Part shown: positions 1-35,927 of the stretch, piece by piece
How positions within the stretch are numbered: position 1 is the stretch's first letter
How the letters are laid out: each line of letters opens with the position of its first letter
Source: Planctomycetota bacterium
GTDB taxonomy: Bacteria > Planctomycetota > Phycisphaerae > Sedimentisphaerales > Anaerohalosphaeraceae
Reading direction: 5' to 3'
NCBI GenBank assembly: GCA_021160785.1
Contig: JAGHBX010000562.1
Location: forward strand, 1 to 35,927
Length of the DNA stretch: 35,927 nt
Notes under the pieces: model-generated
Seen by the model: the letters and a program-made list of their open reading frames with translations, nothing else
Databases searched by the model: none
What the model was told of the DNA's origin: nothing
Program-made: the position numbers and the translations under genes

Positions 1-4
1 ATTT

Positions 5-1030
5 TTGTCTGTTGGAAATATGAGTTCTTTCGGTCAAACCGGTCCAGCATGCAACGGAGTCCGCGTTTTTGAATCGATGGAAATCCCCGAATTCGGCCAT
101 AATGATAAATCCAAGTACTGTACTGATGCCTTTGGGGCTGGTAATGATTGTGAGTCTGTTATTGAGGTGTTCGTTAGCCTTGATAATCAGTCTGACTTCT
201 CTGAGGATAGCGTCTCTCTGTCGTTCACGCTAATAGAATTGCTGGTTGTTATTGCGATTATTGCCCTGCTTTTATCTATCCTGCTGCCGAGCTTGAATTT
301 AGCAAAAGCCAAGGCCATGGAAATTTTTTCCATAGCGAATATGCGTGGGTTGCAAGCTTCGTGGCTTTTGTATGCTAATAACAACGACGATAAAATTGTC
401 GGCGGCAATGTAGGTTATGATACCTCTAGTATACGACCGTATCACTGGGTTCAGCCGTTTTTACCCAGTACAGGCTTGAGCGACCATGAAGCTGAACTTG
501 CCGGGATCAGAAAAGGTGCGTTATGGACTTATGTTGAAAATGAAAAAGCCTATCATAGCCCGGCAGACCGTCAATGGATCAAAGCTAAAGCAACTGCCTA
601 TAACATGTTAATGAGCCCATATCGCAGCTATGCAATCTCAGATGCGATGAATGGCGGCGTTTGGGCTAAACCGGAAGACGGTCTTTGCTATACTAAAACA
701 AACCAAATCCGGACTCCGGCCATGCGGTTCGTATTTGTTGAAGAAGAGGAATTCACCGACGGCGGAAACTGGGGGTCCTGGGTACTTCCAACTCCAGATC
801 CATCATACATGAGTAATCCATACTGGAATGATCCGGTCGCTGTCTGGTATGGGGGCACAGCAACAGCTCTGAGTTTTGCAGACGGTCATGCAGAAAAACA
901 TCTCTGGGCCGAAAAAAGTACAAGGGATATGGAAAATGATCAGAGTTGGCGACAGTATCCAGACCCAGGTGAAGAAGGGATAGATCTCAAGTTTATGATG
1001 AGAGCTTTCCATCATAATTATTTAAGGTGA
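5..1030 (+). CDS. prepilin-type N-terminal methylation-domain protein, DUF1559 / H-X9-DG-like paralog (atypical, start uncertain)
   Basis: 341-aa ORF. The pilin-like hydrophobic helix FTLIELLVVIAIIALLLSILLPSLN sits about 73 aa into the ORF instead of about aa 8. The residue before F is S, not the usual G. The C-terminal VWYGGTATALSFADGHAEKH resembles the H-X9-DG motif but reads Y-X10-DG. It is a paralog of 22072..22953. In-frame start candidates are TTG 5, ATG 20, ATG 77 and GTG 167, none with a convincing SD. Confidence 0.65.
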   Translation: MSVGNMSSFGQTGPACNGVRVFESMEIPEFGHNDKSKYCTDAFGAGNDCESVIEVFVSLDNQSDFSEDSVSLSFTLIELLVVIAIIALLLSILLPSLNLAKAKAMEIFSIANMRGLQASWLLYANNNDDKIVGGNVGYDTSSIRPYHWVQPFLPSTGLSDHEAELAGIRKGALWTYVENEKAYHSPADRQWIKAKATAYNMLMSPYRSYAISDAMNGGVWAKPEDGLCYTKTNQIRTPAMRFVFVEEEEFTDGGNWGSWVLPTPDPSYMSNPYWNDPVAVWYGGTATALSFADGHAEKHLWAEKSTRDMENDQSWRQYPDPGEEGIDLKFMMRAFHHNYLR

Positions 1031-1056
1031 GGTTTAAGGTGTTAGGGACACTATAG

Positions 1057-1137
1057 TTAGTGTTAGGTGTCTGGTATGGGAGTCTCGATGCAGATGAAGT
1101 TTTAGCATTGTACAATGAAGGCAAAGGCCACGCTTAA
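1057..1137 (+). pseudogene. C-terminal relic of a LamG / concanavalin-like lectin-domain gene
   Basis: The frame LVLGVWYGSLDADEVLALYNEGKGHA* is closed upstream by TAG at 1054-1056. GVWYGSLDADEVLALYNEGKGHA matches GIWYRSLDATEVSALYNDGKGLA (30877-30945) of the intact LamG protein at 17 of 23 residues. There is no start codon and no N-terminal part. Confidence 0.55.
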
Positions 1138-1280
1138 CCACTATTCTAAATTTGGAGAGCCCGATGGGTGAAAGATGCAAGGATGCTCTTTGACTCGCTT
1201 TTGACCGAAAAGGGTGAAACAACATAAAAGTTTGCCGTGGGGCTCAAGGATCGGGTGGAAATGATTTACGAGGTGCACAG

Positions 1281-1457
1281 ATGAAAAGGTATATCAAAGT
1301 TATTGTGTTCTTGTCCTTTATGTTAAACTTCCAGAAGGTCGGCGCCTACGAGCTACAGCCGACGTTTACACCGGCCGATGCGTTTTATGGCGATTGTGTC
1401 GGCGTTATGCAAATTGGCGACGTTGAATGTGCCTCGCGTGCGATGGTAAGGCTGTGA
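1281..1457 (+). CDS. hypothetical small secreted protein (58 aa), below the ORF-track cutoff
   Basis: ATG at 1281 is preceded by GAGGTG with a 5-nt spacer. Translation is MKRYIKVIVFLSFMLNFQKVGAYELQPTFTPADAFYGDCVGVMQIGDVECASRAMVRL*, with a signal-peptide-like N-terminus and 2 Cys. I recognise no homology. Confidence 0.3.
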   Translation: MKRYIKVIVFLSFMLNFQKVGAYELQPTFTPADAFYGDCVGVMQIGDVECASRAMVRL

Positions 1458-1481
1458 CTGTTTAGTAAAAAGGGTTCTATC

Positions 1482-2879
1482 ATGGAAGATTTGAAAGTCG
1501 AAGGTTTACGTCAAAACGGCAGCATTGGTTATCTGGTCATGGTTTCAGCGGCAGCGGCTATAGGCGGGCTGTTGTTCGGCTATGATACGGGAGTTATTAA
1601 CGGGTCGCTGGATTTTGTGGTAAGCAAATTCGACCTCAGTGCAAATATGAAGGGCTGGGCGGCATCGAGTGCCTTGCTTGCGTGTATTCCGGGCGCATTG
1701 TTTGCCGGAGCTTTGAGCGACAGACTTGGCCGTAAAAAGGTGCTGATCTTTGCAGCGGCGGCGTTTTTGATCTCTGCGATCGGAACGGCGTTTCCACGCA
1801 ATGTCACGGAGTTTATCATATTTCGCGTGATCGGTGGGTTGGGAGTAGGAGCTGCATCGATGACGTCGCCGATGTATATTGCTGAGATATCGCCTGCGAG
1901 GATACGCGGCAGGATGGTTTCTATTAATCAGTTCGCAATCGTTACTGGTATGCTGGTGGTTTATTTTGTGAACTATTTTATCGGTGGCTTTCATGATGAG
2001 GCGTGGAATACAGACTTTGGCTGGCGATGGATGTTCGGTTCGGAGTCTTTTCCGGCGGCCATTTTGCTTTTTCTGATGTTTTTTGTTCCGGAAACGCCGA
2101 GGTGGCTTGCCAAGCAGGGCAGACATGCTGAAGCCCTCAAGATACTCGCCCATGTTGATGGTGCAGAATACGCAAAACGCGAACTTGCCGACATCGAGAC
2201 TACGGTTTCGCATGAGAGCGGATCGCTGAATCAGTTGTTCCGTCCGGGGATGCGGGTTGTATTGGTTATTGGCATTGTGTTGGCAGTCCTGCAGCAGGTT
2301 ACGGGCATTAACGTGTTCCTGTATTTCGGGAGTGAAATTTTCAAGGATCTTGGCGGTGAGAAGGTGGACGCGGCATTATTACAGCAGGTTTTAGTTGGTG
2401 CCGTCAACCTGATATTTACCATTATCGCGATCTGGACGGTTGATAAGATTGGCCGAAAACCCTTACTTATAATCGGCAGCGCGGGCATGGGCACATCGCT
2501 GTTTGCGATGGGACTTGCCGGGATGTATGAAGCGACGGGGATGTGGATACTTATCTTTGTGCTTGGTTATATTGCATGCTTTGCGCTTTCGCTTGGTCCC
2601 GTTGTGTGGGTCGTGCTATCCGAAATTTTCCCGACCAAGATTCGCGGCAGGGCGATGGCTTTAGCCACATTCTGCCTGTGGCTGTCAAATTCTATCGTGT
2701 CTTATACGTTTGTGATGATGGATGAGAATACGTACCTTATCGAAAAATTCAATCACGGCTTCCCGTTCTTCATCTACGGCGGCTTGTGTGTTGTAACAAT
2801 ACTCTTCGTCTGGCGTTTTGTACCGGAGACCAAGGGCAAATCGCTTGAGGATATCGAAAAAATGTGGGTTAAGAGTTGA
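1482..2879 (+). CDS. MFS sugar porter family transporter (XylE/GalP/IolT-like sugar:H+ symporter)
   Basis: 465 aa and multi-TM. Sugar-porter signatures are present: GRKKVLIFAAAAF, PMYIAEISPARIRG, PETPRWL and PETKGKSLEDIE. SD-like AAAAAGGG lies upstream. Confidence 0.9.
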   Translation: MEDLKVEGLRQNGSIGYLVMVSAAAAIGGLLFGYDTGVINGSLDFVVSKFDLSANMKGWAASSALLACIPGALFAGALSDRLGRKKVLIFAAAAFLISAIGTAFPRNVTEFIIFRVIGGLGVGAASMTSPMYIAEISPARIRGRMVSINQFAIVTGMLVVYFVNYFIGGFHDEAWNTDFGWRWMFGSESFPAAILLFLMFFVPETPRWLAKQGRHAEALKILAHVDGAEYAKRELADIETTVSHESGSLNQLFRPGMRVVLVIGIVLAVLQQVTGINVFLYFGSEIFKDLGGEKVDAALLQQVLVGAVNLIFTIIAIWTVDKIGRKPLLIIGSAGMGTSLFAMGLAGMYEATGMWILIFVLGYIACFALSLGPVVWVVLSEIFPTKIRGRAMALATFCLWLSNSIVSYTFVMMDENTYLIEKFNHGFPFFIYGGLCVVTILFVWRFVPETKGKSLEDIEKMWVKS

Positions 2880-2915
2880 TATGCGGCTCATGTTAATTAG
2901 TCAAGGAAAGAAGTC

Positions 2916-4781
2916 ATGAAAACATTTATAACAGCGTTAACAATTACCATAGCTGCTTGCTTTATTACCGGTTGCTCAACTGAGTATCATGTATCGACAA
3001 CGGGTTTTGATGTGAATCCGGGCACAAAATCAAAGCCTTTCAAGACTATATCGGCAGCTGCGGTTGTGGCACAGCCTGGCGATACTATTATGGTGCATGA
3101 AGGTCTTTACCGCGAACGTATCAACCCGCCTCGCGGTGGTGAGTCTGATAAGAAGCGAATCGTTTACCAGGCGGCTCCGGGTGAGAATGTGACGATCAAA
3201 GGTTCCGAGGTCATTACAGGCTGGAAAAAGCTTGAAAACGATACATGGGAAGTTACCCTTCCCAACAGTTTCTTTGGTGATTTTAATCCATACAGCGACT
3301 TGATATGGGGCGATTGGTTTGGCGAGTTGGGCCGGAAGCATCACACCGGTGCAGTTTATCTTAATGGCCATTGGCTGGATGAGGCGGCCAAGCTGGATGA
3401 TGTACTCAAACCAGCGCCGGCTATACCGCTCTGGTTTGCCAAAGTGGATGATCGGAATACCACAATCTATGGCCAGTTTAAAGGCGTTAAGCCTAACGAA
3501 CAAATAGTGGAAATCAATGTGCGTCAGAGCGTGTTCTATCCGGAGAAGACGGGTCGCAACTACATCACTTTGCGCGGCTTCACACTGGAGCATGCGGCTA
3601 CTCCCTGGGCACCGCCGACGGCTGAACAGATAGGGCTGGTCGGTACGCATTGGAGCAAAGGTTGGATTATTGAAAACAATGTAATCCGTTACTCGAGATG
3701 TGTCGGTGTCGCTTTGGGTAAATATGGCGACGAATGGGACAACAGGGCTGAATCTGCCGAAGGCTATGTTGGGACTATTAATCGCGCCCTGAAGAACGGC
3801 TGGAACAAAAAGAACATAGGCAGTCATATCGTTCGCAATAACCATATTTACAATTGTGAACAGGCCGGTATTGTTGGCAGCCTTGGCTGTGCATTCAGCA
3901 CAATTTACGGGAACACTATCCATGATATCCATGTCCGCAAGCTGTTCAGCGGCGCCGAGATTGCAGGCATCAAGTTCCACGGCGCGGTCGATACCGTCAT
4001 AAGCGACAACCATATTTACCGCTGCTACCGGGGATACTGGCTGGACTGGATGACGCAGGGCGCACGAGTTACAAGGAATCTGTTACATGACAATGAGGCA
4101 GAGGATTTGTTTGTCGAGATGAACCACGGCCCCTTACTGGTGGATCATAACATCTTTCTGTCGCCCATATCAATTATTAGTCGTTCACAAGGCACAGCCT
4201 ATGCACACAACCTGATCACGGGACTAATTTACCCGAATTCCGTAGGCGTGGGGAATGTTCCCGTTGCTGAGGTAGATCCGCGCATCACTCCCTATCACAA
4301 GGCGCATTCGACTGAAATTGCGGGACTGCACAACAATCCGTGCGGTGATGACCGCTGGTACAACAATGTGCTTGTGATGCCTGCTGATTTGGCAAACTAC
4401 GATTTGGCGCAATTGCCAGTGTGGATGAAGGGCAACGTGTTCCTCAAGGGTGCCAGACCCTCCAGGCATGAAGCAGACGCGCTTGTCAAGCCGGGCTTCG
4501 ATCCGCTCGTCAAACTTGTTGACAAGACTGACGGTTTTTACCTCGTTTTTGACGAACTCTGGAGCGACGAACAAAAACGCAGTTTGGTGACCTCCGATCT
4601 GCTCGGCAGTGCGCACATCTCCAAAGTGCGGTTTGAACAACGGGATGGCTCACCGCTTCGACTTAACACCGATTACCTTGGCAATCAACGCAACGAAGAG
4701 AGCCCGGCATCGGGCCCGTTTGAATTACTTGGGGATAATAACAAGACATTCAAAGTTGGGAGATCCGACAACATCATATAA
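2916..4781 (+). CDS. right-handed parallel beta-helix (pectate-lyase fold) protein, probable lipoprotein; putative glycan hydrolase/lyase
   Basis: 621 aa with a lipobox-like IAACFITGC. The N-terminal YHVSTTGFDVNPGTKSKPFKTISAAAVVAQPGDTIMVHEGLYRE is typical of beta-helix caps. NN-x-I repeat turns occur (IENNVI, VRNNHIY, ISDNHIY, VDHNIF). SD is AGGAAAG. Confidence 0.8.
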   Translation: MKTFITALTITIAACFITGCSTEYHVSTTGFDVNPGTKSKPFKTISAAAVVAQPGDTIMVHEGLYRERINPPRGGESDKKRIVYQAAPGENVTIKGSEVITGWKKLENDTWEVTLPNSFFGDFNPYSDLIWGDWFGELGRKHHTGAVYLNGHWLDEAAKLDDVLKPAPAIPLWFAKVDDRNTTIYGQFKGVKPNEQIVEINVRQSVFYPEKTGRNYITLRGFTLEHAATPWAPPTAEQIGLVGTHWSKGWIIENNVIRYSRCVGVALGKYGDEWDNRAESAEGYVGTINRALKNGWNKKNIGSHIVRNNHIYNCEQAGIVGSLGCAFSTIYGNTIHDIHVRKLFSGAEIAGIKFHGAVDTVISDNHIYRCYRGYWLDWMTQGARVTRNLLHDNEAEDLFVEMNHGPLLVDHNIFLSPISIISRSQGTAYAHNLITGLIYPNSVGVGNVPVAEVDPRITPYHKAHSTEIAGLHNNPCGDDRWYNNVLVMPADLANYDLAQLPVWMKGNVFLKGARPSRHEADALVKPGFDPLVKLVDKTDGFYLVFDELWSDEQKRSLVTSDLLGSAHISKVRFEQRDGSPLRLNTDYLGNQRNEESPASGPFELLGDNNKTFKVGRSDNII

Positions 4782-4816
4782 AAGGAGGACATATCATAAA
4801 TACACTGAGATATGGG

Positions 4817-6757
4817 GTGGCGGCAATGTTGCTGTGCGTTTTGTCCGGGTATGCGTCGGCAAAGGAATACCATGTTTCCGTAAACGGGATGGACGGCAGC
4901 TATGGTTCGGTATCGAAGCCGTTCAAAACAATTTCCGCGGCTGCGGCTGTTGCTCAGCCTGGCGATACGATCACCGTTCACGAGGGAATTTACCGGGAGC
5001 AGGTCAGCCCGCCGCGCGGGGGAACGTCCGATGATAACCAAATCGTCTACCAGGCGGCGCCTGGCGAAGCGGTTGAGATCCGTGGTTCCGAGGTTGTGAA
5101 AAACTGGACAAAAGAAGCCGGCGGCGTTTGGAAAACGGAAATCCCGAACACTTTGTTCGGTAAGTTCAATCCGTTTGCCGATGAAGTAAAGGGCGACTGG
5201 TTTAATCCGAGAGGACCGAAGGCCGGCGTCTATAAAGATGGTGAGTGGTTGGATGACATGAAGGAAAATCCGGGTGGACGCAAGCACCACACCGGCTGTG
5301 TCTATCAGGACGGCGAATGGCTGTTTGAAGCGGGAAAAAAAGCGGATCTTTTTGTAGAGGCCGGCCGGTTCGGCGAACAGAAGACCGATAAGGCGTGGTT
5401 TGCTGAGGTGGGCGAAAAAACGACCACCGTTTACGCAACCTTTGGCGGGTCGAATCCAAATGAGAGTCTGACGGAAGTCAATGTTCGGCAGACAGTCTTT
5501 TATCCACGTAAACCGTTTCTAAACTATATCACCGTTCGCGGGTTCAAGATGCGTCACGCAGCACCGCCGTGGGCACCTCCGACTGCGGAACAGATGGGTT
5601 TAATTGGAACGCATTGGAGTAAAGGCTGGATCATAGAAAACAACGAAATCTCGCATTCGATTAATGTCGGTCTGTCGTTGGGTAAATACGGTGACGAATT
5701 TGATAACATTGGTGCGTCCAATGAGGCGTATCTCAACGCTATTGACCGCGCGTATTCGAACGGATGGAACAAAGAGACGATTGGAAGTCATATCATCCGG
5801 AACAACGAAATTTTCTATTGCGAGCAGGCCGGTATCGTGGGGAGTATGGGTGCATCTTACAGCAAGATCATCGGTAATCATATTCACCACATTTATAGCC
5901 AGCGCCGATTCACTGGCGCCGAAATGGCGGCGATTAAATTCCACGCGTCGATCGATATGGTGATTGAAGGCAACTGCATTCATGACGCATTTTTGGCTAT
6001 TTGGCTCGACTGGATGGCGCAGGGTCCACGCGTAAGCCGAAACCTGCTTTATCGTAACATCTGTCACGATTTGTATTTTGAAGTGAATCACGGACCATAT
6101 CTCGTTGATAACAACATCTGCCTTTCAGAAACTAATCGTCACCTTTCGCAGGGCGGTGCATTTGTTCATAACTTTTTCGCCTGTAAGTGGGGTAACTGGG
6201 CGGATAGTCGCCAAACACCGTATTTTAAAGCCCACACGACGGAGAAGATTGCGGACCACAACCTGAAAGTCGGTGATGACCGTTTCTACAACAATGTATT
6301 TATCGGAAATGGCGCAAAAGATTCGCTTATCGTGGTAAATGAACATCCAACCATTCCGTACTATTTCAGTTTTGGGCTGCGCTGCTATGAAAAGCGTCCG
6401 CGATTACCGGAAACGGGTGGTAATTTTTATTACCATGGGGCAGAACCTTGCGCGAACGAAAAAGCGGTAGTTGTTGCGGATAATCCGCAAATAAAACTGA
6501 CCGAAGAAGAGGACGGTGTTTATTTGGAGTACACCGTCAGCCCGAAACAGAAGGAAGGAAAAACAGAGCTTGTGACCACCGAATTGCTCGGGAAAGCGCA
6601 AGTGCCCCGGCAGGAGTTCACTCATCCGGACGGAAGCCCGTTGAAGATCGATACCGATTATTTCGGCAAAAAACGGAACCTGAACAACCCGTCATCCGGA
6701 CCGTTTGAAAATCCCGGAACTGGAAGAGTCACGCTTAAAGTCTGGCCCGTAAAATAG
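4817..6757 (+). CDS. right-handed parallel beta-helix protein, tandem paralog of 2916..4781
   Basis: 646 aa and collinear with the upstream gene (EYHVS..PFKTISAAAAVAQPGDTITVHEGIYRE, PPWAPPTAEQMGLIGTHWSKGWIIENN, NHGPYLVDNN). The track start GTG 4817 has no good SD. A strong AAAGGAGG at 4781-4788 sits 5-8 nt before in-frame ATC 4793 and ATA 4796, so the true start may lie upstream. Confidence 0.8.
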   Translation: MAAMLLCVLSGYASAKEYHVSVNGMDGSYGSVSKPFKTISAAAAVAQPGDTITVHEGIYREQVSPPRGGTSDDNQIVYQAAPGEAVEIRGSEVVKNWTKEAGGVWKTEIPNTLFGKFNPFADEVKGDWFNPRGPKAGVYKDGEWLDDMKENPGGRKHHTGCVYQDGEWLFEAGKKADLFVEAGRFGEQKTDKAWFAEVGEKTTTVYATFGGSNPNESLTEVNVRQTVFYPRKPFLNYITVRGFKMRHAAPPWAPPTAEQMGLIGTHWSKGWIIENNEISHSINVGLSLGKYGDEFDNIGASNEAYLNAIDRAYSNGWNKETIGSHIIRNNEIFYCEQAGIVGSMGASYSKIIGNHIHHIYSQRRFTGAEMAAIKFHASIDMVIEGNCIHDAFLAIWLDWMAQGPRVSRNLLYRNICHDLYFEVNHGPYLVDNNICLSETNRHLSQGGAFVHNFFACKWGNWADSRQTPYFKAHTTEKIADHNLKVGDDRFYNNVFIGNGAKDSLIVVNEHPTIPYYFSFGLRCYEKRPRLPETGGNFYYHGAEPCANEKAVVVADNPQIKLTEEEDGVYLEYTVSPKQKEGKTELVTTELLGKAQVPRQEFTHPDGSPLKIDTDYFGKKRNLNNPSSGPFENPGTGRVTLKVWPVK

Positions 6758-6829
6758 AGAAGACTTGGTCAGGATATCGCTTACTCACCCAGACTTCCAA
6801 AATATTTGTAATTTATAGAAAGGTTAATT

Positions 6830-9592
6830 ATGAGTTTCAAAAGAGTTATGCCGGTAGTGGCATTATACATGCTGTTAGGGATCACTTCTGCGGTTTTTGC
6901 AGGTCAGGGCAATATAGATGTATATCACGGTAATCCTGAAGGTGATGTCGGTCTTTTGGCTGTAAAGGAACTTGACAGTTACCTTAACAAGATGTTCGTT
7001 GACAAAGTAAATCTGAAAGCCAGGGCAGGGTCAGCGGAGATTGTTATTGGAACGGTTAAAGACAATAAACTTATCGCAGAGGCAGTTAAAAGTGGTAAGC
7101 TGACCTTGGCAGAAGGTAAAAATGACGATCAGGGCTATGCGATCAAGACGATCGGTAAGGAAATATACGTAGCCGGTAAGACAGAGGTCGGTGTTTTGTA
7201 TGGTGTGTATGAATTGCTGGAACAGTACGGGGCATTTTTTCAGATAAGCGGCGAGATACTGCCTGAGAAAACTAAGTTTGCCGTCAAGCAGCTTGATATA
7301 AGCAATACGCCGGTATTTAAGTACCGGGGACTGATGCCGTGGGATAATTTCCTTTGTGGTATGAGCGGATACAACCTTGAGGATTCGCAGGAGCTTATCA
7401 CGCGTGCGACAAGGATGAAGTACAACTTCATGAACCTGCACTTCTACCCGGGATATGTGATGTATACCGAAAAATGGGACGGCAAAGAGCTTGCTCCGCA
7501 GTGGGCTGCACAGCCAAATGAATTCGCACCGGCAGGTAAGCCCGGTGAAAAGGCCTTCGGTGACATGAAGCTGTTTTGCGTCGACCCGTGGCAGGACAAC
7601 AAGGACAATCCTCTCAAGCAGGCTCAGGCATGCCAGCAGATGTTCCGCGATGTGATCGATTATGGTCACGGACATGGCTGGGCTTTCGTTGCCGGTTTTG
7701 CACTTACCCAGCCAAGGGGCGGCGATTTCACTTATACCGACAAGCCCGGTATTTCATGGCAAGGTGGTATGAATATGCCTGATCCATTGGTAGAGCATAA
7801 TATCGACCTTCAGGTGGAACGATATCGCAGGCTTACAGAGATATATCCCAACGCCGATTATTACTGGATGTGGCAGAGTGAAGGCGAAGGGGGTATGGGC
7901 CGCAACGTAAGTAAGACAGCCGGCCATAAGGAAATGCGTGATAAGTATTCGTACTGGGGCGATGTTAATAGGGCTGGCGACAGAGACTATGCATACATGT
8001 TTTTGAAGGTTGCCGAGAAACTCACTAAAGAAGAACGAAGCAAACTATCGACGGGCGGCTGGGATATTCAGCATGTTTTTCCGGGTATACATAAGGATTT
8101 TCCAAAGGAGATTATCTTTGCATCGCTGAATAACGCTTACCCGAATGCTGCCGTCAAGGAAGCTGATAATTATCGTGTCGCAGCCGATGGCAGGCGGGCA
8201 TGGATGATATCGTGGTGGGAATTTGACGGTAACCAGTGGTTCCCGCAATGGCGCACATCATGGCATGAAAAAATGTACAACAAAGCAGTTCAATACGGTG
8301 TTGAAGGTGTTTCACAGTTGGGTTGGAAGTTGTCTGGAATTGAGCATCATCCGCGATACCTGGCCGATTTTGCATGGCAGCCTGGACTTAGCGCAAAGGA
8401 ATTCTACAAAGATTATGTCAGCCGAGTTTACGGATATCCTGTTGCCGATGAGATGGCGGCGATGTTTGAAAGATATGATGATTGGGAGGCAAGAACTCCA
8501 CCTGCTGTACCGGGTGATTTCAGACCGATGCTGCTCGGTGCCGGCTGGGCACCACTGGCGATAGTTGATGTTCCTTTTACAAAACGGGCCCTTGAAACAA
8601 ATGAGTGGGAAGATGTTTTAAGGCGTGTCAAAGAATGTATAAGGCAGCAGAACCAATTCATGAGGGAAGACTTAAATAGCATCAAAGTGCTCAACGAACT
8701 TTTGCCAAAGATGACCAAAGATGGCAAAAAGTGGGCAAAACTGCTCCTTAACCGCTTTGAGTTTCGAGTGCTTTATATGCAGGCGACACTCCAGGTTAAC
8801 CAAGCATACATAACTTATGACGAAGTTGCCAGAACTCAAGACATAAAAGCCGGGGCACAGGCAGCTAAAAAGCATTCTCAAGAGGCGGTAAGGCTGGCTG
8901 CCCAAGCTATTGAAAAATACGCCGAAGATGTTCGCAACCGTGGCGACCTTGGCGTTATCGGCCAACTTAATACTCAGTATTATGATTTGATCGTTCGGTT
9001 TAATGACAAATTTAACCTTACTTCGCCATACGTCAGTATTGATTTTGAAAGGTTCCAGGCTAACGTGGCGATACGGCCTGACTTTACTGATGGTAATTGC
9101 TGGCCGGTGCGTGATGGGGTCAGTAAGCTAGAGCTGTTTACTGATGATAGCGAGCCTGCTATAAAATTATCTCTTAACACAGGTGAATTTCAGAATAACT
9201 CCCGTTGGATACATCGGGAAGAGATAAATCTGCAAGAGGCGCCTTACCTGGATTTTTATATCCGCACAGCCGGCAAGGGTCCGCTAAGTTTCATGTTTCA
9301 GGTTGATGGCAGAGACGAGTGGTTTGAACTCGCTTTGCAGGGAACGCAGAATTATACACTTGTTGACAAACTGGGACTCGTTGACGAAATAAATGATGGC
9401 AAATGGCACAGGATTACGTGGAATCTGCAAAAGGTCGTAAAGGAAAAGATCGGTCAGGATATCTCGAAGATAAAGCATCTGATAATCGGCAACTGGCAGA
9501 AGGTCGATGAGCCGGTAGTTGTAGAATTTAAAAGCTTTAACATGGGCAGACTTAACCTTCTTGATGGCCTGGAAGTGGATCCCACACGGTAA
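6830..9592 (+). CDS. secreted putative glycoside hydrolase: GH20b/GH67N-like N-terminal domain, TIM-barrel-like core, C-terminal beta-sandwich
   Basis: 920 aa with a signal peptide MSFKRVMPVVALYMLLGITSAVFA. GYAIKTIGKEIYVAGKTEVGVLYGVYELLEQYGAFF resembles the zincin-like N-domain seen in GH20/GH67/GH115-type enzymes. FKYRGLMPWDNF..MKYNFMNLHFYPG follows. Paralog of 27932..30160. Confidence 0.7.
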   Translation: MSFKRVMPVVALYMLLGITSAVFAGQGNIDVYHGNPEGDVGLLAVKELDSYLNKMFVDKVNLKARAGSAEIVIGTVKDNKLIAEAVKSGKLTLAEGKNDDQGYAIKTIGKEIYVAGKTEVGVLYGVYELLEQYGAFFQISGEILPEKTKFAVKQLDISNTPVFKYRGLMPWDNFLCGMSGYNLEDSQELITRATRMKYNFMNLHFYPGYVMYTEKWDGKELAPQWAAQPNEFAPAGKPGEKAFGDMKLFCVDPWQDNKDNPLKQAQACQQMFRDVIDYGHGHGWAFVAGFALTQPRGGDFTYTDKPGISWQGGMNMPDPLVEHNIDLQVERYRRLTEIYPNADYYWMWQSEGEGGMGRNVSKTAGHKEMRDKYSYWGDVNRAGDRDYAYMFLKVAEKLTKEERSKLSTGGWDIQHVFPGIHKDFPKEIIFASLNNAYPNAAVKEADNYRVAADGRRAWMISWWEFDGNQWFPQWRTSWHEKMYNKAVQYGVEGVSQLGWKLSGIEHHPRYLADFAWQPGLSAKEFYKDYVSRVYGYPVADEMAAMFERYDDWEARTPPAVPGDFRPMLLGAGWAPLAIVDVPFTKRALETNEWEDVLRRVKECIRQQNQFMREDLNSIKVLNELLPKMTKDGKKWAKLLLNRFEFRVLYMQATLQVNQAYITYDEVARTQDIKAGAQAAKKHSQEAVRLAAQAIEKYAEDVRNRGDLGVIGQLNTQYYDLIVRFNDKFNLTSPYVSIDFERFQANVAIRPDFTDGNCWPVRDGVSKLELFTDDSEPAIKLSLNTGEFQNNSRWIHREEINLQEAPYLDFYIRTAGKGPLSFMFQVDGRDEWFELALQGTQNYTLVDKLGLVDEINDGKWHRITWNLQKVVKEKIGQDISKIKHLIIGNWQKVDEPVVVEFKSFNMGRLNLLDGLEVDPTR

Positions 9593-9754
9593 ACTTTGGA
9601 GATTATAAAAAGCGTTAAAACGGGAAATGCCATGCAGAATACAGTGCTAACTATACGGTTTCTATGGGCTTTTCTTGGAGGATTGCTGGGCATTCTGTAT
9701 ACAAATGACGTTTTTGTCTGTGCCAGCAGGTAAATGTGCTCGCCATTACTCTGG

Positions 9755-9893
9755 ATGGATTCTCGGCCGCCAGCCACTGCGCAGGGTCGTCAGTTTTTTT
9801 TAAAAGAATTGACTATGTTTCAAGAATATGCTATTGTTAACGTACACGGTGTGGGTTTTGAGTTTACTATCCAGACTCAGATAGGCTTGGATT
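9755..9893 (+). promoter_or_regulatory. cassette copy A: terminator-like hairpin + T-run, A/T tract, sigma70-like promoter, leader hairpin
   Basis: Hairpin ACTGCG/CG(T)CAGT at 9776-9794 followed by a T-run to 9801. -35 TTGACT at 9809-9814, 17-nt spacer, -10 TATTGT at 9832-9837. Leader hairpin at 9857-9881. Near-identical copies at 21924-22071 and 35753-35899. Confidence 0.5.
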
Positions 9894-9902
9894 ATGAGAA
9901 TG

Positions 9903-9920
9903 TTATATGGGAAATCCCAG
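9903..9920. promoter_or_regulatory. TTATATGGGAAATCCCAG motif, copy 1 (contains inverted repeat TGGGA-AA-TCCCA)
   Basis: Exact 18-nt repeat of 27861-27878. It extends to a 22-bp near-palindrome TTATATGGGAAATCCCAGATAA. It lies 24 nt upstream of the ATG at 9944. Confidence 0.35.
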
Positions 9921-9943
9921 ATAATGATAGAAAGGTTTGAGTT

Positions 9944-11221
9944 ATGAGTGATCGAGGCGATATTAGTCGACGCGGGTTTTTTAAGAAGGCTTCGGCTGTT
10001 AGTGTTGGGGCTTTTGGTCTTCCTTATGTGATTCCATCGTCGGTTTTTAGCAAAGGACGAATTTTACCCAGTGAGCGTATTACCGTGGGGTTTATCGGCA
10101 CGGGTAAACAGTCTCGAAGCGTACTTCTGAGGGGTTTTCTGGGGCAAAGCAGTTGCCAGACCGTCGCTGTTTGTGATGTTGATTCCCGCAAGCGCGAACA
10201 CGCCCGGCAAATGGTCGATAAGAAGTATAAGGGTTGCTCTGAGATTCATGATTTTCGTGACTTGATAGCCCGTGATGATATTGACGCGGTCGTTGTTGCA
10301 ACACCTGACCACTGGCATGCGATTCCTTCGATTCGCGCAATGAAAGCCGGTAAGGATGTGTATTGCGAAAAGCCTTTGTCACTTACTATCGAAGAGGCTC
10401 GCGCTATGGCTGACACTACCCGGCGTTACGGGCGTGTTCTTCAGACGGGCAGCATGCAGCGGTCGGATATGAAGTTTCGGTTTGCCTGTGAGCTGGTTAG
10501 AAACGGTTACATCGGTGATATAAAGAATGTTGTTGTAAATGTCGGCGGGCCCCCGAGCGAATGTAATCTTCCGGCTGAGCCTGTTCTTAATGAACTGGAC
10601 TGGGATATGTGGCTCGGACCTGCCCCTTGGCGTCCTTATAATTCGGATATCGCTCCTCCTATTGAGAGGGATGTTTTTCCGAATTTCCGCAGCTACCGTG
10701 ATTATGCAGGCGGCGGAATGACTGATTGGGGTGCTCACCATTTCGATATCGCTCAATGGGCGCTTGGGATGGATCATACCGGTCCTGTTGAGATCATTCC
10801 GCCTAACGACAAGGATGTCAGCGTGCTTACTTATAAATATGCGAACGGGGTTGTTATGACCCGCGAAGGTACCGCAAACGGTGTTCTTTTCAACGGTACA
10901 AAGGGTAAGGTTGAAGTTAACCGCGGGTACCTTAAGACGTGGCCGGATAAGCTTGCGAGAGTTCAGCTTTCTCCGTCTGATGAGCATCTATATGCAAGTC
11001 CCGATCATTACCGGGATTTCCTGGACTGTATTCGGACTCGCAAAAAACCTATTTGTGACGTGGAGATCGGCTGTCGGTCGGCTACGGTTTGTCATATTGG
11101 TAATATTGCGTACCTGCTTGAAAGACCTCTTAAGTGGGATCCTGTTAAGGAGCGTTTTGTCGGCGACGAAGATGCTAACCGTCATCTGTCTCGCTCGATG
11201 CGCGGGCCGTGGCGACTTTAG
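9944..11221 (+). CDS. TAT-signal Gfo/Idh/MocA family NAD(P)-dependent oxidoreductase (paralog 1)
   Basis: 425 aa. Twin-arginine motif ISRRGFFKKASAVSVGAFG. Rossmann start VGFIGTGKQS. DAVVVATPDHWH and CEKPL (EKP motif). SD GAAAGG. Confidence 0.9.
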   Translation: MSDRGDISRRGFFKKASAVSVGAFGLPYVIPSSVFSKGRILPSERITVGFIGTGKQSRSVLLRGFLGQSSCQTVAVCDVDSRKREHARQMVDKKYKGCSEIHDFRDLIARDDIDAVVVATPDHWHAIPSIRAMKAGKDVYCEKPLSLTIEEARAMADTTRRYGRVLQTGSMQRSDMKFRFACELVRNGYIGDIKNVVVNVGGPPSECNLPAEPVLNELDWDMWLGPAPWRPYNSDIAPPIERDVFPNFRSYRDYAGGGMTDWGAHHFDIAQWALGMDHTGPVEIIPPNDKDVSVLTYKYANGVVMTREGTANGVLFNGTKGKVEVNRGYLKTWPDKLARVQLSPSDEHLYASPDHYRDFLDCIRTRKKPICDVEIGCRSATVCHIGNIAYLLERPLKWDPVKERFVGDEDANRHLSRSMRGPWRL

Positions 11222-11450
11222 AAATGTATAATGTCTATTGTATAATGTATAAGGAAGGAAACGGCCCTCCACAGGCGGATTTGCAACCTTGCGGCCTATA
11301 CATTTTTATTAGAAAACCGATCGCTACGCAAATTCTTTAATTGCAATGGGTTGCGTAAACAGTAAGACTGCTTTCGGTCAGTTTGAGTTTTTAAATATGG
11401 CGTGGGCACGGCCCACCCTGCAATCTTTATTTTTTTTTATGAGGTTTATT

Positions 11451-14400
11451 ATGTTTTATCGTTTCCGGGTGATTGCTTTATTTTTAGCGTTTTGTTTGTT
11501 TTCAGTTTTGGGTTTTGGTGCTGACATCAAGGTTTTGCTTGTTACGGGTCAGAATAACCATGACTGGAAAGCCAGCAGTCCAATTTTCAAGGAGACTCTC
11601 GAAAAAAGCGGTTTGTTCGATGTAGAGATGCTTGTTACCGCACCTGAGGGCGATCTTGTCGATTTTAAGCCCGATTTTTCCGCTTATGATGTCGTTGTTT
11701 CGGATTACAACGGCGGTAAGTGGGGAGCCGAGGCTGAGAAGTCTTTTGAAGAATATATGATAAACGGCGGAGGGCTTGTTGTTATCCATGCCGCGGACAA
11801 CTCTTTCAGCCAATGGGTCGAGTACAACAAAATGATCGGCCTTCGCTGGGGTGGTAACGAAAAGAACGGTCCTTATATCCGATGGCGCGGAGGTAAGTTT
11901 ATTCGCGATATGACGCCAGGCGGTGCAGGCGGCCATGGTGCACAACATGCTTTCCAGGTAATTCACCGGAACATGGAACATCCTATCACTAAAGGGCTTC
12001 CTGAAAAATGGATGCATGCCAAGGATGAGCTTTACGGTTCACTTCGAGGCCCGGCTGAGAATATGACGGTTCTTGCGACGTCTTTTGCAGATAAGTCATT
12101 AGGTGGCTCAGGTGAACATGAGCCTGTTCTCTTTACGATAAATTACGGTAAAGGGAGAGTTTTTCATACGGTGCTTGGGCATGTTGGCGGTGAATATCCT
12201 CCGCCTCCTGTTCAGTGCGCAGGTTTTATCGTAACGCTTCTTAGAGGTACGGAATGGGCAGCGACGGGTAAAGTTACCCAGCAGATTCCAGAAGATTTCC
12301 CCACGGCGGACAAATACCGTTTATGGGCCAACTACAAGGCTCCGAAATTAAGCGAGTTGCTTGCCGAGATCGCCGGGTTTGAATATGGCGATAATTCGGC
12401 TGTTTTTGATGACATAGCTGCTATTGTTACTAATGCTTACGGCAACGCTAAATTGACAAGTAAGTTTGAAGACGAGTTTGTCAAATTCCTCTCTGCGAAT
12501 TCAACACTTGCCGCCAAGCAGGCGGTTTGCAAGCAGCTTAGTATGATTGCTACGGAAAAATCTGTGCCTGTTCTGGCAAAAATGTCGGTCGATGAAGATA
12601 CGTGTGATATGGCTCGGTTCGTACTTGAACGTATATCGTCAAGTAAGGTAGATGGGGCCTTGCAAAGTGTTCTTGCTGATACAAAAGGAAGTCTCAAGGC
12701 GGGCATCATTAATATCCTCGCTGTTCGCGGCGACAGAAGCAGTGCCGTGGTAATAGGCAAGCTTATTTATGACCATGATGAGACAGTTGCTTCCTGTGCG
12801 GTAAGCGCACTCGGTAAACTTGGCGGAAAAGACGCTATTGAGGTTTTAGGCAGAGCCAAACGCAAACTTAAAGGTGATATGCACAAGCAGGTTCTTGACG
12901 CGTATCTTAGTTGTGCTTCGATTTTTGTCGAAGAAGGAGATGGAAAACAGGCGTTTGCAATTTATAAGGAATTGTACAAGCCTTCCTCGCCGCACATAAT
13001 CAGGATCGCTGCTTTGCGGGGCATGGTGATTTCTTCGGAAGAGAGTTCCGGCAAAATCATTCTTGACTGTCTTAAAGATGAAAACCCAACAGTTAAAGCG
13101 GCGGCTTTTGGGCTGGTCAGTGAGGTGTCCGATGTGTCTCAGATCAAGACGATTGCCGGTCAGCTTTCAAGACTTGATGATTCGGGTAAATTGCAACTAC
13201 TTACGGCACTTTCCGAATACGGCAGTAAAGTGGCCCTGTCGGATGTCCTTAAAGAGACAAAGAGCGGCAGCAGTCAAGTCAAGGTTGCAGCTTATAAAGC
13301 AATCGGTGTCATCGGCGATGAATCGACAATACTGCTTCTTACCAATGCAGCGGCGAGCGGTAGTAATGCAGCAGAGATCAAGGCGGCAAGGGAGAGCCTT
13401 TACCGTCTTCGCGGTAGGCAGATCGACCGGGCGATATTGACTTATATCCCTAAAACAGAAGGCAAGGTCAAAGCAGAACTTATTAACAGCGTGGCCCGTC
13501 GTCTCATTGCAGATTCTATGGACACGCTTTTGCAATGTGCACAAGATAGCGATTCAGTAGTAGTAAATGCTTCGATTAAGTCGATGGCGATTGTCGCCAG
13601 ACCGGATAATATCGCCCCAATGGTCAGGCTCCTTTCAAAGTTAAAAAGTGCCAGACAGCGACAGGACATCGAAAAGGCCATGGTCGCTGGCTTACGCAAG
13701 AATGCCGATAATGAAAATATGGACAGCGAGCTTCTTGTCCTGTTTGATTCGACGAGTAATACCGTTGCGAGATGCTCGATCATTAACGTACTTGGGCGGC
13801 TTGGCTGCGACGGTTCGCTCGGTGCGCTTCGCAAATCGCTTAAAAGCGACAATGAAGACGAAAAGGAAGCGGCATTCAGAGCTCTTGTTAAGTGGCCAAA
13901 TGCCGAGCCTATGATGGATATGCTGAAGATCGCAAAGACCGACAGTAAGCCGGTTCGTCAAATATTGGCAATAAGGAGTTATGTTCAGCTTGTCGGCAGG
14001 CCTTCGGAACGCAGTGCAAGCGAAAATGTCGAGCTTCTTAAAGAAGCGGTGGCGTTTACAAGTCGCAACGAGGAAAAGGGTATGATACTTGACGCACTTG
14101 CCGAATATTCTTGTCCGGAGGCTATAGAGCTTGCCGAGGGTTTCCTCGGAGGCGATCTTTCCTCGCAGGCAGAGACTTTGATCGCTAAGCTCAAGATGGT
14201 AACGGTTTCGGCGCGTCCCGGAGATATAGCCGGTATAACGCCTAAGGGTAATGCAGACGGCAACTTCGAGGTGAAAAAAGACGACGAAGGCGACGGAACA
14301 TTGTGTTGGGTGTTCAAGGATTATTTCTATCACGACATCGACAATGAATTCAGCAAGGATACGGGCGGATCGGTGGTAGTCGAAGTCCTTTTCAGAGATT

Positions 14401-14642
14401 ACGGTACGGGTAACTTGCAACTGCAGTACGATTCAACAGATCCTTCGGCGCCGGTTGATGGAGCGTACAAGACGGCAGCGAAAATGGTAAAACTCTACGA
14501 TAGCAGTAAGTGGCGGACAGCGACGTGGAAGATAGATGATGCCAGATTCAGTAACCGTCAAAATGCCGGATGCGATATGAGGTTCGGCGCAGGCGGCAGG
14601 GAAATCTGGTTAGCCAGGATAAAAGTCTCCAAAAAGCCCTAA
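11451..14642 (+). CDS. secreted ThuA-like domain / HEAT-repeat solenoid / C-terminal beta-sandwich fusion protein
   Basis: The ORF is open from 11346. ATG 11451 has GAGG 6 nt upstream and gives the signal peptide MFYRFRVIALFLAFCLFSVLGFGA. ThuA-like motifs: KVLLVTGQNNHDW, GGGLVVIHAADNSF, HPITKGLP, FTINYGKGRVFHTVLGH. About 700 aa of HEAT-like repeats follow (SCAVSALGKLGGKDAIEVL etc). The core is homologous to 33042..35627. Confidence 0.8.
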   Translation: MFYRFRVIALFLAFCLFSVLGFGADIKVLLVTGQNNHDWKASSPIFKETLEKSGLFDVEMLVTAPEGDLVDFKPDFSAYDVVVSDYNGGKWGAEAEKSFEEYMINGGGLVVIHAADNSFSQWVEYNKMIGLRWGGNEKNGPYIRWRGGKFIRDMTPGGAGGHGAQHAFQVIHRNMEHPITKGLPEKWMHAKDELYGSLRGPAENMTVLATSFADKSLGGSGEHEPVLFTINYGKGRVFHTVLGHVGGEYPPPPVQCAGFIVTLLRGTEWAATGKVTQQIPEDFPTADKYRLWANYKAPKLSELLAEIAGFEYGDNSAVFDDIAAIVTNAYGNAKLTSKFEDEFVKFLSANSTLAAKQAVCKQLSMIATEKSVPVLAKMSVDEDTCDMARFVLERISSSKVDGALQSVLADTKGSLKAGIINILAVRGDRSSAVVIGKLIYDHDETVASCAVSALGKLGGKDAIEVLGRAKRKLKGDMHKQVLDAYLSCASIFVEEGDGKQAFAIYKELYKPSSPHIIRIAALRGMVISSEESSGKIILDCLKDENPTVKAAAFGLVSEVSDVSQIKTIAGQLSRLDDSGKLQLLTALSEYGSKVALSDVLKETKSGSSQVKVAAYKAIGVIGDESTILLLTNAAASGSNAAEIKAARESLYRLRGRQIDRAILTYIPKTEGKVKAELINSVARRLIADSMDTLLQCAQDSDSVVVNASIKSMAIVARPDNIAPMVRLLSKLKSARQRQDIEKAMVAGLRKNADNENMDSELLVLFDSTSNTVARCSIINVLGRLGCDGSLGALRKSLKSDNEDEKEAAFRALVKWPNAEPMMDMLKIAKTDSKPVRQILAIRSYVQLVGRPSERSASENVELLKEAVAFTSRNEEKGMILDALAEYSCPEAIELAEGFLGGDLSSQAETLIAKLKMVTVSARPGDIAGITPKGNADGNFEVKKDDEGDGTLCWVFKDYFYHDIDNEFSKDTGGSVVVEVLFRDYGTGNLQLQYDSTDPSAPVDGAYKTAAKMVKLYDSSKWRTATWKIDDARFSNRQNAGCDMRFGAGGREIWLARIKVSKKP

Positions 14643-14707
14643 TGAAATATAAAGTTTGAGGTTTAAGTTGCTACCTTCGGTGTACATAACTTTATAAGGA
14701 AACTATT

Positions 14708-15259
14708 ATGAAAATAGGATGTTTTGCACTTGTTGAACCTTTCAGTCCGATGGAAAGGCAGTTTCAGGCGATAAGCGAAATGGGCATTCAGTATGCCGAT
14801 CTCACTGATAATCATAACGGGGCTATGCTTGGTGTAGAGTATGGGTTTACTGCATCAATTAGTCTTGATAGTCACCCGAAGAAGATCCGTGAGATGGTCG
14901 AAGCTGCAGGGATAACTTTGACGAGCGTTTGCGCTCATGCAAACCTGCTTGATCCGGCAAGCCCAGATACTTATGGCACCAACAGCATTACCAAAGCGGT
15001 TCGGCTTGCAAGCCTGCTGGGGATTAAGCATGTCCACTGGAAAGATATGTCCTCCGAATGGCAGGAACAACGTGGCAAACAGTATGGCTGCGGGATGGCT
15101 GTTATTCCGCTTGGAGATGGAGTTATAGATATTGAGGCCATTGTTAAAGCTTTAAAAAAATCTGGTTTTGACGGAGCTACGACCCTGGAAATTGCCGGAC
15201 CTGATAACGTAATTAAATCAATAGAAAGATTAAATGAGTGGTGGAATAATGGCAAATAA
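14708..15259 (+). CDS. xylose-isomerase-fold (AP_endonuc_2) sugar phosphate isomerase/epimerase-like protein, apparently internally truncated
   Basis: 183 aa, whereas my recollection is about 250-300 aa for the family. The N-terminal part runs to LLGIKHV and joins directly to HVHWKD..PLGDGVIDIEAIVKALKKSGFDGATTLEIAG, which resembles the C-terminal end of the barrel. The middle strands appear absent. Confidence 0.55.
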   Translation: MKIGCFALVEPFSPMERQFQAISEMGIQYADLTDNHNGAMLGVEYGFTASISLDSHPKKIREMVEAAGITLTSVCAHANLLDPASPDTYGTNSITKAVRLASLLGIKHVHWKDMSSEWQEQRGKQYGCGMAVIPLGDGVIDIEAIVKALKKSGFDGATTLEIAGPDNVIKSIERLNEWWNNGK

Positions 15260-16529
15260 GAACTCGTTAAAAGTTACGAGAAGAAATTTTCTTGCCGCAT
15301 CGGCGTCAGCTTTTGCGATACCGTATATTATCACATCAGACACTCTTGGCAAAGGCGGGAAACCTGCTGCATCACAACGTATAACTGTTGCTCATATTGG
15401 CATAGGCGGTCAGGGTACGCTGGTCATGAATGGTTTTCTGGGACTGAAAGATTCACAATCAATCGCTGTTTGTGATTGCTTCGAAGATCGGCGGCAAGGC
15501 GGGGCTAAGATAGTCGACGATAAATATACGACTACCGGCTGTAGGCAGTACAGCGATTTTCGAGATGTTCTCGCCTCTGATGATATCGATGCGGTAGTAA
15601 TTGCTACTCCCGATCACTGGCATGTTCCTATCGCTATTGCCGCAGCCAAGGCTGGTAAGGATATGTATGTCGAAAAGCCACTTGGAATGAGCATTGAGGA
15701 AAATAAGGCTCTTCGTATAGTTTTAGCGATGTACGGTAATGTTTTCCAGTACGGAACGATGCAGCGGAGTTTCTCATCTCATTGTGCGTTTGCCTGTGAT
15801 ATTGTCCGTAACGGTTATATCGGCGAACTGAAGGAGGTTCATATTACCGCTCCTACGGGAGGTTCCGGTGGTTCAACAGTGCCTGTAGATGTCCCTGAAG
15901 GGCTTGATTATGAAATGTGGCTTGGTCCTGCACCGTTTAGTCCTTTTACGAAAGACCGCTGTACACCGGGCGGGTCATATTTTTGTTATGATAACTCGCT
16001 GGGCTTTATTTCCGGGTGGGGGGCCCATCCCCTCGATATAATGCATTGGGGTTATCCATATATTCCCGTTGAATACGAAGGCACGGGTGTGATTCCGAAG
16101 AAAGGTCTTTATGATACTATAACAAACTGGAACATACGCGGGAAATTTGAAAGCGGCGTAAAGTTCTTCTTTATGGACGGACCGGATATGACAACGTTTA
16201 TTGGTAACGAAGGGACTATTTCCGTTTCGCGCCAGCAGATAACCGCCAATCCCAAATCGTTGCTTAGAACAGTCATTAAGCCAGATGAAATACACCACTT
16301 AAAGAGCAGAAACCACTACGCAGATTTTATTGGTTGTGTCAAGACTCGTTCTGCACCGTCAAGCCCAATCGACAGTGCGGTGCAATCTGACTTTATAAGC
16401 CATCTTAGTGACATAACTATTCGTACAGGTCGCAGGATTAAATGGGATCCGCAAAATGAAACGATAATTGGCGATGAAACCGCCACGAGAATGATGAAAA
16501 GGCCTATGTCAAATCCGTGGCACCTTTGA
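15249..16529 (+). CDS. TAT-signal Gfo/Idh/MocA family oxidoreductase (paralog 2)
   Basis: The track ORF starts at 15234. ATG 15249 gives MANKNSLKVTRRNFLAASASAFAIPYI with a twin-arginine motif. VAHIGIGGQG, DAVVIATPDHWH and VEKPL are present. The start overlaps the last codons of the upstream gene by 11 nt. Confidence 0.9.
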   Translation: MANKNSLKVTRRNFLAASASAFAIPYIITSDTLGKGGKPAASQRITVAHIGIGGQGTLVMNGFLGLKDSQSIAVCDCFEDRRQGGAKIVDDKYTTTGCRQYSDFRDVLASDDIDAVVIATPDHWHVPIAIAAAKAGKDMYVEKPLGMSIEENKALRIVLAMYGNVFQYGTMQRSFSSHCAFACDIVRNGYIGELKEVHITAPTGGSGGSTVPVDVPEGLDYEMWLGPAPFSPFTKDRCTPGGSYFCYDNSLGFISGWGAHPLDIMHWGYPYIPVEYEGTGVIPKKGLYDTITNWNIRGKFESGVKFFFMDGPDMTTFIGNEGTISVSRQQITANPKSLLRTVIKPDEIHHLKSRNHYADFIGCVKTRSAPSSPIDSAVQSDFISHLSDITIRTGRRIKWDPQNETIIGDETATRMMKRPMSNPWHL

Positions 16530-16575
16530 CGTAGGGATCAAATAAGCAACATGTCAGCGTCAACAATAATCGCTG

Positions 16576-17283
16576 ATGACAAACCCTGGAGACATTGTTT
16601 TGAATGCTGGCGATTCATTGAATTTACGAAAAAATACAACAAATAAGAAAGATTTGTCAGATAGACAAGTTGGTCATATTGTTTCGTATACTCATTGGGA
16701 TCGTGAATGGCGATACCCGATCTGGGAAACCCGGCTGATGCTTATTAGTTTTATGGATGAACTGATCGAGTGCCTTGAAAAAGGTCTCTATGCAGGTTTC
16801 CTTTTGGATGGCCAGGTTTCGCCTGTGTTGGATTATCTTGAGATCAAGCCGGAAATGAAAGATCGGCTCATTGCATTGATCAAAGCAGGCAAACTCGAGG
16901 TCGGTCCATGGTTAACGTTGCCGGACGAATATCCGGTTAACGGAGAATGTTTGGTTCGCAATCTTTTGCTTGGCATACGTGAATCTGAAAAACTCGGCGG
17001 TTCCTTTATGTGTGGTTATACCTCATTCGGCTGGGGACAGACTGCTCAATTACCGCAGATATATTCCGGTTTTGGCATTGATGTGGCCATGATCGGCAAG
17101 AAGGTAAATACAGATAGGGCCCCAAAAAATGAATTTCTATGGTTAGCTCCCGACGGCAGCGAACTTATTACCTCCCGGTTTGGCGAATGGGGCAGGCATA
17201 ACTTTATGGTTCATGTCCATCTTTCTGCCCTTATGGGAAAGCACTATACTGATGATGAGTTGGCAATATCAATGGTCCAATGA
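16576..17283 (+). pseudogene. GH38 alpha-mannosidase, N-terminal fragment (frame 1)
   Basis: HIVSYTHWDREWRYP (the GH38 HxHxDxxW-type motif), GKLEVGPWLTLPDEYPVNGECLVRNLLLG, FLWLAPDGSELI. The frame ends at TGA 17281-17283 while the homology continues in the next frame. Confidence 0.8.
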
Positions 17284-19270
17284 CGATGTGTTTTATCATC
17301 GTGCAGATAAGGACCAGAGAGAGCAGGATTTCTTCATACTCAATAAGCCGACTAAATGGCACCCGGAATGGTTAACACCTGAGATGGTCAATGAGTTATG
17401 GGATACGACTAAAGATAGCGTTGTCCCCAACGACAGATTGATGATGGATGGCGTTGACTATGCTCCTCCACAAAAAATGTTGCCTGAAATGATAGACCGT
17501 GTAAATGCCATTGACCCGCAAAAAGGACGCCTTTGGCAGCATACAGTAATGCGAAAATATGCGGAGATCATGCGTCAGAATATTGACAGATCAAAGCTCA
17601 TAAAAGTGTTTGGTGAATTGCGTGACGGCCCTGCAGGACCAACTTCGGGCAATGCACTGACAACCAGACTTTATGTAAAGCAAAAGAACAAGCTGGCTGA
17701 AAACATGTTAATTCGTTTTGCGGAGCCTTTTTCAGTTTTAACTACTATGCTCGGAGTAGAGTACCCATCCGCTCTTCTGGCAAAAGCATGGCAATTCCTT
17801 TTGAACTCTCATCCTCACGACTCGATTAACGGTGTTACTCAGGACAAGACCGTTCGAGATGTTGAAAACCGGTTGGATCAGGTAATTGACATCTCTCAGG
17901 CTCTCGGCAATAAGGCGATGCAGCAATTAATAATGAATATCGACAGATCAGGTTTTGACGAAAAAGATGTGCTGCTGGTGGTATTCAATCCTTTGCCTTA
18001 TCCAAGGCGCGAAGTTATCGATGCACAAGTGGATATCCCGAATGGCGAAGCGAACTTCTGGCCAAAGGCGGAAAATGGTTTATTTGCTTATGATCCCGAC
18101 GGCAAGGCGGTTGCGACGCAATGGATGGGATCGTTCGAGAAGACTTATCCGGTAATACAGTGGCATAGCAGGGGGTTTCCATATCATTGCAACTCACATC
18201 GTCTGTTGATCGATACCGAAGAAATACCTGCCGGCGGCTACAAGGTTTTCAAAGTCGTTTCCGTTGAAGATATAGAGGATAGGGAGATTTGCCATAAGAG
18301 CAGCCTTGTCAGCACGCCTTCACTAAGACTTGAGCCGCACACATTGGAAAATGAATATCTTAACGTTAAATTCAATGCCAATGGTACCTTTGATATTTAT
18401 TGCAAAGAACTGGACCATACGTTTGCCGACTTGAATTATTTTGAGGACCGCGGCGAATTGGGCGACTACTGGATCAATAACGTTCCCGTAAATGACCAGA
18501 TACACACATCGCTTGGCTGCAATGCAAGGATACGGACCAAAGAGCACGGCCCTTTGCAAGCTACTGTTGTTACGGAACTGACAATGGAGATTCCTAAACG
18601 CGGCATACCTTCTGAGCAGTCAAGAAGCGGTGAACTCGAAGAACTCAAGATACAGACATCTGTTACGTTAAAGAAGGACTGTAGGGCTGTTGAAGTTGAG
18701 GTGACTTTTGAAAACAAGTGCAGGGATCATTATTTACGTGTCATGATGCCGACTGATCTTGAAAATGCAACCCACGCCGATTCCGGCGGTCACTTCAATG
18801 TTGACTCCAGGCCGATCAAAACTCAGGGCCCTGAGCCTGGGTGTATTTGGCCTGACATGGTAACATTGCCTCATCAGCGTTTTGTCGATGTCAGTGATTG
18901 CAAGGGCGATTGGTATGAATCAAACATTCCATTGCAGGCAGACATCTTCAATGTTCCTGTTAGAATTGTTCAGACAAAAAAGATGGCTGGTTGCTTACCA
19001 GCCGGCAAGGCAAGTTTGTTTTCGATCGATAACCCCAATATCAGGTTATCCGCATTGAAAAAGGCTCAGGACAGCGATAACTTTATTCTGCGGGTATATA
19101 ACTCTACGGACCAAAAGCAAAATTCTACAGTTACGCTTTGCAAAGAGATCAAACAGGCATGGCAGACAGATTTAAATGAAAAACGGACCGATGCCTGCCA
19201 AATGGAAAAGAACTCTATCAAGTTAGCTCTTGACCCTCGTAAAATTGCAACATTTGAAATTATGATCTAA
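17180..19270 (+). pseudogene. GH38 alpha-mannosidase, middle and C-terminal fragment (frame 2)
   Basis: Continues GH38 features: MMDGVDYAPPQ, GELRDG, WQFLLNSHPHDSINGVTQDKTV, HQRFVDVSD, ILRVYNSTDQ. It overlaps the upstream fragment by 104 nt in a different frame. Confidence 0.8.
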
Positions 19271-19304
19271 AGCTTTTGTCTTAGCTTATCAGGAGCAGGT
19301 TTAA

Positions 19305-20690
19305 ATGAAACGTCTTGTATTTTTTGTTTGCTTAACGATTTATACTTCTATTCTGCCGGCTGCTTCTCAAAAACAGCCTCTTGATCGCGCCGAGCAATTC
19401 GATCTGACTTTAGATCAGGTTATCGCTAAAACGTGCAAGCCGTACGAAGGAAGATCAAATCCATCGGTTGATCCTGAAACCCTTGTCGGCAAAGTACTCT
19501 GCGGATACCAGGGCTGGTTCACCTGCCCGGGCGATGGAAGTGGAAAAGGCTGGTATCATTGGGAGGAACATGTGGATGATGCAGAAAGAGAAAAAGGCAA
19601 GATCGGCGAATTTAAACCGGGTCATTGTTCCATAGACCTTTGGCCCGATGTAAGTGAGCTGGATGAAGATGAAAAATATCCGACTGAATTCAAGCATGCT
19701 GACAGCAGTGTAGCTTATGTATATAGCTCTCTTAACCGCAAGACCGTTGAGCGTCACTATAAGTGGTTGCAGGACTATGGTATTGATGGCACGATGGTGC
19801 AGAGATTTGTTGTTGCAACACACAAACCTAAAGATCTGTGTCACTTTAATACTGTTCTTGCTAACTGCCGGTCGGGTGCTAATGTCCACGGAAGATGCTA
19901 TGCCATAATGTATGATCTTTCAGGAATGACTTCCGCGGATGTTTCACATATTAAATCAGACTGGAAGATGTTAGTTGATAAGATGCGTCTGACGCGTGAT
20001 CCTAACGATAAAGCATATTTGCACCACAAAGGCAAACCCTTGATCGGTCTTTGGGGAATAGGTTTTAATGATTCGCGAAAATACAATTTGGATGATTGTA
20101 GCGAATTGGTTGATTTTTTCAAGAACGATCCGGAGTATGGCGGGATGACCGTACTTTGCGGAGTGCCAGCTTTTTGGCGTACTTTTGGCAGGGACGCTTT
20201 AAATGACAAGAAGCTTCATGAGATCATTTTAAAAGCAGATATTGTTTCGCCATGGATGGTTGGAAGGTTTTCCGGTATCGATGATGTCAATGATTTTTAT
20301 GAAACAGTTTTCAAAGATGATGTATTGTGGTGCAAAGAGAAAGGTTTGGACTACTTGCCTGTTGCCTGGCCGGGCTTTAGCTGGTCGAATTTAACAAAGA
20401 ATAAATCCCAGCTTGGTGTTATTGGCCGCCATAAAGGTGAATTTTTGTGGCAGCAATACGCTGCATTTAAAAAGGCGGGAGTGAATATGTTTTATCAGGC
20501 CATGTTTGATGAAGTTGACGAAGGGACGGTGATTTTTAAATGTACTAACGATCCTCCGGTTGGAAAATCGAAGTTCTTAAGCTACGAAGGCTTGCCGAAC
20601 GATCATTATCTGTGGCTGGTGGGCCAGGGCGGCAGGCTTATTCGTTCTTCTGATGCAGCTGATCTTAATATGCCCGTCAGAATTAAATAG
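19305..20690 (+). CDS. secreted putative glycoside hydrolase, GH99/GH71-like TIM-barrel family (tentative)
   Basis: 461 aa with a signal peptide MKRLVFFVCLTIYTSILPAAS. LCGYQGWF is present, and MFDEVDEGTVIFK resembles the FNEWHEGTQIE motif of GH99 endo-alpha-mannosidases as I recall it. SD AGGAG. Confidence 0.55.
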   Translation: MKRLVFFVCLTIYTSILPAASQKQPLDRAEQFDLTLDQVIAKTCKPYEGRSNPSVDPETLVGKVLCGYQGWFTCPGDGSGKGWYHWEEHVDDAEREKGKIGEFKPGHCSIDLWPDVSELDEDEKYPTEFKHADSSVAYVYSSLNRKTVERHYKWLQDYGIDGTMVQRFVVATHKPKDLCHFNTVLANCRSGANVHGRCYAIMYDLSGMTSADVSHIKSDWKMLVDKMRLTRDPNDKAYLHHKGKPLIGLWGIGFNDSRKYNLDDCSELVDFFKNDPEYGGMTVLCGVPAFWRTFGRDALNDKKLHEIILKADIVSPWMVGRFSGIDDVNDFYETVFKDDVLWCKEKGLDYLPVAWPGFSWSNLTKNKSQLGVIGRHKGEFLWQQYAAFKKAGVNMFYQAMFDEVDEGTVIFKCTNDPPVGKSKFLSYEGLPNDHYLWLVGQGGRLIRSSDAADLNMPVRIK

Positions 20691-20750
20691 CATACGGCAT
20701 GATCGCAATTTTTCTATAGGATAGATTTTATAAAACATGAAGAAAGGAAA

Positions 20751-21812
20751 GTGATTTTGGAATTTATACCGGATTACAGGAATTTTTTAGATGCAGTTAA
20801 TAATGTCAGGCCCCCGCGCCTGCCGCTTTACGAGCATATAATTTGCCCGGAAATTATGGAGAAGATACAATCTGTTAAGTTTGCAGACTTATTTATGGGC
20901 AGCAGTTCCGACGTTGAGGAGTTTTTCAAACATTACTGCAAATTTTTCAAAGATATGACGTATGATACAGTATCGATCGAGTATTGTATAACACCGATCT
21001 TACCCGGCAGCGGAGCTATCTTAGGCGGCATGATCGGCCCAATTCAATCAAGGAATGATTTCAACAAATATCCCTGGGATCAGCTTTCAGAATTGTATTG
21101 GAAGCAGGCTAAGCCTGGATTCGATGCTCTTAGAAAATGTATGCCGGACGGTATGAAAGCTGTTGGCGGAGTCGGTAACGGAGTTTTTGAGATCAGTGAG
21201 GATCTTGTAGGCCTTGAGCAGCTGGCTTATATGCAGATCGACGATCCTGAGTTATTTGCCGATCTGTATATCAAGATCGGGGATTTGATGATGGAAATAT
21301 GGGCTGAATTCCTGAAACAGTATTCGGACATATTTGCGGTATGCAGATTTGGTGATGATCTGGGGCATAAAACCAGCACTCTAACCTCTCCCTCTGTGAT
21401 AATTAATCACATTATTCCGCAATACAAAAGAATCGTTAAATTGATCCACGATAGCTCCATGTCTTTTTTATATCACTCTTGCGGCAAGATTTTTGATGTC
21501 TTTGATGCGATCATCGAAGATGTTGAAATTGACGCCAAACATTCAAACGAAGATGGGATCGCTCCATTTGACGAATGGATAACCAGGTATTCCGAAAGAA
21601 TAGGCCTTGTCGGAGGTATCGATGTTGACATTCTTTGCACCGTTGGCAAAGATGAAATACTTGACATGGTTTTTGAAATGGGAAGCCGATTCAGGAAAAA
21701 CGCAAATGGATTTGCCCTTGGCAGCGGCAATTCAATACCAGATTATGTTCCTGTTGAAGGATTCCTTACAATGATTGAGGCAGTAAAGAAAATCAGAGAA
21801 AAGGAAGAGTAA
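20751..21812 (+). CDS. uroporphyrinogen-decarboxylase (URO-D) fold family protein (MtaA/CmuA-like superfamily)
   Basis: 353 aa. PPRLPLYEHIICPEIMEKI, YHSCGKIFDVFDAIIEDVEIDAKH and GLVGGIDVDIL are typical of URO-D-like proteins. GTG start with GAAAGGAAA upstream. Confidence 0.7.
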   Translation: MILEFIPDYRNFLDAVNNVRPPRLPLYEHIICPEIMEKIQSVKFADLFMGSSSDVEEFFKHYCKFFKDMTYDTVSIEYCITPILPGSGAILGGMIGPIQSRNDFNKYPWDQLSELYWKQAKPGFDALRKCMPDGMKAVGGVGNGVFEISEDLVGLEQLAYMQIDDPELFADLYIKIGDLMMEIWAEFLKQYSDIFAVCRFGDDLGHKTSTLTSPSVIINHIIPQYKRIVKLIHDSSMSFLYHSCGKIFDVFDAIIEDVEIDAKHSNEDGIAPFDEWITRYSERIGLVGGIDVDILCTVGKDEILDMVFEMGSRFRKNANGFALGSGNSIPDYVPVEGFLTMIEAVKKIREKEE

Positions 21813-21923
21813 CTCACATTTTTTATTATTTGAGAGATGTAGAATTCTTTATTTCTATCTAACGAAGGGATCTTTTGTGGGTTACCCTGTTTGTTGGATG
21901 CCCTGAGTAACTTAACAACAGGG

Positions 21924-22071
21924 TTAGATACCGATTCTCGGCTGGCAGCCACTGTGCAGGGTCGTCAGGTGTTTAAAAAAAAGAATTGACTATGTTTCAA
22001 GAATATGCTATTGTTAACGTACACGGCGCAGGTTCTTGGGCTTGCTATCGGGACCCAGAAAGACTTGTATT
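21924..22071 (+). promoter_or_regulatory. cassette copy B (promoter/leader for the prepilin-like gene)
   Basis: -35 TTGACT at 21986-21991, 17-nt spacer, -10 TATTGT at 22009-22014. Leader hairpin at about 22037-22057. A 10-bp bulged hairpin CCCTGT(T)TGTT/AACAACAGGG lies just before it at 21885-21923. Confidence 0.5.
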
Positions 22072-22953
22072 ATGAGAAAAAAAGGATTTACCTTGATTGA
22101 GCTTTTGGTTGTTATCGCCATAATCGCGTTATTGCTCAGTATTCTCATGCCAGTGTTGAATACAGTAAAGAAATCAGTTCAGGGCATCTTATGTGCTTCC
22201 AATGTGCGGCAATTGTCTTTAGGGTGGTTTTTATATAACGAACCAAATGGCGGGAATTTAATGCGTGCTGAAAACAATGAGCTGGTTTTGAGTTCTAGTA
22301 AAATTATCCCTCCGTGGGCGTACCAGTCGGAAATGAACCTGATAGGCGGCCCGGACGAACCTCAGGTAGAGTCTGATAAGGTAGCTATCCGCAGAGGAGC
22401 GTTGTGGCCGTATGTCGAGCATATAAAAGTATATCACTGTCCGGCTGACCGTGTTTCAAGACTCGGGCAGATGTCGGCTAATGTGTACAGGAGTTTTTCG
22501 ATGCCGCAATCGATGAATGGAGATGGTAATGCTTCAGGACAACTTAATCCGTGGCAGGCTTCAAAAGAATCCCGCATCAAAACCCCAAGCGCTAAAATGA
22601 TCTTTCTGACAGAGTTTGACGTCTGGGTTCCCGGTGTGATGGGCAATTGGGGATCGTGGGTTATGGATTACGGCAATCTCGGGAATTTCTGGGATCCTAT
22701 CGCGGTATGGCATAACAATGGAGGGACTCTGGGCTTTGCCGATGGGCACGCTGAGATGCATAAATGGAGAGACCGTGAAACCCTTGAGATGGCGAAAAAC
22801 TTTTCGGTTGGAAATGTTTCTGATCCCGCCAATAACGTCGATGTTATTTACATGAAGAACGCATACCGCGCGACTGGAAGATATAAGTGGCTATTGCCCC
22901 ATAGCCCAAACTCGCCGTTTGGCTGGTTTAGGGTTATTATATCCAATGCCTGA
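22072..22953 (+). CDS. prepilin-type N-terminal cleavage/methylation-domain protein with H-X9-DG motif (DUF1559-like)
   Basis: The track ORF starts at TTG 22036. ATG 22072 gives the canonical MRKKGFTLIELLVVIAIIALLLSILMPVLN. The C-terminal WHNNGGTLGFADGHAEMH is an exact H-X9-DG. Confidence 0.85.
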   Translation: MRKKGFTLIELLVVIAIIALLLSILMPVLNTVKKSVQGILCASNVRQLSLGWFLYNEPNGGNLMRAENNELVLSSSKIIPPWAYQSEMNLIGGPDEPQVESDKVAIRRGALWPYVEHIKVYHCPADRVSRLGQMSANVYRSFSMPQSMNGDGNASGQLNPWQASKESRIKTPSAKMIFLTEFDVWVPGVMGNWGSWVMDYGNLGNFWDPIAVWHNNGGTLGFADGHAEMHKWRDRETLEMAKNFSVGNVSDPANNVDVIYMKNAYRATGRYKWLLPHSPNSPFGWFRVIISNA

Positions 22954-23074
22954 TTTCAGGTCTAAGAATAACTGTAAGTGTAACTAATTGGATATATATA
23001 TGATTTTGAGATAACGTGCAAGTGTGAAAGAGTTTTTTCTACAGAGCATACCAGTATCTAGTTAACCCTGGGAT

Positions 23075-23083
23075 TGGTATAAT
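23075..23083 (+). promoter_or_regulatory. candidate extended -10 promoter TGGTATAAT
   Basis: TGnTATAAT lies about 80 nt upstream of ATG 23161 in an AT-rich intergenic region. No good -35 was seen. Confidence 0.3.
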
Positions 23084-23160
23084 GTTGAAGTTATCCAGTT
23101 GATTCGGATTTATATGTTTTTTTATGTGTCCGTAGGTTTTCAATGGAAGGAAAGGGTTGT

Positions 23161-26100
23161 ATGAACAGGAAAGGCCTCACCTCCATAACTTCAGTTTGGA
23201 TAGCATTATTAATTTGTTTTGCAGGCTATCTTACGACAGCAGTTGGTCAACAGCAGCTTTTTCCGCCTGATGGTGCCGGGGCTGTAGGCGTAGATACCGA
23301 TCTTAGCTGGACGGTTGGCAGTGAGCAGGCCGAAGCATACGATGTGTATCTTGGCACAGATCATGACGACGTATTTAACGCAATTCATTACCGCGGCGAT
23401 ATCGATGGAAGCGGACAAGTTGACGAAGGTGACGTTGAGTCACTGGCAGATTGCTGGCTTGAGGCGGTTTCCTGCGATTCGGATTTCGATGGAAGCGGTC
23501 GGGTGGATTTTGCTGATTTTGCGTTAATTGCAAGTACCTGGCTCGAATACGACAGCCCTGAGTTTATGACGCGTACAACTGACCAAAGTTATGATCCAGG
23601 CGTTCTGCAGGTCGGCCAGGAATATTTCTGGAGGGTTGACGGGATTGCAAATGAATCTGAGGTCAGCACCGGCGACACATGGAGCTTTACCACTGGTGTA
23701 AAAGTAAAGGACGGGCTGTTTGACTATGTCGATCATATTGCTGACATCGACCTGGACGGCAATATCGTCTATGCGATCAACTGCGGATCGACAGCAGATG
23801 TACAGGTCGGCTCAACTCCATTTAGAGGCGATGTTTACCAGTGGAAGGAACAGTCTGGCGATACCAACGGTGACGGCAACACCGACTGGTGGGACACACG
23901 CTACAACGCCACCTGCCCGGGCAAACCGGCTTCGCCTTCTCCGATAGCAGGTGTAACCGTCGAATGTTCCGACGGCGATACCAAGGGCATGGATCACGGC
24001 CCTTACGAAGGTTACCACAGTTTTGACGTGTCGGGCCTCTCCGGTCTGGGTGATATGACGCAGGTGCTGTCAACTTCCGGAGCACAAAATCTGGGCAACC
24101 CCGGCGAACGCGACATGATCTATCGCCTTGACGTAACGCCCGGCAAAAAATACAAATTACAATTGTTCTTCTTTAAGAACAGTACAGAATCAACCGGTAT
24201 GGATGTACTGGTCGAAGGTAATCTTGTCATAGACGGCCTTGATGTGCCTGTCGATGTTGCAAACGCCGGCTATAACAAAGCTAATACCGTATTGATGTAC
24301 AGTACTATAGTGACCGCCACGGACAGCCAACTCGACATTGTCATCAAGAGAAATTCATCATATAACGGCATGGGCGACATCAATGCCATTACGCTGGAAT
24401 ATATCACCACCGAAGACGGGCTGTTTGACTATGTCGATGATATTGCTGACATCGGCCTGGGCGGCAATATCGTCTATGCGATCAACTGCGGATCGGATCA
24501 GAATATCACTGTAGGTTCAGTTGATTTTAGAGGCGACGTCTACCTGTGGCACAACGACGCAGGCGACACAAACGGCGATGGCAACACCGACTGGTGGGAC
24601 ACACTTTATAATGCCAACTGTCCGGGCAAACCTGCTTCACCTTCTCCGATAGCAGGCGTAACTGTAGAATGTTCCGACGGCGATACCAACGGCATGGATC
24701 ACGGCCCCTACGAAGGGAACCACACTTTTGACGTCTCGGGTATCTCCGGTCTGGGGAATATGGCACAGGTACTGTCAACTTCCGGATCGCAAAATCTCGG
24801 CAGCCCCGGCGAACGCGACATGATCTACCGGCTGGATGTAACGCCCGGCAAAAAATACAAATTACAATTGTTCTTCTTTAAGAACAGTACAGACTCTACC
24901 GATATGGATGTCCTGATCGAAGACAGTCTTATTATAGACGGTCTTGATGTTCCTGTCGACATCACAAATGCCGGCCATGACAAAGCTAATACTGTATTGA
25001 TTTACAGTACTATATTAACCGCCACGGACAGCCGGACCGACATTGTCATTCAGGGTCATGGGGCATCCAACAAAATCGGTGAAATCAATGCGATCACGCT
25101 GGCCGAGCCGACCAGCTTGACTTCTTCCACCGGTTTGAAATTGGCGGGAGCACCTGACGGAGTAAATGTTTTCAATTCGGATGGCTCCCGGCGTATGCGC
25201 TTTAGAGGGTTTCTGACCAACCTTGGTATGACGGACACCGCTACCCCGTCCCTGATCACCTATAATGGCGACCCGACGATTCAAATGAGCTATACCACTA
25301 CCGGCGATTTGAGTATTACAGGATTTTTCACGCCAATAGGTGATATGATTCGCATTCATTACGATGTATGGGCCGACAGCAGCCCGAATACAGGTACATC
25401 GTCCCTGCTGTTTGAAGCAGACGGCTCGGGCATGGCTCGGGACAATCAGAGCCTCTGGACTCGCAGTACTCAACCAGATGGGGTGTCTTATGAGGTAGTG
25501 GACTCGCATGGATTCCGATTTGACTTTCCCTCCGGTGAATCTACGCTTTTAAATCTTCCCAACGCAAATCTTAATTGGGCCGATCCCTGGTTTTCAAACC
25601 TTCCCCTCTACCAGGTCGCCGGTGATCATTGGGCAACAGATGCAGACTGGGTTTTGATCGAGAATAACATCCGACCGACTGCCGGCCCAACGCTCGTTAA
25701 AGGCCGTCCGTTGGCTTTGGACATCTGGACAACCCAAACTTACAACCTGTGGAACGATTCAGCCAGTCCTCTTCCCTTAAACACACAGGTATTCAACGCC
25801 CTGCCCAACAGCCAAACCGTCACGTTGAGTTGGTGGGCGCGTGACTATAACGACAATGTGATTACCTCCGACAGTGCCGTTAAAAATGTTGCGGCCGGCG
25901 CAGTTTGGAATCAAACCCTTACATTCCCGGCGCCGGCACATGGAATCTTATTTGTCGAAGTTGAGGCCACAGCGGGGGCATACTCGGTATTCAGGCGAAC
26001 TAATTTGGCGGTATTACCGCCTTATACCTACGGCAGCGATAGAAGCAACAGCATTTTTGGTCTTAACGGCACCTTTGGATTGCCGGATACGACGTCAGAA

Positions 26101-27636
26101 AAAGCCCTGTTGGAACAGATGGGGGTGCGCTGGCTTCGCAATTCGCAATATTCATTAGCCGATGCCGAATCCGTTGGCATCGGCCAACGGCGGCACACCG
26201 AGTGTAATTATTGGGACGGAGAAAGCGACGGTTGGTTTGATGGCCAATTTAATGAAGCGGCAGATAAGCTATGTCCTTATTGGGAGCTAAACAATGAGAT
26301 GAATTTCTCTGGTCACTCTAACCCCGAAGAATATGTCAATAACGCGCTTATTCCGGCCAGGAACCGGCAGCAAGCGATTGGATCCGATGTAGATATTATG
26401 ATCGGTGGCCTTGGTGGTTGGGCTCCGTCCTATCTTCAGGGTCTTTACGATGCCGGAGGATGGCCATATTTTGACGCTCTCAATATTCACCCGGGACGCG
26501 GCAATTACACGCCTGATTATACTGGAGCATTTTGGACCTTCCTTGGGATCGTGCAGAACTATAAGAATGCTTTAAAGGCTTATGGTAGTAAACCGCTTTA
26601 TATAACAGAGGCATACGGCTGCACAGCGCCTAATAAATATTGGTATGATTCCTACCGCAACGCGGCCGAATCAGTTGTTCTTTCCTATGCATTGGCCATG
26701 GAAGAAGGCGTCGAAGTCATGGACTGGTATCAGCTCAACGACACCATCGGGTCTGATGTTGGCGGCGTCGATCATGAGGATGCAGAATACCATTTTGGGC
26801 TGCTCAACCGTGACCTCAGTCCCAAACCCTCATTATTGGCCTACGCAACCATCGCAAGAGCGCTTGACCAGGCAACCTTTGCTGGCAGGATCTCATTCGA
26901 TAGCGCCACGAAAAACCACGGATTGATGTTCAATTCGCCGATTAATGGCAATGTTGCTGTACTATGGAACCGCACAGACGGCTATGTCCTCACCCAGGAC
27001 GTTCCCAATTACGCCGCCCCGGAACCCTGGATTGACCAGTGGCCGACGAAAGTTAATGTGAGTCTGCCCGCAGCGGGAAGTACGGTCACCGTGATCGATA
27101 GTATTGGCCTGTCGACGATTGTGCCTGCGACTAATGGCTATGCCAACATTGTGCTGGATGGCGCACCGATCATTGTCTACGGATTGGCGGATATCAAGGT
27201 TGACGGAACAGGTCTGACAGGTGACTACTTTAACAATTCTAATCTTACCTCGCTCGCACTGACCAGAATCGATGCTACGGTTGATTTCCCCAGTTGGGGC
27301 AGCGGTTCGCCCGATCCTTCTATTGGAGTAGATGCATTCAGTGTTCGCTGGTCAGGCCAGGTCGAAGCTAAGTACTCCGAGACCTATACCTTCTACACAA
27401 AAACAGACGATGGTACAAGGCTGTGGGTTGATGGTCAATTGCTTGTTGACAAATGGGTAGTTCAGGGCGGGACCGAGTGGAGCGGCACTATCACTCTGAC
27501 AGCCGGTCAGAAATACAACATTGTAATGGAGTATTTTGAGAACGACGGCGGAGCAGAGGCTGTACTTAGATGGTCCAGCGCAAGCCAGTCAAAGGAGATC
27601 ATTCCTCAGATGTATCTGTACCCAACTATGGACTAA
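23161..27636 (+). CDS. giant secreted multidomain glycoside hydrolase: dockerin-like, 2x malectin-like CBM, clan GH-A-like TIM barrel, PA14
   Basis: The ORF is open from 23143. ATG 23161 follows GGAAGGAAAGGG. Signal peptide LTSITSVWIALLICFAGYL. Dockerin/EF-hand-like DIDGSGQVDEGDV and DFDGSGRVDFADF. Two 235-aa malectin-like repeats (YAINCGS...KYKLQLFFF...INAITL). WELNNEMNF and PLYITEAYG resemble acid/base and nucleophile strands. C-terminal PA14 (GLTGDYFNN..FSVRWSGQVEA..YTFYTKTDDGTRLWVDGQ..EYFENDGGAEAVLRWS). Confidence 0.85.
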   Translation: MNRKGLTSITSVWIALLICFAGYLTTAVGQQQLFPPDGAGAVGVDTDLSWTVGSEQAEAYDVYLGTDHDDVFNAIHYRGDIDGSGQVDEGDVESLADCWLEAVSCDSDFDGSGRVDFADFALIASTWLEYDSPEFMTRTTDQSYDPGVLQVGQEYFWRVDGIANESEVSTGDTWSFTTGVKVKDGLFDYVDHIADIDLDGNIVYAINCGSTADVQVGSTPFRGDVYQWKEQSGDTNGDGNTDWWDTRYNATCPGKPASPSPIAGVTVECSDGDTKGMDHGPYEGYHSFDVSGLSGLGDMTQVLSTSGAQNLGNPGERDMIYRLDVTPGKKYKLQLFFFKNSTESTGMDVLVEGNLVIDGLDVPVDVANAGYNKANTVLMYSTIVTATDSQLDIVIKRNSSYNGMGDINAITLEYITTEDGLFDYVDDIADIGLGGNIVYAINCGSDQNITVGSVDFRGDVYLWHNDAGDTNGDGNTDWWDTLYNANCPGKPASPSPIAGVTVECSDGDTNGMDHGPYEGNHTFDVSGISGLGNMAQVLSTSGSQNLGSPGERDMIYRLDVTPGKKYKLQLFFFKNSTDSTDMDVLIEDSLIIDGLDVPVDITNAGHDKANTVLIYSTILTATDSRTDIVIQGHGASNKIGEINAITLAEPTSLTSSTGLKLAGAPDGVNVFNSDGSRRMRFRGFLTNLGMTDTATPSLITYNGDPTIQMSYTTTGDLSITGFFTPIGDMIRIHYDVWADSSPNTGTSSLLFEADGSGMARDNQSLWTRSTQPDGVSYEVVDSHGFRFDFPSGESTLLNLPNANLNWADPWFSNLPLYQVAGDHWATDADWVLIENNIRPTAGPTLVKGRPLALDIWTTQTYNLWNDSASPLPLNTQVFNALPNSQTVTLSWWARDYNDNVITSDSAVKNVAAGAVWNQTLTFPAPAHGILFVEVEATAGAYSVFRRTNLAVLPPYTYGSDRSNSIFGLNGTFGLPDTTSEKALLEQMGVRWLRNSQYSLADAESVGIGQRRHTECNYWDGESDGWFDGQFNEAADKLCPYWELNNEMNFSGHSNPEEYVNNALIPARNRQQAIGSDVDIMIGGLGGWAPSYLQGLYDAGGWPYFDALNIHPGRGNYTPDYTGAFWTFLGIVQNYKNALKAYGSKPLYITEAYGCTAPNKYWYDSYRNAAESVVLSYALAMEEGVEVMDWYQLNDTIGSDVGGVDHEDAEYHFGLLNRDLSPKPSLLAYATIARALDQATFAGRISFDSATKNHGLMFNSPINGNVAVLWNRTDGYVLTQDVPNYAAPEPWIDQWPTKVNVSLPAAGSTVTVIDSIGLSTIVPATNGYANIVLDGAPIIVYGLADIKVDGTGLTGDYFNNSNLTSLALTRIDATVDFPSWGSGSPDPSIGVDAFSVRWSGQVEAKYSETYTFYTKTDDGTRLWVDGQLLVDKWVVQGGTEWSGTITLTAGQKYNIVMEYFENDGGAEAVLRWSSASQSKEIIPQMYLYPTMD
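23710..25108 (+). repeat. in-frame tandem duplication, period 705 bp (2 x about 235 codons)
   Basis: Unit 1 starts at gacgggctgtttgactatgtcgat (23710) and unit 2 at the same string (24415). Long exact shared runs include ggcaatatcgtctatgcgatcaactgcggatcg and a 56-nt run gtaacgcccggcaaaaaatacaaattacaattgttcttctttaagaacagtacaga. Confidence 0.9.
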
Positions 27637-27783
27637 GGGCGGTACTGAGACAAATTAAAGGGTCAGACACAATAGTGTTCGGCACTCGATTTGCATAGCT
27701 TTTGACACTCTATTAGAAAAGAGGCTCAGCGGCATAGCTGAGCTACGATATACAATGTTATACCCTTTAGGGTAATAAATTTT

Positions 27784-27847
27784 CGCGTTGAAAACCATAA
27801 TGCGTTATTGAGAAAGTATTTGCCCACGCATCAACGCGCATTTTTTT
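27784..27847 (+). terminator. candidate intrinsic terminator (compound hairpin + T7)
   Basis: CGCGTTG (27784-90) pairs with CAACGCG (27832-38). ATGCGT (27800-05) pairs with ACGCAT (27826-31). TTTTTTT follows at 27841-47. A separate 7-bp hairpin GCTCAGC/GCTGAGC lies at 27724-27743. Confidence 0.35.
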
Positions 27848-27860
27848 ATGCGGATTGGTA

Positions 27861-27878
27861 TTATATGGGAAATCCCAG
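27861..27878. promoter_or_regulatory. TTATATGGGAAATCCCAG motif, copy 2
   Basis: Exact 18-nt repeat of 9903-9920, 53 nt upstream of the TTG start at 27932. An imperfect inverted repeat AAC(C)GACC-ATA-GGTC(A)GTT follows at about 27889-27908. Confidence 0.35.
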
Positions 27879-27931
27879 TTGATATTTCAAACCGACCATA
27901 GGTCAGTTGAAAAGCCTGAAAGGAGTTTGCC

Positions 27932-30160
27932 TTGAGCAAAAAAACACAGATAGCCGGTTTATTTGTTATCATACTGCTGTTTCTTGTTTCGCCTGCCGGG
28001 GCACGAGTCTACGATATCGTTTACCCTAAAGATTCGACATTTCACCAGTCACTTGCCGCAAAAGAAGTTCGACGTTATATGTACCTTCGCACATCAAAGC
28101 TTGTGCCGCTGCTGAAACAGGACAGCATAAACAAGAAATCCGAATATGTAATACTGATAGGAGTATCGAGCAGTAAGCTGATAAAAAACAATCTAATTAA
28201 CCCTCAGGCAAAAGTCTATCTTACAAACATCGGCCCCCAGAGCTATGTTCTGGCCACTCAGGATCAAGCCGGCAAAAAGAGGATCATAATAACCGGAGTC
28301 AGCCCTGTTTCTACGCTGTATGCGGCATATGAATTTTGTCAAAAACTCGGAGTCAGTTTCAACATTGATACTGATGTGATACCCGATATTCCGTTTACGG
28401 ATTTTAGTTCGCTGGACAATCTTATCGAAGTTCATGAGCCTTTGTTCAATATTCGCGGTTTTCATCCATTTCACGATTTCCCGGAGGGGCCTGACTGGTG
28501 GGATGTCGATGATTATAAAATGACGATCAGTCAAATGCTCAAGATGCGGATGAATTTTATGGGTCTGCATAGTTATGCCAACGAGCCGAACGTCTGGCGC
28601 GGTCTAGCCAAAGATGTCAACGAAGACGGAACCGTTAGAAAGGCGTATTACGCCTCATACAACGCAACTATGAATACAATATGCCGCTGGGGATACGGTA
28701 ACAAGGCAACTGGCAATTATGCTTACGGAGCAAGTCAGATATTTGAGAAAGACGATTACAGTTCCGAGTTCATGGACAACGTCGACCCCGAGTCCCAAAA
28801 ACAGGAAGATTTTATAAAGATGTTCAACCAGGTCGGCAAAAAACTCAACAAGGTTTTCACCTACAGCCAAAAAATGGGGATTAAAACTGCTTTGAGTATT
28901 GACGGAATTGTTCCCGATAAGGAATGGGAGGGAGTTTTTACTCGTATCAAACGTGCTTACCCACTTGACTACTTCTGGATATATTCGGGTGAAGGTCACA
29001 CCTGGTCAGGTCTTTCAATGGATCAAGCCAAAGGATGGCTTTCCGGATATCAGTCGGCAGAAAAAACCTGCAAACGAATTTACCCCGAATTGCAGTTGGG
29101 TACTAACGGTTGGGTTCTGGGGCCCGATGATGACCGTAGTTTCTTTGACAAACGCCTTCCCAAAAGCTGGCCGATGGCGGCACTTAGTCGTCATTGCGGA
29201 AAAGAGCAGATCGATGAAGGTTTCAGGCATATCGAATCTCGCCCTAAATGGGCTATACCGTGGCTTGAGGATGACCCCGGGATGACAAGCCCACAGCTTT
29301 GGGCAAAGCGTATGCACCGGGATTCAAACCTGGCTCTTAAATACGGCTGTACAGGTTTTATAGGTATTGGCTGGCGTACAAAGATCCTTGAACCTACATA
29401 TACGGCGATGACTCAGCTAAGCTGGGAGCAGGAAAACTGGGACGCTGAAGAGTTTTATACTGATTGGGCAAGGCGAAATTTTGGTGACTCCGGTTCCGAA
29501 GCTATCGGAAAATGCTTTTCAGAAATTGACAGTACTCTACCTGAACCAGCTGTCTGGGGGCCGGGCAGGGTTATTGGAAGCATGACTCCAGAGATGTGGA
29601 TAGAGGAGTATAAGTTTGTAGGCAAGCTCGCCGAACTGCGTCAATTTGTACAAGGCAAGGGCAATCAGTCGAGATACGATTACTGGCTCAATACTTTCAA
29701 ATATATGAAATCCATGGGCAAAGGCCACAACGACTTGGAAGGCGCATATAAGCATCTTTTGGCCACAGTAAACACAAAGGGCACGATGGGTACTATCGCC
29801 AACTGGGAAAATCTCAATCTTGCCAACTGGCAAGGTCCAAAAGAGTACAAGTGGGAACCGCGAATCTTTGTGACAACGCTGCGGACCCATGTTGAAAAAG
29901 GCGAAAAGCTCAAGCTCGCTTTGCGTGTGCTGGATACGGCAGACCCTAAAAGTGTATCACTTTATTACAGGAATATGGGACAGGGCCAATTCATGAAAAT
30001 ATCGCCTTTGCAACAGATAAGACATGTCTATCAATTCCAGCTGCCGCAAGCAAGTGGAGATATGGAATATTACTTTGACGTTGAAAGCAGTTCCGGGGCA
30101 AGATTGATGTATCCGGTAACCGCCCCGGAGATAACACAAACACTGGTTATGCTGCCGTAA
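27932..30160 (+). CDS. secreted putative glycoside hydrolase, paralog of 6830..9592 (GH20b/GH67N-like N-domain + TIM-barrel-like core)
   Basis: 742 aa. TTG start 7 nt after AAAGGAG. Signal peptide IAGLFVIILLFLVSPAGA. KRIIITGVSPVSTLYAAYEFCQKLGVSF, then FNIRGFHPFHDFPEGPDWW..MRMNFMGLHSYA, parallels the 920-aa protein. Confidence 0.7.
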   Translation: MSKKTQIAGLFVIILLFLVSPAGARVYDIVYPKDSTFHQSLAAKEVRRYMYLRTSKLVPLLKQDSINKKSEYVILIGVSSSKLIKNNLINPQAKVYLTNIGPQSYVLATQDQAGKKRIIITGVSPVSTLYAAYEFCQKLGVSFNIDTDVIPDIPFTDFSSLDNLIEVHEPLFNIRGFHPFHDFPEGPDWWDVDDYKMTISQMLKMRMNFMGLHSYANEPNVWRGLAKDVNEDGTVRKAYYASYNATMNTICRWGYGNKATGNYAYGASQIFEKDDYSSEFMDNVDPESQKQEDFIKMFNQVGKKLNKVFTYSQKMGIKTALSIDGIVPDKEWEGVFTRIKRAYPLDYFWIYSGEGHTWSGLSMDQAKGWLSGYQSAEKTCKRIYPELQLGTNGWVLGPDDDRSFFDKRLPKSWPMAALSRHCGKEQIDEGFRHIESRPKWAIPWLEDDPGMTSPQLWAKRMHRDSNLALKYGCTGFIGIGWRTKILEPTYTAMTQLSWEQENWDAEEFYTDWARRNFGDSGSEAIGKCFSEIDSTLPEPAVWGPGRVIGSMTPEMWIEEYKFVGKLAELRQFVQGKGNQSRYDYWLNTFKYMKSMGKGHNDLEGAYKHLLATVNTKGTMGTIANWENLNLANWQGPKEYKWEPRIFVTTLRTHVEKGEKLKLALRVLDTADPKSVSLYYRNMGQGQFMKISPLQQIRHVYQFQLPQASGDMEYYFDVESSSGARLMYPVTAPEITQTLVMLP

Positions 30161-30219
30161 AGGATGCCCTATAGTAATAAATAGCTTTTGCTAAAAAATA
30201 GCATTTGGAAGGTATTTTG

Positions 30220-31533
30220 ATGAACACTATTAGATATAAAACACTTGGCATATTAGCATTGATATTTGTGTCATGTTTTATCAATGTCCTTTCAGCCGAC
30301 ACTGTTGCTCAACACCCAATACTTTATCAGGGCTTGGTGTCTTATTATGAATTTGAAGATAATTTTGCAGATCAGCTTGGGCGTAACGACGGCAAGCTGA
30401 ACAAGAATAACACATCTTCCTTTGTCGATGGTTTAATAGGTAAAGCGTTTTATACAAAAGACCAGGGAACTCATATCTCTTTGGGCCCTGATATAATTCT
30501 GGCGAGGAAATCTTTTTCGATTCAGGTTTGGGTCAAGCTTGATTACCCGCGTTTTAAGCATAATGTGCACTTTTTTCAGTTTGAACAACGATCGGTAAAA
30601 GATGAAAATCTGGTAGTCGCATCAATAGAGAACCATGTCAAGCTGGCCTATCACTGGAATGATATTAATGGGCCTGAAGTTGCCGATTTTTCAAAGTGGA
30701 CGCATATAGTTATAACCGCGGATTTTAATGAATATAATGACATCGGCAGGTCGCGAAAAATATATGTAAACGGCGAGCTGAGAGCCGAAGATCGTATGCA
30801 GGGCGGCATATTTATTGGCACCATCGGCCAGGCCAGGATTGCCAGTTCCTGTGAGGACACAAGGTTTGACAATCTAGGCATCTGGTATAGAAGCCTGGAT
30901 GCCACTGAGGTTTCAGCATTGTACAATGATGGCAAAGGTTTGGCATTCGGTCAGTTAAAGGGTTCCCAGCCCAGTATGCAATTTACAAACCCATCAGCTG
31001 GTCAACTATTGCGATCTGATAGCATAGTTGATCTTAAATGGAACGCTGAAGGCAGACCGCTTAGTCTTGTCAACCTTGAATATAAGGCTGACAACAATCA
31101 ATGGCAGCTTATCGAAAAAAATATCCCCTCCACGGGTAGTTTTCTATGGAAAGTGCCCTATCACCAAAGCGATAATGTTCGTCTAAGACTTACTGATGTA
31201 TCGAACGGGAAACAATACACCCAGCAAAACAGTTTTTCTATTAAGCCGACAGTTGTAAGTATAAGCGACGTTAAATGGATTACGTCAAAGTCTACTCCAG
31301 GCCACAGAGCGCAAATAAGATGGAACAACACCGGTCGGATAGAACGAGTAAAGATCATGTATTCAGTTGACGGTAAAAAATGGGAACTGATAGATGCGTC
31401 CACTGAAAACGACAATATATATGTATGGCGAATCCCCTGGGATCTAAAAGCAGAGAGTTTCAAGGTTCGTATCAGTGATATTACCAGCAACACCGATGCA
31501 GACAGTGGTATTATCAAAGTAGATAGAAAGTAG
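30220..31533 (+). CDS. secreted LamG (concanavalin-like lectin) domain protein with two C-terminal Ig-like beta-sandwich repeats
   Basis: The track ORF starts at 30205. ATG 30220 follows GGAAGG and gives MNTIRYKTLGILALIFVSCFINVLSA. LamG-type LVSYYEFEDN..GKAFY..FSIQVWVKL..LGIWYRSLDATEVSALYNDGKG. Two repeats end in FLWKVPYHQSDNVRLRLTDVSNG and YVWRIPWDLKAESFKVRISDITSN. Confidence 0.8.
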   Translation: MNTIRYKTLGILALIFVSCFINVLSADTVAQHPILYQGLVSYYEFEDNFADQLGRNDGKLNKNNTSSFVDGLIGKAFYTKDQGTHISLGPDIILARKSFSIQVWVKLDYPRFKHNVHFFQFEQRSVKDENLVVASIENHVKLAYHWNDINGPEVADFSKWTHIVITADFNEYNDIGRSRKIYVNGELRAEDRMQGGIFIGTIGQARIASSCEDTRFDNLGIWYRSLDATEVSALYNDGKGLAFGQLKGSQPSMQFTNPSAGQLLRSDSIVDLKWNAEGRPLSLVNLEYKADNNQWQLIEKNIPSTGSFLWKVPYHQSDNVRLRLTDVSNGKQYTQQNSFSIKPTVVSISDVKWITSKSTPGHRAQIRWNNTGRIERVKIMYSVDGKKWELIDASTENDNIYVWRIPWDLKAESFKVRISDITSNTDADSGIIKVDRK

Positions 31534-31604
31534 AAAACAGATAGCCAGGGTATCTGGCTCTCATAACTTCATAACTTAAAAGGTTTTTTGGGAGATTTAA
31601 AAAG

Positions 31605-32987
31605 ATGTCGAATAAATCATTAAGCCGTAGAGGTTTTTTGAAGGTCTCGGCAGTTGCCGCTGTTGGGACGATCGGTTTTCCTGCAGTTGTTCCTGCTTCT
31701 GCCCTTGGCGGCGCGGGCAGAGTCAGTCCGAGCAATCGTATAACTGCTGCGGTTATTGGCTGCGGGAGCCAGTGCAACGGTGACGTTGGTATATTCGCCG
31801 ATCCGCGGTGCCAAGTGCTTGCTGTTTGCGACCCTAATAAGGAGAGCGTTGGCTATATGGGCCTTTTGCCTATCGGAGGCAGAGAGCCGTTTCGCCGTAG
31901 GATAAACAGCTGGTATGCTCACGAGAAACGCGACGGTACTTATAAAGGCTGCGATGCCTATATCGATTACCGTGAGATTGCATCTCGCGATGACATTGAC
32001 GCGGTTTTGGTGTGTACACCGGATCACTGGCATGTTCCAATCAGTCTTGCGTGCATAGAATCGGGGAAGGATGTTTATTGCGAAAAGCCCTTGTCTCTTA
32101 CGATCAGCGAGGGACGTGTCCTTGCCGATGCGGTTAAGCAGTACGGCAGGATATTCCAGGTCGGTTCGCAGCAGCGCAGCTCCGCTGAGTTTCGTCGTGC
32201 GTGCGAGCTTGTTCGTAACGGTCGTATCGGCAAGCTGCATACTGTGAGGGCAGGTTTGCCTGGCGGGTGCAGTGATTGCTGCAATCCTCAGTGGACCGGC
32301 GGTGTTTCGTGGGGGACAAAAAGAAAACCAGAGCCGGTTCCAGAGGGGCTTGATTATAATATGTGGCTTGGTTGTGCACCCGAGCGACCTTATATACCCG
32401 CACTTTCACATGCCAACTGGCGTTGGAACCTTGATTACTCAGGCGGGCAACTGACAGACTGGGGCGGTCATCATCCTGATATTGCCCAGTGGGGAATGGA
32501 TACAGAGGATACCGGACCGATCGCTATCAGAAACGCCTGCGGCAAATTTAAACATGACGATATATGGAATACGGCGCGTGAGTATTATTTTGAATGCGAA
32601 TATGCTAACGGCGTTGTTCTTATCGTTGACAACAGCGGCGGCGGCGTTCAGTTTATTGGCGACCATGGCTGGGTACATGTTAATCGTGGTTGGATGAAAT
32701 GCAGTTCCGATGAGATATTCAGATCGCGTATCGGTGATGACGAGATACACCTTTATGAAAGCCAGAGTCATGCAAAGAACTTTATAGACGGCATCATTAC
32801 CCGCAAGGAGACGATCGCTCCTGCTGAGACGGGGCACAGGTCGATCTCGATCGTACATCTTGGCAATATCGCGATGCAGTTGGAACGGAGTTATCTCAAG
32901 TGGGATCCGGATAAGGAGATTTTCCCCGATGACGAAGAAGCTAACCGAATGCTTTCAAGGCCAAAGCGTCAGTGGTGGAGAATTTAA
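31605..32987 (+). CDS. TAT-signal Gfo/Idh/MocA family oxidoreductase (paralog 3)
   Basis: 460 aa. MSNKSLSRRGFLKVSAVAAVGTIGFPAVVPASA (twin-arginine motif). AAVIGCGSQ, DAVLVCTPDHWH and CEKPL are present. SD GGGAG. Confidence 0.9.
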   Translation: MSNKSLSRRGFLKVSAVAAVGTIGFPAVVPASALGGAGRVSPSNRITAAVIGCGSQCNGDVGIFADPRCQVLAVCDPNKESVGYMGLLPIGGREPFRRRINSWYAHEKRDGTYKGCDAYIDYREIASRDDIDAVLVCTPDHWHVPISLACIESGKDVYCEKPLSLTISEGRVLADAVKQYGRIFQVGSQQRSSAEFRRACELVRNGRIGKLHTVRAGLPGGCSDCCNPQWTGGVSWGTKRKPEPVPEGLDYNMWLGCAPERPYIPALSHANWRWNLDYSGGQLTDWGGHHPDIAQWGMDTEDTGPIAIRNACGKFKHDDIWNTAREYYFECEYANGVVLIVDNSGGGVQFIGDHGWVHVNRGWMKCSSDEIFRSRIGDDEIHLYESQSHAKNFIDGIITRKETIAPAETGHRSISIVHLGNIAMQLERSYLKWDPDKEIFPDDEEANRMLSRPKRQWWRI

Positions 32988-33041
32988 CTGTCCTTAAGTT
33001 TTATAGATGACATGCACATTATCTTTAGAAAGGGTTTTATT

Positions 33042-35627
33042 GTGAGAAATATAAAAGTGACGCTGGCAGGAATTGTCGCTGCTGCTTTAATGTTCAACGG
33101 TGTTGTTTCAGCTGAGAGTTGGGTTGACAAGGCCAAAAAAGAGAAACCTAATGCCGAGCGGTTTTTTAAAGAGACCAATCTTAATTCCGGTTTTCACAAA
33201 GATAGACCCAGGATCAATTCCGATGAGCTTGGCAGGAGACTTGACAGGATGCTTGGCGGTATGAAGGGTTATAAATACGGCGATGAATCGGGCGATGTGG
33301 CGAACTTTAGAACGACCATGGAGTCTGCATACGGCAATAGGGATTTGCAGCGTTTAGCGGAGAAGCGTTTTATCGCATATCTTCAAACTGACGCGTCGTA
33401 TCAGGCAAAGCAGATGGTTTGCAGGGAATTACGCAAGATCGGCAGCGGCGAATGTGTGGCGGTTCTTGGCAAGATGCTTGTAGATCCGGAATTTTCGGAT
33501 ATGGGACGGTATGCGCTGGAGTGTAATATGTCGGCAGGTGCTGACGAGGCGTTTGTTGCCGCGGTCGATAAGACGAACGGTCAGGTTAAGGCCGGTATTA
33601 TAAACTCTATAGGTGTTCGCCGGAGTGCGGCTGCGACAGATACGCTCGCAAAGCTTGTAAATGCCGGCGATTCGATGGTTGCTGAGGCGGCGATAGCGGC
33701 TTTGGGGCAGATCGGGACGGTTCGTTCAGCTGAGATTTTGCAGAAGGCAAAGGGCGATGTTTCGAGGGCACTTATACGGTGTGCCAACAGGATTAGCGAA
33801 AGCGATAAGGAAGCTGCCGGTAAGATCTATGCTGGGCTTTCCGATTCCAGAGCCAACTGGCGCATCCGTGTTGCAGCGGTCAAGGGTATGCTTGAATTGA
33901 AACCTACTGGAACAAAGCTGGATGGTATTGTTGATGATGTTGCCGATGCGCTTACAAGTAGTGATGCGGAGAATAGGGCTATTGGTGTTGCTGTTGTCGG
34001 GGCACTTCCGGGTGACAGTTGTATTACCAGGAAAATTGCCGGGGTTGTTAATAAGTGCGAGCCTTATGTTCAGGAGCAGTTGATATATTCACTTGGTGAG
34101 CGTGGTGACAGTGCTGCTCTAGATGCGGTATCGGCGGCAGCTGATTCGAAAGACACGTTTGTTCGGCAGGCGTCGCTCGAGACGCTGGGCAGAATCGGCA
34201 ATGCTTCTTCGATAGTTCTTCTGGCTAACAAGAATGCCAAGGGGTCGAAAGAGGAAAAAGAGATTGCCCTTACGAGTTTGCGGCGTCTTAAAGGAGAGGG
34301 CATAGAAAATGCCTTCAGTGAACTTATCAAATCCGGACCGGAAGGCAGCAGAAGGGATGTCATCTATGCTGTCGGCCAGCGTCGTATGTATCAAGCTTTT
34401 GACGATATGTACCAGATTGCCAAAAACGAAGATAACGCTCGTATTCGAAGAGAGGCGATTCTGTCGCTGGGATACCTGTCCAAAGCCGATCAGATCGATA
34501 AACTTGTTGGGCTTGCGACATATCCGAAGGAAGTAGGTGACGGTTCGGCGATTGAAAAATCGGTGGTTATGGTTTTCGAATTAATAAAAGATAAAAATGC
34601 CCAGGCCAAACCGGTTATCGCAACTTTCAAAGATGCACCGGACGAGGCAAAGCCGCTGCTCTTGAAACTGCTTAACAAACCTGCTACGCGCGAGGCATTT
34701 GATGTGGTAAGTTCGGCGGTGAAATCATCGAATCCCAAGGTTAGTGATGCGGCTATCCGTTCGCTTGGCGACTGGCCCAATTATGATGCTGCTGATGTGC
34801 TTTACAGTATTGCCTCTGGCAGTTCAAGTCAACTGCACAGTGTTCTTGCTCTTAGAGGTTATGTTCGCATGGCACAGATGGCCGATGATCCCGTAATCAT
34901 TTATTCAAAAGCCATGAAACTGGCTAAACGGCCTCAGGAGGTCACGATGGTTCTTTCAGGACTCGGCAGTGCCGATTCATTTGAGGCTATCGAGGTGGTC
35001 AAAAAGTATATGCAGGACGAACGGTTCAAGCCTGAGGCTTTTAATGCCGCGATAAACATTTCAAGCAGGTATTGCTGGCATGATTATTCCGGCACGAAGT
35101 CGCTTATGGAGAGTATCATGGCCCAGACGCCGAGTAAAAGCATACGTGATAAGGCCGGCAAGGTAATCGACCAGATGAACAGGTTTAACGGTAATATTTT
35201 CAAGTGGTATATTTCAGAGCTTTATAAAATCGACGGCAAGAATGGCGACAGTGTATTCAAGATGACTTTTGATGTGGAGAATGATATCACTAAGGCTAAG
35301 TGGAGCAAATTTGACTGTCCGACTGACAAAGAAGATATCGATCTGGAAGAGCTGCGTTTTGGTGATGTGAACAATTGCAGCGTGTATCTTTATAACTATA
35401 TTTATTCATCCATCGAGCAGGAGGCCAAAACGCATATGGGGGCCGATGACAGGATCAAGGCATGGATCAACGGTGTTGAGATCGAGAATGACCGCTTTAA
35501 ATTCCGCAAGGGCAAAAATACCTTTATGATAAAAGTCGGAGATTTAGACGGGGGTTGGCGTTTCAGGTGTAGGGTTACCAAACCAGATGACTCACGCATT
35601 GAAAATTTAAGGTTTGCACTTAGGTAG
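33042..35627 (+). CDS. secreted HEAT-repeat solenoid protein with C-terminal PA14/GH2N-like beta-sandwich; paralog of the HEAT core of 11451..14642
   Basis: The ORF is open from ATG 33012. GTG 33042 follows AAAGGG and gives (M)RNIKVTLAGIVAAALMFNGVVSA. AKQMVCRELRKIGSGECVAVLGKML aligns with AKQAVCKQLSMIATEKSVPVLAKMS, and VKAGIINSIGVRR aligns with LKAGIINILAVRG, in the 1098-aa ORF. The C-terminus is GADDRIKAWINGVEIEN..FMIKVGDLDGGWRFRCRV. Confidence 0.8.
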   Translation: MRNIKVTLAGIVAAALMFNGVVSAESWVDKAKKEKPNAERFFKETNLNSGFHKDRPRINSDELGRRLDRMLGGMKGYKYGDESGDVANFRTTMESAYGNRDLQRLAEKRFIAYLQTDASYQAKQMVCRELRKIGSGECVAVLGKMLVDPEFSDMGRYALECNMSAGADEAFVAAVDKTNGQVKAGIINSIGVRRSAAATDTLAKLVNAGDSMVAEAAIAALGQIGTVRSAEILQKAKGDVSRALIRCANRISESDKEAAGKIYAGLSDSRANWRIRVAAVKGMLELKPTGTKLDGIVDDVADALTSSDAENRAIGVAVVGALPGDSCITRKIAGVVNKCEPYVQEQLIYSLGERGDSAALDAVSAAADSKDTFVRQASLETLGRIGNASSIVLLANKNAKGSKEEKEIALTSLRRLKGEGIENAFSELIKSGPEGSRRDVIYAVGQRRMYQAFDDMYQIAKNEDNARIRREAILSLGYLSKADQIDKLVGLATYPKEVGDGSAIEKSVVMVFELIKDKNAQAKPVIATFKDAPDEAKPLLLKLLNKPATREAFDVVSSAVKSSNPKVSDAAIRSLGDWPNYDAADVLYSIASGSSSQLHSVLALRGYVRMAQMADDPVIIYSKAMKLAKRPQEVTMVLSGLGSADSFEAIEVVKKYMQDERFKPEAFNAAINISSRYCWHDYSGTKSLMESIMAQTPSKSIRDKAGKVIDQMNRFNGNIFKWYISELYKIDGKNGDSVFKMTFDVENDITKAKWSKFDCPTDKEDIDLEELRFGDVNNCSVYLYNYIYSSIEQEAKTHMGADDRIKAWINGVEIENDRFKFRKGKNTFMIKVGDLDGGWRFRCRVTKPDDSRIENLRFALR

Positions 35628-35752
35628 TAAATTAAAGGATCACAAATGCTCTGTAGAAAAGCTCTGAATTTTCACCGTTAAACCTTGCGCTATCTCGGGA
35701 TTGACCTCTGCAGTGCAGTGCGGGGCGTCGATGGGCCTGAAGAATACACCGG

Positions 35753-35899
35753 CTAGATACCGAATCTCGGCCGCCAGCCGCTGCGCAGGGTCGTCAGTTT
35801 TTTTAAAAAAGAATTGACTATATTTCAAGAATACGCTATTGTTAACGTACACGGTGCAGGGTTTTGAGTTTGTTATCCAGACTCAGAGAGGCTTGGATT
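35753..35899 (+). promoter_or_regulatory. cassette copy C (promoter/leader)
   Basis: Hairpin + T-run at 35777-35804. -35 TTGACT at 35814-35819, 17-nt spacer, -10 TATTGT at 35837-35842. Leader hairpin at 35863-35887. ATG at 35900. Confidence 0.5.
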
Positions 35900-35927
35900 A
35901 TGAGAAAAGGATTTATCTTCGTAGGGA
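35900..35927 (+). CDS. 5' end of a CDS running off the window (MRKGFIFVG...), possibly a diverged prepilin-like gene
   Basis: The ATG is in the same position relative to the cassette as MRKKGFTLIELL at 22072. Only 9 codons are visible, and they do not show the canonical TLIEL. Confidence 0.35.

Follow-up and report, generated by a model that had tools for sequence, protein, structure and literature searches.

Exported-type Gfo/Idh/MocA dehydrogenases paired with HEAT-repeat proteins in a planctomycete glycan locus: a candidate oxidising half of periplasmic glycoside cleavage

The window considered here, a 35,927-nucleotide contig of a Planctomycetota bacterium analysed over its whole length, encodes three Gfo/Idh/MocA dehydrogenases, two large HEAT-repeat proteins and the remains of a TIM-barrel gene. 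These features are as follows:

1482-2879: MFS sugar porter
9758-9900, + strand: shared promoter/leader cassette upstream of GfoA (three copies in the window)
9944-11221, + strand: GfoA, Tat-signal Gfo/Idh/MocA dehydrogenase of the PF19051 C2 type, directly 5′ of ThuA-HEAT (Pfam)
11451-11522, + strand: Sec-type signal peptide of the ThuA-HEAT protein, MFYRFRVIALFLAFCLFSVLGFGA (read from sequence)
11526-12320, + strand: ThuA domain, class I glutamine-amidotransferase-like fold, 4E5V-like subfamily (PF06283, PDB 4e5v)
12348-14213, + strand: HEAT-like α-solenoid of ~620 residues and ~44 helices (HEAT_2, HEAT and HEAT_PBS matches; AF2 pLDDT >90)
14307-14639, + strand: C-terminal 8-strand β-sandwich of unassigned family, after a disordered linker (AF2 model)
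14708-15259, + strand: cytoplasmic xylose-isomerase-like TIM-barrel gene, now a relic that lacks ~100 aa through an in-frame deletion (AP_endonuc_2, alignment)
15249-16529, + strand: GfoB, Tat-signal C2-type Gfo (Pfam, tree position)
16576-19270, + strand: GH38 α-mannosidase gene, frameshifted within the N-terminal domain (Pfam domains split over two ORFs)
31605-32987, + strand: GfoC, Tat-signal C2-type Gfo, directly 5′ of the HEAT-only paralogue HEAT2 (Pfam)
33012-35627, + strand: HEAT2, signal peptide, HEAT solenoid and C-terminal β-sandwich without ThuA (HEAT_2, 132 bits)

GfoA, GfoB and GfoC each match PF01408 and PF19051 (GFO_IDH_MocA_C2), and GfoA is 43% identical to GfoC and 38% identical to GfoB. 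Their N-termini carry SRRGFFK, TRRNFLA and SRRGFLK, respectively, with a weak TAT_signal Pfam match on GfoC, and R9, R10 and F12 are almost invariant among 21 Gfo homologues. Of 83 C2-type Gfo proteins from related loci, 82 have an RRxF[LF]-type motif, versus 3 of 18 other Gfo proteins. The original prediction of three paralogous genes with twin-arginine signals is thus upheld, and the signals read from sequence indicate that all three are exported-type enzymes.

A cytoplasmic inositol dehydrogenase identity was rejected for these proteins, in agreement with the exported-type assignment proposed earlier. The nearest solved relative by both sequence and fold is the Tat-exported glucoside 3-dehydrogenase AL3 of Alistipes (8tdf). 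For GfoA, AL3 is the best solved sequence match (E 6.5e-31) and the first-ranked fold match (E 9.5e-22, TMq 0.66); the next fold neighbours are DgpA1 (rank 3) and GFOR, with aldose-aldose oxidoreductase also near the top. GfoA and AL3 have in common the motifs EKP, L(D/N)WD..GPAP.RPYN and D-x3-H, and GfoA keeps the EKP lysine and the equivalents of AL3 Asp248 and His252. The glucose-binding Arg192 and Trp195 of AL3 are not kept in the aligned window Gfo proteins, and therefore the substrate sugar is probably not plain glucose. The sub-clade of GfoB, which groups in the tree with L030_9563 and the TIM-adjacent L089_1265, has a glycine at the position equivalent to Asp248 and a common GWGAHPLD motif; the Gfo partners of ThuA-HEAT proteins group in a single clade, to which GfoA is sister. 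None of the window Gfo proteins attains the NCBIfam BT_2158_fam equivalog cut-off (118-149 bits vs 750; GfoA, 148.8 bits), and the match covers their N-terminal half only.

The same family contains NAD-dependent glycosidases. GH109 enzymes combine the Gfo fold with an export signal, and the C2-type Gfo proteins might likewise be self-contained glycosidases of the GH109/GH4 type that carry out oxidation, elimination, water addition and reduction in one active site, with HEAT and ThuA proteins that bind substrate or are unrelated. Tat export with a bound cofactor would fit such a redox-neutral single-enzyme cycle, and the Gfo genes are interleaved with classical glycosidases. We nevertheless consider this reading quite improbable, since Pfam returns for the window Gfo proteins the generic GFO_IDH_MocA N, C, C2 and C3 families plus TAT_signal and no other family, with no GH109-specific match, and GH109 structures fall outside the best 60 sequence matches and the best 50 fold matches.

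The gene 3′ of GfoA (11451-14642) encodes a protein of 1063 aa whose start is called at the same place in a second assembly (L001), and whose signal region forms a helix at residues 2-18 with low pLDDT in the AF2 model. The ThuA domain (residues 26-290) scores 96.8 bits for PF06283 (cut-off 33.4) and matches PDB 4e5v with E 1.6e-92; its Foldseek TMt is 0.88. Across 21 homologues, this domain is dense in invariant His, Asp, Glu and Arg residues; in the solenoid (residues 300-921), invariant positions are mainly Leu, Ala and Gly. The solenoid is all-helical, is matched end-to-end by 2462 cluster representatives (E<=1e-30) and has the PP2A PR65/A subunit, SF3b155 and karyopherins as fold neighbours. 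Among the homologues compared, only P0002 and P0003 have the β-sandwich (residues 953-1062) in common with it. This domain has no Pfam match, and a relationship to DUF1080 was rejected (hhalign probability 0.7%). The predicted ThuA-like domain with signal peptide and HEAT solenoid therefore holds, including a signal-like helix and HEAT_2 matches, but the solenoid spans ~620 aa in the AF2 model rather than the ~700 proposed. The view that this architecture is not characterised also stands, as our literature search found no paper on PF19051-type Gfo proteins, the ThuA-HEAT protein or its HEAT family.

HEAT2, which was overlooked in the original prediction and lies outside the region it covered (9944-16529), aligns collinearly with the ThuA-HEAT protein over residues 287-899 of the latter (28% identity, E 3e-58). 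At the C-terminus of HEAT2, the motif GADDRIKAWING...FMIKV..GGWRFRCRV matches the β-sandwich found in P0004, P0076, P0092, P0105 and P0022. Because HEAT2 directly follows GfoC, the window contains two Gfo+HEAT gene pairs, GfoA/ThuA-HEAT and GfoC/HEAT2.

The cassette upstream of GfoA recurs at 21933-22078 and 35762-35906, and the three copies are 85-92% identical. A scan for promoter-like hexamers identified TTGACT-17-TATTGT at 9809-9837 in the GfoA copy, preceded by a conserved GC-rich box. As had been proposed, the genes are interleaved with glycosidases and the sugar porter: the window encodes two GH120-insertion/β-helix proteins, two proteins with weak GH67N-like matches and one GH38. The GH38N domain lies on ORF 16576-17283 and the GH38 middle and C-terminal domains on ORF 17180-19270, a split that is identical in L001. 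This gene starts 46 nt 3′ of GfoB on the same strand, lacks a signal peptide and is regarded here as context only for the Gfo/HEAT module.

Between ThuA-HEAT and GfoB, the original prediction placed a xylose-isomerase-fold TIM-barrel gene. AP_endonuc_2 does match there, but the match falls into two separate stretches of a 183-aa product that is a relic. Compared with a 282-aa homologue (L089), with which it shares 58% identity, it lacks ~100 central residues, and the gap is also evident against five other full-length TIM proteins. The junction joins ...LLGIK to HVHWKD..., so that the IEPHG and LDTGN strands are gone and the barrel core is removed; the same junction occurs in L001. A stop codon lies 6 codons 5′ of the ATG, and therefore a signal peptide cannot be added. 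Without a signal peptide and with its barrel core deleted, the protein cannot be an exported eliminase, and this candidate was ruled out. The candidate bond-breaking enzyme of this locus has been lost.

That two same-strand genes 3′ of ThuA-HEAT, TIM and GH38, are damaged in two assemblies could mean that the whole module is a decaying, non-functional remnant in its host. This appears very improbable, given that the damage is confined to two genes for cytoplasmic proteins and leaves the exported set untouched: the three Gfo genes, ThuA-HEAT and HEAT2 all remain long, intact ORFs in which the Tat motifs and the catalytic Lys/His are conserved, the ThuA-HEAT protein keeps the invariant residues of its family, and a conserved promoter cassette precedes GfoA. 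The window has relatives that are 82-83% identical to it (P0122 and P0123).

The association of Gfo with ThuA/HEAT is strongly conserved, as the neighbourhood comparison called for by the original prediction revealed. Members of Planctomycetota, Aminicenantes, Hydrogenedentota, Bacteroidota and further phyla carry a C2-type Gfo gene directly beside a ThuA-HEAT or HEAT-only gene. Among the 13 full-length ThuA-HEAT loci of GTDB species genomes for which upstream DNA is present, 12 have a C2-type Gfo directly upstream, and the 13th has one directly downstream. An automated count found the pairing for 11/14 full-length ThuA-HEAT genes, 21/28 of the ~400-aa Bacteroidota form and 4/28 short stand-alone ThuA genes, against a background of 5 C2-type Gfo genes in 548 kb of flanks (0.009 per kb). 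The pairing also occurs on the metagenome contigs L007, L009, L094, L096 and L097, and HEAT-only proteins adjoin C2-type Gfo in L064, L099 and L101 as they do in the window. The fusion itself is variable, with ThuA and HEAT as separate adjacent genes in L100 and, in L096 and L097, the fused protein split between a ThuA-HEAT gene and a HEAT gene. At least 8000 matches to C2-type Gfo compare with 760 ThuA-HEAT homologues, and therefore most C2-type Gfo proteins work without such a partner, an excess that counts in favour of the single-enzyme GH109/GH4 alternative.

In relatives, the module is tied to DUF1080 and TIM-barrel lyase/hydratase families by both neighbourhood and gene fusion, consistent with the predicted co-localisation of Gfo, ThuA and TIM genes. 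A C-terminal PF06439 (3keto-disac_hyd/DUF1080) domain is present in 18 of the best 120 of the 760 ThuA-HEAT homologues, HEAT-DUF1080 fusions without ThuA occur in P0246, P0292 and P0305, and in L101 a Gfo(C2) gene with a HEAT-DUF1080 gene after it stands alone amid housekeeping genes as a two-gene unit. Full-length AP_endonuc_2 TIM genes, DUF1080 genes or both also occur in the clusters of L004, L007, L096, L097 and L100; in those of L009 and L018, the additions are limited to TIM genes. For the DUF1080 domains fused to ThuA-HEAT, the match is to PDB 4qhz, a DUF1080 protein that is itself uncharacterised, and not to AL2/BT2 directly, and therefore the lyase assignment rests on Pfam-family membership. 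Signal peptides were not found on the full-length TIM proteins of L007, L009, L018 and L089, the four that were read, and therefore part of those clusters is cytoplasmic. This consistent clustering with separate lyase-family genes suggests a stepwise pathway and argues against a single-enzyme glycosidase.

A further possibility is a periplasmic sugar/polyol oxidoreductase system without glycosidic bond cleavage, in which the substrates oxidised by the Tat-exported Gfo proteins are free monosaccharides or sugar alcohols that the glycosidases liberate. They would act as GFOR-like transhydrogenases or as dehydrogenases feeding c-type cytochromes, with ThuA/HEAT as a coupling or docking subunit. 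Multihaem cytochrome genes end the clusters of L007, L009 and L100, and Bacteroidota loci encode 4-haem proteins upstream of Gfo-Gfo(C2)-ThuA genes; the fold likeness of GfoA to GFOR and aldose-aldose oxidoreductase, the loss of the glucoside-binding residues of AL3 and the lack of an intact lyase in the window point the same way. However, the window encodes no cytochrome, the best relative, AL3, is a glycoside rather than a monosaccharide dehydrogenase, and the repeated fusions of HEAT and ThuA-HEAT to DUF1080, together with the L101 unit, point to a keto-glycoside lyase step. We therefore regard this system as unlikely.

On balance, we lean modestly towards reading the region as the oxidising half of a scaffold-associated variant of periplasmic 'oxidise, eliminate, hydrate' glycoside cleavage, and the Gfo/ThuA/HEAT pairing is probably an uncharacterised version of 'oxidise, then break' sugar-chain digestion. 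The exported oxidation/elimination route originally predicted is thus supported in its exported-type dehydrogenases and its conserved, lyase-linked association. However, domain searches and hhalign on the β-sandwich found no DUF1080 in the window and the TIM gene is a relic, and therefore a complete route is not encoded at the locus.

In the proposed mechanism, GfoA, GfoB and GfoC, made with conserved twin-arginine signals, would be exported folded and presumably NAD(P)-bound, as in Zymomonas GFOR and as proposed for BT2158/AL3. By analogy to AL3 and DgpA, they would oxidise a ring hydroxyl, most likely the C3-OH, on the sugar at the non-reducing end of oligosaccharides that the locus glycosidases generate. 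GfoA and GfoC, whose genes are each paired with a HEAT gene, may each work in complex with a Sec-exported solenoid of ~620 residues. Fold likeness suggests a scaffold role by analogy: the solenoid could be a docking platform for the dehydrogenase, the ThuA domain and, in many relatives, a DUF1080 lyase/hydratase, which would let the labile keto-glycoside pass on. ThuA, with its universally conserved His/Glu/Tyr/Arg set, is probably a catalytic or sugar-binding subunit for the (keto-)sugar, as in rhizobial ThuA-ThuB. Elimination and hydration would need DUF1080 or TIM-barrel lyases, which another part of the genome may supply; alternatively, the module may now make keto-glycosides only. The bound NAD(P)H would be re-oxidised by reducing the released 3-keto-sugar in a redox-neutral cycle, or alternatively via c-type cytochromes such as those clustered in relatives, and the MFS porter would import the released sugar.

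The closest known system is the 3-keto-glycoside pathway of AL1-AL4 in Alistipes and BT2156-BT2160 in Bacteroides thetaiotaomicron, for which the chemistry and enzyme compartments have been described (Liu 2021, PMC8121099; Nasseri 2024, bioRxiv 10.1101/2024.03.25.586180). Its two lyase/hydratase families are DUF1080 and xylose-isomerase-like TIM proteins, both present in gene clusters of the window module's relatives, and its Tat-exported Gfo/Idh/MocA dehydrogenase AL3 is the best match of GfoA. In contrast, the C-terminal half of the window Gfo proteins belongs to another Pfam family (PF19051), they score far under the BT_2158 cut-off and lack AL3 Arg192 and Trp195, and the window has a truncated, cytoplasmic TIM protein and no DUF1080. 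The AL/BT system has neither ThuA nor a HEAT protein, and its components are reported as not obligate complexes. The general idea of oxidation-elimination is already published for BT2156-2160 and AL1-4; the ThuA/HEAT partnership is the uncharacterised part.

Zymomonas mobilis GFOR is likewise a Tat-exported Gfo-family enzyme, with non-dissociable NADP (PMC8121099 for export biology), and a top fold neighbour of GfoA, but it acts on free monosaccharides without partner proteins and is 18-19% identical. DgpA/DgpB-C and CarA/B/C also use a Gfo-family 3-oxidase followed by a xylose-isomerase-fold lyase; those systems are, however, cytoplasmic and C-glycoside-specific, and the window encodes no DgpB/C-like heterodimer. 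The NAD-dependent GH109 α-N-acetylgalactosaminidase resembles the window Gfo proteins in its fold, export signal and oxidative mechanism, but differs in lying outside their best matches. The PP2A A subunit (PR65) and karyopherins, scaffolds that hold catalytic and regulatory partners together, superpose on the 620-residue solenoid with TMt 0.4-0.48, a likeness in fold only, as they are eukaryotic, cytoplasmic and 10-15% identical. Finally, ThuA-ThuB of rhizobia and Agrobacterium, which converts a disaccharide to a 3-keto-disaccharide (cited in PMC8121099), also encodes a PF06283 protein beside a Gfo/Idh/MocA dehydrogenase, as does Rhizobium sp. SL42 (L092), and His, Glu, Tyr and Arg are invariant in both ThuA types. 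No signal peptides are visible in the sequences of the rhizobial pair, which lies beside an ABC sugar importer; its Gfo falls outside the C2 clade, and its ThuA is ~213 aa and ~23% identical to the window domain, whereas the window ThuA is exported-type, 4E5V-like with a ~35-aa insertion, and fused to a HEAT solenoid.

The window is metagenome-derived DNA with near-identical contigs in ENA ERZ23499350 (L001) and JGI 3300016457 (L002, L003); L001 is 99.85% identical to it and has a scaffold gap of its own. Every long ORF lies on the plus strand. Searches with Pfam and NCBIfam bore out the domain calls of the original prediction, and the genes central to our analysis are as follows.

9944-11221, plus strand, GfoA: Rossmann domain PF01408 and PF19051 "C2" C-terminal domain
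11451-14642, plus strand, ThuA-HEAT: ThuA domain PF06283 (96.8 bits, cut-off 33.4) and HEAT_2 repeats
14708-15259, plus strand, TIM gene: AP_endonuc_2 match in two separate stretches
15249-16529, plus strand, GfoB: PF01408 and PF19051 "C2"
31605-32987, plus strand, GfoC: PF01408 and PF19051 "C2"
33012-35627, plus strand, HEAT2: signal peptide, starting 24 nt after GfoC

The same databases place an MFS sugar porter, two GH120-insertion/β-helix proteins and a GH38 protein in the neighbourhood, together with two weak GH67N-like matches, a PA14/dockerin giant protein and two pilin-like N_methyl proteins. The pilin-like proteins (5-1030 and 22072-22953) carry a prepilin N-methylation motif (FTLIELLVVIAIIALLLSIL) and head gene blocks of the locus; together with the named relatives of the Gfo and ThuA-HEAT proteins, they suggest a source in Planctomycetota or another PVC group. 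Between GH38 and the second copy of a repeated promoter cassette lie a 461-aa signal-peptide protein with no Pfam or NCBIfam match (19305-20690) and a URO-D-family protein (20751-21812), which, like the TIM and GH38 proteins, has no signal peptide. PF06439 (DUF1080) is absent by Pfam from all window proteins, the 19 window ORFs searched for CxxCH hold no such motif and by that test no cytochrome, and Rfam gave zero matches across the window, the repeated leader element included.

All three Gfo proteins begin with predicted twin-arginine signals (SRRGFFK in GfoA, TRRNFLA in GfoB, SRRGFLK in GfoC). Such signals are not due to chance, as an RRxF[LF]-type motif is present in 82 of 83 C2-type Gfo proteins of related loci but in no more than 3 of the 18 remaining Gfo proteins of those loci; at R9, R10 and F12, 21 homologues hardly vary. 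After the Tat h-region, the C2-type proteins (the three of the window and those of loci L007-L089) share a conserved (F/L)Px(I/V)(I/V)P(S/A)S(A/V)(L/F)G motif, and an AxA cleavage site is not obvious there. One possibility is that the signal is not cleaved and serves as an anchor; another is a different role for the motif. The IolG equivalog scores 66-91 bits against a cut-off of 355, over the Rossmann half only, which together with the Tat motifs upholds the view that these exported-type proteins are not cytoplasmic inositol or sugar dehydrogenases. They could also be self-contained glycosidases of the GH109 kind, which share the fold. This appears quite improbable, with only generic GFO_IDH_MocA models matching the Gfo proteins and GH109 absent from the best 60 PDB sequence matches and the best 50 fold matches of GfoA.

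The closest structural kin of GfoA is AL3, the Alistipes glucoside-3-dehydrogenase. Its entries 8TDF and 8TDH are the best PDB sequence matches (E ~1e-30, residues 38-266), and both proteins have EKP, "L(D/N)WD..GPAP.RPYN" and the D-x3-H motif holding AL3 Asp248 and His252. AL3 is likewise the top fold neighbour of the GfoA AF2 model (pLDDT 78, pTM 0.79), over its full length (E 9.5e-22, TMq 0.66, 24% identity), followed by DgpA1 and GFOR. In AL3, Asp248 and His252 lie at O3, and Arg192 and Trp195 bind the glucose ring (bioRxiv 10.1101/2024.03.25.586180). The Asp248/His252 equivalents are kept in GfoA and GfoC, and GfoB has Gly for Asp. In the alignment GGPPSE of GfoA stands opposite the AL3 segment RPIW, and Arg192 and Trp195 are therefore absent from GfoA. 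Against the BT_2158 equivalog (NCBIfam NF058561, cut-off 750 bits), GfoA, GfoB and GfoC score 148.8, 118.4 and 131.1 bits, in matches that cover only positions 1 to ~260 of the 487-position model. From these comparisons we infer that the Gfo proteins act like members of the BT2158/AL3 family yet fall outside it, and that they would oxidise glycosides at C3. The alternative of a periplasmic monosaccharide oxidoreductase or respiratory dehydrogenase is unlikely.

Two genes of the operon are damaged. The 183-aa TIM protein is 58% identical to a 282-aa homologue of a Mariniphaga MAG (L089:381-1229) and lacks ~100 central residues, with the gap between "...LLGIK" and "HVHWKD...", which breaks its Pfam match into two stretches. 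The "IEPHG" and "LDTGN" strands, kept in every full-length relative, fall inside the deletion, and L001 carries the identical junction. A stop codon six codons 5′ of the ATG excludes a longer N-terminus with a signal peptide. The TIM gene is a relic and cannot supply the exported 3-keto-β-glycoside 1,2-lyase with an intact metal site (His/Asp/His plus Glu) of the AL/BT pathway, its core being deleted and a signal peptide impossible. The original prediction of an exported oxidation/elimination route for glycosidic bond cleavage is thus only partly supported: genes for a putative exported oxidising part are present, while the lyase step is not encoded in the locus, its sole candidate being a deleted cytoplasmic gene. 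Annotation should therefore not claim a complete oxidative cleavage pathway. The in-frame deletion is flanked by "HV" codon pairs (GIK-HV...KIE-HVHWKD in the intact homologue), which suggests that it arose between short direct repeats. The GH38 α-mannosidase gene (16576-19270) has a frameshift near 17250-17280, inside the N-terminal domain, that splits the gene into two overlapping ORFs; the split is present in both the window and the second assembly L001, and we take it to mark a probable pseudogene and not an error of sequencing. Both damaged genes code for cytoplasmic proteins, and every exported component is intact.

A neighbour-joining tree of 101 Gfo proteins relates the dehydrogenases to gene order. 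Gfo genes immediately upstream of ThuA or ThuA-HEAT form one clade within the large C2 clade, with GfoA as sister; GfoC joins Bacteroidota genes that lie downstream of ThuA, and GfoB joins a gene downstream of ThuA-HEAT (L030) and a TIM-adjacent pair (L089). The cross-phylum GfoB sub-clade (with L030:9563 and L089:1265) has the motif GF(L/I)xGWGAHPLD, in which Gly replaces the AL3 Asp248 equivalent. The L089 gene directly follows an intact TIM gene, making TIM-GfoB a conserved pair of its own. The damaged TIM and GH38 genes might suggest a module in decay as a whole, a reading that we regard as very improbable; the Gly of the GfoB clade is conserved across phyla and so is not a sign of decay.

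The two HEAT proteins both carry Sec-type signal peptides. An AF2 model of the 1063-aa ThuA-HEAT protein, built from a 21-sequence alignment (mean pLDDT 82), divides it into four parts.

Residues 26-290: ThuA α/β domain
Residues 300-921: continuous solenoid of ~44 helices, pLDDT >90
Residues 923-952: disordered linker
Residues 953-1062 (window 14307-14639, plus strand): 8-strand β-sandwich

ThuA takes its name from trehalose-utilisation genetics. The ThuA part matches 4E5V, an uncharacterised Parabacteroides "ThuA-like" structure (Foldseek TMt 0.88; sequence E 1.6e-92), and the Foldseek neighbours of the solenoid are the PP2A A subunit, SF3b155 and karyopherins. Dozens of polar residues of the ThuA domain do not vary among 21 homologues, whereas what is invariant in the solenoid is chiefly Leu, Ala and Gly. 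Even very distant ThuA subfamilies, one from Rhizobium included, still share one His, one Glu, one Tyr and one Arg. ThuA may have a catalytic or binding role. The C-terminal β-sandwich is common to the two closest homologues only. As a hidden DUF1080 it was rejected, with no Pfam match at E<=1 and a profile-profile (hhalign) probability of 0.7%. HEAT2, which lacks ThuA, is collinear with residues 287-899 of ThuA-HEAT (28% identity, E 3e-58); its C-terminus is empty in Pfam and has a motif-level match only, to the β-sandwich of other family members. ThuA-HEAT starts 229 nt after the end of GfoA and HEAT2 directly follows GfoC, so the window holds two pairs of Gfo and HEAT-family genes, plus GfoB.

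The operon also shares a ~145-nt element with other parts of the window, in three same-orientation copies that are 85-92% identical.

9758-9900, plus strand, before GfoA
21933-22078, plus strand, second copy
35762-35906, plus strand, third copy

Each comprises a GC-rich box (ATTCTCGGCCGCCAGCCACTGCGCAGGGTCGTCAG), a T/A tract, a near-consensus promoter (TTGACT-17-TATTGT with TG) and a leader. The leader of the second copy continues into the ATG of a pilin-like gene (MRKKGFTLIELL), and the third probably leads likewise into a gene start (MRKGFI..., cut by the window end). In the copy before GfoA, the ATG opens a 10-codon dead ORF only. The cassette reads as a putative shared promoter/operator that would co-regulate the Gfo/ThuA-HEAT operon with the pilin-led operons.

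The pairing of Gfo with ThuA/HEAT genes recurs well beyond the window. We scanned one genome per GTDB species and retained 80 of the more than 594 loci obtained, whose ORFs were called and searched with the window proteins and the cluster proteins of relatives. A C2-type Gfo gene lies immediately upstream in 12 of 13 HEAT-bearing full-length loci with upstream DNA, and immediately downstream in the thirteenth, against a background of 0.009 C2-type Gfo genes per kb in flanks >4 kb away; this adjacency is conserved. In an automated count, such a neighbour was present for 11/14 full-length genes, 21/28 of the ~400-aa Bacteroidota form and 4/28 short stand-alone ThuA genes. No Gfo gene adjoins the stand-alone ThuA genes on plasmids of Runella, Catenovulum and Parabacteroides, so short ThuA is not a reliable marker of the module. 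Gene orders that bear on the pairing are listed below, those of metagenome contigs being read from precomputed Pfam.

L007: Gfo, TIM (333), Gfo(C2), ThuA-HEAT, DUF1080, two Gfo(C2), TIM (272), Gfo, multihaem cytochrome
L009 (Aminicenantes): Gfo(C2), ThuA-HEAT, Gfo, TIM, Tat-Gfo, multihaem cytochrome
L004: ThuA-HEAT-DUF1080 fusion and TIM-DUF1080 fusion
L096 (complete Phycisphaerales genome CP070675.1) and L097: DUF6807-DUF1080, TIM, Gfo(C2) genes, ThuA-HEAT (~540), HEAT (476-632), DUF1080, Gfo(C2)
L094: closest GfoA relative (82% identity) beside a divergently transcribed ThuA-HEAT; rest of the locus sulfatases
L099: Gfo(C2), then HEAT
L100: two Gfo(C2), separate ThuA gene, HEAT, two more Gfo(C2), Gfo, cytochrome
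L101 (ENA ERZ24794679 NODE_1964), 4629-9573: isolated Gfo(C2), then HEAT-DUF1080 (1190 aa), among purD, leuA and valS

HEAT-only genes thus adjoin C2-type Gfo as ThuA-HEAT genes do (L099, L100, L101). The two-gene unit of L101 is a natural "minimal system" for the idea of a dehydrogenase, a scaffold and a lyase. Bacteroidota MAGs (L024-L056, L070, L079, L089) have a compact operon of a 4-haem c-type cytochrome (~520 aa), a ~445-aa Gfo from a separate clade, a Gfo(C2) and a ~400-aa ThuA protein, which consists of ThuA and the first HEAT-like helices; further Gfo(C2), DUF1080 and TIM genes often come next. Of the forms of the module, this one probably lends itself best to genetics.

At E<=1e-5, 760 homologues of ThuA-HEAT were scored, with named sources in Planctomycetota (including Sedimentisphaerales), Aminicenantes, Marinimicrobia and Hydrogenedentes MAGs. 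The best-named relatives (45-65% identity) come from MAGs of Phycisphaerae, Sedimentisphaerales and Planctomycetota. When 1.84 billion proteins were searched with the solenoid by itself, 2462 cluster representatives matched it end-to-end at E<=1e-30. Among the best 150, it starts within the first 110 residues in 104, which are HEAT-only, and at residue 200-400 in 44 (about a third), leaving room for an N-terminal ThuA. The C-termini of the family are modular, with none, a HEAT2-like β-sandwich, a DUF1080 or both. PF06439 (the "3keto-disac_hyd" family of Pfam) is present on 18 of the best 120 ThuA-HEAT homologues, and HEAT-DUF1080 fusions without ThuA also occur. The DUF1080 of the fusion proteins matches the uncharacterised PDB entry 4qhz and not AL2/BT2, so that their assignment as lyases holds at family level only.

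Directly observed are the genes with their signals and paralogy, the conservation of their adjacency, the gene fusions and fissions, and the structural likeness to AL3. We slightly favour the reading that GfoA/ThuA-HEAT and GfoC/HEAT2, with GfoB, supply the exported, oxidising side of the AL/BT-type pathway in a variant associated with a scaffold. A physical Gfo-HEAT complex would fit the recurring pairing, and keto-glycosides may be handed over to lyases. A further proposal, which we hold to be unlikely, is that the HEAT solenoid docks the Tat-exported Gfo and, with ThuA, passes electrons to c-type cytochromes or channels the keto-glycoside to a tethered DUF1080. ThuA/HEAT would then be the missing partner for periplasmic turnover of a Gfo whose bound NAD(P)H cannot exchange, and the cytochrome branch would link glycan oxidation to respiration.

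Behind the window there seems to be a large family of periplasmic HEAT solenoids that is so far uncharacterised. Its genes are tied to a single clade of Tat-exported Gfo, and many times over they are fused to, or cluster with, genes for DUF1080, TIM barrels and cytochromes; the family is present in Planctomycetota, Bacteroidota, Aminicenantes, Hydrogenedentota and other phyla. If the paired proteins do form a complex, ThuA would gain a defined function, the solenoid would become a rare case of a bacterial extracytoplasmic HEAT scaffold, and marine and sediment glycan-degradation loci could be annotated beyond classical CAZymes. Should the docking proposal hold, it would reveal, in several phyla, bacterial multi-enzyme assemblies of a new kind that are built in the periplasm on a eukaryote-like HEAT scaffold, and the first defined function for ThuA, for which we found none in the literature searched. 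The accessible part of one study places a ThuA-domain protein in deoxynojirimycin breakdown, with no separate ThuA-protein assay in that part (PNAS 2024, PMC11494336).

Oxidative non-Koshland glycoside cleavage was worked out in gut Bacteroidota between 2021 and 2024 (PMC8121099; bioRxiv 10.1101/2024.03.25.586180). In the proposal of Liu et al., BT2158 is exported by Tat and uses a tightly bound cofactor to oxidise disaccharides (PMC8121099). Nasseri et al. showed that AL3/BT3 oxidises at C3, that the TIM-barrel AL1/BT1 is a 3-keto-β-glucoside 1,2-lyase and that the DUF1080 protein AL2/BT2 is a 3-keto-α-glucoside lyase and also a hydratase; rates were unaffected by added NAD(P)(H), which suggests a tightly bound cofactor (bioRxiv 10.1101/2024.03.25.586180). 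The pathway's authors left open the in-vivo re-oxidation of the exported dehydrogenase and the pathway's spread and forms. We found no literature on PF19051, ThuA-HEAT, or ThuA with DUF1080 beyond Liu et al. The oxidation-elimination type of pathway is already known, and the Gfo(C2)-ThuA/HEAT(-DUF1080) module is uncharacterised in the accessible literature and widespread. The AL/BT pathway has neither a ThuA nor a HEAT protein, unlike the window; conversely, it includes an exported TIM lyase and a DUF1080 lyase/hydratase, both of which the window lacks, although related clusters and fusions carry DUF1080. The likeness to rhizobial ThuA-ThuB lies in a PF06283 domain with an adjacent Gfo/Idh/MocA gene, an adjacency that is conserved. 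Orthology to the rhizobial plasmid thuA was rejected, since the only match, from Rhizobium sp. SL42, is 23% identical and its ThuB-like Gfo falls outside the C2 clade; this indicates that the Gfo-ThuA pairing is ancient. Whereas rhizobial ThuA and ThuB are cytoplasmic and encoded beside the thuEFGK ABC importer, the proteins of the window carry export signals and are accompanied by an MFS porter.

Follow-up and report, generated by a model that had tools for sequence, protein, structure and literature searches.

What is the short sequence that stands at the head of successive gene sets in this planctomycete locus, and how did it come to stand there more than once? The stretch of DNA analysed here, hereafter called the window, comprises 35,927 nt and is a complete contig of an uncultured planctomycete, and three copies of a non-coding module of ~150-215 bp (the cassette) were found in it at the places where a preliminary description had located them. 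Together with two copies outside the window, five copies (A-E) are known. Each of them is intergenic, lies upstream of a gene start and is correctly oriented to it, and the three copies in the window each occupy a gap that follows a long set of same-strand genes. The suggestion that they divide the array into sub-operons is in line with such positions, at which one same-strand gene set after another begins.

Alignment and profile searches placed copy A, the shortest, at 9758-9900, the full-length copy B at 21880-22094 and copy C at 35730-35922 (with a 5' edge at about 35730), all on the plus strand. Copy A begins with a GC-rich block (9758-9793), which is followed by a T/A tract (9794-8, with the T-run at 9794-9801), a TTGACT hexamer at -35 (9809-9814), a TATTGT hexamer at -10 (9832-9837), a predicted transcription start at about 9844, a predicted leader hairpin at about 9850-9893 and the heptamer ATGAGAA (9894-9900), which supplies the ATG at 9894. 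In copy B, an upstream inverted-repeat region (21880-21932) precedes the GC-rich block (21933-21968) and an A/T tract whose T-run is broken (GTGTTTAAAAAAAA), after which come the -35 (21986-21991) and -10 (22009-22014) hexamers, a predicted start at about 22021, the leader hairpin and the ATG at 22072. Copy C comprises the GC-rich block at 35762-35797, a T/A tract with its T-run at 35798-35804, the hexamers at 35814-35819 and 35837-35842, a predicted start at about 35849, the leader hairpin and the ATG at 35900. The TTGACT-17-TATTGT unit accordingly spans 9809-9837 in A, 21986-22014 in B and 35814-35842 in C, and the distance from the -10 hexamer to the ATG is 56-57 nt in every copy. A search with the 44-nt core GAATTGACTATGTTTCAAGAATATGCTATTGTTAACGTACACGG recovered positions 9806 and 21983 without mismatches and 35811 with two, in line with the identity of A and B and the two differences in C that had been described; the number of matches expected in shuffled sequence was 0.00 (100 shuffles).

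Alignment with long flanks revealed homology edges that are sharp but unequal among the copies, with unrelated 5' flanks. The 5' extension of copy B to 21880 adds ~55 nt that carry an inverted repeat (CCCTGTTTGTT/AACAACAGGG); this extra sequence with its 10-bp inverted repeat is common to copies B, D and E and is partly kept in C. At the 3' edge, homology runs in all copies through ATGAGAA, which is invariant in all five. Copy A ends directly after this heptamer, homology in copies B and C runs about 22 nt into the coding sequence, and copies B-E include the start codon together with the first ~20 nt of the coding sequence. Public gene calls contain a 68-aa ORF (P0121, window 9734-9940) that reads across cassette A; it was rejected as a gene because the frame is interrupted or the ATG absent in copies B and C, and a protein search with it for further copies returned only its self-match. 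A coding role of the cassette was likewise rejected, as copy C has ATA in place of an internal ATG, indels of 1-2 nt shift the frame, and the substitutions in the GC-rich block are non-synonymous.

The two remaining copies lie just upstream of the window, on ENA scaffold_246. A scaffold that reaches 10 kb upstream of the window (L013), recovered by an exact-protein look-up of the full-length version of the window's first gene, holds both of them: copy D some 0.9 kb upstream of the window, and copy E in inverted orientation, where it is placed to drive a divergent glycan operon (DUF7402, GH3-PA14 and GH32) whose first gene is an intact prepilin-like one (MRKGFTLIELLVV). Copies D and E form a divergent promoter pair, with no co-directional operon upstream of either. 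The single orientation of the preliminary description holds for the in-window copies A-C, which are on the plus strand, but not for the inverted copy E just outside the window. All known copies fall within about 47 kb.

A five-copy nhmmer profile was used to search the window and the related loci; it recovered exactly the five loci A-E, and no degenerate or further copies were detected in the window or in any related locus. Scanning 185,579 representative genomes, among which the source organism is not represented, with the pattern TTGACT-N17-TA-N3-TTAACGTACAC yielded no cassette and only two chance pattern matches, both in Firmicutes and without the upstream block. A pattern scan of metagenomes returned two short contigs, one with the copy A locus from a near-identical strain (L003) and one with copy D (L004), a count that is a lower bound, as the collection misses samples that do hold the cassette. 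Exact-protein look-ups located the same loci in three further samples, and overall these loci occur, with near-identical cassettes, in at least four metagenome samples, the organism being present in JGI 3300033388, 3300016457 and Ga0136651 and in ENA ERZ23499350; look-ups of the copy B gene (from its ATG) and of the HEAT gene found neither protein on record. By profile search, the cassette is absent at the related loci L006, which carries a homolog of the copy B gene (64% identical), L014 (54% homolog) and L015-L021. The L006 homolog lies 23 nt after another gene and matches the window from its ATG onward only, and the prepilin-like genes at two other Phycisphaerae loci have no upstream sequence common to each other. 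Because the cassette is absent from L006 and L014 and other Phycisphaerae prepilin-like genes share no upstream sequence, we take it to be specific to this lineage. Homologs of the window's prepilin-like proteins are named Anaerohalosphaera, Sedimentisphaerales or Phycisphaerae, which places the source among planctomycetes of the Phycisphaerae type. The literature searched contained nothing relevant on promoters of DUF1559 or prepilin genes in Planctomycetes.

A prepilin-like gene begins at the cassette in four of the five copies (B-E), which supports the previously noted link to this gene family. These genes are intact after copies B and E; the first gene of the copy B operon (22072-22953, plus strand) encodes a protein with a prepilin-type N-terminal methylation motif (MRKKGFTLIELLVV...). 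After copies C and D, the first 20-23 nt of the prepilin-like gene are followed by a repeated insert. The prepilin-like gene is missing after copy A, where the next gene encodes an unrelated Gfo/Idh/MocA oxidoreductase; here the cassette ATG opens a 17-codon uORF (9894-9947), and the TGA of this uORF overlaps the Gfo/Idh/MocA ATG at 9944. The sequence that follows the copy A ATGAGAA (TTATATGGGAAATCCCAGAT, 9902-9922) matches positions 165-185 of L014, where another organism has a prepilin-led ThuA/GFO operon with this sequence natively upstream of it, and this match suggests that cassette A became attached to a regulatory region of greater age. Behind the cassettes lie gene clusters for glycan degradation, which comprise GH38, GH67N-like and Pel9A/GH120-like beta-helix proteins as well as PA14, LamG and ThuA-HEAT proteins and an MFS sugar transporter.

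The cassette and the genes behind it differ strongly in their degree of conservation, as had been proposed: pairwise identity of the cassette amounts to 84-94% over about 146 nt in all ten pairs, versus 45-49% at the nucleotide and 37-40% at the amino acid level for the prepilin-like genes behind B, D and E. Based on this difference, the cassette either is far younger than the downstream genes or has been homogenised among them. The question raised earlier, whether the copies are merely parts of larger segmental duplications, is answered in the negative for three of them (A, B and E), and the exception is the pair C and D, in which about 200 nt of further downstream sequence are shared. Promoter reuse of this kind has been described as putative mobile promoters (Matus-Garcia, Nijveen & van Passel, NAR 2012), for which a commentary (PMC3575422) asks for 80% identity or more across 50 nt or more, in regions that precede genes without close paralogy to each other. 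The cassette fits this operational definition in the identity of all ten pairs and, apart from the C/D pair, in the dissimilarity of the coding sequences (B, D and E). It resembles putative mobile promoters in that similar upstream regions precede less conserved coding sequences, in several copies per genome; such promoters also often lie near IS elements, and their mode of spread is unknown. In contrast to them, the cassette is longer (150-215 nt) and takes in all of the 5' leader as well as the start codon and as much as 22 nt of coding sequence, four of its five copies are linked to a single gene family, and its known copies are clustered, which points to local gene conversion rather than to genome-wide mobility.

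A sigma70-like TTGACT-17 nt-TATTGT arrangement, as described before, was called in all five copies with invariant hexamers. Its match to the E. coli consensus is 9/12 (5/6 at -35 and 4/6 at -10), to be read with the host being a planctomycete, and such a match by itself occurs at chance frequency (33 sites in 20 kb versus 28.4 expected). The distribution of substitutions is more telling. Both hexamers, the 12 nt that follow the -10 hexamer and ATGAGAA, 31 positions in total, are without any variation among the five copies, compared with 16 variable positions out of 45 for the leader hairpin (Fisher p = 8.5e-5); across the stretch from -35 to +12, 4 of 41 positions vary versus 23 of 81 elsewhere (p = 0.02), and all four changes between -35 and -10 are confined to the spacer. 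Invariance and position, and not the hexamer match, carry the argument for a promoter. Among only five recently related copies, this invariance could partly reflect recency instead of selection. An extended -10 TG is present in only two of the five copies.

Upstream of the -35 hexamer, the 20 nt are 75-95% A+T. The UP-element consensus of the rrnB P1 class reportedly goes back to work by Estrem and colleagues from 1998. Against this consensus (NNAAAWWTWTTTTNNAAAANNN, -38 to -59), which is an E. coli one, the A/T tract scores 9-12 of 15 with the distal AAA missing, which places it in the top 0.03-2.6% of window positions. The cassette resembles an E. coli sigma70 promoter with UP element in its -35 hexamer, 17-nt spacer and -10 hexamer and agrees with it in part in the A/T tract, which spans about -38 to -55; it differs from it in belonging to a planctomycete and in having the TG extension in a minority of copies. 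To our knowledge, E. coli promoter rules are poorly validated in Planctomycetota, where promoter rules are largely unmapped, and the promoters and 5' leaders of this phylum, especially those of uncultured Phycisphaerae, are almost uncharacterised. With this in mind, a housekeeping-sigma promoter with an UP-like tract and starts near 9844, 22021 and 35849 appears to be the appropriate reading. Other promoter classes were rejected: a sigma54-type element (GG-N10-GC, -24/-12) is represented by TGGCAG-N5-GTGCA in copy B only (21941-21958), the other copies having GCCAG at -24 as read from the alignment, and no convincing -35/-10 of the ECF type was seen by eye. On the minus strand of each cassette, an antisense promoter-like match, TTAACA-17-CATAGT (9/12), overlaps the sense hexamers, in A at 9812-9840 and in B at 21989-22017; it is invariant only because its bases are common to the sense hexamers.

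These observations are best accommodated if the cassette is a reused promoter with its 5' leader that was copied or homogenised from the upstream region of one prepilin-like gene onto the heads of five neighbouring glycan-degradation operons, and we consider this explanation probable. RNA polymerase carrying a housekeeping sigma factor would bind TTGACT-17 nt-TATTGT, aided by the T-run/A-run upstream of -35 acting as an UP-like A/T tract, and transcription would start about 7 nt past the -10 hexamer. The resulting leader of ~51 nt could fold into an imperfect stem-loop that ends a few bases before the AUG, which would be used without a Shine-Dalgarno sequence. The GC-rich block, in B, D and E together with the ~55 nt that carry the 10-bp inverted repeat (about -55 to -150), would be the likeliest docking site for a regulator, and by sharing it the five operons would, as we propose, be co-regulated. 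This block of ~36 nt is not structured beyond chance; short palindromes (CTGCGCAG, CCGAnnnTCGG) occur in it, with centres around -65 and further out, and a candidate binding site for a regulator common to the copies is the role that suggests itself most naturally. No regulator gene was seen near the cassettes.

Before competing explanations are weighed, the sequences of insertion elements next to the cassettes need to be described. The insert that follows copies C and D measures ~1.1 kb, lies at the same site 20-23 nt into the prepilin-like coding sequence, between GCGTTTATCTT and GTCGTTCACG, and carries an IS110-family Transposase_20 fragment on the minus strand (Pfam E = 6e-15). Pieces of it were located at window 1-220 and 35920-35927, at L013 9822-10936 and at L010 4826-5016, so that the 35,927-bp contig is bounded by the insert at both ends. 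The right part (window 1-220, minus strand, with the end of the Transposase_20 fragment up to 118) lies between copy D and the window's first gene, and the prepilin-like gene resumes at window 221 (SFTLIELLVV). Joining the left flank of copy D to window 221 restores an in-frame sequence (MRKKAFILSFTLIELLVV), and the odd first ORF of the window is therefore best read as the interrupted gene of copy D. At copy C, the junction runs from ATCTT into CGTAGGGA, where the contig ends. Identity between the insert copies of C and D is about 85% over the initial ~115 nt and 100% over the 82 nt that follow. Between the divergent copies E and D, L013 9280-9400 holds a fragment of the C-terminus of an IS3-family (rve-type) transposase (..GSPWENGYVESFNSKL).

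The same five copies could be a neutral relic of recent duplications or gene-conversion tracts, in which similarity would reflect recency only and no selected shared role beyond that of the ancestral region. Their clustering within about 47 kb, their mosaic relationships, the adjoining IS3 and IS110 fragments and the lack of copies in other organisms among the searched genomes and related loci would all be expected under such a history. It would not account for a pattern of substitutions that spares both hexamers, the start region and the ATG (p = 8.5e-5), for a cassette A that is intact after the loss of its gene, or for the fixed distance to the ATG, and we regard this explanation as unlikely. 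A far more ambitious proposal would turn the reused promoter into an actively propagating regulatory unit with a protein-docking platform, gene-converted onto pseudopilin-led glycan operons to form one regulon, and the IS110-family insert into an RNA-guided site-specific element that targets the cassette-linked gene start and switches operons off or shuffles cassettes. Taken jointly, these suppositions are speculative and rather improbable.

The preliminary description had also assigned an intrinsic terminator to the cassette, formed by an upstream ACTGCG-cagggt-CGTCAGT hairpin and the T-run and proposed to insulate the promoter; in this model the hairpin would end the preceding operon and the promoter would restart transcription. 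As a sequence, the hairpin with its T-run is present in copies A and C; copies A, C and D have 7-8 T directly after a small imperfect stem, much like a Rho-independent terminator, and a long co-directional gene set precedes each of A, B and C. The stem itself turned out to be trivial, however, with -3.6 to -4.0 kcal/mol and z-scores of 0 to +0.8 against shuffles. In copy E it is lost through mutation of the 3' arm (-1.7 kcal/mol), the T-run following the mutated arm as TTAATTTTT, and in copy B the T-run reads GTGTTT, whereas a genuine terminator would be kept. No terminator was called at the proposed stem by a terminator scan, longer upstream segments fold no more stably than shuffles, and the divergent copies D and E have no upstream transcript to stop. 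The assignment as a terminator is thus not upheld, an insulating function is improbable, and the T-run/A-run fits better as an UP-like A/T tract.

The leader RNA deserves attention in its own right, since it could be the functional core of the cassette, as a thermosensor, protein-binding hairpin or translation gate, with the upstream DNA carried along. An imperfect stem-loop of ~20 bp reaching to the AUG is predicted in the leader of all copies (95.5% of cells pair), and one A-U to G-U to G-C series as well as several one-sided changes preserve pairing, so we consider the stem-loop plausible. As evidence for an RNA-based function these features are outweighed by several others: covariation is not significant, as 163 of 500 shuffles do as well as the one compensatory pair, fold z-scores only range from -0.7 to -2.0, the hairpin is the least conserved block of the cassette, and a leader of this length leaves no room for a ligand-sensing domain. 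Rfam 15 gave no match at gathering thresholds in the window, none in L003 or L004, and for copy B, at E up to 10, only two sub-threshold chance matches to lncRNAs. A leader RNA as the functional core is accordingly very unlikely.

Correia elements, ERIC and REPIN are short intergenic repeats that are able to supply promoters, and the cassette is a short intergenic promoter-like repeat as well. It differs from them in having neither terminal inverted repeats nor target duplications, in its variable 5' ends and in its fixed orientation and register to the start codon. A miniature mobile element of the Correia, ERIC or MITE type with an outward promoter, transposing as a discrete unit, would match the repeated sequence and the nearby transposase remnants, but is highly improbable given that the cassette ends show no terminal inverted repeat of at least 7 nt and no target-site duplication, that the 5' edges differ at constant orientation and distance to the ATG, and that the unit takes in the start codon, to which copies B-E add the initial ~20 nt of coding sequence. 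Direct repeats at the junctions are at most 6 nt long and inconsistent between copies. The relationships among the copies are mosaic, as B, D and E share the extra upstream sequence and C and D share downstream sequence. Together with the variable 5' edges, the missing transposon hallmarks and the adjacent IS3/IS110 remnants, this mosaic points to a spread of the reused promoter by recombination or gene conversion among nearby loci and not as a discrete transposable unit.

If the reading as a reused promoter with its leader is correct, the cassette would offer a testable case of promoter reuse that wires several polysaccharide-degradation operons together, a putative strong promoter as a candidate for genetic tools, and a marker of where operons begin and end in these genomes. 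The cassette also accounts for the breaks in assemblies of this organism at these places and for the spurious 68-aa 'protein' that gene callers report across it.

Several minor features of the window and of related loci were recorded in addition. In the related 4.9-Mb Phycisphaerae genome that contains L015, a prepilin-led glycan operon is directly preceded by a pair of genes for an ECF sigma factor and a FecR-like anti-sigma factor (L015 13213-15470). In the window, 64 nt (1064-1127) of the gap that follows the first gene are 81% identical to 30875-30938 within a LamG-domain gene (30205-31533) and are probably a gene fragment. The gene for a 1497-aa PA14-domain protein contains a 705-nt internal tandem duplication (23710-24105 and 24415-24810, 83-96% identity). 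Finally, the GH38 alpha-mannosidase is encoded in two overlapping ORFs, 16576-17283 for the N-terminal domain and 17180-19270 for the middle and C-terminal domains, and because the independent assemblies L005 and L011 contain the same split, we interpret it as a real frameshift or split gene.

Follow-up and report, generated by a model that had tools for sequence, protein, structure and literature searches.

The window analysed here, a contiguous stretch of 35,927 nucleotides, contains two gene pairs (9944-14642 and 31605-35627), in each of which a Tat-signal Gfo/Idh/MocA dehydrogenase is followed by a Sec-signal HEAT protein. The host genome is marine and planctomycete-like. Both pairs are located in glycan-degradation loci with GH120, GH38, PA14 and LamG proteins, while DUF1080, an intact TIM-barrel enzyme and a cytochrome are absent from the window. 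The features are as follows:

9747..9903, + strand: non-coding cassette, ~150 nt, promoter/leader-like, ahead of dehydrogenase A
9944..11221, + strand: dehydrogenase A (P0001), 425 aa, Tat-signal Gfo/Idh/MocA sugar dehydrogenase
11451..14642, + strand: HEAT protein A (P0002), ORF 11346-14642, 1063 aa from ATG 11451
about 11526-12320, + strand: ThuA domain of HEAT protein A, preceded by a Sec signal peptide
about 12309-14147, + strand: HEAT-family core of HEAT protein A
14190-14639, + strand: C-terminal CBM-like jelly roll of HEAT protein A
14708..15259, + strand: TIM-barrel remnant, xylose-isomerase-like, 183 aa
15234..16529, + strand: third Tat-type Gfo/Idh/MocA dehydrogenase, 431 aa (Pfam matches, tree)
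31605..32987, + strand: dehydrogenase B (P0003), 460 aa, Tat-signal Gfo/Idh/MocA sugar dehydrogenase
33042..35627, + strand: HEAT protein B (P0004), ORF 33012-35627, likely GTG start 33042; Sec signal peptide, then a linker of about 70 aa
about 33201-35012, + strand: HEAT-family core of HEAT protein B
35169-35624, + strand: PA14-like C-terminal domain of HEAT protein B
35751..35908, + strand: non-coding cassette again, 3' of HEAT protein B

Dehydrogenase A carries an N-terminal SRRGFFK motif and matches PF01408 (75 bits) and PF19051 (132 bits). Its best NCBIfam match is glycoside 3-dehydrogenase BT_2158_fam, at 149 bits under the cut-off of 750. The likely start of HEAT protein A, ATG 11451, is preceded by a GAGG box and agrees with that of the first-pass annotation. 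A database protein (P0092) that is 99% identical to the C-terminal 150 residues of HEAT protein A is 1063 aa long, the length expected if translation starts at this ATG. The 229-nt gap between the two genes contains a promoter-like site (10/12 matches), and co-transcription of pair A may be less than strict. The TIM-barrel remnant lacks ~80 internal residues and the N-terminal part of its ~295-aa homologues, matches Pfam AP_endonuc_2 over profile positions 180-248 only, and aligns to the homologues in three surveyed loci (L005, L010, L017) as two pieces. In the tree, the third dehydrogenase groups with Gfo genes that normally lie directly upstream of HEAT, whereas dehydrogenase A belongs to an orthologue group that in other genomes usually takes the second or third place before HEAT. 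Pair A represents a reduced form of the large-operon type, with a decayed TIM-barrel enzyme.

Pair B, in contrast, is of the minimal two-gene type. Dehydrogenase B has an SRRGFLK motif (Pfam TAT_signal at 19.1 bits, under the cut-off of 22.7) and falls in the typical HEAT-adjacent Gfo group. The GTG at 33042 is preceded by AGAAAGGG. The non-coding cassette belongs to repeat families D2/D4 and occurs at 9747-9903, 21922-22080 and 35751-35908. The first copy probably marks the start of the pair-A transcription unit, and the last suggests that the unit of pair B ends there.

The two HEAT proteins and their terminal modules

As the first-pass annotation had proposed, ORFs and Pfam place a dehydrogenase before a HEAT protein at both loci, and the two HEAT proteins align over most of their length. 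BLASTP gave a single collinear HSP between residues 322-934 of HEAT protein A and 64-667 of HEAT protein B, a 623-residue stretch with 28% identity (E 2e-58), whereas the next best HSP had an E of 1.7. Hence, the likeness is position-specific and not an off-register similarity between repeats. Comparison of the two HEAT subfamily alignments with hhalign also gave a probability of 100% (E 3e-141, 789 columns), so that the proteins remain related when repeat similarity is set aside. Pfam HEAT_2 was found in both (94 and 132 bits). The two dehydrogenases both consist of GFO_IDH_MocA and GFO_IDH_MocA_C2, and share 43% identity (E 6e-119).

HEAT proteins A and B belong to one conserved family of secreted alpha-solenoid proteins with a core of about 650 residues, of which we retrieved 87 homologues. 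Its specific invariant residues include C137, ARYALE, GIIN, R203, C257, R457 and DWP. The family comprises two deep subfamilies, each widespread, with HEAT protein A in subfamily II and HEAT protein B in subfamily I. By a crude hydrophobicity check, 19 sampled homologues had signal-peptide-like N-termini, two of them ending in a lipobox-like Cys. At 19 loci the HEAT protein is split, with a separate signal peptide on each half. Tat motifs on Gfo and signal peptides on HEAT indicate the same compartment for both partners.

The terminal domains differ, as had been noted before. ThuA is present in HEAT protein A (Pfam 96.8 bits; PDB 4e5v, E 2.5e-91) and absent from HEAT protein B. The last 150 residues of HEAT protein A are predicted to form a jelly roll (pLDDT 93) unlike that of HEAT protein B, with structural matches to ephrin-receptor ligand-binding domains, CBM6 and CBM22. 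This module also occurs on GH99-, GxGYxYP- and Glyco_hydro_cc-type proteins. For the last 152 residues of HEAT protein B (pLDDT 91), the top structural matches were PA14 carbohydrate-binding domains (6xa5: E 2e-4, TM about 0.5); at sequence level, Pfam PA14 was not found in this domain. Judging from these models, both modules look like carbohydrate binders, with CBM-like and PA14 folds, respectively. Fusions within the family are ThuA::HEAT, HEAT::DUF1080, HEAT::F5/8-type-C, HEAT::FG-GAP and HEAT::PA14-like, and ThuA is encoded separately exactly where HEAT lacks the ThuA fusion.

Conservation of the gene order

Our survey covered 80 species-level genome loci, the majority from Planctomycetota and a small number from roughly eight lineages besides. 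The latter included Hydrogenedentota, Verrucomicrobiota/Kiritimatiellae, Sumerlaeota, KSB1, Acidobacteriota, and single loci labelled Anaerolineales and Rhodospirillales. Gene order and fusions are conserved: a Tat-Gfo gene lay directly upstream of HEAT in 48 of the 74 evaluable HEAT genes, and 226 of the 238 Gfo genes at the surveyed loci had a Tat motif. In subfamily I, Gfo was the immediate upstream gene in 17/20 evaluable loci, compared with 5 of 87 non-adjacent neighbours (5.7%) in the same flanks. In subfamily II it was directly upstream in 31/54, and 14-16 more had only a ThuA-like gene in between. The other exceptions in both subfamilies had a same-strand Gfo less than 2 kb upstream, except L035 and L069_7113, where Gfo lay downstream of HEAT (about 1 kb away and abutting, respectively). 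Since Gfo makes up 39% of all neighbouring genes at subfamily II loci, adjacency by itself is weak evidence in this subfamily. Polarity is strict, however, with Gfo matches of at least 350 bits found 122 times upstream and 4 times downstream of HEAT, all on the same strand. In independent gene calls with Pfam labels, Gfo was the immediate upstream neighbour of HEAT in five contexts, and in a sixth only ThuA lay between the two.

Two-gene modules of subfamily I occur isolated in otherwise unrelated neighbourhoods, for instance among housekeeping genes with 4-nt gaps (L083, L087) or after esterase genes (L090). No cytochrome or ThuA was found within 8 kb of these modules, pair B included. The multi-dehydrogenase operons of relatives, in contrast, combine a single HEAT and ThuA set with several paralogous dehydrogenases. 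Downstream of the dehydrogenases, subfamily II operons encode a cytochrome c with seven CxxCH motifs, a cytochrome b of the Ni_hydr_CYTB type and a protein of the membrane; this set was present in 16/61 loci, counted over short flanks.

According to the trees, the HEAT-adjacent dehydrogenase is not always the same orthologue, and the closest relatives of dehydrogenase B are HEAT-adjacent dehydrogenases from operons of the other HEAT subfamily. That adjacency survives partner exchange points to selection acting on the gene arrangement and not to simple inheritance, while the lack of one fixed orthologue makes a strictly specific one-to-one complex unlikely. The pairs had been described as a duplicated, domain-shuffled module, a view that we revise: the deep HEAT subfamilies and different Gfo orthologue groups speak against recent duplication within the genome. 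Instead, the two pairs are ancient paralogous arrangements whose partners were re-assorted.

Possible role of the HEAT proteins

The functional link between HEAT protein and dehydrogenase is well supported. It is tight and specific, as the first-pass annotation had supposed, with adjacency conserved in relatives, in other phyla and in isolated two-gene modules. We found no published description of the HEAT family or its pairing with Gfo. Given this, and given conservation across several phyla, the HEAT protein is probably a dedicated helper, or scaffold, of an 'oxidise-then-cut' breakdown of sugar chains. With moderate confidence, we favour a role in the periplasm as a scaffold or adaptor, itself without catalytic activity, for glycoside dehydrogenases of the Gfo/Idh/MocA type that are exported through Tat and loaded with NAD(P). 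We infer this role and the physical binding, as well as the oxidised sugar position and the substrates.

The dehydrogenase would be exported folded, with its nicotinamide cofactor bound, and would dock on the HEAT solenoid in the periplasm. The further components of the oxidative route may be carried by the solenoid, as fusions or as products of neighbouring genes: ThuA, which is known as the partner of ThuB dehydrogenase, a 3-keto-glycoside hydrolase of the DUF1080 type, or a beta-sandwich that resembles carbohydrate-binding modules (in the window, the CBM6/22-like jelly roll of protein A and the PA14-like domain of protein B). Such fusions tie HEAT to the oxidative pathway. The scaffold would keep enzyme, glycan and follow-up activities together, so that labile 3-keto intermediates could be handed on and the bound cofactor re-oxidised locally. 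In the multi-dehydrogenase operons of relatives, one HEAT and ThuA set would serve several paralogous dehydrogenases, co-encoded with the seven-haem cytochrome c and cytochrome b. HEAT solenoids, being generic binders, could instead have a ligand other than the dehydrogenase.

An alternative, which we consider unlikely, is that HEAT and ThuA dock the NAD(P)H-loaded dehydrogenase to periplasmic cytochromes, whereby sugar oxidation feeds the quinone pool and the solenoid might bind a redox cofactor. The cytochromes in relatives' subfamily II operons, the PBS-lyase HEAT-like type of the repeats and two invariant or nearly invariant cysteines would fit this explanation, as would the cytochrome-c dependence described for ThuAB (Liu et al., PMC8121099). 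Yet, neither the window nor the 8 kb around the subfamily I modules contain a cytochrome, the HEAT proteins have no haem, flavin or iron-sulphur motifs, and their matches to NblB and phycobilin lyases are far under the cut-offs. There is a similarly small chance that HEAT binds and presents polysaccharide by itself through its lectin-like module, co-regulated with the dehydrogenase and making no contact with it. Both the PA14-, CBM6/22-, F5/8-type-C- and FG-GAP-like modules and the setting in glycan-degradation loci agree with this. However, many members consist of the ~650-700 aa core without such a module while dehydrogenase or ThuA still adjoin, fusions are to ThuA and DUF1080 of the same pathway and not to glycoside hydrolases, and the fixed order and 4-nt spacing suggest coupled expression.

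Rather less probable still is a periplasmic factor for maturation, stability or regulation, by which the cofactor-loaded dehydrogenase would be protected, activated or inhibited, perhaps via a regulatory loop like that of AL3; HEAT would then not act as a pathway scaffold. One HEAT per several dehydrogenases and the AL3 loop, which blocks its partner's active site (10.1101/2024.03.25.586180), could be explained in this way. Co-localisation, though, accounts more readily than regulation for the fusions to ThuA, DUF1080 and binding modules, and no known chaperone or regulator family was matched. That the HEAT likeness is repeat or low-complexity noise and the adjacency a by-product of Gfo abundance (294 matches over 80 loci) is hardly credible; we reject it in view of the single collinear alignment, the hhalign result, the excess over background in subfamily I and the strict polarity.

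Comparison with known systems

Among solved structures, dehydrogenase B was closest to 8tdh and 8tdf (E 5e-20), followed by DgpA and 8tdi; the first two presumably come from the same study as 8tdi, a glucuronide 3-dehydrogenase. Equivalents of EKP, Gln161, Trp195 and Asp248-x3-His252 are conserved in dehydrogenase B, and that of Arg192 is Asn. The dehydrogenases thus seem functional and of a fitting type, and they are relatives of BT2158/AL3 and of ThuB. In the 8tdh/8tdi/DgpA-type group, the cofactor is tightly bound and needs periplasmic recycling (PMC8121099; 10.1101/2024.03.25.586180).

The repeat type (Pfam HEAT_2, HEAT_PBS) is shared with NblB, CpcE/CpeY (PBS-lyase HEAT-like) and alphaRep, designs of which were the best solved-structure matches of the HEAT proteins. 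The match to NblB is a generic repeat match (53-56 bits versus a cut-off of 300), and unlike NblB and CpcE/CpeY the present family is secreted, about three times longer, and distinct in its invariant motifs and genomic surroundings. By analogy, not homology, it may be likened to cellulosome scaffoldins, in that it would be secreted, modular and non-catalytic, would have a carbohydrate-binding module and would bring several paralogous enzymes together. It differs from them in having no cohesin/dockerin, an alpha-solenoid fold, a periplasmic location, and dehydrogenases rather than hydrolases as clients.

A closer parallel is the 3-keto-glycoside 'oxidise, eliminate, hydrate, reduce' pathway of BT2156-BT2160 and AL1-AL4 in Bacteroides thetaiotaomicron and Alistipes (Liu et al. 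2021, PMC8121099; Nasseri et al., 10.1101/2024.03.25.586180). Shared features are a Tat-exported Gfo/Idh/MocA protein that keeps EKP and D-x3-H, with BT_2158_fam as best NCBIfam match, a periplasmic setting within glycan loci, and, in relatives' operons, AP_endonuc_2 TIM barrels and DUF1080 proteins. However, those systems have no HEAT or ThuA component, our dehydrogenases score far below the equivalog cut-off of BT_2158_fam (149 and 131 bits against 750), and the window has only a TIM-barrel remnant and no DUF1080.

ThuA and a Gfo-type dehydrogenase were already a known pair, a point that the first-pass annotation overlooked: ThuAB is a trehalose/disaccharide 3-dehydrogenase of Sinorhizobium and Agrobacterium (Ampomah et al. 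2013, as cited in PMC8121099). Compared with ThuAB as summarised there, pair A and most subfamily II operons likewise have a ThuB-like Gfo dehydrogenase beside a ThuA-family protein. Unlike in ThuAB, a HEAT solenoid of ~650 residues is fused to ThuA or follows it, pair B and subfamily I lack ThuA, and the proteins bear export signals. Hence, pair A is in part a ThuB/ThuA arrangement with HEAT fused on.

Two dehydrogenase-HEAT gene pairs in a glycan-degradation locus

Twice in the window, a gene for a Gfo/Idh/MocA dehydrogenase (Gfo) is followed by a gene for a secreted HEAT-solenoid protein (HEAT). Pair A encodes dehydrogenase P0001 and HEAT protein P0002, and pair B encodes P0003 and P0004. 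The surroundings form a glycan-degradation locus, in which all large ORFs lie on the + strand.

Features of the window
9944-11221, +, P0001, dehydrogenase of pair A, 425 aa (Pfam)
11346-14642, +, ORF of P0002, HEAT protein of pair A (Pfam HEAT_2 and ThuA)
14708-15259, xylose-isomerase-like TIM-barrel remnant, 183 aa, between HEAT A and the third dehydrogenase
15234-16529, third Tat-type Gfo gene, downstream of pair A and behind the TIM-barrel remnant
16576-17283, GH38 alpha-mannosidase, N domain
17180-19270, GH38 alpha-mannosidase, middle and C domains, in an ORF overlapping the previous one
30205-31533, LamG protein gene
31605-32987, +, P0003, dehydrogenase of pair B, 460 aa (Pfam)
33012-35627, +, ORF of P0004, HEAT protein of pair B (Pfam HEAT_2)
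Elsewhere in the window, +, MFS sugar transporter (Pfam)
Elsewhere in the window, two GH120-like proteins
Elsewhere in the window, GH67N-like protein
Elsewhere in the window, PA14 protein, 1497 aa (Pfam PA14, 93 bits)
Elsewhere in the window, prepilin-type N-methyl proteins

The division of the GH38 gene over two overlapping ORFs suggests a frameshift. Compared with homologues of ~295 aa, to which it aligned in two pieces, the TIM-barrel remnant lacks ~80 internal residues and its N-terminal part. According to a run search, the sequencing runs that hold the sequence were DNA metagenomes only, from hydrothermal vents and marine sediment.

Two nucleotide repeats were also seen. A non-coding cassette of ~150 nt occurs three times (9747-9903, 21922-22080 and 35751-35908), with copies that are 61-85% identical over 112 nt. 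Each stands in front of transcription units or between them, the first upstream of dehydrogenase A and the last downstream of HEAT B. Furthermore, a 64-nt stretch at 1064-1127 (5'-terminal ORF, 2-1030) recurs with 81% identity at 30875-30938 (LamG protein gene), which suggests a domain common to the two genes.

P0001 and P0003 are 43% identical, and both exceeded the Pfam cut-offs of 24 and 23.3 bits for PF01408 and PF19051 (75 and 132 bits for P0001; 58 and 116 bits for P0003). With SRRGFFKKASAVSVGAFG in P0001 (SRRGFFK) and SRRGFLKVSAVAAVGTIG in P0003 (SRRGFLK), both show the twin-arginine motif S/T-R-R-x-F-L-K ahead of a hydrophobic stretch, and both are predicted to be exported by the Tat system. 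The Pfam TAT_signal model scored 19.1 bits on P0003, below its cut-off of 22.7. The best NCBIfam match of both proteins was the glycoside 3-dehydrogenase BT_2158 family (NF058561, an equivalog model), where P0001 reached 149 bits and P0003 131 bits, both far short of the 750-bit cut-off. They are relatives and not equivalogs.

The nearest solved structures to P0003 were 8tdh and 8tdf (E 5e-20), followed by DgpA-type C-glycoside 3-oxidoreductases and the glucuronide 3-dehydrogenase 8tdi; 8tdh and 8tdf presumably belong to the study that gave 8tdi. The alignment of P0003 with 8tdh keeps EKP, the cofactor-side Gln (Gln161), Trp195 and D-x3-H (Asp248, His252), in a numbering that assumes that 8tdh is the Alistipes glycoside 3-dehydrogenase AL3. 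Under the same assumption, the equivalent of the sugar-contacting Arg192 is Asn in P0003 according to our own mapping. The window dehydrogenases would carry out C3 oxidation. In the enzyme group of AL3 and the Bacteroides glycoside 3-dehydrogenase BT2158, the protein is exported together with its tightly bound cofactor, which needs to be recycled in the periplasm (PMC8121099; 10.1101/2024.03.25.586180).

The start sites proposed for the HEAT genes in the first-pass annotation turned out to be the better ones: ATG 11451 lies behind a GAGG box in P0002, and GTG 33042 behind AGAAAGGG in P0004. From these starts, both proteins begin with classical Sec signal peptides. Because of these signal peptides, a cytoplasmic Tat chaperone of the TorD/DmsD type is ruled out as an identity for the HEAT proteins. 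Dehydrogenase A and HEAT A are separated by a gap of 229 nt, where the region's best sigma-70-like match (10/12, at 11217-11246) could be an internal promoter. No stable RNA structure was found in this gap (z +1.2), and a 5-bp stem at 11366 was the only terminator-like site between the dehydrogenase stop codon and ATG 11451.

The same annotation had noted that the two HEAT proteins align over most of their length, and they are indeed true homologues. Both exceeded the gathering score of 27.7 bits for Pfam HEAT_2 (PF13646), with 94.2 bits for P0002 and 132.2 bits for P0004. BLASTP aligned them collinearly in one stretch of 623 columns (28% identity, E 2e-58), without off-register similarity between repeats (E 1.7 for the second-best segment). 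Profile-profile comparison of the alignments of the two subfamilies to which they belong gave 100% probability over 789 columns (E 3e-141), and invariant positions of the family include C137, ARYALE, GIIN, R203, C257, R457 and DWP. Among curated families, nothing beyond generic HEAT repeats was matched; among phycobilisome-type HEAT proteins, scores for NblB (NF045915) were 52.8 and 56.4 bits against a cut-off of 300, and for CpeY 24 bits against 600.

The ends of the two proteins differ, as had also been described correctly. ThuA (PF06283) is found in P0002 (96.8 bits against a cut-off of 33.4; similarity to the solved ThuA-like protein 4e5v at E 2.5e-91 over residues 61-325), and Pfam detected none in P0004, so that pair B lacks this feature. 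At E values up to 10, Pfam produced no convincing match to the C-terminal domains of the two proteins or to the linker near the N-terminus of P0004, and PA14 (PF07691) did not match residues 691-871 of P0004. The last ~150-170 residues of P0004 are the commonest C-terminal extension of the family, in a cluster of 47 sequences from both subfamilies. In its AF2 model (pLDDT 91), this end is predicted to adopt a PA14-type beta-sandwich fold; the best Foldseek matches were PA14 carbohydrate-binding domains (6xa5, 5j6y), among them that of a Marinomonas adhesin, as well as the PA14 insert of the K. marxianus beta-glucosidase and flocculins, and a GH2 enzyme matched too. E values ranged from 2e-4 to 3e-3, with a TM score of only ~0.5.

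The last 150 residues of P0002 (14190-14639) are a different module, a singleton among the 80 related loci described below. Elsewhere the module (~105 residues) is very common: a search with an E limit of 1e-3 gave 897 cluster representatives, with 1-5 copies per protein; carriers include GH99-like, Glyco_hydro_cc, GxGYxYP and RGI-lyase-like proteins, a caspase-domain protein and another ThuA-HEAT protein. Its model is a jelly roll (pLDDT 93), most similar to ephrin-receptor ligand-binding domains, CBM6 and CBM22. It is a candidate for a new, uncurated family of carbohydrate-binding modules. Both C-terminal ends are predicted carbohydrate-binding modules, and may bind sugars.

Conservation and origin of the gene order

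A search with P0004 retrieved 87 homologues, some of which carry ThuA, DUF1080 (PF06439, '3keto-disac_hyd'), F5/8 type C or FG-GAP domains. A tree of the HEAT core, built with FastTree and containing several long branches, resolved two well-supported clades. Subfamily I (21 rows) includes P0004 and mostly lacks ThuA, and subfamily II (61 rows) includes P0002, with ThuA either fused, encoded separately or located on a split-off N-terminal half.

To survey gene neighbourhoods, an 11-sequence alignment was used as query against one genome per species, which yielded 80 loci. Most belong to Sedimentisphaerales, Phycisphaerae or Pirellulales, and the others to Hydrogenedentota, Kiritimatiellae, Limisphaerales, Sumerlaeota, KSB1 and Acidobacteriota, with single loci labelled Anaerolineales and Rhodospirillales. 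Dehydrogenases were detected in six-frame ORFs, a crude form of gene calling, with an HMM of the window's three dehydrogenases. Those scoring at least 350 bits lay upstream of HEAT in 122 cases versus 4 downstream, every one on the same strand, and those scoring 100-350 bits lay downstream in 106 cases versus 18 upstream.

The adjacency of Gfo and HEAT seen in the window is conserved among relatives. In subfamily I, Gfo was directly upstream of 17 of the 20 evaluable HEAT genes, against a background of 5 Gfo among the 87 other genes of the same flanks. In subfamily II, Gfo was directly upstream in 31/54 cases, which is weak evidence alone because Gfo make up 39% of the neighbouring genes; a ThuA-like gene of ~300 aa intervened in 14-16 more. 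The counts of both subfamilies are phylogenetically non-independent, although subfamily I by itself still covers some seven deep lineages from four or more phyla. Most remaining exceptions in both subfamilies had a same-strand Gfo less than 2 kb upstream. In locus L035 the Gfo lies ~1 kb downstream instead, in L069_7113 it abuts HEAT downstream, and L014 also has one ~1 kb downstream. Public gene calls with Pfam labels agree with these results; the order of Gfo then HEAT is conserved, and spacing is tight where gene calls existed.

The two subfamilies differ in the company that they keep. ThuA was paired with Gfo in pair A and in 51 of the 61 subfamily II loci, where a TIM barrel (31/61) and a cytochrome (16/61, a figure limited by flank length) were also found. 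From subfamily I loci, ThuA, TIM barrels, DUF1080 and cytochromes were practically absent over 8 kb. Operons have one HEAT gene each, even those with up to eight dehydrogenase genes.

Arrangement of HEAT homologues in selected loci
L081, P0011: Gfo, TIM barrel, Gfo, ThuA, HEAT, three Gfo, multihaem cytochrome c, Ni_hydr_CYTB, membrane protein, Gfo
L085, P0033: operon of the L081 type, but with a ThuA::HEAT fusion, plus a TIM::DUF1080 fusion
L089, P0018: four Gfo and ThuA upstream; HEAT::F5/8-type-C; then DUF1080 and two Gfo
L083/L084, P0025 (871 aa): isolated Gfo-HEAT pair between LpxC/FabZ and a tricorn protease
L087, P0010, HEAT::DUF1080: isolated Gfo-HEAT pair among housekeeping genes, 4-nt gap
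L090, P0041, Verrucomicrobiales: Gfo then HEAT::FG-GAP
L091, P0053, labelled Binatia: isolated Gfo-HEAT pair

The large operons have a three-gene end (L081, 16322-20324; L085, 16006-19892) encoding a cytochrome c of ~610-630 aa with seven CxxCH motifs, a Ni_hydr_CYTB-type cytochrome b of ~220-230 aa and a membrane protein of ~445 aa, with homologues in 13-17 of the 80 loci. The window contains no homologue of these three genes and no DUF1080, and its only TIM barrel is the remnant. In subfamily II operons of relatives, DUF1080 and/or an intact TIM barrel do stand beside the dehydrogenase.

The first-pass annotation had interpreted the two pairs as a duplicated two-gene module, which does not hold. 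P0002 and P0004 fall in the two different deep HEAT subfamilies, and the dehydrogenases fall in different groups. In the Gfo tree (FastTree; several long branches), P0001 belongs to a 24-member clade with support 99, in which every other sequence comes from a gene two or three places upstream of HEAT; P0001 shares 59-64% identity with its closest matches. P0003, like the window's third Gfo, belongs to a large group that supplies 36 of the 39 directly adjacent dehydrogenases. The sequences closest to P0003 (45-57% identity) are for the most part dehydrogenases from subfamily II operons, and several of their genes directly adjoin HEAT; the dehydrogenases beside the nearest HEAT relatives of P0004 (L001, L002) are only 36-37% identical to P0003. 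Both trees thus rule out a recent tandem or segmental duplication and imply that partners were exchanged while the order of Gfo then HEAT was kept, which speaks for selection on this gene order. Pair A resembles a reduced version of the large-operon type, and pair B is of the minimal two-gene type.

In 19 of the 80 loci, HEAT is encoded by two neighbouring genes, and the division always falls at HMM position ~263, behind an 'RGM' motif. One example is L011, with genes at 6969-8708 and 8712-10040; the others are L023, L034, L036, L039, L044, L046, L050, L051, L054, L057, L065, L067, L068, L070, L075, L077, L078 and L079. The first half comprises the ThuA-like domain and the N-terminal part of HEAT, and the two halves share a frame in 12-13 of the 19 cases. 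Recoding or read-through at an in-frame stop is ruled out, because every second half begins with its own Met and Sec signal peptide. The split is a true gene fission, with both halves predicted to be exported.

Role of the HEAT proteins

A functional link between HEAT and the dehydrogenases is very likely, and chance likeness or adjacency is excluded. Both partners point to one compartment: Tat motifs were present in 226 of the 238 Gfo genes of the loci, and the sampled HEAT homologues had signal-peptide-like N-termini, two of them with a lipobox-like Cys. The latter two, the P0004 homologues P0009 and P0014, have signal peptides ending in ..YVGC and ..GGC; such members may be membrane-tethered lipoproteins in some lineages.

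What the link consists of is less certain. HEAT may well act as a physical scaffold, with the solenoid as docking platform for one or more dehydrogenases. It would position them beside ThuA or a 3-keto-glycoside hydrolase, and near the glycan via the C-terminal module; docking would channel labile keto-intermediates and permit re-oxidation of the bound cofactor. That the HEAT core occurs fused to ThuA, to DUF1080 and to lectin-like modules is consistent with such a platform. An alternative explanation is that HEAT is an adaptor for electron transfer to cytochromes. This would fit the subfamily II operons but not the two-gene modules, which are without cytochromes. HEAT might also be an independent glycan binder that is merely co-regulated, in line with the predicted carbohydrate-binding ends of P0002 and P0004, or a stabilising or regulatory factor of the dehydrogenases.

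The scaffold reading can be extended to a hub of a periplasmic 'oxidative glycan-processing metabolon', which we put forward tentatively and consider rather unlikely. Here, HEAT would be a scaffoldin-like platform on which several paralogous, cofactor-loaded Gfo dock together with ThuA, lectin-like modules and the DUF1080 hydrolase. Where a lineage respires, the hub would link these components to the seven-haem cytochrome c and cytochrome b, so that extracytoplasmic sugar oxidation feeds the quinone pool. Such a multi-enzyme complex would be undescribed, and widespread in Planctomycetota and several other phyla.

Relation to known oxidative glycoside pathways

Oxidative glycoside cleavage, in which oxidation at C3 is followed by elimination or hydrolysis, was worked out recently in gut Bacteroidota. 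In a full-text literature search, no account of HEAT as a partner of Gfo or of ThuA turned up. A partner that is conserved, dedicated and non-catalytic points to a physical assembly missing from published models, and its fusions vary by lineage between ThuA, a 3-keto-glycoside hydrolase family and sugar-binding modules. This bears on the organisation and re-oxidation, outside the cytoplasm, of exported dehydrogenases whose nicotinamide cofactor stays permanently bound. HEAT is a concrete candidate for co-expression with dehydrogenases that are often hard to assay alone, and ThuA obtains a possible first functional context. Moreover, a Gfo followed by a HEAT-family gene offers a genomic marker of oxidative glycan-degradation loci in Planctomycetota and poorly studied phyla. 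If HEAT is only co-regulated, what is left is a useful annotation for two gene families that are conserved.

The proposed system would work like the 3-keto-glycoside pathways BT2156-BT2160 and AL1-AL4. It differs from BT2156-BT2160 in that P0001 and P0003 are not BT2158 equivalogs and the window is without cleavage enzymes. A further likeness is to ThuAB, a pair of the Gfo-type ThuB and ThuA that forms 3-keto-disaccharides and has been grouped with cytochrome-c-dependent dehydrogenases (Liu et al., PMC8121099). As far as sequence can indicate, pair A shows the same pairing of Gfo and ThuA.
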